Of a DNA stretch of 64,000 nucleotides, positions 1 to 64,000 are shown piece by piece. Location: the NCBI RefSeq assembly GCF_963676685.1, contig NC_092356.1, positions 54,002,001 through 54,066,000 of the forward strand. The letters run 5' to 3'. Numbering within the stretch: the first letter of the stretch is position 1; each line of letters opens with the position of its first letter. Both the position numbers and the translations under genes were made by a program. The notes below the pieces were generated by a model. It made no database searches and was not told the DNA's origin. It saw nothing but the letters and a program-made list of their open reading frames with translations. The DNA is from Mytilus edulis (taxonomy: Eukaryota).

Positions 1-175
1 AGAAACCTATGTAGCAGATTATTTATTTGATGAACGGTCAGAATCTTACTATTGTATTTATTTTGTAGGGCATTTTTATATATATTTGTTTTTATCCTGA
101 AGTTAGTCCAGAAATAAAAGAAACCACCTTCAACAAATAATTGTGTTTTAATAAGCCCTAGAAAGTGCTACTACA
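1..175 (+). repeat. 3' portion of the 5' LTR
   Basis: Near-identical to 7841-8015; AATAAA near 113; ends in CA, followed by TAATT and TGGCGCCCA. Confidence 0.93.
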
Positions 176-180
176 TAATT

Positions 181-190
181 TGGCGCCCAC
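181..190 (+). promoter_or_regulatory. Primer binding site, probably tRNA-Lys type
   Basis: TGGCGCCCA starts 6 nt after the LTR end and matches the first 9 nt of the Lys(CUU)-type PBS TGGCGCCCAACG; sequence beyond that diverges. Confidence 0.6.
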
Positions 191-1778
191 AAAGAGCTAT
201 TTCTGTGACAACGTTGATATATCTACGATTGGAATTGGATTGAAGAAACCGTACGGTGAAAATTGTTCGAACGCCCCCGACCTAGTTATTGGCCATGTCT
301 GGTTCATATGAACGAAGAAAAGGTAAACAGGAATCGACATGTGATTGGAATTCTGAAACAACTTTTCTTGATTTATACTGATAGTGTAAGTTGAATTATG
401 TTTATATAAAATTAATTTGTGTATATATCATTACATTACATAACCACAAGAGTAATTTGCGATAATTTTGTACTGAACCGAGAATTTGAGAGCAAATTGG
501 TGTTGGAAAAATGTATTGTGGTATATATTTATGCATTGAAAGTTGTATAGTACATAGACAGAAAACTTATGCATTGAATGTTTGGTGGTTGTTGCTTACA
601 GTGAGACATATTTTGTGAATTTAGGTTGATTGAACATAGGATATTTTTTTTTCTTAGATAGACTTTATAGATATTTTTTTTCTTTGATACTTGACCTACC
701 CCCCCCCCCCCCCCTTTGTTTTAAAAGTAAACAAGGTCAAGGTCAACCGGAAGTACATGTAGTGGAATAGATTATACATACACAACACATGTAAACAAAT
801 CATAGTAAAACATAGTGACATTGGATATTGATTGTTTAACATTGATTGAAAATATTTGACACTTTTATTGTGTTTTGTGAAACATTGTCATTTAAATCTG
901 GACTTTATTAATTGACACTTACACGCATACACTTTGATTTTGGATAATTGATCCTGAATGTTTGTATCTCACTTACATGTAGGTACATACAAATAGAAAT
1001 TAGTGAATTTTTTTTTTTCTTCAAATTTATTTTTCTCTCATATTCACACACTGATGATAGGTACATGCATTTACTTTATGTGTTATTGCATACATGTGTG
1101 AAATGTAATGTGACTTATAGTACTTAGTTATATACATGTAGTATCATATATTGTGTTTATCATTTGTGTTTATTGGTGTTATATGTGATTTGTACTCTAA
1201 AAAAAAATAATATATAAACTTATTTAATTAGGAACATTAAATTTACGTAAACATTTACAGAGTAGTAGTGTTATACCGTATGTAAGGTGCATGTGCATGA
1301 AATCCTATATATAACAATTACCTGACAACACACACATTCCATCCTTTCTTTACTGCATGTAAACCTACCCGTGACATACTAAATTTGAACTTTCAGATTA
1401 CTTTGATGTTTCAGTGTTGCTATACTTCCAGTTAGTTCTTTGATAGTTTGGTATTTGGTAGGTACTGGAGTTGACACTAGTAGACATTGACTTAGTGACT
1501 TTACACGATTGATACTGAGTTGAGATATTATTGTGTCCCTGATTTAGAGATGTGAGCATAAAAGTTTCACATTTCTGACCAACCCTTTTACAGGGAGTGT
1601 ACATTGCTGAGTATTTACATTGTAATTTGGTGAGTGTACATTGTATTGCATTTGATTTGTACTTTGAGTATTTTTTTTATTTTTTTTTTTTTTGTGTACT
1701 GCATATTTTGATTTTACATTTATTATTTCTACACACATTATTGTAATCAGGTAAGTTGTAAACACACATACTTACATC

Positions 1779-3001
1779 ATGGCTGAAGGAGGAGATAAGG
1801 TCATTATTCATCAACCGAAGAGTCCGTCATTGGAGATAGATCCTGACATTAAAAAGATGATGGATGCATTTGCAAAGATGGGAGTTAAACCCAAGGCAGA
1901 TACTCCAGAGGAACTTACTGATTGGATGATGGGATTTTTGAAGTTGAAGGGAAAGATAAAGGAGGAACCAGAGGCCAAAATTGAGTTACAAGCACCACCT
2001 ATGTCATCTAAACCAGAAGATAAAGTCACCAAGACAGTTATTAACCATCCACCGAAGATAGCCTGGTTTTCCGGAACTGAAACCAAAGCTGGAGGTGTAA
2101 CGTTTGAGGTATGGAGGTATGAGGTGAGAGTCCTTATGAGGCAGAACTACGACAAAGACGCTGTACTCAACACTGTAAGACGATCGTTACGTGGAAAAGC
2201 TGGAATGGTTGCCATGAGAGTGGATTTAAATGCCTCAGTTCAAGAGATACTACAGAAACTAGACAGTGTTTATGGCAGTGTGGAAAAGAAGGAAGAATTA
2301 TTGGCGGAATTTTACAACGCACGTCAAGGAACAGATGAGAGCGTTACTACCTGGAGTTGTCGACTAGAGAGTATACTTGGGAATCAAAGGAAAGAGGATT
2401 AGTACAAACCAAGGACATTGATGAGATGCTACGATATATTCTTTGCACTGGACTTAGGACATCTTTAAAAGACATATCCGGCCACAAGTATGATACCATC
2501 AAGACATTTGATGCCTTTTGGGTAGCCATACGCCAGATAGAGGGTCATCATTTACTGAGGAAGTCATCACATTCATCTAAGCCACACACCAGCAAGGCAG
2601 CAACTGATGTTAAGGAAGCACCATCAGAAATTGACGAACTTAAAGGAATAATACATCAACTGGTAAATAGAATGGACACTTATGAGACAAACAAACAGAC
2701 ACCTCCATGGCAACAACAACAACAACAAAGGCAACAACAACAACAATGGCAACAACAACAACCACCTTGGCAACAACAACAACCACCTTGGCAACAACAA
2801 CACCATTGGCAACAACAACAAATATGGAATAGTCAACAACAACAACAGAAAGGTAGAGGACAACAGAACAACAACAACACAAGACAACAATCACAAAGGA
2901 AAACTAGTGATAATTTTGAGTGCTGGAGATGCGGACAATTTGGACACAGGAAGGCAAACTGCAATGTGAGATTGGACCACAGTAAAAAGGGACGTCCATA
3001 G
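1779..3001 (+). pseudogene. gag: Gag (PNMA/Ma-like capsid plus CCHC zinc knuckle), frameshifted near 2380
   Basis: ORF 1779-2402 has FSG..FEVWRYEV..RSLRGKA..FYNARQG.DESV; ORF 2357-3001 continues to CWRCGQFGHRKANC (CX2CX4HX4C). Confidence 0.9.
2705..2890 (+). repeat. (CAA)n-rich repeat encoding PPWQQQQ/poly-Q inside gag
   Basis: CAACAACAA runs interleaved with CCACCTTGG. Confidence 0.9.
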
Positions 3002-3015
3002 GTATAGCAAGATAA

Positions 3016-6000
3016 CAAGTTCCCATAAGCAACAGAGTTAAGACACCAGCAGGACTTTTTGAAACACCAACTGAAACCCAGATTTTTATTAATGGAAATG
3101 AAACTTCAACACTTTTGGGCACTGGCTCAACCGTTTCCATCATAAGCAACAGCTTCTTTCGGGAACACATAGCAACACCTTTGAAGAACCTAGATACATT
3201 ACTGGACATCGCATGCGCTGATGGTCAGCAACTACCATATCTTGGATATACAGAAGTTGAATTGGGAATACCTGGACATAAGCAAACACACTCTTGCATA
3301 CTATTGGTAGTACCAGACAGCAGATACAACCAAGGAGTACCACTCTTGCTTGGAACCAACACACTTGCAGCCATCATGGATACTTTTGAACAAGAACTTG
3401 GACAAAGATTTTTACAGAACAGTTGTCTCACTACACCATGGTACCTTACATTCCGTTGTATTTTACTGCGTGAAGAAGAACTTCTGAGGAACAACAACAG
3501 ATTAGGAATCATAAAGAGCGCAGAAGTCAAGAATATTACTGTACCAGTATAAGGAGATACCATACTATCGTCCAACAGCTATGACGCACTCTACTGTATT
3601 TGCAAAAGACTTCAAGGATTTCGATATTGAGCCAGGACTTGTCAATTATCGTCAAAAACAGAACGGACCAATGACCATCAAGATATCCAATGTAACAACA
3701 AGAACCATTAACATTCCACCAAGAGCTATCATCTGTGAACTCCAACCCGTATCACTTAAGTATCAACATGATCAGCCATCAGAGAAAGAAGTAGTTAACA
3801 ACATGAATCAGATAGAGTTCACCAAGAGCAACCTAACAGATGAGCATTATGATCAAGGATATCAACTTGTTACTTCATATTTGGACCTATTTTCCCAGAC
3901 AGATGATGATGTTGGCCATACAGATATTGTTCAGCACCGCATAGATCTGACAGACGACAAACCATTTAAACAGAGATATAAGAGTATACCACCTTCAGCC
4001 TATGACGAAGTTAGAGCTCACCTTAGACAGTTACTTGATGCTGGGATCACCAGACCTTCACGCAGTCCGTTTGCATCCAACGTAGTCTTGGTGAGGAAGA
4101 AGGACAACAGCCTGAGACTGTGTGTTGATTATCGTCAATTAAACAACATCAGCAAAAAAGATAGCTAAAGCTTACCAAGAATAGAGGAGCTTCTTGATTG
4201 TTTTGTTGGGAGTACGTTTTTTAGTACTATGGACATGAAGTCTGGTTATTATCAGGTAGGTATATACGAGCCAAATAAGGAACGAACAGCATTCACCGTT
4301 GGACCTTTAGCTATAGGCTTCTACGAGTATAACAGGATGCCGTTTGGACTTACCAACAGTCCAGCCACCTATCAACGACTGATGGAGAACTGCTTAGCAG
4401 AGTATCACCTTAGGATCAGCTGCGTATTCATAGATGACATCATTGTATTTGGCAAGACATGTGAGGAACATCTACACAACCTAGAGCTAGTACTGGAGCG
4501 GATACGTCAAGCACATCTGAAGTTGGCACCGAAGAAGTGTTCATTCTTCAAGAGGAAGGTAAAGTTTGTCGGCCACATTGTATCTGAATCTGGAGTACAG
4601 ATCGATCCAGCAAAGACCGACAAAGTCACCACATGGCCAACTCCTACTACACCAGAGGATGTAAGACGATTTCTGGGATTTGTTGGGTATTATCGCCGCT
4701 TTATACGGAACTTCAGCCAGGTCAGCAGACCACTAACAGATATCATGCCCACACCTACTGGGAAATAGAAAGGCATAGGTAAACCAAAACCACAGAAAGA
4801 TTGGGATTGGGGAGATGATGAAGATAGAGCATGTACCATCTTGAAACAACAACATACTTCAGCTCCTATTCTAGGATATGCAGACAGCACCCTTCCGTAT
4901 GAGCTACATACTGATGCTTCCGGAACCGGTTTAGGAGCAGTCCGTTACCAGGAACAACATGGACAGACGAGAGTTTTCAGCTATGCCAGCAGGGGACTCA
5001 CCAAGTCAGAGAAGAGCTACCCGCCACACAAGCTAGAGTTTCTTGCCTTGAAGTGGGCCGTAGTGGACAAGTTTAGGGACTATTTGTATGGAACTAGATT
5101 TTCCGTCCTGACTGACAACAACCCGATGACGTATGTACTAACTACAGCCAAGTTAGATGCCACGGGACATCGATGGTTAGCTGGTTTAGCAGCATTTGAT
5201 TTCACAATACAGTACCGTCCAGGAAAGAACAACGGGGACGCTGATGCGTTGAGTCGATTACCCATCACCATGGAGTCTGTGTAGACTAAAGTCATAAAGG
5301 AACTCTGTAATTTGACAGGAATGAAGAAGACTCGCACTACTAGCTACCGTCCGCAGGGTAATGGTATGTGCGAGAGGTTTAACCGCACACTACTTGGAAT
5401 GCTAGGAACATTAGAGCAACACCAAAGGAGGAACTGGAAAGCCTACGTTGGACCACTAGTTCATGCGTACAACTGCATCAGACATGATTCCACCGGCTAC
5501 TCACCGTACTATTTGATGTTCGGCCGGACCCAAAGACTACCAGTGGACCTTGCATTTGGTTTGAGGAAAGATGCAACAGGATCTAACTACATCAAGGACC
5601 TGAAACAGAGGCTAGACCACGCCTACACAGTTGCTTCGGAAGCCTCCAAGAAGTCTCAGCTTAGACAGAAAGAAGGTTATGACACCAAAGTCCGTGGAGC
5701 TACAATACAGAAAGGCGACCGTGTTCTAGTCAAGATAGTTGCATTTGGAGAAGGAAAACATAAGCTAGCAGACAAGTGGGAGTATGACCCTTACACCGTA
5801 CTTGCTCAGCCTAATGCGGATATACCAGTGTTTACTGTACAGAAGGAAAATGGTGAGGAAAGGAAAAGAAACCTACATATGAATCTCTCACTACCCATCG
5901 GATATCTGACAGACACTGAACCACCAGTACAGAGAGAAAAACCCGTACCAAAACCAAGATTGAGGAAGAAACAAACCACACCTGTCACATCTACTAGACC

Positions 6001-6031
6001 GGAGATCCAAGGAGTACATTCGGATGAATAG
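3016..6031 (+). pseudogene. pol: Pol polyprotein (protease, RT, RNase H, truncated integrase) with stops and frameshifts
   Basis: LLGTGSTVS (protease, catalytic D>G); [25 protein letters not shown]; RMPFGLTNSPATYQRLM; FIDDIIV; LHTDASGTGLGAV; TDNNP..ADALSR; PQGNGMCERFNRTL; GYSPYYLMFGR. Stops at 3550, 4166, 4766 and 5282. Confidence 0.95.
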
Positions 6032-6544
6032 TCTGATGAGGAGCCACTTGAGCTTGTGATAGTGGAGCATGATGCTAGCAGTGACACTACCATCACTGAG
6101 GAACAGCACGATGACTCTACTGTGACCGATACAACGGAGGATTCTGATTCTGACGGTGACGCCTATTCACAGGAAGCTACAGATATTGAATTAAAGCAGA
6201 AGGGACAGAAACTGAGTCAGTTATTAGAAGCGCTTCGACAGTCAGTAGTGAAGATAGTCTGCAGGAGGATAGTCCTGATGAAGCTTCTACAGCATCTTCA
6301 CCTGAACCAGTTCGGCGGTCTACTAGAGAGAGACAGCAACCAGCCTGGATGGGATCTGGAACATTCGACTTATCCAAATCAGTTGGTACACCAGTTAGTG
6401 AAAGCGAGTGGTACAAGAAGGTCCAGTTTATTACATCGTTGGCTGGAACACATCTATTCCGGGATTTACAGTCGGAAGCAACAAAGACCATACTCGACAT
6501 TGTCAAGACACCGTCAGCCGAGAAATAACGAGACGTCATTTGAC

Positions 6545-6558
6545 AGCTGGGGGGATTA
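6545..6558 (+). promoter_or_regulatory. Polypurine tract before the 3' LTR
   Basis: AGCTGGGGGGATTA immediately before TGTGG. Confidence 0.7.
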
Positions 6559-8015
6559 TGTGGTTGACTGTATTTTATAGGTTTTACAGTAATTGTGTAT
6601 AATTTTATATTTAGTTTATTGTGTTGTATTTTGTATATTATATGATTTAAAATGATTAATTAAGGGTATAGTATATTAATTACAGATTGTAATTAGTTGA
6701 TTAGTCTACATGTATATATATGCTTTGTCCATTCTATTTACGTATTTGACAGTTGGACTTTTTGACATACGACATTTTCTACTGATTTGGGTAATCTTGG
6801 TTTGACTATAGTTTACTTCAAATGTTTTCTTTTTATGCTTCATTGGACCGCACACTTTCTTTATTTCAATTAGTCATTATATTTTGGCGCTATATTTCTT
6901 TTGTTCTTTTATGCTGGTCATCACTTTTCTATATACTGGTGGACATATTGATATGTACTTGATGTAATTCTAAGTTTGAACCTATATTCGTTCTTAGTTT
7001 TCTCTATTCTGTATTCAGGTCAGTTATATTTCTCTATTACTAATTATACGTTAATAGTCTAGATATTTATTATTTTACCTAGAATGACTGTTTAGAATGA
7101 AAAGGCCGATGTGTAAATGTTGAATGCGAGATGAATGCTTTAAAACGATATAAAATAGATTAAGTACAGTAAAGTAGTATCTGTTTGATTACATTTTTTA
7201 AGAGTCGTTATTTTCATATTTTCATAAATAAAGTACTTTTAACTAATTTGGTAAATTATTAATCTAATACACATTGTATGAGAATTCGAGTGTTCCGGAA
7301 TGAATGTGTTAAATACTTTTAAAGGTAAAGATATAAACATAATAACAGTTTTGTGTATTGATTGATTATTTTAGCTAAGAATACAAATCGCAAACAGGTG
7401 GTTTATTAGGTCCGGTTTATTACAGTAAAACATGGATTACAATTTATTTATTTGTTATACAGGTATATTTTAAGTAATCCTGGGACGATGTGAAATAATT
7501 TCCATATAGATAAATCAGGAGGCCTTTGCACTTCATGCAAGGTAAGCTAAGTGTTATTTTTGTAATGTTCGTATTTTTGTTTGTTGCTATTTTATGCTTA
7601 CGGCATTCATACAGCATGCAGCTATTGCTTTTAGTTTTGTTAATTTGTTTATGTTAAAGTTCGTGTTAACCGTTATTTTTCGTATATTAGACTTGTTTAT
7701 TTAATACGAGTCGTTAAGTGCATATGTACTAGACTATGTCAGTTACGCTTAACAATATAAGCATATTGTTGTAAATACATGCAGAACAGTTTTATTTATA
7801 TTATTAATAGTAAAAAATTTGTTTATCATAATACATGGATAGAAACCTATGTAGCAGATTATTTATTTGATGAACGGTCAGAATCTTACTATTGTATTTA
7901 TTTTGTAGGGTATTTTTTATATATTTGTTATTATCCTGAAGTTAGTCCAGAAATAAAAGGAACCACCTTCAACAAAAGTATTGTGTTTTAATAAGCCCTA
8001 GAAAGTGCTACTACA
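6559..8015 (+). repeat. 3' LTR (~1.46 kb, TG...CA)
   Basis: Starts TGTGG after the PPT and ends CTACA matching the 5' LTR end. The start is inferred from the PPT only. Confidence 0.8.
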
Positions 8016-10460
8016 GTTGAATAATAAATAATCTGCAGTTGAAGGACAAACTTGCAGACAAAACTTTTGACGATTCCAAGGTTCATCAAGGTCACAATGA
8101 ATAAGCAAATATATGATGCAATACCAAACCTGAGAACAGGAAGTGGTAGAGACATGGGACTACCACCATTCAACTCAGGACTAATTGACCTTTCAAATGT
8201 CACAAGGTCAAGGTCATAGTACATTGTGAAAGTCAAAGTAAAATTTCATCATGACCAGTGGCGTAGCTGGGTCATATTAACGTGTACGCCCGAACCTTGG
8301 CGAGGGGTCTGAGGTGGTGACAAACCGCTCAATGCCACCCCCTGCTGGTAGTGGGTTCGAGGGGACGGAGCCCCCGAAAGCGATCGAGTTATCGGGAATG
8401 ACATAGCATTCCTGTCAGTAAAAATCATTGATAGTAACATACTTTTGAATCTAAATGGTATATTTTTATGTTTAATTTTGAGAACTTATTCATCGTGTTC
8501 ATTGGAAGCTAATTATAACGGACATTGGTTTTAGAGAAAACGTTCAAACCAATATTACTTTCAAATTGTTTAAAATCTTGAGTGAGCATACAATCGACAA
8601 AAGCACTTTTTAATGAACACGAAAAAAATATTTCTTAGAGATGCAATATGAAAAAATTCTGGTACACGATTTCTTTCCACAAGAAGTGAATCAATTTACC
8701 AGTCTTTTCCAGGAATTTAAAAAAAATCAAAAACTTTCTTTACTATATTTTCTTGATCTAGATTTTAACGTGTGCCAATATATCACATTTTATGAAGGTT
8801 TATAAATTGAGCATGTAAAACAATTAATTGCGCAAAGAAGTCCAGCTCAGTAAAGAACAGAAAAATGAACGAAAACAGATGCTTTCAAAATTTTGCTTTA
8901 GACATTAATCATAGAAAAAACTTATTCGATGAAGGTTCGACAAGTAGTTAATGTAATTGAGAAATAAAATAAAAATTAAGCCCAAACTATGACCACTTAT
9001 TAATTGCAGAAATAAATAAATACCGTTTATCCGTAAAATGTGGGGAAAGCTAAAGAAATAATTGCATTATTATATTGCACTGGATACTCTTTTGATCATA
9101 AACAGTTTTTTAACAGAGAGTCATTCAAAAGACTTTGTCCACATTCGGAACCTAAATATTGACGGCGCTGACGACGCTATGCCGGCTCGCTTTTGCGACA
9201 TAAGTCACATGCTCGACAACAATGCAAACCGCATATCGAATCTCAGCAGATAATGAATTGCTTTCAATATAAGAAAAGTACGCAGAATTCACAGTAGATT
9301 CAGACTTTTACAGAAAATTGGAACAAATATATGAAATGAACTATTTGATTAAAGTAAATTTAGTCCATTTTTCTATTGAAAATTACAATCCATTGAAGAG
9401 AGAAGCACAAGGCTGATGTGCTTTTGACCAGTTTTTCTTATTATATTTAGATAAAAAAAAATATTTTCAAAATTCAAGTGTACGCCCGGACGTTTTGACG
9501 TAAACGTAGCTACGCGCATGATGACCTGACATTGACCTCAAATTAAAGGTCTTAAAATACTTATCATTTTTGCAATTCATAGTAGGTTGCTATCTGTTAC
9601 CTTTTAAAAGATATACACACAAAACTATACTTTTAAGATTTATCTCGTAACTTTTTAACGGACATATTTGGGCTTAATGTATATATTTTTGAGCTCGTCG
9701 AGGGGAACATTTAATACACAGCATGTATGCAGCAAACTCTTACCATTTTCTTAATATATAGCTTGAAATTGCAGCGTAATTTTTTATATCACTCAGTGAC
9801 CTTTGACTTTGGGTGCAAGTTAAAGGTCACATGAACTACAGATTATTGGTCTAGGTCCAAAGTGTCTACGACTTCCGGTTCTCGAAATAGAATTTTTCAA
9901 AATTGTGTATAATTTTTAAAGACAAATAACTCCTTATAAGAGTTGGTAACAAAATGAATGTTTATGTTTATTAACATTGCCATATGTTCTTGTACATGCT
10001 GCCATTTTCCAATCGATTCTATCTCTAATACTTTTAAAGAAAAATACAAATGAAATGAATTGCTTCAAGGGACATAACTCTCAGAGGGGATGATGAAATC
10101 CTACGCAGCCTCCTATGGTAATATATCATGATGACATCTACCTATTGTCCAGATAAGGTCATGATATATTTTAAAACGACGAAGGGGGCATGTCGAAAAC
10201 AAACAATAAAAGTGAGATAACTTCTACAGGGGATAATGAAATCCTACACAGCCTCATCTGGTAATACTTCATGGTGAGGTCTACCGATGGTCCATATTTG
10301 GTCTTGATAACTTCAAAAGAAACATGAGGCGGGCTTGTCAAAAAAAAATGCTGGAAGAAAAGAAAAAAAAACATTAGAAAAAAAATAAGGTCTTTCCTCG
10401 CGTAGAGGAAAGACCGCATAAAAACAATAACGTCCATCCTAACGTAAGGAAAAGGCCTTA
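8016..10460 (+). mobile_element. Helentron-associated (HINE-like) non-autonomous element, interrupted by a hAT-like MITE
   Basis: TTGACCT/AGGTCA-rich body, internal duplicated blocks (~10070 and ~10215), terminal hairpin GGTCTTTCCTC-GCGTA-GAGGAAAGACC at 10389-10415. Confidence 0.55.
8256..9520. mobile_element. Non-autonomous DNA transposon with 5-bp TSD (hAT5-like)
   Basis: Ends CAGTGGCGTAGCT...AGCTACGCGCATG; TSD ATGAC at 8251-8255 and 9521-9525; GTGTACGCCCG near both ends. Confidence 0.8.
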
Positions 10461-13400
10461 AAAATAATAGTATACAAGACGCAACACGAACCTCTACAAA
10501 AACTGGGAGTAATTTCAGGTTATCCGGAAGGGTTAGCAGATTCTTCTCAAATATTGTCTAACAAAACTGTTATGTTTCAGGTCACCTTGACCTGTTTTCG
10601 TGGGAAAAGCGACATCTCTTATTTCGACCTCTGAAATCAATAAATGGGCGATGGGTACCATTTAGGTGTGTATCAATAAACAACTATCTCTCATATTTGG
10701 AATATCTTAAAGTAGTTAAAACTTATATTTCTGTAGTGGATCAGAAATATCAGTAACAGGTCAAATTATGAAATAAAAGTAGATATTGGAAGTATGTCAG
10801 TACGACAGTTATAAACGACATACATTTTCAAAATCCATTATAGAGTACGAATTTCAAGCAAGATACAAACTCTGTAAAATAATCAAGGTTTTACTTACAA
10901 TATATGTCTATAAAGTTTCAACGCCATTTTGTAGGGAAGTATAATGAAAAAGTTTAGTTATGCAAACTCATGATGTTCATATCTTCGTCGTATTTGTCAC
11001 GTGCCATCCTAAATAGAGATAACGGTAACAACAATTTTTCACAAAAAGTGTGTTAAGGACATTTGTGTGGGAAATAACCTATTCACAAAATACTCATTTG
11101 CATTGCTAAAAATAAAAACTGTTTGCAGAGTGGTTTGTATGATAACGACTAAAGATTTTCTTTTTTTTATATACATCCTAATGTTTCATTTGAATAGAAT
11201 AAAACATTATATGAGGAGGTAAAGTTGTCAGATGAATCAGGGGAAACATTCGTTAGTCATTCAAGGTAAAGTATAACCTACAAGTCATTTTAGTCGTAAG
11301 ATGTAGATTACAAACAGAATCCAAGACCGTGCGATCGTATATAGAACTCATATTCAAATGAGGTCATCATGATTATTTAAGTAATCCATAAACGCAAAAT
11401 ATATTATTCGTGTACGTAGCAATCGGAGACTCTTAAAAATGTTACGATTAAAATTGAAATGTTCTTACGAGTTGAATATAACTTTGTGGAAGACAAATCT
11501 AAATATTTTATGAAAATTAATGTAAATAAAAATGATATTGTTATAGACATAGAATAGAAATAAAGGAAATGTCGGGTACAGGCGAACGACAAGACAATTA
11601 GGCGTGACATATTTGAATGATGAAACAGTTCATAAAAGATACATCTGCCTTTCTAAAACAAATAGTGGCATTGTGTAATATCAAACGTTATCCTTGCTCG
11701 GAAGTTAACACTGGACAGAAATCAAAGATATATTTAATATCTCATCACATAGGATATAAAAACCAAAATGCGAAACTATATAAATAAAGAATTTATAAAT
11801 TTTGAACACAGGTATACTATTGTTGCCTTTATTTAGTTTTTCGTCGTGTTCAAAACAAAGTTGTCTATTGTTTCCCCTTTTTGTGTCAAATGCATAACTC
11901 CGGTGTAAAAAATGTATGACCATAATCTTTTTCTAACTATTACCTAAACATATATAACAAAATTAAAGAAAGAAATAAAGAAAAAAGGAATTCAATTTTA
12001 AAAGTACATGTTGTCTTTTTCACTTAAGACAAACGTTTACTTTAAATCGTTGCTGCAACTATCTGTCTTTTCCAGGACAATGCTGCATATACCTTATTTT
12101 TGATTTCAATTATTTTAAACATAACTTTTTTGCCTTAAGGATTTTTTTATATCCAAGCTGTTTATTTTCTTTTTTTTTTTTGTCGCTCACTCTTATAACA
12201 TTGTATCGGCATTAATCCTCCAGGAATTAGACAAACCTTGTAAAAAGAACATCAAAAGGCAATTAGATGCGATCATACTAAAAAATTAAGAAGACAGATG
12301 TTCACTGATGAGACCGAGTGCGACGAAAGGCTAATTGTCACTTGTATTGCATGCATCACTTGCCATTCAAATCCACACTAGGTCAAAATTTCACAAGCGG
12401 GAACAGGGCACAATCATTTAAATTACAAATCAGACAATTATACCGGTATCTTAAGATCAAAGACCGCAAAGCATATAAAAATTACTTCAGGCATCAACAC
12501 ATCGAATAGGTGTTAGTGATAGTGAAACTGATGTACTGTCAATTTATTCGTGCTTCTTTATATCTCTGTTGGAGCAGTTTTTGCGTGAGGAACAAATCCA
12601 AATTCCATCTGAGACGGTCATCATTATCTGAACAAATGTGTAATAAGACTGACCATAAATTGCTCGGTTAATTTTCAGTCAAAGTTCAGACTTACAAACT
12701 GCGGGAAAGTCAGTTCAGTTCAGACATATGACTTGTAGTCAATTATGATCTACTCAATCTATGTTCAGACTGTTTAGTAGTTGTCATTTACCGATACACA
12801 TAAACTTAATAACGGAATGTCTGACAGCTACTTAACGATTAACTCACCTTTAGCATTATTCCCAGTAATGCTAGGGTTTACTACTGTGTATTGTCAAGTG
12901 CGTGTATCAATTTTAGTCATAAATACCATGTACATATGCCTTACCTACCAGTAACGCGTATTGCGGTTTGAATAGTATTCTTAGTATCTGTGATGAGTTA
13001 TACAATCATTGGTTTGTTACCACAAGTGTACATTTCATGCCCGAGGATAACATCTACGGGGTCAACAACTTTGTGTCATTGGTCCGGTCTTCAACTACAA
13101 GTTACTGTTCTACGTCTAGTCGTAAATGTTATTAACAATATTTTCTTGGTTTCCCATAGAACTGAACATAGTAAGATTTTTGTTTTCATATGTAACGCTT
13201 CATATGTAATATGCAAGTTTAGATAGTAATAATAACGGGAAAGAAACAATCTTATACAAACAAAATATACTAAAGAAATGTCAAGTCGTCTATCCGTGGG
13301 AGTTTGTGTAAAGGTCATTAAACTTTTACGTCCTTGTTTGGGTAACAAAGGTTGTTAGCTTAATTCCACAAATCAATTTGGAAACACGACATTTATAAAA

Positions 13401-13765
13401 TGTTATTCCAATCATATATTAAGTTTTAAACTAAATAATTTCATTGGAACTAAATATTAGTGTGCAGTATTTGTGTGGTGAAACATTGCCTATATTGTTT
13501 GTATATCACACATACAATTCCCACGAGCACACAACAACCTCAAGCTACGGATAACTTAAACGGATGCATCCTGAATTTAAATCAGAGTAAATGTGTCCTG
13601 AAAAGAGTTTTATCATTCGAATATGCTGTTATAATATTCCGTTACGTTTAAACTTTTTTGTCATTATCTAGATTCATGAATAGCTGCCACCACTAAATAT
13701 GGACTAAACTATAATTGTTCTTTAATTAATGGCAACTAAAAAACATCAATACGACAAACGAACAG

Positions 13766-13889
13766 CAGGGACGAATCCAGCCATTTTAAAACGCGGGGGG
13801 TCCAACTATATGTCCCCTTTCAAATGCATTGATCGTCCAAAAAAGGAAGGGTTCCAACCCTCTCAACCCTACCCCTGGATTCGCCACTG
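13766..13889. mobile_element. 124-bp MITE with 5-bp TSD (hAT5-like)
   Basis: TIRs CAGGGACGAATCCAG / CTGGATTCGCCACTG; TSD AACAG at 13761-13765 and 13890-13894. Confidence 0.85.
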
Positions 13890-13974
13890 AACAGAAACAG
13901 ACGAAGACCAGCTATCGGTCAACACAGCGAGAAAATCCCGCACCCGGAGGCGTGCTTTAGTTGGCCCTTAAACA

Positions 13975-14700
13975 AAAAGTAAAATCGCAAAAATACTGAA
14001 CGCCAAGGAAAATTAAAAAAGGAAAGTCCTCAATCAAATGGCAATAATCAAAAATTCAAACACATCAAATGAATGAATAACAACTGTCATATGCCTGACT
14101 TGGTACAGGCATTTGCTTATGTAGAAAATGGTGGATTGAACCAGGTTTTATAGCTAGCTAAACCTCTCACTTGTATGACAGTCGCATCAAATTCCATTAT
14201 ATTGTAACCGATGCGTGAACAAAACAAACAGACACAATAGGTGTAAATGTCAAAAATAGGGGTACAGCAGTCAACATTTTGTTATCATCTTAATCACTAT
14301 AAAAACAACAAATGTAACGAAGAGGCATAAATCAACTTTAACATCCTCAGTTTGCTTATATTATACGATTTTATTTATCTATGTAAAATGCACCCATAAA
14401 GGATGGAAGGTTTTAAGTACTGGTGTAAAATTGCGCGTTTGAAATTCGCACAGGTAAACATAAAATAATTTTGTCGTTTTAAGTATGACGGGATACATAA
14501 ATACAGTCACGTAAAAAAGATATAACAAAAAACAGACTTAACAGTACAAGTAATAATAATGAATAAAATAATAGTGAAGTTCAAAGTATGACGGGATACA
14601 TAAGTACAGAGGTACGTCAAATGTATATCACAAAAACCAGACTCAACAGTAAAAGTAATATTCATAAATAAAATAATTTCGTCATTCAAAGTATTACAAG
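13975..14700 (-). mobile_element. Abundant interspersed retro-type repeat (family B) carrying a twister-like motif
   Basis: 13975-14120 recurs at 48990-49140; 14190-14310 recurs in reverse complement at ~22500-22620. Confidence 0.7.
14083..14182 (-). ncRNA. Putative P5-type twister-ribozyme-like RNA
   Basis: Minus strand reads ACUGUCAUA CAA GUGA G AGGU ... C|AA UCC AC CAUUU..AAAUG CCUG UACCAAGU CAGG CA UAUGACAGU. P5 is 9 bp; P3, P4, T1 (ACC/GGU) and T2 (AC/GU) can all pair; P1 is atypical. Confidence 0.55.
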
Positions 14701-14778
14701 ATACATAGGCCAGGTATACAGAGGAATAACATGCTACAAAGAGGAACAGGTGATCAGTATGCAGAATGTCTTGTTACA

Positions 14779-14910
14779 AATATATTTGTTTAATTAGGAT
14801 GCAGAAAATTTCAACATATTGTCGACATTCCTATTGGATCGAACTGTGCACCTGTTCTTGCCGAAGTTTTCTTATGTTCATATGACTCGGAGTTCCATCA
14901 GACACTTCCA
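14779..14910 (+). pseudogene. Penelope-like element RT remnant
   Basis: Translates NIFV*LGCRKFQHIVDIPIGSNCAPVLAEVFLCSYDSEFHQTL, matching the PLE motif FQQxVGIPMGTxCAPLLADLFLYSYExEF. Confidence 0.8.
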
Positions 14911-14949
14911 AAACATTAACTATTTTAACTTCTCTGATTGAGTTCCATT

Positions 14950-15122
14950 AAAAGAGGGGTGAAAGAAACCAGAGGAACAGTCAAACTCATTGATCGAAAA
15001 GACATACTGACAACGTCATGGCTGAAAAATACAAAAGACAAAGAGACAAATAATAGTATAAAAGAAACAACATAGAAAACTATAAACTAAGCAACACGAA
15101 TCCCATCAAAAACTGGGGGTGA
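14950..15122 (-). mobile_element. Penelope-like 3' terminal fragment
   Basis: AAAGAGGG..GAAAGA.ACCAGAGGAACAGTCAAACTCAT shared with 23740, 35230 and 53143; at 23740 it is contiguous with PLE coding remnant. Confidence 0.7.
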
Positions 15123-17869
15123 CCTCTAGAACTCTAAAATAACTAGAATTTAAGACACAATAGACACCTTAGTGGCAATACCAACCTCATCTGCATATGG
15201 TATATATGAATATATGAAATATATGTGTAACACTTCCAAACGTTTCCATCTCCCCATACGTGTCTGATTTTCCCAAAACTTGTTTATTCTCCCCAAACAT
15301 GTCCCTAATATTTAGAATTTCACAAACTTGTCCGATTTCATAACCCCCCAAACGGGTCAACTGTTAAACGCCTATATGTCGTAAATGTCATCAATAACGT
15401 TTGCGGCAATTATTTGAAAGGGGACACAATTGATGAAGGGTTATTTATTAGCATTAGTTTGTTTAATACCGGTTGTTAATTATTATTATAATTGCATATT
15501 TAACCTGTTACATATAAAATACTTTTTGACTGAAATGTGCATTGTCCAGTTGCATGTATTTCATGATCATTATGACCGAGCAGACAAATAATTTAAGAAC
15601 AGTTGAATAAATTATTTTGTACTGATAAACTCAGATGGTGCCTTTTATATTTTCCCGAATATTGCACGGGATATATGAAGTTTAGGTTTAGAGTATCCTT
15701 AAAGACACACAAACAAGAGATATAACCATGATAACGTCCAGTACCAAATATTTCATGCATTATTTGAACGACATCATGTTAATAAGTAATACTGTAGATA
15801 GTTATTTTTTATCATACCTGGAATTAATGATTGTGCCGCAATTTTTACGGTTATTCGGGATTATCACTACTTGTGATTTAAATATGAAAAATTAAAGAGT
15901 AACGACCGTTATTTTTCAGTAAGACACTACTCTTCTCAATCTCCGTTACACAATACGGTTTTTAAATAAAGTTTTAAAAAAGCTTTCCAAAATATTACTG
16001 GTGGCACCATGAAAGACTGAATTGCTACGAAGGTTTAATTTAGATACGCAGTTGAACGGATATTCTCCATATACGAGGTATCTGATTTAATATCTACAAT
16101 TTAACTGATGCTGCTTATTTTTACATCCAACATAGCCGAACGGACGCCCCCACGATTACATAGGTTATAATGCCGTTTTAAAAAAGACCTATAATACCAA
16201 CGAATTACACTTATCACCGATTTCGTTCATGCATGAAAAACACGACAGGTACCACATGTGATGCAAGATCAGCGAATGTTCCAGAGCTTCTGAAATCATC
16301 CCCGTTTTTGGCGTGCTTCTTGCTGCTCTATCTTTAGTGTTCTGTATTGTGTATTGCTTACTGTTATATCTCTTTTTTTATCAATTTTCGTGGGGTTTGT
16401 TTTCTATGGAATAATCAGTATGTTTTCGACTTCGATTATCAATTGGTTTTTTTTCTGCCTCTTATCAGAAAGTCATTCAACGAAATAATCAATACCAATC
16501 ATATTGCATGGACATGGAGTGGTAACATTTTCAAATTTGTCAAAAGACACATTGATTATCTGACGTTGACGATAGAACACAAAATAAAATATTATTGTTT
16601 TACACGTAAAGCAAACATATATCGGGGTCTTCTATAGCCGACTATACAGTACTGGTTTGTATAATTGCTGAAGGCAGTACTGTTGCACTGAAATATTACG
16701 TTTTAGACCATGGGATATTTTTTTTCACTCGAAAAACATGTACATAAAAAAAACATTTACTTCCCAAAATGAAGATTAACGTTAAACGTAACGGTAATAA
16801 GTAACACAAAATAATGTAGGGTTGGTGATATCTTTTTATTACAAATATTCATTTATCTTCTATGATCTTGTATATAAGGTTCTAGCATCTTTTTACATCT
16901 TGCCAAAAAGGAAATATGTCTGTAAACATTTTTGATCATACTTACTCGACAAAATGAAGGCATACTCGAAAACACACTATCAAATCACTCGAAAAACACG
17001 ATCTCAGTCGTACAATACCTACTGTACAAAAATCAAATTGATAGGCCTGATGAGTGGTGTCACTATACATGTTAAGGTAGATTCACTGGTTACCGCGATC
17101 TTGGATTGTACAAGTCTTACTACAGATTTGCAATTTATGTGTCAGACTGCTTAACTGTAAACAAAAAAAATGGTAATTCATTGAATTCTACAAACTGATT
17201 AAATAAAATCCGTTATTTATGTTTTTACTTGTGGCAAGAAAACAGGTTCGTTGAGGCCATTTTTTCTTTTTATTTTCTTAAAGCATATTATTACACCTAT
17301 CTTCCAATATCTTATTTTAAACTGCTATATCATGGATTTCTTTTTATTTACATCACAGTGTTTTATCGTGAACAGTGTATTCAAATGTGGGCAATTTTGC
17401 ACGATATGTAGCTTGAAAAATAGAACGTTGACCTTTACTTTTATTATATTTTTGAAAAAAATGCATGGAAAAATCTTGATTTTGGTAGTTAACACATTTA
17501 TCGGAGAAAATGTATACCGATCATCCATCTTGAAATAGCGGACGTTCAGGTACAGCATTTTATATCATACCAGCATTTACCAGGTGAAAATATGACATTT
17601 TTCGTATCAAATGTTAAACATTAGATCACACTAAAATAACCCAAGTTATAGGAAAAGAATCCTACCCGTCTTAAGAGATATCAATTTCATACGAATAACA
17701 ATATGTTGTTCATGACAAGTACAGTTTTGGTAATTAATCTCATTTGGTGGTGCCATAATCATTTTTTTTTTATATTTTGAATGCTTCCGGGAATATATCA
17801 ATGACTCCATATTCCATGATAGTCAACCAAACCACGAAGGCATCACTAAAATATCTTTTTTTTTTAAAT

Positions 17870-18000
17870 CATCAATGATACCAGGCTTACATTTGTGACT
17901 CATCAGTGACGCTCGAAACAAAAAAGTAAAAACGCCAAATAAAGTAAAACATTGAAATGCCCTGAAGACCTAAAGTTTCGAACGATTTTGCAATAAACAT
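17870..18000 (-). mobile_element. Degenerate fragment of a hammerhead retrozyme-related repeat
   Basis: Reverse complement contains GAGCGTCACTGATGAGTC (17897-17914), identical to the ribozyme 5' half in the 58.5-59.8 kb array; GAAA half missing. Confidence 0.7.
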
Positions 18001-19052
18001 TCTCTGCATGATGTAGAAAATACGAATCACATCATTATAACACTCTCACGACGATAACCTGACACAGATTGTTTGTTGTTGTTGTTCATTTGTTTTTGTT
18101 TTGTTTTTGTTTTGTTTTTAAAGTAACCTGCTTTGTCAATGCATAACCATTTGACAAAAATGTGGATTTATTTAATTAATGAATAATTGTATAGATGACA
18201 ATCACATTTATGATTTTACAATTGAAAATAAATTTTATGTTTGTATTTTAATGAAGATTTTTGCATGGGATTTTGTGTTTCCTAAGAGAAAAAAATGTTG
18301 TCTTCTTTCAATGTGTTTATTTCGACCTTTTCACAGTTGGAAGGCAGTTTTGTTTCTGTGGTGACTCAAGAGGAATGTGTTTCTCATCTAAGAACTTCAC
18401 TTATAAAATCCACAAACATTCTACACGAATTCGAATTGTATTCAATTATGAAAACAAGTTGTTAGCCTCAATAAAAAAAATCAACGCATTTTAATCAAAA
18501 CAGAAAATACCAAACGAATTTTTGAATGAAAAGCAATATTATGATTATCAATATGTCCTTTAAACCAATGTAAATGGTTTGTGCGAAGTGCACGCTATTG
18601 GGATTTTTAAAAAAATTGTATGCGCCAAATATTCTTTGAACTGCATCTAAATGTAACAAATTGATACCTGTAGCAATCAGCCATCTATACATCATTTAGA
18701 AATGCGTGTAATCTATAAATCTACAAATCAATAAAATAGCACGTACTGTGTCATCTACATAGTCGCGAATCTGCTAGTCTCTTTGCAAGTCTAAATATTG
18801 GTGACATCAGCAATGATCAATTTTACAAATCCTCCAACAAGTCAAGATTATCAAACATATGATGTAGTTTATTTATATTTTTATGCATAAGACAAGTTTA
18901 ATATTATATTTTATGAATTTTTAACCACCATCTGATTTGGGAATAGTTATTTAATCTTTTATTTTTAATGTAATATATCTTAATAATTACTGTATACTTA
19001 ATACTATAAAGATATGTGTATGCTCGGAAACGGGCCCTCAATTTGATTCAAT

Positions 19053-19378
19053 AACAAGAAAGTGTCCACTGTATACGGATGCCCCACTCGCACTATCAAT
19101 TTCTATGTTTAATGGACCGTGAAATTGGAATAAATTCTCTAATTTGGCATTAAAATTAGAAAGATCATACCATAGGGCACATGTATACTAAGTTTCAAGT
19201 TGATTGGACTTCAACTTCATCAAAAACTACCTTGACCAAAAACTTTAACCTGAAGCGGGACAAACGGACGAAGAAACGGACGGACGAACGAACAGACGGA
19301 CGAACGAACGGACGGACGAACGAACGCACAGACCAGAAAACATAATGCCCCTCTACTATCGTAGGTGGGGCATAAAAA
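19053..19378 (+). mobile_element. HINE/DINE-1-like element
   Basis: AACAAG start, (GACG/GAAC)n microsatellite 19264-19327, 3' hairpin ATGCCCC..CTAC..GTAG..GGGGCAT followed by an A-run. Confidence 0.8.
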
Positions 19379-19610
19379 TTATAATAATTATTCTTATTCA
19401 TATCACCGCTATTTTTGCGCCGTTGATGGATACCCACACTTATTATAATATTTGATATTTACTATAGACAATGTTGACGCCCCTAGCACATGTGATTGTT
19501 GAATGAAGTCAGTTGTTCAAGTTTCGCAAATTATCACATTAAATGCAGCAGATTCTTAACCAGCAATAAAGTCTATAAAGATAACTAGCAGATGTTTGTT
19601 TCTACATCAA

Positions 19611-21229
19611 CTAGAACACACCCGCGAAATCGCGGGGAAATAGAACGTATGTTAACTGTAAAAAAAAATAACGGGAGAATTCCAGAAGAGGTATCAAAAG
19701 TCAAAGGTACTTGGGGACTGGGCACATTTTTTTTTGCCCTCCCCCTTTTTTCCAAATGCCGATTTTTATTCTTACTGTTTTTCTGTATACTATGAACATA
19801 CATATACATATTTACTATAGTTACTATATAAAACGGCCACTGATATATTAAAAGTCACCCCAGTAAACTATTGGAATTTATAGTAAATTATAGCAAATTT
19901 ATTCAATTTATTCATAGTATATATGTGTAGTATACCGAAATATTTCAGTGACCCCCATGGATAGAAAACTATTGGAATTGATAATATATATAAATAGCAA
20001 ATACACTTAAAAGTTTATCTTTAGTATATGTATGATCATAGTATACAGAAAAACTCAAAAAATAATTGTTCTGTCACTAAAACTTTTGCAAATTATGTTT
20101 AATTTCAAAACAGACCTAAAGGGCAGCGGAATTCTTTTATATTTCTCAAAAGTCAGTCCGATGACGGAAACAATATATAGACGTCTATAATTTCGTTTTC
20201 CTCGCAAAATACCCCAAACTAAAATACTTTAAGCAAGGATGGTAAATGCTAGAACACACCCGCGAAATCGCGGGCATCCAGACCGTGGTTGAAAGTATGT
20301 AAAGTGTTGTAGGATGAATTTTTGAAGAAAAAAAAATAATGACTGGAGAATTTCAGGAAAGGCAATAAAAGTTATAGGTACTTGGGGACGGGACAATTGT
20401 TTCTTCAACCCCTTTCTTCTTTTTTCCCCAAAATTCCAATTTTTTGTTTTCTATTTATTTCAATATGAACATAAGTTTAGTATGTTATGAACATATATTA
20501 CTATAAATAAAGTGTGTTTGCTTTTTACTATCAATTCTCAGTTAAGTAATCAATCCACGGCGGTCATTGATATTTTGTATAGACCCTCTTTATTCAATAT
20601 ACTTAGTGACCCGATGAATTTTTGTAAACGTTTTATGACTGAAGAATTTCAGAAAAGGTATCAAAAGTTACATGTTCTTTCGGACATGACAATTGTTGTT
20701 CTAGCCCGGCTCCTATTTTTTCCCTCCAAAACTATTATAATTTGTTTTTCTATTGATTTCAATAATATGTTTAGCGTTTATCTGTATATTATGAACATAC
20801 ATTACTATAAATAAAGTGTATTTGCTTTTTCCTATCAACTCTCAATTTATTAATCGATCCACGGCGGTCATTGACATATTATATAGACCTTCTCTATTTA
20901 ATAAACTCGGTGACCGTCGTGTAGTAAACTTGAAAATGATAGCAGATAGCAAATACACGTTGTTCATAGTCTTTGATATGTACAAAGTACAGAAAAAACG
21001 CAAACCGTATGTCTAGTCTGACTTAAAATTTCGTCAAATGACAGAAAAATATCCGGACGCAGTTTTTTTCGTTTTTCTCCCAAAATAACCCAACCTGAAT
21101 AATCATAAGAATGGATGACAAATGAGACGATACATGGTACCTTAAGGACACAGAGGCATGATTATTAATTTATTGTGGAAGGAAGAGAAGCGACACACAA
21201 AATGAGGTCTTCTCGTTTAATAGTGTAGA
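19611..21229 (-). mobile_element. Non-autonomous Helitron with two 3' termini
   Basis: Minus strand A|TCTACACTATTAAACG ... CCCGCGATTTCGCGGG-TGTGTT-CTAG|T; a second hairpin plus CTAG at 20249-20275. Confidence 0.85.
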
Positions 21230-22111
21230 TAAGTAAATAAAAGCTTCATGTCAATCTTTTAAAAATCCTTTAAGGGTGTTTACTATTATATTCCTGTTAA
21301 TAAAAAGACAGAAACATCTAGTCAATAACATCATTGAAAACTCATAGCTTTCGAAATCAAAATTGTGACAATTTTAAGCTATAATACAGTAATGACAGAA
21401 ATAGAACGAAACTGATTAAGAATGGGGTGGTGCTCAAATAGCTATAGAACGAACATGTGTTCTTGGTTTATATGAACTTACACTTGATAAAACAGATATT
21501 ATCGTCTGGGCAAGAATATACATTTGAGGTTCTAAGACAATGCTCTTATACTCATTCTTTAACCACAAAAACATATGACGGAAAAAAGCCTTTTAAAACG
21601 TTGACTTATTAATTAGAAAAACCGCACAAATGATCAAAATGTGCCTCCACTATAGCAGGAGACTTTAATCTCCCTGTTGGCATTGGAGCAATATGTCATC
21701 AAAACCCATTGCAAGTTAATTACACCTTCATTATTCCTTCAACACACCTCGACGACAAATGCGTCATCCAAAGTGTGGATGATTTTACACGTGCAGTTAA
21801 ATATCCTGAAACTCCCTCATGGACACCTACCAAATAATGTGTTAACGATATACTCAGTTTATCCGATCATGACATTAAATGGGTGACCTGAACGTGCAAC
21901 AGCTCTCCCATAGATTGAAATGGAAAATAAAAGGTTTATTCAAAAAGCAGACAAAATCTTAAAAAAATATACAAATGATAAATCAACTAGCAATTTGTAA
22001 AAACAGGCTTTGTTTAATGTAAGAAAACATCATGCACATTGCATTTAGGTTATGATTGATTACTAAGTAAAAATAAGATATCAGCAATTTGGCTTCCTAG
22101 GCTGCATCAGA

Positions 22112-22192
22112 ATCTATGACAAACTAGACGATTTTAACTTTGAAATTATCAATTTCCCCCACCTTTGTAGCAATATAACAACTTCACCTGCC
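22112..22192 (+). pseudogene. Penelope-like RT C-terminal remnant
   Basis: IYDKLDDFNFEIINFPHLCSNITTSPA resembles PLE LYDKRDDFNFxIVNFPFLxSNIPxSPA. Confidence 0.8.
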
Positions 22193-23739
22193 GAAGTCCA
22201 ACGGAAGATACTAAGACCTTGTACAAGATTAATATTCCGTATCAACTTCACAAATAACACACGATGGTCTTGAAGTAAAGATTCTAGATACTGACGTTGT
22301 TTATCGTCTTTATTACGTATTATAGTGTTCTTTTATTTCTAAATTATTACTTTTATTGTTAAGTCTATTGCTGGTATTAACCATTTGACGTGGTTCGTTC
22401 CTTATACATCCTGTCATTGTGTTATTGTGCTATCGTAAAGTTTTGTATTCTTGTCTTTTGTTTCTGCTAATATTCTTTTCCTTTTTTTTCTTTGTTGATG
22501 TATTTGTTTTTATAGTGATTAAGATAATAACACAATGTTGACGGTTAGACTTCTATTTTTGACATTTTCACCTAGTATGTCTATTTGTTTTGTACACACA
22601 ACGTTGTCAAGATAATTGAATCAAAATGCGATAACTAACTTGACAACGCAATGAGTTGGAAAGAAGAATAATGTAGAAGTCAGATTTGACGAACGAATAG
22701 TTATAAAATCATTGTTTGTTTACACCTTATATCTAGCTGAGAACCTCCTTGTTGTATCATATACTTCATGATAGTTAAGCTGAGCTATCAAAATGCGATA
22801 ACAAACTTGATAACGCAAAGAGTTGGAAAGAAGAATTACTGTAGAATTCCAATTTGACGAACGAACCGTTATAAAATCATAATCTATAGTGCACCTGTTT
22901 TATAATTATATACAGACTTTTGGTGAATCATTCCTCGTGATTGATGTGCATCATAAATAAAGTATGCACTGCAATGAAATATAGGATTAATTAACTACAA
23001 CTGCCAAATTCAAGGGAATATTTTTCGGATGTGACGTACTATAATTTGGTGATATTTCACCTATACTTTATATTGATTTGCCATTAACAGCATTACAGAT
23101 TCCACTAGTGGAGTAGAAACACCGTAGAAATATAGGTCACTTGAATTTTAAGGTGTTTATTTTCTTCTTCCCTAGTTTTCTGTGCATTGTGTTGGCGACT
23201 AATCTTTATAAGTTTGTTACTGAGTTTTAATTCTTTGTATCTTCCCACTGTTTAAATATGCGCACCAAATTCTTTATAACTTATCAAAATTAATCCTGAT
23301 CAGCCTGGCTTTAACTGGAATTATAATCGGCAATATGATGTTTTGTCCAGTGGAAATCAAAACAAGTTGGTTTCATGATGTTTTGGAAACAAACAAATGA
23401 CCAATACCAAATCAGTAATAGAGAATATATGCTTTAGCAGTAATAATAAAACCCTTCAGTATCTTATGCTTTCCTGATTAGACCATTTTCATATTACCAA
23501 CTTTTAGCTCCGGGTTCTACAATTATTCGACAGGTTACCTATTCTGAGGTGGGACATCCTAGTTCTCGTTCAATTACGAGCAACAAAAGTTAAGTCAAAT
23601 AAATGATCGGTGCAGTTTTGGGGGAAATTTACTTTTTTCCGATGATTTAATCAAGTTGAAAGCATTTAAAAACTTTACTTTCCCTCAAAATTGTACCAAT
23701 TAAATTCTTGAATATACTGATTAACGTTGCTCTTGCGTA

Positions 23740-24170
23740 AAAGAGGGGCGAAAGATACCAGAGGAACAGTCAAACTCATCAATCGAAAACAAACTGACAA
23801 CGTCATGGCTAAAAATGAAAACGACAAACAGACAAATAACAGCACACAAAAAAACAACATAGAAAACTAAAGACAGCAACACGAACCCCAACAAAAACGG
23901 GGGGTGAGCTCAGGTGCTCCGAAATGGTAGGCAGATCCTGCTCCACATGTGGCACCAGTCGTGTTGCTCATGTTATGACAGACCCGGTAAATAGTCTAAT
24001 TCGGTAGGTAACATTCATGAAAAGGGAGGGGGATTGTAGTTACGAAGCAAGAAATATATCTGATATCATCTGTTAAACGGTTATTCCATAACGGTCAACC
24101 AACTCGTGATGACGTCCGTAAAATTTACGAAGGGATGATTTCAACTTTACCATTTGGAACTCTTGGTGTA
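23740..24170 (-). mobile_element. Penelope-like element 3' end
   Basis: Minus strand encodes VKLKSSLRKFYGRHHELVDRYGI followed by the same 3' tail as 60000-60310. Confidence 0.8.
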
Positions 24171-24459
24171 AGCATGACCGAGTACCAGGATGTCCAACCA
24201 CAGAGAAGGTAACCTGTCGAAAAAATATTAAATTCGGAGTCAAAAGTCGGTAAAATGAAAATGGACTATTGAATTACAAAAACTCGATTATCAATATATA
24301 AAATTATTAAGAGGGTGTGATAAACAAACGTGCGATCTTTAATAGTGTGAACAAAATATGGATAGTAAATCCGGCAAATTGTAACAAACCCCTGTGCCCT
24401 GATGCTACATTGCACAAATTGTTCGGCAAATTGAATTTTAATAATTGACGATTGATACG

Positions 24460-24740
24460 GTGCTTTTTGTCCGCAATTCGCTTTTTGTCCGCTTTTGCTT
24501 TTTGTCCGATAATTTTGCTTTTTGTCCGAAACTTTTGCTTTTTGTCCGTTGCTTTTTGTCCGTTTTGCCTTTTGTCCGATTATTTTGCTTTTTGTCCGAA
24601 ACTTTTGCTTTTTGTCCGTTGCTTTTTGTCCGTTTTGCCTTTTGTCCGATTATTTTTCTTTTTGTCCGAAACTTTTGCTTTTTGTCCGTTGCTTTTTGTC
24701 CGTTTTGCTTTTTGTCCGATAATTTTGCTTTATGTCCGAT
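24460..24740 (+). repeat. Modular GCTTTTTGTCCG repeat with 70-bp higher-order unit
   Basis: Units start at 24511, 24581, 24651 and 24721, each made of four GCTTTTTGTCCG-type monomers. Confidence 0.9.
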
Positions 24741-24874
24741 ATAAAATGTGTATATTTTTGGCAGGTTTCATTTTGAACTTCAAACTACCATGTCCTTTTA
24801 GGAGTTAAATACAGACCATACTCACATTATAAATGATTTGTACATGAAATTTCATGTCTTTTACAATATATCGC

Positions 24875-27495
24875 ATTACCTCTAAAATGTCTCGAAGCAC
24901 TAATATCCTAGACCCGTAGGTGTTGGTCAACAGAGGGCAAGGGGAATACTCTTGTATATCCCTAAGTCTAAAAAAAACTATTGAAAGCTGGCTAAACTGA
25001 GACATACTCCAGGTAGGCCATTATACCAGAAGAAGAGGTAGTCAAACCCTTATAAATGGCTTATAGCACTTATGTCCTGGATCTACACGAGCTAATCAGC
25101 AACGAATTAAAAGGGGCATGAGTTTCGCCGGTATATCACGAAGTAAAAATAAACCTCATTATTGCCAGCTCTTCAAACTTAGAGATTCTCCACGTTGGCC
25201 ATTATACCAGAGGTATAGGTAGGCAGTGCCTCTTAAATGGTCCATGGGCCATGGCACTTATGTCCTCGACCCGTACGAGTTGGTCAGAAGAGGGTAAGGG
25301 GAATACTCTAGTATATCACACAGTCCACCAAAAATAGTGACGGCTGCCCAAACTAAGACATTTTTAGGTGCGCCCTTATACTAGATGTTGGAGTAGTCAT
25401 TCTCTTAAAAATGGCTCATACCACTTATGCTATAGACCCGAACGAGTTTGTCAACAATGAGTTAAAAGGGGGATGAATTAGCCCGGTATATAACGAAGTT
25501 GAAATAAACTGTTGCCCGCTGGCTAAACTAAGAAATTATCCACGCGGGTCATAATATGAGAGGTAGAGGAAGGGATTGCCTCTATAAAATGACCATGAGC
25601 ACGTATGACCTAGACCCGTACGAGTTAGTCAGCAAAGTGTAAGGTTGGTACCCTAGTATATAATAAAGTCGAACTAAACTATTGCTGGATGGCTAAGAGA
25701 TTCTCCGCGTGGGCCATGATACCAGAGGTAGAGGTTGTCATTGCCTCTAAAATGGCCTAAATCACTTATTCCCTAGAGAAGTACGCGGTATCATCAAAGG
25801 TTTTAAAAGGGAGTTGGAACCTCTGTTTACAAAGAAGTCGAAATAAATTATTGCCGGCTTGCTTAAGTACGAGATTCTCCAAGTTGGCCATTAATCCTAG
25901 GTTAAATGTGTGCATTGCCTTTTAAATGGCTGATAAAACTAACGCCCTAGACCTGTACGAGTTTGTCAGCAAAAGGTTAAAGGGGGGATGCGATGCCTCT
26001 TTTTACAACGAAAATATAAATTAAGCCGACTGGCCTAACTAAGAGATTCTATACGCGGGGTATTATATCAGAGGATGAGGTAGGCATTACCTCTACATAG
26101 CCATAACACGTATGTCCCAGACCCGTGTAAGTTAATCAGCAAAGGGTAAGGGGGGTACCTAAGTATATCACAAAGTCGAAATAAACTATTGCTGGCTGGC
26201 TAAACGAAGAGATTCTCCACATGGGCCATGATACCAGAGGTAGAAGTTGCCATAGCCTCAAAAATGGCCACTTATGCCGTAGACCCGTACCAGTGCTTCA
26301 GCAAAGTGTTAAAAGGGGGAGGTGGTATCTATGTTTACAACGAAGTCGAAATGAATTATTGCCGGCTGGCCAAACAAAGAAATTTTCAACATAGGCCATT
26401 ATAACAAAGGTAGTGGTGGACATTGCATCTAAAATGACCCATACTTCTTATTCCATTGATCTGTACGAGTTTGTCAGCAAAGGGTAAGGAGGGTAGCCTG
26501 GTATATAACAAAGTCGAAATAAACTATTGCCGGATGGCCAAAAATAAAAGATGATCCACGTTTATCATGATACCAGAGGTAAAGGTGGGCCTTGCCTTTA
26601 AAATGGTTTATAGCACTTATGCCAGCAAAAGGAAAGGAGGGTATTCTAGTATATCGCAAAGTCGTTATGAAATACTGCCGGCTGTTCAAACTACGAGATT
26701 CACCACATGGGCCATGCTACCAGAGGTATAGGTGGTCATTGCCTTTAAAATAGCCTATAGCACTTATATGGCATATACCCGTACGAGTTTGTCAGTAAAG
26801 AGCTAAAACGAGGAGGTGGTACCTCTGTTTACATTAAAGTCAAAATAACTGTAGCCGGTAGGCCAAACTCCGGGATTCTCTACGTGGATCATTATACCAG
26901 AGGTAGAGGTTTATTTCGACTTCGTTGTAAACAAAGGTAACACCTTTTATTTTTAACCCCTTGCAGGCAAAATCGTACAGGTCTTTGGAATTAGTGTTAT
27001 ATGCCATTTTAAAGGCAATTACCATATCTATCTCTGGTAAAATGGCCTACGTGGAGAACCTCTTAGTTTGGCCATCCGGCAATACTTTATTTCGACTTTG
27101 TTGTAAACAGAGGTACCATCTCCCCCTTTTGATTCATTATTGTCAAACTCGTACGGGTCTAGGGCATAAGTGCTATAAGAAATTTGTATGGCAATGCCCT
27201 CCTCTATCTCTGGTAAAATGGCCTACGTGGAGAATCTTAGTTTGGCCAGCCGGCAATTATTAAAGTGTATTTCGACTTCGTTGCAAACAGAGGTACCACC
27301 TTACCCTTTTAATTCATTGTTGTAAAACTCGTACGGGTCTTGGGCCTAAGTGATCTGTGCCTTTTTTAAGGCAATGCCTACTTCTACCTCTGGCATCATA
27401 TCCCACGTGGAGAATCTCTTGGCCAGCCGGCAATTGTTTATTTCGACTTTTTTATATACCAAGGTACTTCCCTAACCCTTTGCTGACTTACTCGC
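24875..27495. repeat. Degenerate ~172-bp satellite array with internal orientation switch at ~26910
   Basis: GACCCGTACGAG/AAGTCGAAATAAA/GAGATTCTCCACG recur every ~160-190 bp on + up to 26909, then as reverse complement to ~27495. Confidence 0.9.
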
Positions 27496-28283
27496 TGGCT
27501 TATCCCTTATTGTAAGTAAGTAAGTTCAATAAATATAAGACTATATGCCAGGTCTTTCTGACAACCAATTACAAACAAATTGGGGTTTATCTAATGAGGC
27601 TTTTCCCAGGATGCAATTGCTCGTAGACTGTATACAGTTGACCAAATAATCCACAAATTCCGCAAAAGGATCTTTTAATTATAGGCCATGTCCATTTAGA
27701 CATTAAGCAACAAAAGCCCAGCATGACCGATGCATTTGTCTTTAACATCTCCGATATTGATTCCGCGTGGCCTTCCAATTGACATGAGTGTCCATTGGTG
27801 TTCATTGTTAAACCTTTGGAGCTATATCAGTTTGTGTGGAAATTAAGAGCACGATGACCTTCCCTTGGTGATAACAACATGACCAACAACCATATCGTGT
27901 GTTACCAAAAGCCGTCAGCGATAGTCACACCGACAATTTGCTACCTTCGTGGACAAAAGCCTGGCTTTTCGCTGGATCCTAATTAACATCTAGTGTTGTC
28001 ACTACCATTTGCTGTAGAGATTTAGTTGCACAACATAACAGAAACATTCTTTGTAAATACTCTATGTTGATATTTTGACATTTGGAAGGGTTATATACCA
28101 ATTGTAGCCGAAAAATGATAATGAAACATTTCTGTTTAATATCGATCTATTGTTGGAATTGTAAATTTTCATATTCAATTTTTGTTTGTTTAAAGATGAC
28201 CATTTTAAATAAAGATTTTAATTTTTTAAAAAGCAAGTGTTAGACTTGTGCTTTTATTGCCACTCAGTTCATATAACCTGTCA

Positions 28284-29388
28284 TTTTAGTCGAGCCTGTA
28301 ACTTTTGTTGCAGAAAGCTCGACATATGAATAGTGATCCTGCGGCGGCGGCGACGGCGGCGGCGGCGTAAGTTAACTTCTGAAAAGCTTAATATTTTAGA
28401 AGGTGGAAGAATTTGATGCTTCATACTCTGTATATAGATGCCTCATGTTACGAAGTTTCTGTCAGTCACATGTCCAATGTCCTTGACCTCATTTTCATGG
28501 TTCAGTGATCACTTGAAAAAAAAGTTCAGAATTTTTGTAATGTTGAATTCTCTCTTATTATAAGTAATAGGATAACTATATTTGGTATGTGCGTACCTTG
28601 CAAGGTACTCATGCCCATCAGACAGTTTTCACTTGACCTCGACTTCATTTCGTGGACCAGTGAACAAAGGTTAGAATAAGTTTTGGTGGTCAAGTCAACA
28701 TCTCAGATACTATAAGCAACAGGGCTAGTATATTCGGTGTATGGAAGGACTGTAAGGTGTACATGTCCAACTGGCAGGTGTCATCTGACCTTGACCTCAT
28801 TTTCACGGTTCAGTGGTTATAGTTAAATTTTTCTGTCTTGGTCTGTTTTTCTCATACTTTATGCAATGAGTCTACAATATTTGTTGTATGGAATGATTGT
28901 AAGGTGTACATGTCTAGCGGGAAGATATCATCTGACCTTGACCTCATTTTCATGGTTCAGTGGTCAAAGTTCAGTTTTTGAGTTTTGGTCTTTTTATCTA
29001 ATATTATATGCCAAAGGTCACTATATTTGGTGCATGAAAATATCTTATGATCTATATATAAGTCTCCCAGGTTTTATTTGACCATGACCTCAATTTCACG
29101 GTTCATTGCACAGTGTTAAGTTTTTGTGTTTTGGTCTGTTTTTCTTAAACTATAAGTAATAGGTCAAGTATATTTGTTGTATCGAAGAATTGTTAGCTGT
29201 TCATGTCTGCCTGGTATGGTTCGTCTGACCTTTACCTCATTTTCATAATTCATTTGGTCTTTGTTTAGCTATCTTGGTTAATGTTAAGTTTATGTGGCAG
29301 TTGTAATAAATCTTTATACTTAGGGCTATCAACATAATATTAATGATGAGTAAAGTAGACGAGACATTTCAGTGTGTGCACTCTTGTT
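28284..29388 (-). mobile_element. HINE with (GGC)n microsatellite and ~150-bp internal tandem array
   Basis: GTCGAGC...GCTCGAC hairpin, GGC repeat, about six TGACCTCATTTTCATGGTTCA units, CTCTTGTT terminus. Confidence 0.85.
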
Positions 29389-29655
29389 TAAATGTGCTTA
29401 TTTATCCGAGTCCTGGACTGCATTCCAGTGGCTTTCATTCGTTTACTTTTGTGTAAATTTTATACAGATCAGTATTTTTTCAAATGTTTTACCAATATTT
29501 TAGCTGCATGTAACATCTTGAACACTCAGAACAGCAAAACAAAATTTAGATTTCAGAAATAAATAGCCTTTAGTCATCGACGAATTGCCGATGATTTCAA
29601 GAGTTGTTTCCGTTAAAGGATGATTCCTTTTTTTTTGTGCAATACTTGCTCTTTC

Positions 29656-30220
29656 GGAGGCTCGAGGGTAATTTCAGCAAAAATTTTATCATTTTTGTTT
29701 TCATTACAAATTTTATTTATTACACTATTAGTTATAACTTTATGAATTGGCTCAAAAATCAACCCAAAAAATCGAATGATTTTGGCCTCAGATTTATTTT
29801 TCAAATGTTTATATCACTGTAAAAGTTCAAAATTGTCTCCCTTTAGTGCAATAATGACATTTTGTTTTGGCATTAGAATTAAAATGTCTTTTTCAACTCA
29901 TCGGTGACCTATAGATATTTTTCAAATATGCTTTACGTAAACTAAACAGTTGTAAAATTAAATCGATTTCTGTAATTTAGTTCTTTTTTATTTCGATATA
30001 TATATCTCTCTATTTCTCCTATTAGTTCAACTAAAAAAAAAGTACCTTAACAAAAATGGTTGCTTCTTTCGAGGGCAGATTGTGAGATTAAGTGAACGAT
30101 AACCCCATGTTTTTATTTGATTTTTCTATTTAGTATATGATAAAAGTTCATCTATAGAAAAACAAGCAAAATCATACATGTATATTTAAAAAATAATGGA
30201 TTAATACCCTCCAGTCCCCT
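29656..30220. mobile_element. TIR element, TTAA-type (Kolobok-like) MITE
   Basis: GGAGGCTCGAGGGTA ... TACCCTCCAGTCCCC followed by TTAA; left TTAA not preserved. Confidence 0.5.
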
Positions 30221-30844
30221 TAACGACAAAATAAATAAATAAAACATTACGTTTAAGTATCACCTACAGTATTTTACAACCTCCATTGGTGATACATTAT
30301 ATGTATTTCTGCTGTTGTTTGATATAAGTTGTTGTCCTGAATAAACATCTTTATGCGTTTTTGCGTTTTTGCGTTTCAGTTTTTATTGTGAAATTTCTTC
30401 AATCAGCCAAGACAAACTTTAAATTTCGCCTTAACGATGTTTTCGCGAGAAATCCATGTATTATTAACGAATTACTACATTTAATCATTGTCTAGTGCCC
30501 TAAAATGAGATTTTCCGAGACGCTGGGTTTGAAATGGGATACCCTATTTAATTTAAACAATATTTGCAATCTTTTCAAAAAGATGCAGATGGGAATTTTC
30601 GTTCCTTATGAAAGTGTTCGCAAGGAGTTAAATTATAAACTCCTTATAGGATTATCAAAAAGCAACTATTAAGGACCCCCTTGGAATAAAGATCTTCCAA
30701 GACAACGTGTTCGAGAGTTTGAGTTTAATACATGACTTTTTAAAACTTCATGGACGGAGCAGGATTATCTTACTCTTTCAGTTAACCATACATCATCACA
30801 GTTGCATTTGTTCTTGTTGCTCAGATTTTAAATTTCAATGATTT

Positions 30845-31290
30845 CGTCCGAGACCACAATTGTCGTCCCTTGATTTTCGTTATTAGTCCCTAGTGATAAC
30901 AGTGGGTTACTTGCCAATAATTTTTATACCCCTTCCAAATTTATTTCTCCTTGTTTAATGCCTCACATTGTAAGTAGGGGGGGGGGTGAAATTACACTGT
31001 AAAAAAATTTGGGTCCAGAATTTTACAGGAAAGTAGTGATTTGGTCAAGCTGAAAAAGGTTAAAAATTAGCACTTCGGAAGCTGTCAAAAGATTTCAAGA
31101 CACCCTAAACACAAAATTGTCCATATTTTGAGTTAGACGCGATGAAGTTTTCTATAATTTTGATATAGTTTGTCCCAAAATTAGTACAACACACTGTAAA
31201 AGTTTCATTGAGAAAGCGCAGGTGGGATTTTTTAAATTTTCATTTATGTTCTAAAAGAAATGCACTACGAATTAATTGTGTTCTCGGACC
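30845..31290. mobile_element. MITE with 4-bp AWWT TSD (Sola1-like)
   Basis: TIRs CGTCCGAGACCACAATT / AATTGTGTTCTCGGACC; TSD ATTT at 30841-30844 and 31291-31294; inserted in a Penelope-like tail. Confidence 0.8.
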
Positions 31291-31550
31291 ATTTGTTTTG
31301 TGGACTGTTGTGTATCTTGTTGTTTTTCATTCCGCTGCGGCTTTGTTGGTTTGTTTCAACCCTTTTTAGTGTGATTATCCTTTGGTACACTTTGCCTCTC
31401 TCTTATATATGATATCGCAATAATTATATATATGTAAGCGTTCATATACATTTATATGGATACAATATTGAATTAAAATAGATATAATAATTAGATGAGT
31501 GAAAAAAAGAAAATGAAGTTATAATTGTACGTGTGAGGAGTTGGCATTCT

Positions 31551-31862
31551 TATAAAAAAGAAGATGTGGTATTATTGCAAATGAGACAACTATCCACAAA
31601 AGACCAAAATGACACAGACATTAACAGCATTAGGTCACCGTACGGCCTTCAACAATGACGAAAGCCCATACAGCATAGTCAGCTATAAAAGGCCCCGATA
31701 AGACAATGTAAAACAATTCAAACGAGAAAACTAACGGCCTTATTTATGTCAAAAAAATAAATGAAAAAACAAATATGTAACACATAAACAAACGACAACC
31801 ACTGAATTTACAGGCTCCTGACTTGGTACAGGCACATACATAAATAATGTGGCGAGGTTAAA
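31551..31862 (-). mobile_element. SINE-like repeat family A
   Basis: Reverse complement of 32625-32942; same family at 49981-50096 and 60579-60879. Confidence 0.85.
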
Positions 31863-31989
31863 GTCTTTTACACTAGAAATATTTTAGATCTTGTTATAGA
31901 GACTAATTCTTATTCATTCTGGTCGTAAGTTAGTCTGTCATCCTCAAACGTGTGAGCAATGGTGTACGTACACCAATTTGTAGAATACA

Positions 31990-32266
31990 TGGGATATTCA
32001 AAGACTTAAACGAACGTTAAGTCTCAGAGGCATGACTTTTTATTAGTTGTTAATGGCTTTGAAATAGCTGTCAGATAACTGCGAGTACTCTCAGATCTGT
32101 TCATTGTGACTTTTTGTGTCGGGATGTATAAGTACCCGGCCACGTCCACTTGTATTTGTGTCTATCTGATGAGTTAAGCCTTTTTCAACTGATTTTTATA
32201 GTTCGTTCTTATAATGTACTGTTATACCACTGTCCCAGGTTAGGGGAAGGGTTGAGATCCCGCTAA
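31990..32266 (+). mobile_element. Probable 5' part of family A repeat
   Basis: Ends ...CCAGGTTAGGGGAAGGGTTGAGATCCCGCTAA, supplying the GGGG/AGGG strands complementary to the CCCC/CCC segments of family A heads. Confidence 0.5.
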
Positions 32267-32624
32267 TTTTAAAACTGGACAAGTCAGCTCGGAAAGAAAA
32301 GTATGACCGAGCATTATATGTTTTAGTGATTATAAATTGGTAGTAGCTATTTGGTATAAACAAATAATTCACTGCTATTTGCAAGTACAAAAATATATAA
32401 TATAAATTATGACATAGACGTTTTTGCATCTGTTCTACATTCCATGGATTCAGACTGAAATTTCTGGATCATTTAATCCTTTGCTGTCAGTTTTTTTCTT
32501 TTCTCTTGGTTATGATGGCATGAAAAAACACCCTAAAGCTTGTAGAAACAAAAAACTAAGCAATTTTCAGATACTTAAAACCCAATGACACGGAATTTCA
32601 CGGTTATATGAGAATTAGTGTAAT

Positions 32625-32942
32625 ATGTTTAACTCCGGCACATTATTTAAATCTGTGCCTGTCCCAAGTCAGGAGCCTGTAATTCAGTGGTTGTCGTTTG
32701 TTTATGTGTTACATATTTGTTTTTCGTTCATTTTTTTACTTAAATAAGGCCGTTAGTTTTCTCGTTTGAATTGTTTTACATTGTCTTATCGGGGCCTTTA
32801 TAGCTGACTATGCGGTATGGGCTTTGCTCATTGTTGAAGGTCGTACGGTGACCTATAGTTGTTAATGTTTGTGTCATTTTGGTCTTTTGTGGATAGTTCA
32901 ACTTGTCTCATTGGCAATCATACCACATCTTCTTTTTTATAT
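32625..32942 (+). mobile_element. SINE-like repeat family A
   Basis: ATGTTTAAC..GCCTGTCCCAAGTCAGGAGCCT...CATACCACATCTTCTTTTTTAT. Confidence 0.85.
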
Positions 32943-33959
32943 GCTCGAAACTTTAGAATAGTTTAGAAATTTATCAAATCAAATAATCCTTGAGTGATGG
33001 TTTCGTTATTGAAATTCTAAATTGATGTTTAACCGCGCTAAATATTATATATGATAATCATACGAATAAGTCAGGGACGGAGTTTCAATCTGTAATTCAA
33101 TAGTTGTTGTTTGTTTCTGTATTTGTTTGTCGTATAGTGTTTTGTAAATCAATGGTTTTCTCGTTTGAATAGTTTTAGCATTATGTTAAATGGTGTCGGC
33201 GTTTGCTACATGTGGAAGTGCACACATTTACGACATGTTATTGCTTAAACGCACAGTTTCTTCTTCCCGCTAATAATATATAGTCACCATTTGCACTTAT
33301 ATGCGAATGGCCGGTTGACAGTCGCTCCAAAATATTTTGCAACATTTCAGTTAAAAAAAAACTTTTTTAAGTCTGGTAATATTTTCGTCATATTTCCAAC
33401 AACTTTATTTTTCTTAAACATTACAAATATTACAAATATAACAAACAAACAAACTTCATTTTTGGAACACTATCACAAAGTTTACGTAATACATGTGTAG
33501 CTATTTATTTAGATAAACTGTATTAATCCATACATTTCGGAATTATTTAGCAACTATATCCAAATGACGAGGAAGTTCGAGGTTATTCAAGTAATAAGAT
33601 TAAGGAAACTTTGGTTAACACAGCAGCATTTTCAACAAAGTAGTTTATTTTTGTTTGACAAACTCGAAAAGAGGGGGAAAAGTAATAAAATGGTTACTTA
33701 AGCATTTACTTAATTTCTATCACGAAATAAATGCGTTTAATATTTTAGATACAGATACAATATAGTGCATTCGTAAATGTAAAACACTTTTTAATAGAAA
33801 ATTTAAAAGAGATACATCAACAGTGTTTATTTTAGAATTGCTCAAGTCTGTAGGGCTTATTCCCGATTGTCCCACTTTTTTTTAAAATTAAGAGCTCATA
33901 TTGTCCCACATGAAAAGTTTTGACTGGTCCACATTATTTTATGAGGCGAAATGTTCTTA

Positions 33960-34240
33960 TCCCTTGTTAGATTGTCTCTATGGTTTTGTTTCAGATATAT
34001 AAGCCAAAATCTACATTTTATGCATGCTCTTCTTTTAGACATTGCGGCCATCTTAATTATTGGGCGGGGTCATCGGATACTTTTTTGAAACTAAATACCC
34101 TAAGGATGATTTTGGCCATGTTTGCTTTAATTTTGCCAGTAGTTTCAGAAGAGAAGATTTTTGTAAAAATTAATGACGACGACGAATAATGAGAAAATGA
34201 GAAAAGCTCACTTAGTCCTATGGTCCAGGTGAGCTAAAAA
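33960..34240 (+). mobile_element. HINE 3' fragment
   Basis: (GAC)n followed by AGCTCAC...GTGAGCT hairpin and AAAAA, abutting the modular repeat. Confidence 0.7.
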
Positions 34241-34489
34241 GCAAAACGGACAAAAAGCAACGGACAAAAAGCAAAAGTGTCGGACAAAAAGCAAAATTAT
34301 CGGACAAAAAGCAAAACGGACAAAAAGCAACGGACAAAAAGCAAACGTATCGGACAAAAAGCAAAATTATCGGACAAAAAGCAAAATGGACAAAAAGCAA
34401 CAGACAAAAAGCAAAAGTATCGGACAAAAAGCAAAATAATCGGACAAAAAGCAAAAGCGGACAAAAAGCAAATCGCGGACAAAAAGCAC
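34236..34489 (-). repeat. Inverted copy of the modular GCTTTTTGTCCG repeat
   Basis: CGGACAAAAAGC monomers; same head sequence as 24460 in opposite orientation. Confidence 0.9.
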
Positions 34490-34558
34490 AGGCGATCCCC
34501 TCTATCTGGCAAATGACGTCATAAATGCGTGGTGACGGACAGACTCGAAAGTGGTCTA
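34490..34558 (-). mobile_element. Terminus of the TIR element family seen at 45141
   Basis: Reverse complement TAGACCACTTTCGAG..CCGTCACC..TGACGTCATTT.CCAGATAGAGGGGATCGCCTG matches 45141-45233. Confidence 0.75.
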
Positions 34559-35098
34559 TTAGGTATCAATTTCGCTCTCCAACCTCTTTTATTTATCCAT
34601 CAAAGCAACTTTTCATTTCATTTTTCAATGAGAACTTCATTTGACATCTCTGTAGTATTAACCATATGAGTACCACGAGGTCAATAGTTTGTCGAGATGA
34701 AAAGTAAAAATTTGAAATTGTACGCTTTTGACGTTTGGTGTTCTGACATTTATTTCTGTAATTCTGTAAAAATCTTACTATCAACATCACGATTCTTTAG
34801 TGAACAAGAATAAACGAATGGTACATGATCACTGATTACTGTCCGGGAACCAATATTTTATTTTACTTAAAGGATGGAGTTCTTTTCCTCCAAGAATATT
34901 TTACGAGGGAAAAATACCTTGTTTTTCATATGAAATGTGAAGGGAGAAATAAGCATTAACCTGTTTTATAATAAAAGAAAAAATATAGGGTCATTGCGCT
35001 AACATTGAGGAACAATACCCCGATCAGTATATCATCAATTCCGTTGTCAATGTAAACATCAAAGTCGTCATAGACAAATAGCAATACACAGATTATCA

Positions 35099-35179
35099 TT
35101 GGTGATCTCAACTCGATTGTTTTTCTCACTTTCGCCGTACCGGCTCAAGCGAAAAAATCAATCTCGTTGAGATGACCAA
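35099..35179. mobile_element. Short palindromic MITE (Crypton-like)
   Basis: TTGGTGATCTCAAC..GATTG..TTTTCTC / GCGAAAAAATCAATC..GTTGAGATGACCAA fold back on each other. Confidence 0.6.
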
Positions 35180-37609
35180 CTATCTATAAATTTTAGTGCA
35201 ATTACCCTTTAATAATATAGTACAAAAAATGAGGTGGGAGGTACCAATGGAATTTTCAATCTCATTGGTCGATGACAAACTAACAACGCCATGGTAAAAA
35301 AAACAAACGAATAACAACCAAAACACAAAAGGGGAAAACTTAAGACCGAGCAACACGAACCATATACCATATAAGCAGGTCAACTTCTACTCCACATGAC
35401 AACGTACCAAATATTTTAGCAACGTTGAAAGCTGAATCTTGAAAAACTGTTTAAAATATATTTTTGTCACTGATGATGTCAATATTTTCATCATATTTTT
35501 GTACTAACGCAATATTTATAGATTATTTCATCATTTCCTCTTTCCATATCTGCCCTATTTAATCTTCCCGAGATCTTAATATATGTCAGAGGGCTTTATA
35601 AAATCTTTAAACATCAGGAGCCAAGTTCAAACTTTTACAACAAATTTGTCGCGGGGTTGCTATAAATTTAAATTATTACATTAATTGTCGATAAATGAGG
35701 CATGCAGTATAGAATCAGATTCCACAACAAAACGTCATCATGTCTTTCATTTGCGTACTAGTGCACACTAAAATCGTTGACGGACCACAGACTTAACTTC
35801 TCAACATACAAACGGTACAAACGTCCGGCTCGTGTTTGGAAAACACCCACAACCTCTATTCTTATATTAATTTACGCGAAAATTCAAACCCTTTCATATA
35901 TTTCATAGGAACATGACAACCCATTTATATTTTCAAGCTATCATGACATCTTATTTCAATGACATGTTTACCACAACGGATTATTAAATATTATTAGATA
36001 AGAAGATCAGAACATAGTTTTTACTGTCATATTTATAGAAAATGAACATGTATAACCCATTGGCATGTGAATTCTTATCCATTGACATGTCACCTCCGTG
36101 AAAACTGCATCCCATTGATATATTTGACATTCCAAAAAAGTTCAGTCTAATTCGAATATAGAACTCTTGATTTCGTTATACTCCATATGAAATCAAAGTT
36201 CTATATTTTATGGAGTTTAACGAAATCAGAGTTCTATACTTTAATTAGACTGAAAAAATTTACCCCTACCAGCATATATATACTGTGTATAATTTTCTAT
36301 AAGGAAGAGACAACAGCGTGGATACAGACAGTGGGAACACTGATAAAAAATGTTATCCTGCCAACAGGAGACGTTTTATTGATCCTGTCAAGATAACACT
36401 TCGCCAATTTTGTACATTTTCTTGACATATGCTTAACTGCCGGTCACTTGATATAATACAATATACAATAAGACAGAATATTGCACCATAACTTTTCGTT
36501 TTGTTCTATGGAAACTATAACGTTACTATACAATAACAACTATGTATTTGAAATGCAAAATTTGAAAGAAAAAAATCAAATATGAAGTAGTTGTTGGGCA
36601 AAGATTTTTATATACAGCCTAGGAAAACGCAAAATAATTGAAACACTAATGGAAAATGTGAGAGGCGAACATCATGTTTAGTTATATCATGTACATGTAC
36701 ATCGTTATCCTACAAAATACTTGCCGTGTAAAACGGTTTGCTCGAAATATTCTGCCCAAGTCCAAACTGGAACTCTTATTTTTCCTTGAAGAAAATGATA
36801 CAACGATACAGATCTGTCTTTCAGGTTTCTATTCAGATAATATTTATTTAGTTGTTTCTCTTTTCTATATGTTTCCTAGGTAGCATACTAAATGGCAGGT
36901 GCGTGGTAAAAATTCGGGGACCAACACGTTTCTCAACCTCTTCTGGTTGTCTTAGATATTCTAGATTTAATTCCCACATTGGTCCGTGGGAGTTATATTC
37001 TGTTTTCTGTGTCAAAAGCATGGATATTACCTCACGTACCCAATGGGCTCCTTGAAGAAAAAAATGTTAATACACATAAAAATGTTTAGTGATATATTTT
37101 TGTTAGTTGACTCCCCCACCCTTTATTTGTGTCCGAATTTGCAAATGCAATTATTTCTCCCATATTTGCTGTTTGCATTTGTTCATTTTGTTTTCCAAAT
37201 ACACTCTTTCTGATTGGTCGGATCCCATCAGAGTCCATTAGAACGTTTAGAAATAAAGGATGGATTCTTTTTCAATGTCCATCAATTTTTGGTCAATGTG
37301 TTCGATTCCCAGTATCTAAAAATAGGTTTGGCGAAAAATTGGTGTAGGCAGGGAGCGCCAAAAATTGTATTCCCATGGAAGTAAAATTAGATAATGATAA
37401 AATTTCTTGTGAGAATGATGAAGTCTTAAGGTATCTTGGATTTTGAAATAGCAGATAACAATCGGTCTTCATTTTTAATGAACTTTGAAAATTTCAAGTT
37501 GTAGTATAATTATTCATTTGTAAGACTTTTGTCTGAGTTTTGATGTTAATATAGAAAATTATGTGTTTTATCATATTTTTACGGCTGTAGTTTACAACAA
37601 CAAATAAAA

Positions 37610-37836
37610 AACAGAATACTTTTGTTTGATCCATTTATTCTACCTTGCCACACGAGGAATGTAAATTTCGCCACCCGAGGTCTAGAATGAAATTGATTGA
37701 AGTGGACAAATCTCTTGAGAAAACATATGTAAACAGAAAAGCGTTAATTTGCAAAGCAATCCGGTAAATCTGAAATAAAAACCGATTCTCAAGTTCCACG
37801 ACTATGATCACTTTATTCACATGTAAGTAATCTGTT
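37610..37836. mobile_element. Small TIR element
   Basis: AACAGAATACTT ... AAGTAATCTGTT (11/12 inverted match). Confidence 0.45.
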
Positions 37837-38087
37837 TTGTTTTTTGCAAATTAAAATCACGGAAAAATGAGGCGATCATTGTTGTTGACAAAATTTTAAA
37901 TGACGTCAGGGACCTTGTGATCTAAGGCGGATGGAATTACAGACGGACAGCACAATGATGGCTTTGAATTACACGAATTACTTTACCAGTACACTTAAAA
38001 TAATAGCAATTGAGTACAAAACAAAATAGTATTTTTATACTTTGTATTGGTAATTGATAAAAAGTCAAAGAATACAATACTAGACTA

Positions 38088-38386
38088 TCTCATAAACATG
38101 TTTAACCCCGCCGCATTTTTGCGCCTGTCCCAAGTCAGGAGCCTCTGGCCTTTGTTAGTCTTGCATTATTTTAATTTTAGTTTCTTGTTTACAATTTGGA
38201 AATTAGTATGGCGTTCATTATCACTGATCTAGTATATATTTGTTTAGGGGCCAGGTGAAGGACGCCTCCAGGTGCGGGAATTTCTCGCTACATTGAAGAC
38301 CTGTTGGTGACCTTCTGCTGTTGTTTTTTCTGTGGTCGGGTTGTTGTCTCTTTGACACATTCCCCATTTCCATTTTCAATTTTATT
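38088..38386 (+). mobile_element. SINE-like repeat with family A head and a different tail
   Basis: Head TTTAACCCCGCC..GCCTGTCCCAAGTCAGGAGCCT; tail pieces recur at 13925-13975 and 59762-59810 in reverse complement. Confidence 0.75.
38103..38144 (+). ncRNA. 3' half of twister-like core (cleavage site to P4)
   Basis: UAA CCCC GC CGCA-UUUU-UGCG CCUG UCCCAAGU CAGG A compared with canonical UAA CACU GC C..G CCGG UCCCAAGC CCGG A; the GAGGG strand is absent in this copy. Confidence 0.5.
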
Positions 38387-38459
38387 GTAGTTTAAAATGA
38401 ACAAACTCGAAATCGGTGTTAAACACAACTACTGAAGTACAGAATTTTGACAACACCAT

Positions 38460-38700
38460 GTTTGTATGCAACCTGATTCGTATGCATTACATTGAAGGTT
38501 CTGCAAACACCCAGGTTCGTATGCATGCAGGCATACTGACCTGCGAAATACAACATTTGATTCAATATTGGCTGTTCTGCATACACCAGGTTCGTATGCA
38601 GGCATACATACCAGAGAAATGCAATGTATTAGAAAAATTTCAGGGTTTGAATACATCAGGTTCGTATGCAGACACACAGACCTGAGAAATGTAAGAAATG
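38460..38700 (+). repeat. Short dispersed repeat CAGGTTCGTATGCA
   Basis: Copies at ~38512, 38587 and 38657, plus a variant at ~38472. Confidence 0.7.
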
Positions 38701-39434
38701 CAAGTTAATTGATTAAAATTTAGTTCAGCATATATACCAGCTGTTTAATATGACAGATTCATGATTTTCAAGAGTTCAATAAAAAGAAAAACATTTTTTC
38801 CCTTTATTTTCCTCGTATTTTCATATCGGCGTTGGTCTTATAAAACTATGGCAAATGACCGTGAATGAGAATTTTTAATTTTAGATGAGAACGTATTTAC
38901 TCCATACATAAATTAAGTATATGCACTGCGACACCGAGTAGAGTATGAACATTTAAACAATTCATAAGTTCTCAACTTATTTCTTTGACCATAATAATCA
39001 AGCCTTGTAATTATCAAAAATGTTTTCTGTCAACTGATAAATTGTATTGTTATCCAGTATATACTCATCTACATTGCAACACGACCTTAATATAAAGTTA
39101 CTCGACACGATAGTTTTGTACTGGCGAGTTTTTTTAACGACCTTGACTACCCATGAAGGTCTTGTATCATAATGATGAGACAGAATACAGTTTTTAATTC
39201 TGAAATACATGTTTATTTCGTGAAATGACATTTATATGACTTTTATTATTATTTATATATATATAGTTCGTATCTGAAGTGCCATCTGAATTGCTTAGTT
39301 CTTTGATACAATATTTATTTTGCTATTCATATATAAATTTCACGTCTACATCTTTCATTTCTTTGTTGTAAATGGCTTCCATTTGTTCGTTCTGTGCTAC
39401 AATAAACCAATTCTTCCAATCACCAATTATACCT

Positions 39435-42400
39435 ACATAAGATAAGAATAAAATAAGAAAACTTTATTTTGATTCGGCATAGGTACAAATAAGCAACACA
39501 AGCTCTAAGGAGCTTTTGACCAAATATAAAAACATATAAATAACATAAAAACAGTGCATTTTGACATATAAAAACAACCTGTAATATGAAGATGGAATCT
39601 CACATACATAGCATGCAATAAAAATATGCAACAAATTCGAATGAAGTAAAAACATGCTTGACCAGAGCAACCAAAAGCACAAACATAATAAACAGCTCAA
39701 GAATTATCTGCAAGCAGAACAGCGACATTCCAAACCGTTCCAGGACTGAACAAGACTTTTAAAATGTGAAAAACTGTTTTCAGTCCTGAAATGGTTTGGA
39801 AGGCTGTTCCATAAAGTAGCAGCAGCAAATTTGAACGATTTTTTACCGTAACGGGTTGACTTTACCTGTGGAATTTCAAGAATATTTACATACCTGAAAG
39901 AATATTTAGATTTTTTGACATTCCCCAAATTTTGTAAGCACACAGGAGCTATTTTGTTTATAATTTTAAAAGTTTCTAGAGCCATTGTTCTTATCCGTCT
40001 GATCTGCAAGGAGGGCACCTTAGCTTTAAGTAAAAGGTCCTCGTAGGAGCTGATAAAGTCCTCATACACAAAACGGAGTGCTCTTTCCTGCACCTTTTCT
40101 AGTTTTTTTTAATATTTCTCAGTGCAAAAATGCCATGCCAAAGGGCAAAAATTACTAAGAATATAGTAAGTTTACTAAGTCTATCTAAAACTGAGCCTAA
40201 ACGTTTTAAAACATTTAATTGATGTGATGCCTTCCTACAGATTGAGCTGATATGAACATCAAAATTTAGCTGGTAGTCTATTTCAATGCCTAATAATTTT
40301 ACTGTTTTTTCACAAGTGAGGTTCGAATTTTGAATATGTATAGATGGGTTCTTTTCAAAGGTCTTTTTGCCAACAGCCAAAACTTGAAATTTGTCAGGAT
40401 TTGCTTGCATTTTATTCACCCTGAACCACTCAATAAGTATTTTTGAATCAGATTCCAGGGTTGAAATTAATAAATCGAAATCTGGAGTACAAAAAGACAA
40501 AGTATTGTCATTTGCATAGTTATATAAACTACTATTTTTAACAAAATGAAAAATATCATTTATAAATATGTTAAACAACAGTGACCCTAGTATCGAACCC
40601 TGTGGTACGCCTTTATGGATGTCAGCCCAACCACTCAGAACATTGTTGACTTTAATTTGCTGTTTACGATTTGATAAATAGGACTTTAAAAGAGCAACTG
40701 CATTGGGGGTTAAACCATATGCTGATAATTTATCTAGCATAATATTGTGAGGCAGGCAGTCAAAAGCCTTAGAAAGATCCATTAGTACTGCTGCAATGTA
40801 CTGGTTTTTATCAAGAGCTTCACGCCAGTCTTCTAACACTCTGAGAAGTGTGGTCTGACAGCCATGTCCACGTCTAAATACACACAAAAATGGATTAAAT
40901 ATTTTATCAAAATAATCAGTTAATTGAATTTCATATATTTTTTCAAAGATTTTAGAAAATATGGGTAAGACACTAACTGGTCTATAATTTGTTTTTAATA
41001 ATGGGTCACTCTTTTTATGAAGGGGGGTTACTTGGGCTTCTTTAAGTTTATCTGGGAAACAATTATTATCAATTGACAAATTTACAAGAGTTGTCAGCTG
41101 TGGTGCAATATATGATTTACAATTTTTGACTATTTTTGCTGGAATACCATCAGCTCCTGTAGCTTTCTTTATGTTTATTCTATTCAAAAAAATTTCGACA
41201 TTTTCATTTGATACTTTTTTAAATTCAAAATCAAAATTATACTTTCTGTTATCCAAAATTTCTTTTATACTCGGGTGATTTGAGGGGTCATATACAACAT
41301 CTGCTCCAATTTTGTCTGCTACTGTGGAGAAAAAATTATTAAAAACATTTGAAACTTCATTTGAACAATTAACAATTTTGTCATTTTCACATAATAAAAT
41401 TTTTTGCTCTCCACTGTTCCCCTTTTTTGAGAAAAATGGTTTGACTGTTTTCCAAAAATCGCAAGATTTTGAGCCACCAGAGCAACGTTCTAAAAAGTAT
41501 ACTTTTATTGATTTTCTCTTTATCTTTGTTACCAAATTTCGTTGTTTTCTAAATTTCTCCCAATTTTTGTCACTCCGGTTTTTAGTATATTGTGAATAAA
41601 GCATTTGTTTTCTATATATGGCCCCTCTCAGTTCTTTATTCATACATGGAAGTTGTTTATTTCTTTGACCCCTAGATTTTACAGGTGCATGTTTATTTAA
41701 TATGTTTTTAAAATTTTCTTCATAATCATCATATATACTATTTAAATCTTTCTCAGTACAATTTTCTGAAATCTTTATTTTCTTTAAATCATTTGTAAAT
41801 TCATCATATCAAAAGTTTTGTAACTTCTATATGTTACATCCCTGCGTTTTTGTGCAGGTAAATTTCCTTTCACAACTGTTGAAATAATATTGTGAGTCAC
41901 TAACACCATTTGGACTATTTATTGTTTTAAAACACAATTTTTTTTTATTTGTAATAATGACATCTACAAGGGATGGATTACAACCCTTTTTAAAACATGT
42001 TGGGCCTTTAACCAGTTGGGACAAGTTGAAAATATCACACATATCATGTAGAGTCTGAGATTTTTCAGCAGACAACATGTCAAAATTTAGGTCACCAAAA
42101 ATAATAATATTGTCATATGACACAAAACATTTATCTAGTGATTTTGTAAAATTTTCAATAAAATCATCATTTTTCATGGATGGAGGCTTGTATGCTCCCA
42201 TAATAAGCCATTTGGCATCATTTATATAAATTTCATAGCAAATATTTTCAAGTATATCAGATTCGAAACATTGTTTTCTACTTGATGGAAAGTCTGATTT
42301 AATCAGGGTAAGTAAGCCACCGCCGTACTGATTTCTGTCACGCCATTGTAATTTATAACTTTCAACTTGAAATAGGTTGTCTTGAAAGGTACTGTCCAAT

Positions 42401-43150
42401 TTTGATTCGGCAATCATCAGTAAGTCAACTATATTATCTGTGAGTAGTTCTTTTACCTCATCAAATTTGTATCTGAGACTGTTTATATTAATATATGCCG
42501 CAATAAAGTTCTTTGGATGCAGACGTCTGGTCTCTCTCAAGTCTTGAAATAAAAGTTTGTTTACACCGGAAGTAGAGTTAGACGATAGACTGTCATTTGG
42601 TGCGTTTGATTCCTCGTTAAAATCAATAAAATAAGAATCGCTAAAATCGGGTAGATAACATATTTTACAGAACCAGCTGTCAGTTGTACTTCCAAGTAGT
42701 TCATATTCGTTTAGGGATAGGTCTATACATTTTAGATGGAACCACACGTTACAATCATCGCACTGGATTGCCCGTTGGTTCTTTCTGACTCCCTTCTCGC
42801 ATGTCCCACATGGAAATTTTACTGGCCCCGGATTTAAAGAAATATCTCCTGATAGTAAGAGTAATCTTATACAAATAGACGTTGTATATTTACAGTTCGT
42901 AGTCAGTTCTTTATTTTTGTAACACGTATGACGGGCCTGTTTGATTTGTACTCTGGGGTGCAGTAGATCTATTAAAAGTTCTCTATGAAGGTATGTTTGA
43001 ATCGACCTTGCTGCATAAAAACCCAGATCTTCTATATTATATTTAATGTTGGTGTTTACTGGCTCAGTTGGTGATGCCAGTAGACGGTTGAAAATGGTAA
43101 ATATTGTGAGAGCTGTTAAAACACCGCCTTCACCTGCCGCCATCTTTTAT
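39435..43150 (-). mobile_element. Non-LTR retrotransposon, CR1/L2 group, near full length
   Basis: PHD-APE-RT-CxCxxC coding region; 3' UTR ending AATAAA plus (TCTTAT)-like tail at ~39437-39468. Confidence 0.93.
39704..43143 (-). pseudogene. LINE polyprotein: leader, 2A-like peptide, PHD, APE, RT; about three frameshifts
   Basis: LLLLSGDISLNPGP; C4HC3 PHD; YININSLR, AESKLD, GDLNFD; NYRPVSVLP, MDLSKAFD, GVPQGSILG, YAND (YADD mutated); LWNSLP..CRCSAC. Frame breaks near 41893, 41805 and 40160. Confidence 0.93.
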
Positions 43151-44247
43151 AATTTGTACTACATGTAGTATATCAAACATAATCATACACACGTTGTGTA
43201 ACAAATTTAAATAAACAAATGGTAACTTACTATGTAACCGAACTACAACTAGACAAATCCAATTGCACGTGGTTGCTATCTATTTATATTGTTATCTATG
43301 TTTATATCGGGTTATATGACCGTCTGCAGTCTTCGGAGGTCATCCGATGGTTAATTAGATGATGTACAGACAGACATACACACGACATGTTGATACATAT
43401 TATCGAGTCCATGCATTGTTGATTATCTATTTTTTACTTTATGTAATTTGGATATACGTTTTAGTATGTTGTATATCAAATACATGTATGAGAATTTGAG
43501 TAAATCGGTGATCATGAATTTGACATATAATAGCCCTTTAAAAATTTTATTAACGTAATATGAAAATTTTAACACTGTCGTTTCCCTAGCTTTTGTCCAG
43601 TCGTGCATTTAAAACAAAATATTTACCATTAGCATTAAATAATTATCAAATGATCGTGAGGCGAGCTTTTATATATTTCTCCTGGCATCATATATAATCA
43701 TTTGATACTGAAACAAAAATAACTGGCAAAGCTGGAGCAAACCTTCCACACCTTTCAGCGCTTTAGCAACACGAATTAATATAAACCGATATTAATATCC
43801 TATATTTTGGAAAGGTATCTCGCTCGTTGTGGTATCATTTAATTATTTTTTAAAGCAACCCTACAATCACGCTTATATTGTATTAAAATACATTATAATT
43901 GAGCATCAGTGGTTGTTCTACATGTGTTTAAATCATTCGTACAAAATCACATACTGTAGATTAATTTTTTCGTGATATCAGTTTTCGTGGATTGAGAAAA
44001 AACTTTCATTTTTTATGACATTTGATATCTTAGTTTTGATTAAGTCTGCATTCGAAACTATAGACAATTTATAATTGATATGATTATTTTGAAATCACAG
44101 AAAATAATTTCTCGAAAATGAAAGAAGATAGGGTGGGATATAATGAAAAAGCAACCTAATGCCAAAACGCAAAAGTAGAGATATTCAAATAAAATAGATA
44201 AAACACATTTTTTAAGAGATTCATAGTCAACACATGCCCTTCAACAC

Positions 44248-45105
44248 TAGATAATTATTAGGTGCCAATACAATATGTTAAGCTCTATAGTTTAGATAAT
44301 GATTACTAGGTGCCAATACAATATGTTAAGCTCTATAGTTTAGATAATGATTAGGTGCCAATACAATATGTTAAGCTCTATAGTTAAGATAATGATTAGG
44401 TGCCAATACAATATGTTAAGCTCTATAGTTTAGATAATGATTAGGTGCCAATACAATATGTTAAGCTCTATAGTTTAGATAATTATTAGGTGCCAATACA
44501 ATATGTTAAGCTCTATAGTTTAGATAATGATTAGGTGCCAATACAATATGTTAAGCTCTATAGTTTAGATAATAATTAGGTGCCAATACAATATGTTAAG
44601 CTCTATAGTTTAGATAATGATTAGGTGCCAATACAATATGTTAAGCTCTATAGTTTAGATAATTATTAGGTGCCAATACAATATGTTAAGCTCTATAGTT
44701 TAGATAATGATTAGGTGCCAATACAATATGTTAAGCTCTATAGTTTAGATAATAATTAGGTGCCAATACAATATGTTAAGCTCTATAGTTTAGATAATGA
44801 TTAGGTGCCAATACAATATGTTAAGCTCTATAGTTTAGATAATGATTAGGTGCCAATACAATATGTTAAGCTCTATAGTTTAGATAATTATTAGGTGCCA
44901 ATACAATATGTTAAGCTCTATAGTTTAGATAATTATTAGGTGCCAATACAATATGTTAAGCTCTATAGTTTAGATAATTATTAGGTGCCAATACAATATG
45001 TTAAGCTCTATAGTTTAGATAATGATTAGGTGCCAATACAATATGTTAAGCTCTATAGTTTAGATTATGATTAGGTGCCAATACAATATGTTAAGCTCTA
45101 TAGTT
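44248..45105 (+). repeat. Homogeneous 45-bp minisatellite, 19 copies
   Basis: Unit TAGATAAT(G/T/A)ATTAGGTGCCAATACAATATGTTAAGCTCTATAGTT. Confidence 0.97.
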
Positions 45106-45140
45106 TGATTTTGCTATTTCAAGGTTCAAACACATATCAA

Positions 45141-45535
45141 TACACCACTTTCGAGTTCATCCGTCACCGGAAAAAAACTCTTCAATTATGCGCGCCTTTG
45201 TGACGTCATTTACCAGATAGAGGGGATCGCCTGTATCCCTGCACTATTTACGTTCATCAAGCGTTCATCAAGCGTCTTAGTGATTGTCATTGTGTAGGAT
45301 AAACTAGAAATAATGGTTGTTCTGTAGGTACTTAATGACAATTCCCGAATGACAGCAGTGCTGATTGTCAATTTTTGAGAATTCAATTTGCCGTATAATT
45401 CGTACAATATAGAATAATAGTTTTCCAACCACTCGCTCAACATTGAATGGAAGTGACGACGCCCCTAAACACACAAATGACGTTCACTAAAACAAGAGTT
45501 TTTGACGGAAATGCATCGAACTCGAAAGATGTCTA
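45141..45535. mobile_element. ~395-bp TIR element (MITE)
   Basis: TACACCACTTTCGAGTTC ... GAACTCGAAAGATGTCTA, flanked by CAA / TTG. Confidence 0.7.
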
Positions 45536-46141
45536 TTGCTCAGATCTATTTCTATGTATTTTATAAATTAATATGAGGAAGGCGCTACCTTAAATGCCAG
45601 CTTAATACTAAGACAATATCCTATATATTGATTGGTTATTGGTTGTTTAACGTCCAGTGGGAAATATTTCATGCATGTTCAGAACGAATTTAATTGTCAA
45701 ATTATACAAACCTTTCCTGAACAGCGCTGATTTCTTATCTGTATCAATAATAGAACATGCATCTAAATTATGGTCCTTCAGGTTTTTGAAACTACATTTC
45801 ATTACGATGTCATTTATAAATCGTCAGTGTATGGGACTTCTAAAAATTGGCTAGGTCAGTAATATGTTTCTTTGGATCCTGGAAAAAATATTGATATACA
45901 CAAAAAAAAAATGGTAATTGTGCTGTTGTTACATCTTTTCATCGATTGTGACATATGTTTAAATAAACAATTAATAGATTAATAAAATGGAAGAGGAAAT
46001 ATGAAATCTTTCTTGCCGAAACATTTGATTGGTTTAAAGCAATCTTTTTGTGTTTGTGTTAATATTCAGTGAAGTCTTAACGCCTGCCCGACAATAAAAA
46101 AATCAGTCAAATTGCATGGCACTCATTTGCTATCTTGTGTA

Positions 46142-47562
46142 CCCTTACAGAACTGAAATGTTTGCAGCAGATCTGCTGCAAAGTTGCTGCAGGTCTGCTG
46201 CAAACAAAACGCTTGCAGGAACCCTTTGAATAATGTTTGCAGATGTTTGCAGCTACATGTAGCTGCAAACCTCCTGCAAACATTGCAGCTTTTTGCTGCA
46301 AGCTTGCCGCAAGTATGTTTGCAGTAAGATTGCAGGAAAAACTAAAATATAAGGGATGTTCGCAGCTAGATTGCAAGAATCTTTGACAATTTTATATGTT
46401 TGCAAGAGCATTGCAAGAAACTTCATAAAACGACTGAGCATGCCTATTGGTAACTTCCTGGAAGATAAAGATTTGAAATTTGAAAATGTTGATGTAGTTT
46501 GTGTCATGATATATATTAGTGTTCAGGGAGGTATTATAGTTTGGCAATTTAACAGATTAGTTTTCAAAGACATTATTTGTAAGTACAAATACATCGTAGG
46601 ATAAATTTAAACTTATGAAATTCGTTCCCTCCACAGATATCTGCATGAAGGTTAACCATTCCGTTTTCAAATATGTTACAATGCCATATGCAGTACTCCC
46701 TCGTATGGTTAGAGATTATAACCTACAAAATATGTAAGTCTAGTTAAACGTTGTGAAATTTTCAATCTAACTAGCAGTATATATATTACACAATCTTTTA
46801 GACTCATATAATTTTTCCTGTTTGTGTAGTATTGTCAATTTTGATGATCCAATACCTATTAAGTTTACTGGTTGGTAGATTCTTATAGACTCTATATATA
46901 TATATATGCATCTAAATTATCTTTGAAAATAAATTTCAAATAAACCTTTAGATTCATGCATGCATGTATATATAATTTATTTGAGAACATACTTGGAATT
47001 GATTAAACTTATTAAATATGTTAAAGGTATAAACTTATGCTATGATAATTTTTCAAATGATAAAGTATAAATTGAATTATTTTATAAATGGATGTAACAT
47101 AACTTTTTTAGATTTGCTGTGTAATATAATGTAGATAAAATGATGTGTACACAACATGACATTGCATGGTTAATTGTATAACAGATTGATTTGAATAAAA
47201 ATGTTTGCCGCAGTTTCGAGCAAGCACGCAGGAGAAAGATTAATTTGCATAAATATGTTTGCAGCAGGTCTGCGGCAAACTCTTATTTGCATATAAATGT
47301 TTACAGCAGGTCTGCAGCAAACACGCAGGAGAAAGATTAATTTGCATAAATATGTTTGCAGCAGGTCTGCGGCAAACACTCATTTGTATATAGATGTTTG
47401 CAGCAGGTCTGCAGCAAACACTCATTTGCATGGTAAATTGTTTGCAGCAGACCTGCAGCAAACACGCCGCAAACGCGGACTCTGTGTTCGCTGCAAGTCT
47501 GCAGCAAGTTCGCAGCAGACTTGCAGCAAATGTTTCCAGGAGACTGCTTTTTTCAGTAAGGG
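46142..47562. mobile_element. EnSpm/CMC-like non-autonomous transposon
   Basis: TIR CCCTTACAGAA / TTCAGTAAGGG, TA on both sides, dense subterminal TTTGCAGCA/CTGCAAAC repeats at both ends. Confidence 0.8.
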
Positions 47563-47739
47563 TAACCTATTACCTGAGGAGAGCAGTAACTATCTGACCT
47601 ATACATTGGTGATCGAATCATTTATTGATACAGTATAACTTGCTGACAGAAGTAATTGATTGATCTGTATCCTGTTGATAAAATTCACTGTTTGGTCTAT
47701 ATTCTTTTCACATAATTCATTGATTGGCATCAACTTGGT

Positions 47740-49280
47740 AACAGTAGTCCCTGTTTTGACCAATACAATATCGACAAAAGAATTTAACTATCCATTGCTA
47801 TGATAACAAAAGTTATTGATTGAACTTCACCCTCATAGACATAGACATTACAATCATGATGACAGATTATTTATTGATTGACCTTAAACCCTGGTAACAG
47901 AAGTCATTGACTTATTAATATCCTGGTTACAGGTCAATGTCTAACTTTAACCCTAAAGACGAAATTCGCCTAAATACAGATGACTAAAATCATTGATTTG
48001 CCTATAGCCTGGAATCAGAAGTCATCGATTGACCTTAACTCTGATAACGGGAATTCGCCTAAATACATGTGACAGACGGGAGTGATTTACCTTTACCCTG
48101 ATAGAAAAGGCCGTGAATGACCAATATCCTAGTGACAAAAGGCAGTGATTGACCAATACCCTGGTGACAAAAGGCAATGATTGACCAATACCCTGGTGAC
48201 AAAAGGCAGTGATTGACAAATACCCTGGTGACAAAAGGCAATGATTAACCAATACCCTGGTGACAAGAGGCAGTGATTGGCAAATATCATCTGGTGACAA
48301 GAGGCAGTGATTAGCAAATATCCTCTGGTGACCATAGGCAGAGATTGTACAATGCCCTGGTGACAAAAGGTAGTAATTGGCCGATACCCTGGTGGTAAAG
48401 GGCACTGATTGACCAATACCCTGGAGGCAAAAGGCAATTATTGACAAATCGTTTGGGACCAATTGTGGTAATGATCTATACTCTTGTGATAGAAGGCAGA
48501 TTGACATTAACCCTGATGATAAAAACGCCAATTTCGCTTTTACCTGGTGACGAGAGACAGTAAATGAACTATGACCAGATGACAGAAGGTAGTAAATGAC
48601 CCGTACATTGGTGACAGAAGCAAGTGCTTGACATATTTTCTGATGACAAAAGACAGTGGTTGACGAAAACATGGTGACCGACAGTGGCGAATGATCTATA
48701 CCCGTGTGATGGAAGGCAGTGATTGACCCATACCTTGATGACAGAAGGCAGTGGTTTACCTTTACTCTGATGACAGAAGACGCTGATGGAACTATTACCT
48801 GGTGACAGAATGCGTGATTGACCTATACCCTGATGACTAAAGGTGATGAATGACCCACACCTTTGTGACAGAAGGCAGTGATTGACGTAACAACGGTAAC
48901 CGACAGTGGCAAATGACCCATACCTTGATGCCAGAAGGCAGTGATTGACCTATACCTAGGTGAAAGAAGGAAATTCTGCAGTGATTGACAATAAAAAGTA
49001 AAAACACAAAAATACTGAACTCCGAGGAAAATTCAAAAAGGAAAATCAAAAATCAAAAGGCAAAATAAAAAGTCCAAACACATCAAACGAATGGATAACA
49101 ACTGTCATATTCCTGACTTGGTACAGGCATTTTCTAATGTGACCGTATTTGGTGAAGGATCTATACCCGTGGGACAGAAGGTAGTGAATGACCCATAATA
49201 CCCTTATGACAGAAGGCAGTGAATGACCCAAACATTGCCACCAGAAGCTTAAGACAATAATTAACATTTACCCTGAAAAC
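47740..49280 (+). repeat. Degenerate ~32-bp minisatellite interrupted by a family B fragment (48990-49140)
   Basis: Core unit GTGATTGACCAATACCCTGGTGACAAAAGGCA, best preserved at 48145-48270. Confidence 0.88.
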
Positions 49281-51669
49281 AAAGCCGCTGATCGCTAGTC
49301 ATTTAACGTTCTGTGATAAATGTTTCATAGAGGTAATCTAGGGATCTTTTTATGCAAATAAGAATAAGTATAAAAATGTTGGCAAACAAGGAAAAAAACG
49401 AATGATCTTTGTAAATTACTTGTAATAAAAGATTGTTATTTTTTAGAACAAAAATGCCGTAAAATTTGAAAACAAGTGAGCTATACGTGTTACAGATGGT
49501 ATGCTCAGCTCATTATGATTCTAATTAATTTCCATGCACATACTTACACTGAGAGGATCGCCGTACATGATAGAAAATATTTTGTTCGACTTGTTCTTGG
49601 TAGCTGCAATCATTTTGTTCGTGTAATTAAACCATCCAGTATACAAGTTACATGTATCTAAATAAATTGAAAAGTTATCATCATTGTTATATTAATATCT
49701 AAATGGTATTTACGTTGCACCGATGCCCTGGAATATTAAAAAACAAGTGTGAGTTATCTTACCTGCTCACAAGGAAAAACCTGACGTAGAAATGGGACCT
49801 TATGCTCTTAACACCTACCCTCGCCTGGTATATTGATAAGACTCAACTGCCATTTGTAGTCTTCAAGCCTGCAGGTGGTTAGTGTAAAACTTGGTTTCTA
49901 AAATACTTTTATTGACAGAATATATTTATATAGTTCTTGTTTTATAATTAAAATTAAAAACTTGATATAAAGTTATCAATTGGGCTTTGCTCATTGTTGA
50001 AGGCCGTACGGTGACCTATAGTTGTTAATGTCTGTGTCATTTTGGTCTCTTGTGGACAGTTGTTTCTTTGGCAATCATAACACATCTTCTTTTATATACA
50101 TAATAGTTTACTGAACTTGGAAGTCACTTGGAAGATCATTACTGTCGGTTTGATAAATTTTTTAAAGACTAAAAGAAGGCAAACATTGAAAAAAGTAAAA
50201 CATGAAAGTAAGAATAAATGAACAACACAAATGACAAAAGAAAATCCGTGTTGCTTTATTGAACCAGAAATGTAGTTATTAGATATCATTTAAATATGAA
50301 CTTTCATTTTAGAGATAAATATATGCATTTTACTCTTATAGTCTTGAATTCATATAAAATATTAGCAATATAACACATACTAGAATATACTCTGCACTGT
50401 GTCCTCATTTGTGTATAATCGAGTGCCCAATACCAATCTTCATCTTTCAAACTAACTAGTTTTAGACGACGGTAAAAAACGTTGAAGTGTGCGTTTGTGG
50501 AACACAATTCTACGTCAGAACGTTAAGCAAAGGAACGGCTATCTTGATTGGAATCATTTTTATATCAAGGCTGAGATAAACAAATTAAATGATAGAATTT
50601 TTATATTTTGGTAATTGGAGTTGGATAATTTATAAAGGAATACAGACAGATGACTTCCAAATGTCGATTAGACACAATGACATTGTCAGTTCAAGGATGC
50701 AGGTATCCAGCTACCCCATAGGACAGTTAAACGACTTTAAACTCGAGGTTTTCTCTGGTAATGGAAATAATATGAATCATACGCAGTGAATCAAGGTGAT
50801 AATACTTTCCAGATCATTTATTCATAATACCGATTTCGTTGGTGGGGTTCGTGTTTCTCAGTTTTTAGTTCTCTATGATGTGATTTGTGTACTGTTGTTT
50901 GTCTTTTAGGTTATGTCGCTTTTTCGTGTTTTTGTTGCCACAATCATTTTTTTTTCCATTTTTGCGTTTGAATATCATTTTTGTTTCTTTCGCCTCTCTC
51001 TCTTTCTCCGAATAGATATGTATATTAAGGGGGTACCCAACATTATACCCCCCAAAAAAAGCCTGTCGTGTAATTTTTCTTATTTTTCTCTCATTGATAA
51101 ATTAGTCCAAGCTAAACATCTTGTAAAATTTTAAAAAGATATGAACCGTTGGTTTAAAAGCTATGGCAACTCAAATATGGCATCTTTTAGTACCGTTAAT
51201 TTTATTACATGCTAGTATCGGCCAAATTTGGAGTATATGTTGATTATTTTACAAATTAATCTTAAATTGACAATATCATAGTTAATAATGATAACTGAGG
51301 CGAATATCAGTTCACTGATAACCTTAAAGTTTACTTGTAAGTTTTTTATTCTGGATTTAAATTTTTGTCCGAACTAAAAAAAAATGGGTATCAAAGTCAG
51401 CCATAAAAATGAATGTAATGGTTCTATTATTTGAAGAAGACATTTTTTTTTTAAATAAAATGTGTCGTTTAATTTTTTTTTAAAACTAACCATTTGGAGT
51501 TCTATACCAGTCGGTTCTTCTTGCAAACATTTATAAAAATTTAACCGTCAGATTTTTTTGTATTGAAATTTAAAAAAATACGCACACACCCTCAAATTGG
51601 CTTAATAAATGAGAGCAAAATCCATTTTGATGGTACATAATGGCCATTACTTTTTAGTCTTTTGATCTA

Positions 51670-53455
51670 GGCCTTAGGTATCAAAACTATTGAAATTTTG
51701 TTACGTATCAATATTTTGAATATAAGGAGGACATGCTGGCACCCTAAATTTATGTGCAACAAAAATTTGTTGCTTTTGTAGTATTGTAATATTGCTGTCC
51801 ATAGTATTATACATTGAATCCTGACATAAAAAATATGGCTGACTTACTATGCGGGTATACTGATTTACAAATTAAAGTCCACATATGGTCAGATTTGGTC
51901 AATTTGGTCAAATCATTTTGTTGTACAAGTCAGCTTGAGGTATCAAAACTACTGAAATTTTGTTACGTATCAATATTTTGAATAAAAGGAGGACATGCTG
52001 GTACCCTAAATTTATGCGATCAAAAATTTGTTGTCAGTGTATTGCAATATTGCTGTCCATTGTATTATACATTGAATCCTGACATAAAAAATATGGCTGA
52101 AGTACTATGCGGGTATATATGGTACATTGTATATAGATTTACAAATTTAAGTGCACATATGGTCAGTTTTGGTGGAAACGGTCAAACAATTTTGTTGTGC
52201 AAGTCAGCATGAGGTATCAAAACGACTGAAATTTTGTTACGTATCAATATTTTGAAAAAAAGGAGGACATTCTAGCACCCTAAATTTATGCAAAAAATTT
52301 TTTGTTGTTATTGTATTGCAATATTGCTGTCCATTGTATTGTACATTAAATCCTAACACAAAAGAATATGGCTGATTTACTATACGGGTATACATGGTAT
52401 ATAGATTTACAAATTAAAGTGCACATATGGTCAGTTTTAGTTGATGCAGTCAAATAATTTTGTTGCACAAGTCAGCTTGAGGTATCAAAACTACTGAATT
52501 TTTGTTTTGTATCAATATTTTGAATAAAAGGAAGACATGCTGGTAACCTTAATTTATGCAAACAAAATTTTGTTGTTATTGTATTGCAATATTGCTGTCC
52601 ATTGTATTATACATTGAATCCTGACATAAAAAGATGGCTGATTTACTATATGGGTATATAGATTTACAAATTAAAGTGCAAATATGGTCAGTTTTAGTTG
52701 ATGCAGTCAAATAATTGTGTTGTACAAGTCAGTATGAGGTATTAAAACTACTGAAATTTTGTTATGTATCAATATTTTTAATAAAAGGAGGACATGCTGG
52801 CACCCTTAATTTATGCAAACAAATATTTGTTGTTATTGTATTGCAATATTGCTGTCCATTGTATTATACATTTAATCCTGACATAAAACATATGGCTGAT
52901 TTATTATGCGGGTAAATAGGATATATAGATTTACAAATAAAAGTGCACATATGGTCAGTTTTGGTCAACGTTATCAAATAATTTTGTTGCACAAGTCAGC
53001 ATGAGGTATCAAAACTATTAAAATTTTGTTACGTATAAAAATTTTGAATAAGAGGAGGACATGCTGGAATCCTAAATTTATGCGAACAAAAATTTGAAAA
53101 AATATGGCTGATTTACTATGCGGGTATATAGATTTACAAATAAAAGAGGGACGAAAGATACCAAAGGGACAGTCAAACTCATAAATCTAAAACAAACTGA
53201 CAACGCCATGGCTAAAAATAAAAAAGACAAACAGAAAAACAATAGTACACACGACACAACATAGAAAACTAAAGAATAAACAACACGAACCCCAAAAAAG
53301 TGCGTATACGGTCAGTTTTAGTCAACACGGTCAAATAATTTTGTTGTACATATCAGCAAGAGATATCAAAACTACTGAAATTTTGTTACGTATCAATATT
53401 TTGAATAAAAGGAGGACATGCTGGCACCCTAAGTTTATGCGAACAAAAATTTGCA
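51670..53455 (+). repeat. ~265-bp tandem array (about 6.5 units) with Penelope-like tail inserted at 53143-53297
   Basis: GGTATCAAAACTA motif near 51677, 51939, 52213, 52481, 52738, 53005 and 53361. Confidence 0.92.
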
Positions 53456-53899
53456 TGTAGTCATGTGTTAAAATTATGCTTTCATTTTGTATAGTAAATT
53501 CTATCCTGAAATTAAAATATTGCTGATTGGCTGATTGTGGCTACATAGATCAAAGAGATATAACTAACAAGGACGTGTAACTAATTTCTAAAATACGTCC
53601 TTTCATAGATATACAGTTAAATTTAAATAAGTGCAAATATATCTATAGTTGAATCTGATAGGTATTGGAATAAATATTCAGTGCTCGTTATCATTGTAAC
53701 CAAGATCGGTTTTTTTTTTCATTTATAGATTGGCAGATCACAGATAAATTTGTGTTACAAGCAACGTTTTATGCATACTTTATTTTCAAAAATTTGTATT
53801 AAATCCTGCTTATATGACGGAAGCATTAATTTTACTTTATTTTCGATGTTTAAATTATACTACGAAACAAAGATATTAAAAAATATTTTTAAAAAATCA

Positions 53900-54310
53900 A
53901 TGTAGACCGGTCCTGGTTACAAGTTAACTTAGTGTTGAGCAGACCAGTCAAAAAGTTAACTTGGGAACAGGTCTGGTTTCGATAGGATTTGTCAAAGCAA
54001 AAGTTAACTTATGTTAACTCTGTGGCAGGACTGGTTTCGAAGTTAACTTATGTTAACTTTACGGCAGGACTGGTTTCAAAGTTAACTTCTGTTAACTCTA
54101 CGGCAGGACTGGTTCGAAGTTAACTTATATCAATAGCGGATATGTTTCGAAGTTAACTTTTTGGCAGACACAAAAAAAGTCCTACGACCATGTCCGCTTT
54201 TCAAGTTAACTAGATTTTGGTCCTAGGACTGGTCAGAGCAGTCCTAAATCCGGTCACAGGTTAACTTTGACCAGTCCAAATGACTGGTTATCAAGTTAAC
54301 TTGATGTACA
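53900..54310. repeat. Cluster of palindromic AAGTTAACTT motifs
   Basis: 13 GTTAAC sites in ~400 bp, partly within a ~39-bp unit containing GGCAGGACTGGTTTC. Confidence 0.85.
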
Positions 54311-55095
54311 GGTTTGGACTGCACCCATCTGTATTTGGAATGTGAAAGTATCATCATGGAATTAAGTTTCTTTCATCATGATGACCTTCATGCGACCTTA
54401 ACATTTGACCTAAAGGTCAATTTAATGTTGTTTCTTTCCCGTAAGAAACAAAACCAGACAATAACTTCTTCGTCTTTTGACCTAGAACTTAGATCTTTAG
54501 CATGTGAATAAATCATCTTGAGGCGGTATGCCACTTCAAATGTTGACCTTCATGTGACCTTGAACTTTTACCTCGAAGGCGATAAACGTATTTTTGGTGA
54601 GAAACAGAGAAGCACTTGTGCAGATCATGACTTTAATGCAGTTCTGAAATAATCTTTCGTTAAAAATACATTCTACTCAAGCTTTAATCGACCATACAAT
54701 AATATAGACACACAATATGACATATCAACACATGTCATGCACACAAAATACATAATTCTAATGCAGTTCTTATGTAACAATGTTTCTCCTTGGCTAAAAG
54801 TTACCGTCAAATCCACAGTTGACCAAGCGAAACTAAGGAAGGACCCGCCATTTTGAATAGATTGGATCAACAAATGTTTGATTACTACACTATTATTGAA
54901 AATAAAACAACACATATCTCGAATTCGCTGTTTTAATTTGATTTTACCCGAATTTGAATCGTAGAGGTAACGTAATAACCTCCAGTTTGTAAGTTTTCAT
55001 TTGTATGACGTCACGTTAAGCCATGACGTCTTTGCGCAAAAATCATTTTTTCAAGCTTTAAGGTATTATTTCTTTTTGTAATGCATTAGAATCGG

Positions 55096-55256
55096 AATAA
55101 CAGTACTGTAGTTGAAGATTTGCCACCGTCAATTTTGATTTGACGGTCGCAAATGTCCGTTTTCCTGTCTCTGCTACGCGTCGCCAGTAAAAATGCATTT
55201 GCGACCGTCAAATCGACAATTGACGGTGGCAACTCTTCAACTACAGTACTGTTATT
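55096..55256. mobile_element. 161-bp fold-back palindrome (MITE-like)
   Basis: AATAACAGTACTGTAGTTGAAGA..TGCCACCGTCAATT..TTTGACGGTCGCAAATG followed by its near-perfect reverse complement. Confidence 0.85.
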
Positions 55257-55739
55257 TTTTAATGGACATGCAGTTACATAAAATTGTTTTTAAAAGGTAT
55301 AGTTTCTATTGAAATGCAGTGTCCGTACTTAACTACACAACAGAATGGTTTATTTTTAATTTCATACATGGATTCTGCTTGTAAAAGTGCTCGATGTTAA
55401 TATAAAAAAGGGTGTAACCGATTTTTGTGTTTGAGATACGAGCTGAGACCTCACTTTAAGCATGAGACGCCGAAAATACCTAGGATACTTTAAAATCGGC
55501 AGATATTTTACATGATCAACATTTTTAATTTATCGGTCTACATATTCAAAAATATACAATTCACAAGAGTGCACACGCTGAAATGACTCGCCTTCTTTTC
55601 TAATCATTGATATTATGTTGATAGTCCTAATTATAAAGCTTTATTACTCATTTATGTACTACTGTCGCGTGAACTAAACATATATTTGATATAATAATAT
55701 TAAAATCCAGTTCAACATGTCATTTCTTATTTCTAAAAA

Positions 55740-57900
55740 AGATAGTTCCTTTACACTTTTGTTTTAAATAAGGGAGATACTTTGTTACTTACGGTTTGAA
55801 AAAAATCATTTCTGGTATCATTTGATAATTAACTTGACACGAATGGTTCTATCTACTTTTACATTAAATAGGTACCAAAAATAGCTCCTCCCGATTTACC
55901 CAAGGTCACTTCCGGTTAACTTTTTCAAGGTTATATGGGTTTCAACCTTATACACAAATTCCTATGCTTTATGGTGTATAAATATGAATTTAAAGCAAAG
56001 GTCAAATTTACCTATGACCTTGAAATCAATTTGAAGGTCATCAACCAAGGACCTTTAATCAGAAGGGTATAATCTTGATTATATATGGTTAATGAGTTAT
56101 ATCACCATACACTTAGTTTTAAATATACATGTAACAAGGGTTTAAACTCCCGTTTAATGTCATCCTAATGTACCCTTTCAGTCATAACTTATGTGTTACG
56201 ACATGTCGCAACTAACAATTTGATAAAAATATGTTGTCGATATCTTTAAAGTTTTTAAAAAGAAGTGAAAATAAGACAAATCAAAACTTAGAACATGACC
56301 TTGAACTTTGAATTTGACCTAATTTTCTTTATTTTTTTTGGATCATGGACCTCAAATCAAAGACTATAGCTCTCTATCACTTATGATGGATCAGCTATAA
56401 ATGCATATCGCCTATTTCAAATGCATAAGCGGAAATAACTCTCATATGGAGTCAAATGATGACTTCGATCCAAATGATCATCATAATCCTGAAGATATAA
56501 CGAGCAATTTGGTAAAATAAATGTTTCTGTTTCCTTTATGGTTGCGGAGGAGTAGTGGACACAAGAAAAACAGCGTTTGGGGAGATGACTTTAACAAGGT
56601 AAAGTGTTCCTTTCAACGTATAAAATGTTTGATATAATACACCAAATATCGAAGCCACATCTTGCGAAATAACAATACTGCGCAAGAAAAAAAAATTAGG
56701 CGGAAGAAAAAAATTATAATTAAAAACCAATTGTTCAGAGGTATTTACACCCAAAACGTTCTTTTTGGTGTTAAAATAACAAAATCCAATTTAATATTCC
56801 ATTCCAGCGTCAAATGATAGATTATTGTATACTGATTCCAAAAATATATGGTTTCTATACACTGTTGTTTGAAATAAGGGAGATAGTATGTTACTTCCGG
56901 TTTGAAAAATTTCTTTTCTGTTTTTTTCTGATAATTTACTTGACACTGATTCCAAAACGTATGGTTCTATGAAATTTTGACATAAAAAAGTACCAACAAT
57001 AGCTACTTCCGGTTTACACAAATGCATTTCCGTTTTCAAGGTCATATGGTTTTCAAGCTAATGCAAAAAGTCCTATGGCTTTAACTTGTAAACATATGAA
57101 GTTAAAGCAAATATTAAAATTTAGAACATCTAAATTAGGTATAACCTTGATTCAAATTTAAAGGTCATAAACTAAGGACCTCAAATCAACAGACTTTAGG
57201 TCTTTATTATTTATTGTTAATTATTTGTATCACCTTACGTGTAATTTTAAATATAAAAGGGGAAGAACTGCATTTTATGTCATTGTTCCCTTCTAACTAA
57301 AATGTATGTGTTATGACGTGTCGCAACTAACAATTTAGTATAACTATATGTTGTCAATATCTGATACTTTTTTATAACAAGATTTAGAACATGACCTTCC
57401 CCTAATTTTCTTCTTTTTTTGGGACCAAGACCTCAAATTAAAAGATTCTATGTCTCTATCACTTATGGTTTACCAGTTTGCAATGCATATCAATTATAAC
57501 AAATGCATAAGGAGAAATAACCCTCATATGGAGTATCCGGTACAATTCGATCAAAATTTGTCTGCATATTCTGAAAATATAACGAGCAATTTGGTAAAAT
57601 ATATTTGTCGGTTTCTGTAACGTTTGCGAAGGAGTAGTAGACACAAGAAAAACAGTGTTTGGGGAGATAACTCTTACAAAGAAAAGTGTTCGCTTAAGCG
57701 GTGTCATTTTTAAAGGCGTATAAACTGTTCGACATCCAAGCGTTTTCTGTTGAAAAAAAATACAGCGCAAGAAACAAATCAGGCAGGAAAAAAAAAGATA
57801 ATAAGGACAAAATCAAAAGGTCTTTCCACGGAAAAGAGCACAAGGAAAGACCTCACAATAATCAGAACAAAGGCAAAATGTCTTTCCACGGACATCTTGG
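55740..57900 (+). mobile_element. HINE-like element built of two ~1.1-kb diverged tandem units
   Basis: AAATAAGGGAGATA..TGTTACTT.CGGTTTGAAAAA at ~55766 and ~56872; terminal AGGTCTTTCC...GGAAAGACCT hairpin at ~57818-57853. Confidence 0.65.
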
Positions 57901-57945
57901 ACCCCGTATTAAACACATGGGATAAAAAAAACATACATGCATGAA

Positions 57946-57995
57946 ATGATTGATTGATTGATTGATGGGTTGGTTGGTTGGTTGGTTGGTTGATT
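57946..57995 (+). repeat. Compound microsatellite (TGAT)n(TTGG)n
   Basis: Direct reading of the sequence. Confidence 0.9.
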
Positions 57996-58019
57996 AAACA
58001 CTTTGGACTGAGCCACACG

Positions 58020-58530
58020 TAACATGCAAAAAAACAAAATTGAGAGCCTAGATTCCATGTTTAATCACATGGGACCTAGCCTCTCGGAACAAGCGAAACA
58101 GGAATTGAGAGCCTTGTTCCCATGTTTAATCACATTGAACATAGCATCTAGAAACATGCAAAAACAAGCGAAAAAGGAATTGAGAGCCTAGATTCCATGT
58201 TTAAACACATAGGACCTAGCCTCTAGGGACAAGCGAAAAAGGAATTGAGAGTCTTAGCTTGTTTCTATGTTTAAACAAATGGGACATAGCCTCTAGGAAC
58301 ATGCAAAAACAAGCGAAAAAGGATTTAAGGGTTTAGATTCCATGTTTAAATTAATGGATCCTAGTCTGTAGGAACAAGCGAAAAAGGAATTAAGGGCCTA
58401 GATTCCATGTTTAAACACATAGGACCTAGCCTCTAGGAACAAGCAAAAAACAAATTGAGAGCCTAGTTCCCATGTTTAACCATTTGTGACCTAGCAGCTA
58501 GGAATAAGCCTAAACGGAATTTAGAGCTTT
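58020..58530 (+). repeat. ~65-bp minisatellite, about 8 units
   Basis: GAATTGAGAGCCTAGATTCCATGTTTAA..ACAT.GGACCTAGCCTCTAGGAACAAGCGAAAAAG. Confidence 0.9.
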
Positions 58531-58534
58531 AATC

Positions 58535-59762
58535 TACCTTAGCCGTTTTTGGCACAACTTTATGGAATTTTGTATTCTCAATGCTCTTCAACTTTGTGCT
58601 TGTTTGGCTATATAACTGTTTTTATATGAGTGTCACTGAAGAGTCTTATGTAGACTAAACGCGCGTCTGGGGTACTAAATTATAATCCTGGTACCTTTGA
58701 TAACTATTTACACCACTGGGTCTAAGTCACTGCTGATAGACGTTTCGTCTCCGATGGTATCACCAGCCCAGTAGTCAGCACTTCGGTGTTGACATGAATA
58801 TCAATTATTTGCTCATTTTTATAAATTTCTTGTTTACAAAACTTTTAATTTTTCGAAAGACTAAGGATTTCTTATCCCAGGAATAGTATGACTTAGCCGT
58901 ATTTGGCACAACTTTTTGGAATTTTGTATTCTCAATGCTCTTAAACACTGTACTTGTTTGGCTTTATAACTATTTTGATATGAGCGTCACTGGTGAGTCT
59001 TATGTAAACAAAACGTGCGTCTGGCGTACTAAATTATATTCCTTGTACCTTGATAACTATTTACACAACTGGGTCGATGCCGCTGCTGGTGTACGTTTCG
59101 TTCCCGAGGGTATCACCAGGCCAGTAGTCAACACTTCGGTGTTGACATGAATATCAATTATGCGGTCATTTTTATAAATTTCTTGTTAACAAAACTTTTT
59201 CGATAACTTAGGATTTTTTTATCACAGGAATAGATTACCTTAGCCGTATTTGGCACAACTTTTTGGAATTTTGGATCCTCAATGCTCTTCAACTTTGTAC
59301 TTGTTTGGCTTTATAAATATTTTGATATGAGCGTCACTGATGAGTCTTATGTATACGAAACGCGCGTCGCGTACTAAATTATAATCCTGGTACCTTTGAT
59401 AACTATTTACACCACTGGGTCGATACCACTGCTGGTGGAGGTTTCGTCTCCGAGGGTATCACCAGCCCAGTAGTCAAAACTTCGGTGTTGACATGAATAT
59501 CAATAATGTGGTCATTTTTATAAATTTCCTGTTTACCAAACTTTGAATTTTTCGAAAAAAATAAGGATTTTCTTATCCCAGGCATATATTACCTTAGATG
59601 TATTTGGCACAACTTTTTGGAATTTTGAATCCTCAATGCTCTTCAACTTTGTACTTGTTTGGCTTTATAAATATTTTGATATGAGCGTCACTGATGAGTC
59701 TTATGTAGACGAAACGCGCGTCTGGCGTAATTAATTATAATCCTGGTACCTTTGATAACTAT
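58535..59762 (+). mobile_element. Non-LTR retrozyme: ~3.5 tandem ~350-nt units, each with a type I hammerhead
   Basis: Hammerhead cores start at 58636, 58990, 59337 and 59691 (spacing 354, 347, 354). Confidence 0.9.
59685..59728 (+). ncRNA. Type I hammerhead ribozyme, intact core
   Basis: GCGUCA CUGAUGA GUCU-UAUGU-AGAC GAAA CGCGCG UC| UGGCGU; predicted cleavage after C59722. Confidence 0.9.
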
Positions 59763-59811
59763 ATACTAGTTCAGTGATAATGAACGCCATACTTTTTTTC
59801 CAAATTGTACC

Positions 59812-60312
59812 TTACATTTCTATGTAGCAACATTCCAACGCACCTGCATAAGTAGTATATATCTTGCAATTGATACAATATTCCTGTGCTTGTATTTCCT
59901 ATAATGATTTCCTTGATAGAGGGTTGCTGATCACAAGGAAGCTTTTAAACCTTAAACCAAGCTAGAGTTCAAAATGTAGAAGTTGAAATCATCCCTTCGT
60001 AAACTTTACGGACGCCATCACCAGTTGGGTGACCGTTATGGAATAACCGTTTCACAGATGATACCGGATATGCTCCATATGTTGAAGCTACAATCCTCTT
60101 CACTTTTCACCATGAATGTGACTTACCGAATTAAACTATTTACGGGATTTGTAATAACATGAGCAACACGACGGGTACCACATGTGGATCTGGATCTGCT
60201 CAGTGTGGAGTCTTTTATACTAATATTTGTCCGTTTGTCTTTTTGTTTATTAGCCATGGAGTTGTCAGTTTTATTTTCTATCTATGAGTTTTACGTCCCT
60301 CTGATATCTTTC
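59812..60312 (+). pseudogene. Penelope-like RT C-terminus and 3' tail remnant
   Basis: FLCSNIP..VYILQLIQYSCACISYNDFLDRGLLITRKLLN..KLKSSLRKLYGRHHQLGDRYGITVSQM. Confidence 0.85.
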
Positions 60313-60578
60313 GTCACTGTTTCATTGCATCAAGACCCTCGTACATGGACGACATTGCTAGATCACAAAGGACAATGATTGTAACCGAGGACGAAGAACA
60401 AGAAGCCATTGACACTATATTTTTGCCTTCTTTATCTCCAGACATGACCCTATTTAACATTTCTGGCATGTCATTGGTAGAAAAATCAACTGCAAAGATA
60501 CACCTCAGCAACATCTTGTCGATTTAAGAGTTGTAATTATTGATGAATTAAACAAATGTCCTGAGCTAAAGTTCAGAC

Positions 60579-60879
60579 TTTAACCCGTCTGTATGTATGT
60601 ACCTGTCCCAAGTCAGGAGCCTGTAATTCAGTGGTTGTTGATTTTTTATGTCCGACATTTTTTTCCGTTTATTTTTTGTACATAAATTAGGCCGTTAGTT
60701 TTCTCGTTTTAAAAGGTTTTACGTTGTCATTTTAGGGCCTTTTTTTAGCTGACTATGTGGTTTGGGCTTTTCTCATTGTTGAAGGCCATACGGTGACATA
60801 TAGTTGTTAATTTCTGTGTCATTTTGGTCTCTTGTGGAGAGCTGTCTTATTGGCAATCATACCACATCTTTTTTTATAT
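60579..60879 (+). mobile_element. SINE-like repeat family A
   Basis: Colinear with 32628-32942. Confidence 0.85.
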
Positions 60880-61444
60880 TGTACACAGTAAGAGACGTTA
60901 TGTTATGGAACAGTGCCGGAAGAGAGGTGATTACACATCCAATTGTCTCAAACAATGACGGTAAAAAAAAAGCGAACGTAGCAAAGATTATGTGTAGATA
61001 ACTTTATGTACATTGGGTAATTAATTGTTGTAAAAAAAATGACAGTGTAGCTTCATTTCTGTTTCTGATTTTTGTAATTTGTACTATTTCTATGAACGCA
61101 AAATTCAAATTCATAGAATATGCATAAGTGACCAATTTAGGTTTATGGTTTGTTTATGGTATATGTTATCAATTTGTTAAGGAATAACTAAATTTTGTTT
61201 TCATTTCAATAAAAATAGGTGGTGCTTAACTTTTTGCGGACTGGATATATAACGTTCATTTCGATCGTTCTTTCTCAAACTATTGTTGGGGCCATTTTTT
61301 AGTCAAGAGCACACCCTGTGTAATAAAGTCTGTATAATGGGTTCATCCACAAGCGTCTCATATTAAATCGGATGCATGTATATATAAACGCCATACGATA
61401 GGACGGAAGGTATGTTGCAAAATTGGAAGTTGATAATTGGAAAG

Positions 61445-61600
61445 CATACGAATAAGAATACGAAAGTTTTATTTTGATTCGGTTCACATATAACAATATA
61501 ATACAAACATAAGCTCTTGCGAGCTTTTTACCGAATATAAAATAACATAAAAACAACATTTAAATACACAACATGCAGACAAGATATATAACAGCATACA
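61445..61600 (-). mobile_element. 3' UTR fragment of a related CR1/L2-group LINE
   Basis: Shares TTTATTTTGATTCGG and AAGCTC-N4-GAGCTTTT with the LINE 3' end at 39463-39517. Confidence 0.65.
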
Positions 61601-63339
61601 TCATAAAATGTATAATGAATAAATATTTAAAGCATAACATTGACCTACATGACGGGACATACATTACGCAAACAAACAATAACAAACACATATTAAGTAA
61701 GACAATTCTGAAACTCACAACACAACGTCACAAGAAACCACGTTTTTACGACAAACTCTGATTTAGAATATATAAAGGTACAATACAACATGTTAACGTG
61801 CTACATACCACACATAAAAGCACAAAACATTTCGTCTGAATGAATATCAACACCAAAAAAAAGACAACTCTAAATATTAGAGATTTTGAATAGATTTAAT
61901 GGATTGACAATGATACGATTACAATAGTAATTGTCCATTATGGTACACATTTGTCCTGATGTCCTGAAATTTAAGTTCCTTTAAAAGTCTACATGTATGT
62001 GGAAAAAATATTCAGATCTGATTTATAATTTCCACAAGAACAAAAAATACAGCATTTACTCCTAGCGTAATAAAGGTACACAATATTTGTTCAAGGCATA
62101 TCGCATTGTTTATTACAAAGTTTTCCAAGGAATGTCTGTAAGGCGAAACACATATATAGTTGACATATATGTGTGTCTTAATTTTCTACGACATCGTATT
62201 ATTCTTCAAAGTTTTTCCCCTTTTACACCGGTATTACAAAGACCTTTGATAAATTCATCGTTCTTTACGTCATTTTTCTGGGTTTTTTTTTCTTCAAATA
62301 AGATTTTTTTGGAGAACGTTAAGGTTATAAATATTAAAAATGAATGTGTTTGAAAGATGAGAAACAGCTGGAACCCATCTTGAGGCCTACAGTCTAGTGC
62401 TACAGTAGCCCAGGAATTAAAAATTAAAACATTATTTTAATGTAGTACATGTACTACATGCATTGAGATTTCAGATAATTGTTTGATACAATCAGAGTAT
62501 TAATTTTTTACAAAGAATAGTTTGTCCATTCCTCAACATAAATATGTTTTGTCAAACCAAAAACTGACAGTAAAATATGCGACTAGTATTTGCATATCAT
62601 GTATCACATAACTCAAATATAGCTTATATGAAAAAAAAGAATACAAATACTAATGTAAACAACAATTTATCAACATTTTAACATTTTACTATTTGTCCGC
62701 AAAGCAGTTTTTGTGATTCTCACTATGGTATTTACTTCTTGTCCGCTGAGCAGTAATTATGGTATTCACTCCGTAGAACACATTCCAGTAAAATCTTATC
62801 ACACTCACACAACTTTCTGTGGTCTGTTCCAAAATCATCTAAAATAAAAGACATCAAAAGATAGTTGCATTGAGAACTTTCAATTGAAGGCTCTTATGAA
62901 GTATTGTAATCGAATGAAGATTTTTACATGTTTTCACATCTTTTGCAGAAACTTATAGTAGATATTTGTGTCTGAAAGGTAATGAAAAGGTTGTCAATCA
63001 ACATTAAGTAAACAAAAATATGACTTTGAAATAAATCTAGAAAATTAAATATTTATCCCGGGAAAAAACATGTTTAAATTTGTTAATTTGTAAATCGTGT
63101 TTCAGCGGGATTGGAGTTTGATGTGGATCATTACATATTTATACTTGTTAATGTCGTTGAGGTTGTTTTTTATAAATGATGAACTCACCATCACATTCTA
63201 TAGTATTCTTCTTAAACTTATACTTGTACCAATCAGCATAATAATGTTTTGCTTCCAATTAACCATAACAGTCATCATGGGCTTTACAACACCTTTAAAA
63301 TAAAGAGGAACTCTTCCTTTAGAAAAAAAAACGACTCTT

Positions 63340-64000
63340 TGTGTGATAACATTAGTCATACATGAAAGATGTGATAACAATAGTCATACATGAGAGGTGT
63401 GATAACATTCATCATACGTGAGGTGTGTAACAACATGCATTGGTCATATATGAGAGATGTGATTGCATTAGTCATACATGATAGATGTATTAACATCAGT
63501 CATACATGTGAAGTGTGATAACATGTTACACATGAGAGGTGTGATAACAGTAGTCATGTACGAGGTGTGTACCAAAACAAGGCATATATGAGAGGTGTGA
63601 TAACATTAGGTCATACAGGAGAGATGTGATAACATAAGTCATACATGTAGATGAGAGGTGTTATAACATTAGTCATACATGAGAGGTGTTACAATATTAG
63701 TCATACATGTACATAAGTGGTGTGATAACATTAGTCATACATGAGAGGTGTGATAACATTAGTCAAACATGACAGGTGTGTTAACATTAGTCAAACATAA
63801 GAGGTGTTATAACATTAGTCATACACGAGAGATGTGATAACATTAGTAATACATGAGAGATGTGATAACATTAGTCAAACATGAGAGATGTGATAACATT
63901 AGTCATACATGAGAGATGTGATAACATAAGTCATACATGAGAGATGTTATAACATTAGTAATATACATGAGAGATGTGATAACATTACTCTTACATGAGA
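63340..64000 (+). repeat. 28-bp minisatellite running off the window end
   Basis: Unit GTGATAACATTAGTCATACATGAGAGAT. Confidence 0.95.

Follow-up and report, generated by a model that had tools for sequence, protein, structure and literature searches.

A predicted type-P5 twister variant, with two palindromes in the place of P1, in the pseudo-LTRs of Naiad Penelope-like retroelements

The twister ribozyme class was reportedly described by Roth et al. in 2014. The twister features used for comparison below are those given in parts of PMC5408937 and in section 17 of PMC8501958; the first of these, a review, states that twisters without P1 cleave at almost the wild-type rate, and the second calls cleavage by P1-less twisters inefficient. 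Among retroelements, metazoan Penelope-like elements (PLEs) carry hammerheads with a palindromic loop 3, which are active as dimers and for which a circular product has been proposed (PMC4209133, in part). The hammerhead of an anole PLE needs protein to cut, is dispensable for insertion in vitro and yields no reads ending at its site, according to sections of PMC11167929. One review, in the part drawn on here, assigns twisters to RTE elements and hammerheads to PLEs. The Naiad clade of PLEs is described in the relevant sections of PMC8557442 as lacking canonical hammerheads, which section 15 of that paper takes as a sign that PLE ribozymes may be dispensable or parasitic.

The window analysed here is a 64,000-nucleotide stretch of the Mytilus edulis genome (assembly GCF_963676685.1, NC_092356.1, positions 54,002,001 to 54,066,000, forward strand), and all positions are counted from its first letter. 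The plus-strand repeat at 38087–38384 is the 5′-truncated 3′ end, a pseudo-LTR part, of a Naiad-type Penelope-like retroelement that is very common in this genome. It belongs to what we call family A and is 95.7% identical to a natural full-length copy, L191, over 299 nt. Natural family-A copies (L191, L192, L194 and L195) have a unit of 3,965 bp and about 1,008 codons once TGA is passed, encoding a protein with an N-terminal GIY-YIG domain with an upstream Cys motif, a C-terminal RT and no C-terminal endonuclease (motifs identified by eye). The same copies show, again by eye, the KR block RKKRSHGRR, the CxC motif TSCNCS, GPKY, and DKA within ADKAANN; searches of Pfam and of solved structures with the RT gave no significant match. 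We used the diagnostic features of Naiads in section 6 of PMC8557442 for assignment: the 3,965-bp main body falls within 3.4–4.4 kb, copies are 5′-truncated, partial tandems occur, and an inverted upstream copy is present (family B, 31552–31862). Three full-length insertions (L191, L192 and L209) carry the fold described below in both of their pseudo-LTRs.

A Naiad-type RT also lies upstream in families B and C (71% and 42% identical to A, respectively), and an RT frame lies upstream in families C2, E and G. Family D had no RT upstream in the loci examined, so that non-autonomous derivatives may exist. In family A, 5′ ends are evenly spread and enter the RT reading frame, with no fixed 5′ end, and the 3′ end is fixed: of 91 copies sampled by genome position through an exact 36-mer, a few of them with common junctions, 80 end 282–284 nt past the predicted cut. 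The 300-bp “SINE” is the commonest 5′-truncated remnant of a Naiad. As a separate observation on coding, family A has four in-frame TGA codons at Cys positions (L191:2724–5729), at the same places in five near-full frames. A hairpin of the form AUGA-stem-AAA-ministem-UGA, which looks SECIS-like, follows its stop codon (L191:5790–5850). Published mussel Naiads are absent from the selenoprotein list of PMC8557442, as far as the portion drawn on goes.

Within the window, every string quoted by the initial annotation, which had proposed a twister core shared by several repeat families, was verified in place. In the family-A copy, UAA occupies 38103–38105, P2 (5′ strand CCCC) 38106–38109 and the T2 strand GC 38110–38111, and the P3 hairpin CGCA-UUUU-UGCG follows at 38112–38123, so that this block as a whole spans 38106–38123. 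P4 with its loop L4 (U-CCC-AA-GU, in which CCC is the T1 strand and GU the T2 strand) reads CCUG-UCCCAAGU-CAGG at 38124–38139, and the P5 3′ strand, AGCCUCUGGCC, occupies 38140–38150, beginning with AGCCU (38140–38144); in intact copies this helix has 10 bp, with a duplex energy of −17.3 kcal/mol. An intact family-A copy aligned to Rfam Twister-P5 places the predicted scissile bond, with the cut site as given in part of PMC8501958, at 38103/38104, within U^AA. Upstream lie the palindrome Y (AACAUGUU, 38095–38102), whose end coincides exactly with the end of the P1 5′ strand of a normal twister, and the 3′ remnant of a palindrome X (38087–38092), which reads UGAGAUCUCA in intact copies. All of these lie on the plus strand. 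Because the copy starts inside X, the P5 5′ strand, P2′, GA and T1′ are absent, and a whole ribozyme cannot fold here in cis.

The other fold copies of the window belong to families B and C. Related heads occur at 31862 (minus), 32625 and 60579. The minus-strand family-B end at 31552–31862 is inverted and 5′-truncated and holds the 3′ half of the fold only, and an older, 5′-truncated plus-strand family-B copy lies at 60579–60879. A further family-B copy is split: a 3′ UTR at 32016–32267 (plus) contains the fold's 5′ half, namely P5, P2′, a GA that has become AA at 32247, T1′ and palindrome X; a 353-bp insertion at 32268–32620, which siblings of this composite locus lack, divides the ribozyme; and the 3′ half and terminus resume at 32621–32940 (plus). 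The initial annotation had read 32237–32251 as the strands missing from the copy at 38088. They are a real 5′ half of a fold, and they belong to the family-B copy that resumes at 32621; joining them to the 38088 copy was rejected, as the two are of different families. Their GGGG-A-AGGG is a mutated GGGG-GA-GGG in which the conserved G of GA has become A at 32247; the uninterrupted sibling L033 keeps a G at the equivalent site. As a 14-mer pattern alone, GGGG-A-AGGG shows no excess over chance in the window (18 of 100 shuffles).

The CAUUU/AAAUG version of P3 comes from two further copies, at 14074–14186 and 49092–49140, both minus. The first lies in a family-C 3′ end at 13973–14707 (minus), which scores 78 bits with our own covariance model, family C being in its training set, and is by eye near-identical to the published Naiad_Mgal 3′ end. 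It contains the sole complete fold of the window, at 14084–14183 (minus), with X (UAGCUAGCUA) at 14151–14160 and Y (AACCUGGUU) at 14139–14147. The second lies in a 5′-truncated family-C copy at 48987–49140 (minus) that retains only P3, P4, L4 and the P5 3′ strand. A 16-mer core occurs six times exactly in the window and seven times with up to three mismatches, against 0.33 expected with three mismatches allowed. Across the 1.37-Gb genome, the P4–L4 core CCTGTNNNAAGTCAGG has 50,743 occurrences, compared with 29 for the reversed control pattern, and the exact family-A 36-mer has 5,022 copies. Short minus-strand pieces at 13926–13976 and 59757–59810 match the middle of the family-A tail, and RNA reads reveal another family that has the last 52 nt of family A in common.

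Several other features of the window were noted. Four tandem units of about 350 nt at 58514–59752, three with type I hammerhead matches (the best at 33 bits, 59685–59728, just below the cut-off), look like the known mussel non-LTR retrozyme. A stretch of about 10 kb at 24460–34489 is bounded by 254-nt inverted arms (94%) of short tandem units, and its inner parts, including the two family-B fragments, recur with 97–99% identity at at least 40 loci; it is probably a non-autonomous DNA transposon with captured Naiad tails. Long near-perfect hairpins at 36156–36239 and 47394–47465, with below-cut-off matches to microRNA families on both strands, are likely small inverted-repeat elements. Tandem arrays occupy 44164–45228 (45-nt unit), 47635–49247 (32 nt), 51612–53453 (about 267 nt) and 63303–64000 (28 nt).

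Intact copies share the order P5–P2′–GA–T1′–linker–N^AA–P2–T2–P3–P4–L4–P4′–P5′, which is that of a type-P5 twister, and the fold is common to seven families in this genome and to metagenome contigs selected by RT. We aligned 12 rows, comprising one natural copy for each of eight forms from the genome (A, B, E, D, D2, C, C2 and G) and four metagenome forms. In these rows, 94.1% of cells were paired and 11 of 16 pairs had changed on both sides; no shuffle of 500 reached this pairing score, a count that is not a probability since the rows are mutually related, and partners slid out of register were 25–41% paired. The pseudoknot T1 was 100% paired, with double changes in all three of its pairs, and P4 had them in two of four. 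The pseudoknot T2 was also 100% paired, with one-sided change only in the 12-row alignment; a double change in T2 was seen by eye in the published Naiad_Scon. The core residues, namely GA, the A+1 region, and the U and AAG of L4, are invariant in 12 of 12 rows. P5 strands form stronger duplexes with their own-family partner than with that of other families (means of −11.9 vs. −5.0 kcal/mol). There are local departures: T2 has a G-U pair in family A, T1 contains a single U-U in Naiad_Mphi and in Naiad_Scon, and in C-type families P2 is a 3-bp helix with a bulge, which accounts for eight unpaired cells. For this C-type P2, we rejected the MAFFT register U^CA and adopted C^AA, in which P2 has 3 bp and a bulge, since its first pair covaries (U-A/C-G).

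Twister-P5 (RF02684) is also the best Rfam family for family A, at 23.1 bits (E 0.0043 on 171 bases) under a cut-off of 37.6, and one form, L515, exceeds that cut-off (38.8 bits). RF02684 gave no match in the window and none genome-wide, the genome-wide search having no positive control. The initial annotation's main claim, a P5-permuted twister module common to several repeat families, is thus supported by pairing and covariation, and 84 of the 91 family-A copies join the 5′ and 3′ segments, matching at least 51 bases upstream of the predicted cut and spanning GGGG-GA-GGG and P5. Its sketch of the fold had the P5 permutation right and recognised neither the absence of P1 nor the two palindromes that replace it. 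A real twister-type fold is almost certainly present, and the twister reading holds as a variant that departs from the class in P1, not as a plain member.

That departure is consistent. The bases due to form P1 oppose each other as U-U, U-U in all 12 rows, and the linker of 20–23 nt holds instead palindrome X, of 6–10 nt, followed by palindrome Y, with zero to two unpaired central bases. Both palindromes stand in the place of P1 in all 14 forms parsed, two of which were held out, and Y ends at position −2 in every one of the 14. The X centres comprise five different self-complementary sequences (GAUC, GCGC, CUAG, CAUG and GUAC). Summed palindrome length far exceeds that of 20,000 shuffles for X (102 vs. 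a mean of 36.7 and a maximum of 64) and also exceeds it for Y (88 vs. 54.4 and 74). Our covariance model does not score the palindromes, and its two held-out matches (L479 and L525) both carry them in new sequences; 72 and 176 of 200,000 shuffles did as well in the two cases. As a hairpin, the linker is worth 0 to −1.5 kcal/mol, compared with −10.6 to −19.6 kcal/mol for an X:X duplex of two copies and −0.5 to −7.4 kcal/mol for Y:Y. A self-complementary loop centre would be useless in a lone hairpin, so that symmetric pairing of two copies appears to be the simplest reading, with a dimer geometry that is uncertain because Y is weak and X the stronger duplex. We discounted on logical grounds a dimer in which X and Y are each fully paired while both cores close in cis, since its two closed loops would be interlocked.

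The fold is tied in position to the RT. In 80 metagenome loci that had been chosen solely by their RT protein, without use of the RNA motif, a descriptor found seven matches, all in sense and downstream of the RT, and none in 191.5 kb inside or upstream of the RT or in 244.8 kb antisense. The covariance model identified 10 of the 80 loci at E < 1e-4, again all in sense and downstream of the RT; four were in the training set, four are near-copies of A or C, and two (L479 and L525) are new. The other 70 loci gave no match, which suggests that many Naiads do without the fold, bearing in mind that 27 of the 80 loci have less than 300 nt downstream of the RT and 53 have at least 300 nt. On an RT tree, the twister rows need three to four gains or losses; this tree, made by a quick method from 82 rows (rows below 200 aa dropped, no named references, many rows too short downstream to score), speaks for patchiness only and not for an order of events.

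Published elements extend the distribution. By eye, the fold with both palindromes is found in Naiad_Mgal, Bpla, Mphi and Scon from bivalves and in Mley from a comb jelly, with new compensatory pairs in T2 (CC/GG) and T1 (CGA/UCG). This inspection covered the last 450–600 nt of 28 of 54 published consensi, with names taken from file order, and diverged or more upstream forms could escape it. The published Naiad consensi of four bivalves and a comb jelly therefore hold the fold unannotated, and none of the five is flagged HHR_core in the portion of the PMC8557442 table drawn on. The published Naiad_Mcor, as far as its available sequence goes, stops about 300 nt upstream of the family-C twister (L207, L089), and its consensus thus seems to be cut short. 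Other Naiad ends differ: those of oyster, ark shell, pearl oyster and acorn worm (part of the PMC8557442 supplement; L485, L490, L492, L501 and L503) have another conserved 3′ motif in common, and several more contain pieces of a hammerhead core in rearranged order. No twister was seen by eye in the portions of these two groups of ends that were inspected.

We looked for traces of cleavage in copy ends and in reads. None of the 91 position-ordered family-A copies starts at A+1, and all 91 extend upstream of the site. Of the copies that hold the 5′ UTR, 1 of 90 starts at A+1, plus L191, whose upstream repeat starts exactly there; the latter is a single case and is not counted as support. Genome-wide, 14 matches have two non-consensus bases before the site, about eight of them true junctions, vs. 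5,022 exact copies, in a count that has no control position. RNA-seq reads on family A (7,381 reads in both orientations, from 6% of one raw run) form no pile of ends at the site; both orientations are what copies within host transcripts would be expected to give. Among 90 copies that include the start of the 5′ UTR and align cleanly, 46 continue upstream through the upstream site (several with common junctions; one further row was badly aligned), and such longer-than-unit copies are explained equally well by read-through of tandem genomic copies as by a circle. That the fold would cleave in some setting we consider likely.

On balance we favour the reading that the Naiad pseudo-LTR carries a conserved type-P5 twister fold that is predicted to self-cleave and replaces the hammerhead, and that it likely works as a two-copy dimer through the palindromes that stand in place of P1. 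This reading is built on the identity of the element, the position, fold and covariation of the module, the missing P1, the two palindromes, and the presence of the fold in both pseudo-LTRs of full-length insertions. A read-through RNA would contain two fold copies about 4 kb apart. X of one copy would pair or kiss with X of the other, nucleating the dimer, and the two copies would swap strands, Y pairing with Y as a common P1. Both sites would then be cut at N^A, releasing one unit-length RNA, which would be ligated into a circle with one uncut site restored. The RT would begin 282 nt downstream of that site and copy through it, frequently going round more than once, which may give the 5′-truncated and partial-tandem copies that are seen. 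For the parts of this scheme our confidence differs: that two-copy pairing matters we hold to be an even call, and the circle as template is plausible, though we place it slightly below that. A stricter version is more tentative, namely that this is an ancient Naiad twister variant, present from comb jellies to mussels, that is active only as a strand-swapped dimer joined by two palindromes, so that cutting to unit length and circularisation would be confined to transcripts with two pseudo-LTRs. If it holds, Naiads would have arrived independently at the dimer-gated logic of PLE hammerheads, and dimer-gated cleavage would be a core step of Penelope-like transposition, not a passenger.

Three other explanations were weighed. 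The fold may be an active monomeric twister that simply lacks P1, with the palindromes serving RNA dimerisation in the RT complex or forming a symmetric site for a protein on RNA or DNA. We regard this as unlikely on the whole, even though P1 is reported to be dispensable in part of PMC5408937 and the near wild-type rates given there mean that a monomer may be active and that dimer dependence is not required. It also agrees with the invariance of all core residues in the 12 rows and with the PLE protein modelled as a dimer in a section of PMC11167929. However, the palindromes take precisely the place of P1, and their sequence varies freely while the linker stays at 20–23 nt, a pattern more in keeping with pairing than with a protein site. 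Moreover, a monomer that cut freely would break most templates 282 nt from where the RT starts, yet 91 of 91 copies extend upstream of the site.

That the fold is catalytically dead or repurposed, with a structural role in the pseudo-LTR such as RT binding, priming or RNA stability, seems to us distinctly improbable. The lack of a copy-end or read-end signal at the site is what such a fold would leave, and insertion of the anole PLE in vitro can do without its hammerhead by the account in part of PMC11167929; against this, both catalytic positions (the G of GA and A+1) are preserved across the mussel families and the comb-jelly consensus even as the stems vary, and L515 scores above the Rfam cut-off. 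The idea from which this work began, that the module is common to independent, otherwise unrelated SINE families with different tails, we consider very improbable. Most genomic copies are indeed short pieces of the 3′ region that terminate at a fixed position, and the loci of family D that were examined lack an upstream RT, but families A, B and C all run upstream into a Naiad-type RT, evenly spread 5′ ends enter the RT frame in A, B, C, C2, E and G, and an upstream RT contradicts the idea for six of seven families. With no fixed 5′ head and with 5′ ends spread into the RT frame, the SINE reading was rejected. We thus return to a Naiad-borne twister variant, predicted to cleave and likely paired between two copies, as the preferred reading.

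We did not find the link between twisters and Naiads in print; the search lay outside subscription papers, and such sequences may be present, with no link to Naiads drawn, in the sequence lists of Roth et al. 2014 or in the PMC8501958 supplement. The word “twister” occurs zero times in the portion of bioRxiv 10.64898/2026.07.22.740005 that was available. Should the reading hold, it would add more than 50,000 twister-derived loci in one genome, missed by Rfam, and a natural form of twister without P1, and it would offer an RNA of 100 nt on which PLE RNA processing could be directly tested.

Compared with known systems, the Naiad fold is closest to the type-P5 twister (RF02684, clan CL00120), its best Rfam match. 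It has the same order, P2′–GA–T1′–[P1 slot]–N^AA–P2–T2–(P3)–P4–L4–P4′ with P5 closing, the same invariant GA, AA and L4 residues, and two pseudoknots that both pair; it differs in having two palindromes instead of a Watson-Crick P1, in an L4 that ends AAGU, in a T2 of mostly A-U or G-U, in the bulged 3-bp P2 of its C-type forms, and in that family A scores below the cut-off. The twisters of Schistosoma Perere-3 and RTE LINEs, as presented in parts of PMC8501958 and PMC7761336, likewise have a degraded P1 and sit inside a retrotransposon. However, they belong to type P1 and are found at the 5′ end, where they set the 5′ junction, whereas the Naiad twister is of type P5 and internal to the 3′ pseudo-LTR, near the 3′ end, and its copies do not begin at the cut. 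With the Naiads of PMC8557442, in the sections drawn on, the elements described here agree in the order of their domains, in CxC and DKA, in length, and in showing truncation, partial tandems and an inverted upstream copy, and the in-frame UGA of family A resembles that of the clam selenoprotein Naiads; in contrast, that paper reports no ribozyme at this place, and “twister” appears zero times in its main text and supplement. The canonical hammerheads of PLE pseudo-LTRs (parts of PMC4209133, PMC6765202 and PMC11167929) offer a parallel in design: each pseudo-LTR has one ribozyme on the sense strand, a palindrome marks one helix that is too weak in the monomer, and cleavage as a dimer followed by a circle has been proposed. 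Naiads differ in ribozyme class and in having two palindromes vs. one. That another class of ribozyme occupies this slot, again with a weak helix plus palindrome, argues that regulated self-cleavage is selected.

Follow-up and report, generated by a model that had tools for sequence, protein, structure and literature searches.

How does a short, non-coding hammerhead repeat come to be copied in tandem into a mussel genome, by which enzyme, and from which form of its RNA? The question is raised by an array of hammerhead-bearing units in the window, as we call the whole 64-kb stretch of DNA analysed here. In Mytilus galloprovincialis, about 5,000 type I hammerheads lie in 350-390 bp repeats, whose RNAs cleave themselves (kobs ~0.1 per min for a mussel repeat), are ligated by RtcB and accumulate as abundant circles (Cervera and de la Pena, 2020; PMC7229834); this work, like the other publications below, is cited from its accessible parts. 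According to the accessible text of a 2020 review, animal retrozymes carry no conserved motif that points to an autonomous element, and both their mobiliser and the priming of their circles were open at that time (PMC7761336). We find that the window array is an ordinary, decayed member of this known class that holds a specific, testable clue to how the class is copied: a 70-nt stem-loop in common with Naiad, a clade of Penelope-like elements, placed directly after the point at which the insertions of the family end.

The window array and its decay

The array occupies about 58535..59766 on the forward strand, with 3.5 units, a period of 354 and 87% matches by tandem-repeat detection, in agreement with the preliminary description, which had read it as a tandem of ~350-nt units. 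Its 5' edge corresponds to unit position 224 and its 3' edge lies 44 nt past the last cleavage site; GC is 0.37 at window 58001-60000, and there is no stop-free stretch of at least 180 aa within the array. Four hammerhead-like motifs, with GUC triplets at 58665-67, 59019-21, 59366-68 and 59720-22, are spaced 354, 347 and 354 nt apart, just as had been described. A set of four working ribozymes that all carry CGCGCG was not confirmed. Copy 1 (58630..58675, +) has TAAA for the core GAAA and is predicted to be inactive; copy 2 (58984..59027, +), with CUGG for CUGA, AAAA for GAAA, changes in stem II and in stem III, where the palindrome reads CGTGCG instead of CGCGCG, is likewise predicted to be inactive; and copy 3 (59331..59374, +) keeps its core, is 2 nt short in the 3' strand of stem I, bears a stem II mismatch and is predicted to be impaired. 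Judged by its sequence, copy 4 alone (59685..59728, +) is an intact type I hammerhead, with predicted cleavage after the GUC at 59720-59722. In the proposed check against Rfam Hammerhead_1, copy 4 reached 33 bits (E 5.5e-6, below the gathering score of 34), copy 1 came next with 25.9 bits, and copy 3 was lowest with 20.8 bits (E 0.057), whereas copy 2 is absent from the matches at E<=10; at gathering scores, Rfam gave no match anywhere in the 64-kb window. Minimum-energy folds of the isolated hammerheads did not yield the active form, an uninformative test.

Since release of a monomer needs two cuts and one hammerhead is intact, the array is unlikely to be a source of circles, a point on which the earlier reading was at least incomplete; as such a source, it is likely dead. 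The active-locus definition of Li et al. calls for two consecutive units with complete hammerheads (Li, Clavereau and Pollet, 2026; 10.64898/2026.07.22.740005), and the window array has no such pair.

An abundant family of a known class

Across the genome searched (1.37 Gb, 14 large contigs), the 40-nt motif of hammerhead copy 4 has 6,608 exact copies against 0 for a reversed control, so the hammerhead stands far above chance, and a 26-nt motif downstream of the cleavage site has 12,593 copies. By its sequence features the window array belongs to the known mussel non-LTR retrozymes, and the class assignment made beforehand, including its prior report from mussels, was right. In common with the retrozymes of M. 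galloprovincialis are the type I hammerhead, tandem repeats in the range of 350-390 bp, thousands of copies, low GC and the lack of an ORF; the 355-nt window family may or may not be identical with a mussel clone of ~353 nt (Cervera and de la Pena, 2020). The features also agree with the general description of metazoan non-LTR retrozymes, in which tandem units measure 150-450 bp and GC is below 50%. In garbled figure text, a 375-nt retrozyme of mussel (PMC4918200) appears by eye to have the same hammerhead core, and over long stretches it resembles a sister family found here. Mytilus is accordingly the most likely host. The window array differs from the published mussel elements in being a mosaic with a single intact hammerhead. 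Predicted folds of mussel retrozyme circles were published, in the accessible text, without a shuffle control (Cervera and de la Pena, 2020), so that self-pairing is a weak criterion. The circular fold was no better than shuffles for either a near-consensus unit (z -0.3) or a window unit (+0.8; 40 shuffles each).

The mosaic is apparent from linked alleles. Units of the array lie 3.7-8.0% away from the family majority sequence; linked alleles typical of one subfamily, present in 12 of 40 other arrays, occupy its first two units, and those of another, present in 21 of the 40, occupy the remaining 1.5 units on the 3' side, with an approximate switch of haplotype at 59229..59274 (+). The two 3' units have no derived change in common and are 8.1% apart. 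Neighbouring units in other arrays differ at two or fewer of 14 common sites, compared with 3 and 3 in the window array. By this allele pattern the array is a mosaic of two subfamilies, which contradicts the earlier reading of the 3.5 units as one circle copied in rolling fashion; its unlike halves would require either a template switch between two circles or later recombination.

A fixed 3' end and scattered 5' ends

Insertion ends were compared in a sample of 78 arrays chosen by hammerhead alone; they come from the loci at which the hammerhead motif has its first 100 exact matches along contig 1. The 3' end falls 37-45 nt past the cleavage site in 68 of the 78, and the 5' ends are spread over the unit. 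A second sample was anchored on the post-cleavage motif; its 70 new loci, added to those already sampled, took in most of the first 100 matches to that motif, and with internal units and matches near a locus edge excluded, 74 terminal copies were left. Among them the rate of 5' stops is flat at 0.003-0.004 per nt and the median length is 205 nt; the first cleavage site is crossed by 66 of the 74 and the second by 15. A pile-up of 5' ends at the cleavage site was considered and not borne out in the array samples, in which these ends are scattered. Of 72 copies at risk, 6 stop no more than 6 nt from the first cleavage site, about twice the background, a hint that some templates are cut.

As far as end positions can tell, a fixed 3' end with scattered 5' ends is what reverse transcription leaves when it begins at one site and drops off at random. 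The preliminary description had spoken of partial ends; these are not arbitrary, the 3' end being fixed directly before the hairpin in common with Naiad, which that description had not noticed. In the window array, 59723..59766 (+) spans the stretch between the cleavage site and the point at which the family ends, which would place the start of reverse transcription at about 59760-59766.

Rolling copying fares better as a habit of the family. Units differ by 2.43% within arrays (50 pairs) and by 6.80% between arrays (3,823 pairs), and 68% of derived changes are in common within arrays compared with 9% between them; such low divergence within arrays is expected from repeated copying of one template, and gene conversion could also produce it. 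There is no gradient of divergence along the arrays (3.5-4.2% by unit rank). No target-site duplication, an optional mark of the class, was seen at the window array, and for the 74 insertions the longest flank matches follow the shuffled expectation.

A stem-loop in common with Naiad elements

Starting from a reverse transcriptase (RT) fragment in one array flank, we reached a young element for which many intact ORFs, each of about 1,000 codons, are present. This partner element, at locus L174, forms 3,370-bp tandem units with a 995-aa ORF in which we read a GIY-YIG-like N-terminus, CxC and DKA motifs and a C-terminal RT, the motifs that mark the Naiad clade (Craig et al., 2021; PMC8557442). 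Pfam, run on the same ORF, returned RVT_1 only, below cut-off, and no GIY-YIG match. The element also fits the Naiad criteria in its partial tandems with a pseudo-LTR, its place in a size range of about 3.4-4.4 kb and its lack of a canonical hammerhead: CUGANGA occurs on neither strand, and a permuted hammerhead core was likewise not found. It is ~49% identical to a second Naiad family, whose 5' end resembles by eye the published Naiad_Mgal and whose stem-loop is a variant with an inserted hairpin, so that the exact partner of the retrozyme could be either.

Positions +45..+115 of the retrozyme are 86% identical to the 70 nt that open the Naiad unit (80.6 bits, compared with 29.2 bits for the best of 50 shuffles), and no second match between the two was found outside the stem-loop below E 0.5. 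In contrast to the Naiads (Craig et al., 2021), the retrozyme has no ORF, and this 70-nt stem-loop is all that the two have in common. It lies in the Naiad 5' UTR directly before the ORF, and recurs in four retrozyme families, among which hammerhead stem III takes three forms, with its core 54-70 nt after the cleavage site. The window array holds a first copy at 58712..58774 (+; 79% to the Naiad 5' end), a second at 59065..59135 (+; 80%) and the best at 59411..59481 (+; 83%), the last a candidate binding site for the Naiad protein.

Naiad insertions end at the same place relative to the stem-loop. Their ends lie at -6..+5 of the stem-loop start in all 30 RT-anchored loci (three near-duplicates), and 28 of 30 motif-anchored Naiad matches end at -5..+1, the other two being tandem junctions. 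A Naiad 3' end precedes 21 of 25 Naiad 5' ends, and the genome holds 8,279 exact copies of the Naiad 3' motif compared with 135 of the stem-loop core. Retrozyme and Naiad have in common both a cis element and the geometry of their insertion ends, which supports the earlier suggestion of a Penelope-like mobiliser; the retrozyme is likely mobilised in trans by Naiad protein, as this comparison of sequences suggests.

The element in common is, by its pattern of sequence change, a structured RNA. In 14 hand-chosen sequences from five related families, from which the structure was also drawn, the 22-pair stem-loop has 96.8% of 308 cells paired, compared with 40-49% in slid controls, and a covariation of 0.164, compared with 0.081 shuffled and at most 0.075 slid; three pairs show two-sided changes, a count that 196 of 500 shuffles reach and that is not significant by itself. 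Outside mussel the evidence is that of published Naiad sequences, where, by eye, the invariant internal-loop core opens at least 13 Naiad consensus sequences among the matches listed (corals, bivalves and hemichordates), and compensatory changes are visible at the 5' ends. An Rfam search with the retrozyme and Naiad stem-loops gave no known family and no ribozyme. A pseudoknot was considered and set aside, its extra helix not being kept in oyster Naiads (by eye), as was an HDV-like or twister ribozyme, for which, on inspection, strand order and core letters do not fit the consensus.

Several further forms were seen. Three retrozyme families beside that of the window have the Naiad stem-loop: one with the window family's hammerhead and another tail (L035, L104, L234-L243), another whose stem III is AUGCGCAU and whose site is AUC (L004/L015:2449-3235, L068, L195), and one with stem III AAGCGCUU, a UUC site and a period of ~351 (L216-L233, with at least 8 units in L233). 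In a chimera at L229:1410-1570, hammerhead and tail come from the window family and the stem-loop from the fourth family, with the junction at the start site. At L174:1465-1540, a retrozyme piece of the fourth family directly abuts a Naiad tandem where the latter is truncated at its 5' end, perhaps through a template switch. Full-length Naiads occur as near-identical 3,370-bp head-to-tail tandems (L174, 99.9%; L244/L245; G000:C6:87605812-87612590; C11:17800941-17804934), an arrangement that fits copying from tandem or circular RNA. Mini-arrays of the Naiad junction and stem-loop, with periods of 83 bp and 201 bp (G000:C10:3660635-3660839; C12:78783752 onward; L248, C1:68128853-68129341), may be non-autonomous Naiads that form tandems without a hammerhead; the 201-bp unit contains none.

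A candidate mechanism and its competitors

We consider it probable, on the strength of the stem-loop and the insertion ends, that a Naiad RT binds the stem-loop, starts just 5' of it and copies round the retrozyme circle, and that the window array is a decayed copy from two subfamilies. The Naiad protein would nick AT-rich DNA and begin reverse transcription inside the retrozyme RNA, about 41 nt past the hammerhead site; it would then pass the ligated junction and continue round the circle, with a steady drop-off of ~0.3% per nucleotide. With the binding signal 3' of the start, the signal would be omitted from the end of the new copy, and a linear monomer left by self-cleavage would be copied for 41 nt and no further. 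Circularisation would make each monomer a complete, endless template, so that in this geometry a circle would be needed.

A biochemical precedent exists in PAc, a Poseidon element of Anolis carolinensis. Its purified protein begins reverse transcription within the RNA, 111-118 nt into the ORF and at an AC-rich stem-loop; it requires the first 172 nt and, on the 3' side of the start, ~54 nt or more. The genomic ends of PAc coincide with the start sites (Frangieh et al., 2024; PMC11167929). The retrozyme end likewise lies at the foot of an AC-rich stem, with ~65 conserved nt 3' of it. The two systems are alike in an internal start downstream of a hammerhead, an AC-rich stem, RNA required (in PAc) or conserved (here) 3' of the start, and genomic ends that mark or would mark that start. 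They differ in that PAc is an autonomous element of the Poseidon clade with two start sites within its ORF (Frangieh et al., 2024), whereas the mussel retrozyme would be a non-coding parasite with one site and a partner without a hammerhead.

The same assays lend weight to the strongest competitor, which keeps the Naiad machinery and the start site and takes as template uncleaved linear multimer RNA from the arrays, with circles as a by-product; we regard it as unlikely, if a serious contender. In the anole system insertion was unaffected by hammerhead mutants, and RNA that had not been cut served as the main substrate; in vitro the hammerhead could be dispensed with (Frangieh et al., 2024). 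Suitable sources exist among the mussel arrays, 18 of the 78 sampled carrying at least two intact hammerhead cores that could supply multimers, and a mosaic source would easily give a mosaic array. RNA-seq is compatible with it as well. We used four runs. In three stranded ones with the same coded species label, by which they are matched to the organism, the sense excess over the stem-loop region equals that over the hammerhead region (ratio 0.87-1.04) and runs on across the cleavage site, falling roughly 12-19%; antisense reads in these runs follow the genomic 3' skew (0.25-0.28, with a sample expectation of 29/82). The fourth run, X24, has no strand excess. Read ends do not pile up at the cleavage site in these data. 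At the level of the family, the reads imply sense RNA that covers the whole retrozyme unit evenly, and since short reads look alike for circles and for uncleaved multimers, this flat excess fits both templates. What tells against multimers is, first, that insertions are short (median 205 nt), so arrays would shrink in each round without circles, and yet arrays of at least 7 units exist; second, that 75-95% of mussel retrozyme RNA is reported to be circular (Cervera and de la Pena, 2020); and third, that intact hammerheads are kept in four families at a similar distance from the start site. In run X23, one linked variant set makes up about 60-75% of the sense reads at L052:1700-2054, so that one circle type or locus dominates expression there.

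Much less probable than the multimer template is that the stem-loop is a Naiad promoter or RNA-processing element kept for expression, the fixed 3' end being an RNA end and the copying enzyme perhaps that of another retroelement. The stem-loop does sit in the Naiad 5' UTR before the ORF, where Penelope-like elements have internal promoters (Craig et al., 2021). Yet an RNA cut at +44 predicts templates of unit length and 5' ends piled at +45..+60, and no clear pile-up is seen there (2 of 30 at risk), nor do RNA-seq read ends pile up at the +44 end; the two-sided changes favour an RNA structure over a DNA promoter, and the Rfam search found no ribozyme at the stem-loop. Least credible of all is a satellite produced by unequal crossing-over from a Penelope-like end with no RNA-mediated insertion, since such a route, although proposed for Xenopus retrozymes (Li, Clavereau and Pollet, 2026) and compatible both with the window mosaic as a recombination product and with target-site duplications no more frequent than chance, does not explain a fixed 3' end and steadily scattered 5' ends at thousands of dispersed sites, and since the unit is not a Naiad pseudo-LTR: it matches only at the 70-nt stem-loop of an element without a hammerhead core.

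Beyond this locus, we lean, less firmly than towards copying of the retrozyme circle by a Naiad RT, to a broader view in which a conserved 5' RNA structure sets the internal RT start of Naiads across animals, and mussel retrozymes are circular parasites that have fused this signal to a foreign hammerhead and need the circle. With the same geometry, the signal lying 3' of the start, Naiads themselves would be copyable only from tandem or circular RNA.

Relation to published work

The retrozyme-Naiad signal is apparently unpublished: we did not find it in the literature for mussel, although subscription papers and supplements could hold it. The fixed 3' end found here, and the start site and named partner proposed here, do not appear in the accessible description of the M. 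galloprovincialis retrozymes (Cervera and de la Pena, 2020), and the accessible account of Naiads does not describe a 5' structure and makes only a general remark on a link to retrozymes (Craig et al., 2021). The closest parallel is in Xenopus, where a preprint ties retrozymes to Penelope-like pseudo-LTRs, arguing from co-occurrence and homology of ends; an argument for Penelope-like machinery, and terminal sequence in common with Penelope-like elements, are features of both cases (Li, Clavereau and Pollet, 2026). That study is vertebrate-focused and, in its accessible parts, includes no mollusc and no start sites, and the homology it describes is to hammerhead-bearing pseudo-LTRs, in contrast to the discrete 5' signal of a hammerhead-less Naiad in mussel.

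Given a named partner whose ORFs are young and intact, a signal of 70 nt and a candidate start placed to within a few nucleotides, the question of how retrozymes are copied becomes testable in vitro. If true, the proposal would explain why these RNAs circularise and would give a recognition element to a retroelement clade that is among the most abundant in invertebrates, and a short RNA tag that directs the copying of circular RNA into DNA could serve as a tool.

Surroundings of the array in the window

A decayed Naiad 3' fragment (ORF end and 3' UTR, ~84% identity) lies at 59797..60326 (+), 30 bp past the array. Since Naiad matches occur in 29 of 304 background windows, its adjacency is no evidence for a partnership, and it is probably an independent insertion. 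A template-switch chimera of the array and this fragment was considered and is not supported, with 4 of 126 3' flanks abutting Naiad, 3 of the 4 in antisense, against a high background. Other 5'-truncated Naiad 3' fragments in the window lie at 23738-24171 (-), 53139-53299 (-), 14949-15126 (-), 50839-50999 and 16239-16377.

The window also holds broken gag/RT/integrase-like frames of an LTR retrotransposon at ~1750-6580 (+), which by their motifs we take to be Gypsy-like, and two stop-free frames of 569 and 439 aa at ~40100-43150 (-), presumably of a LINE-type element, which they resemble. Tandem repeats of other kinds are a minisatellite with a 65-75 bp unit at 58088-58527, which abuts the 5' end of the array, a 257-bp array of 5.3 copies at 51676-53090, and 45-, 32- and 28-bp arrays at 44248-45106, 48069-48886 and 63342-64000, respectively.
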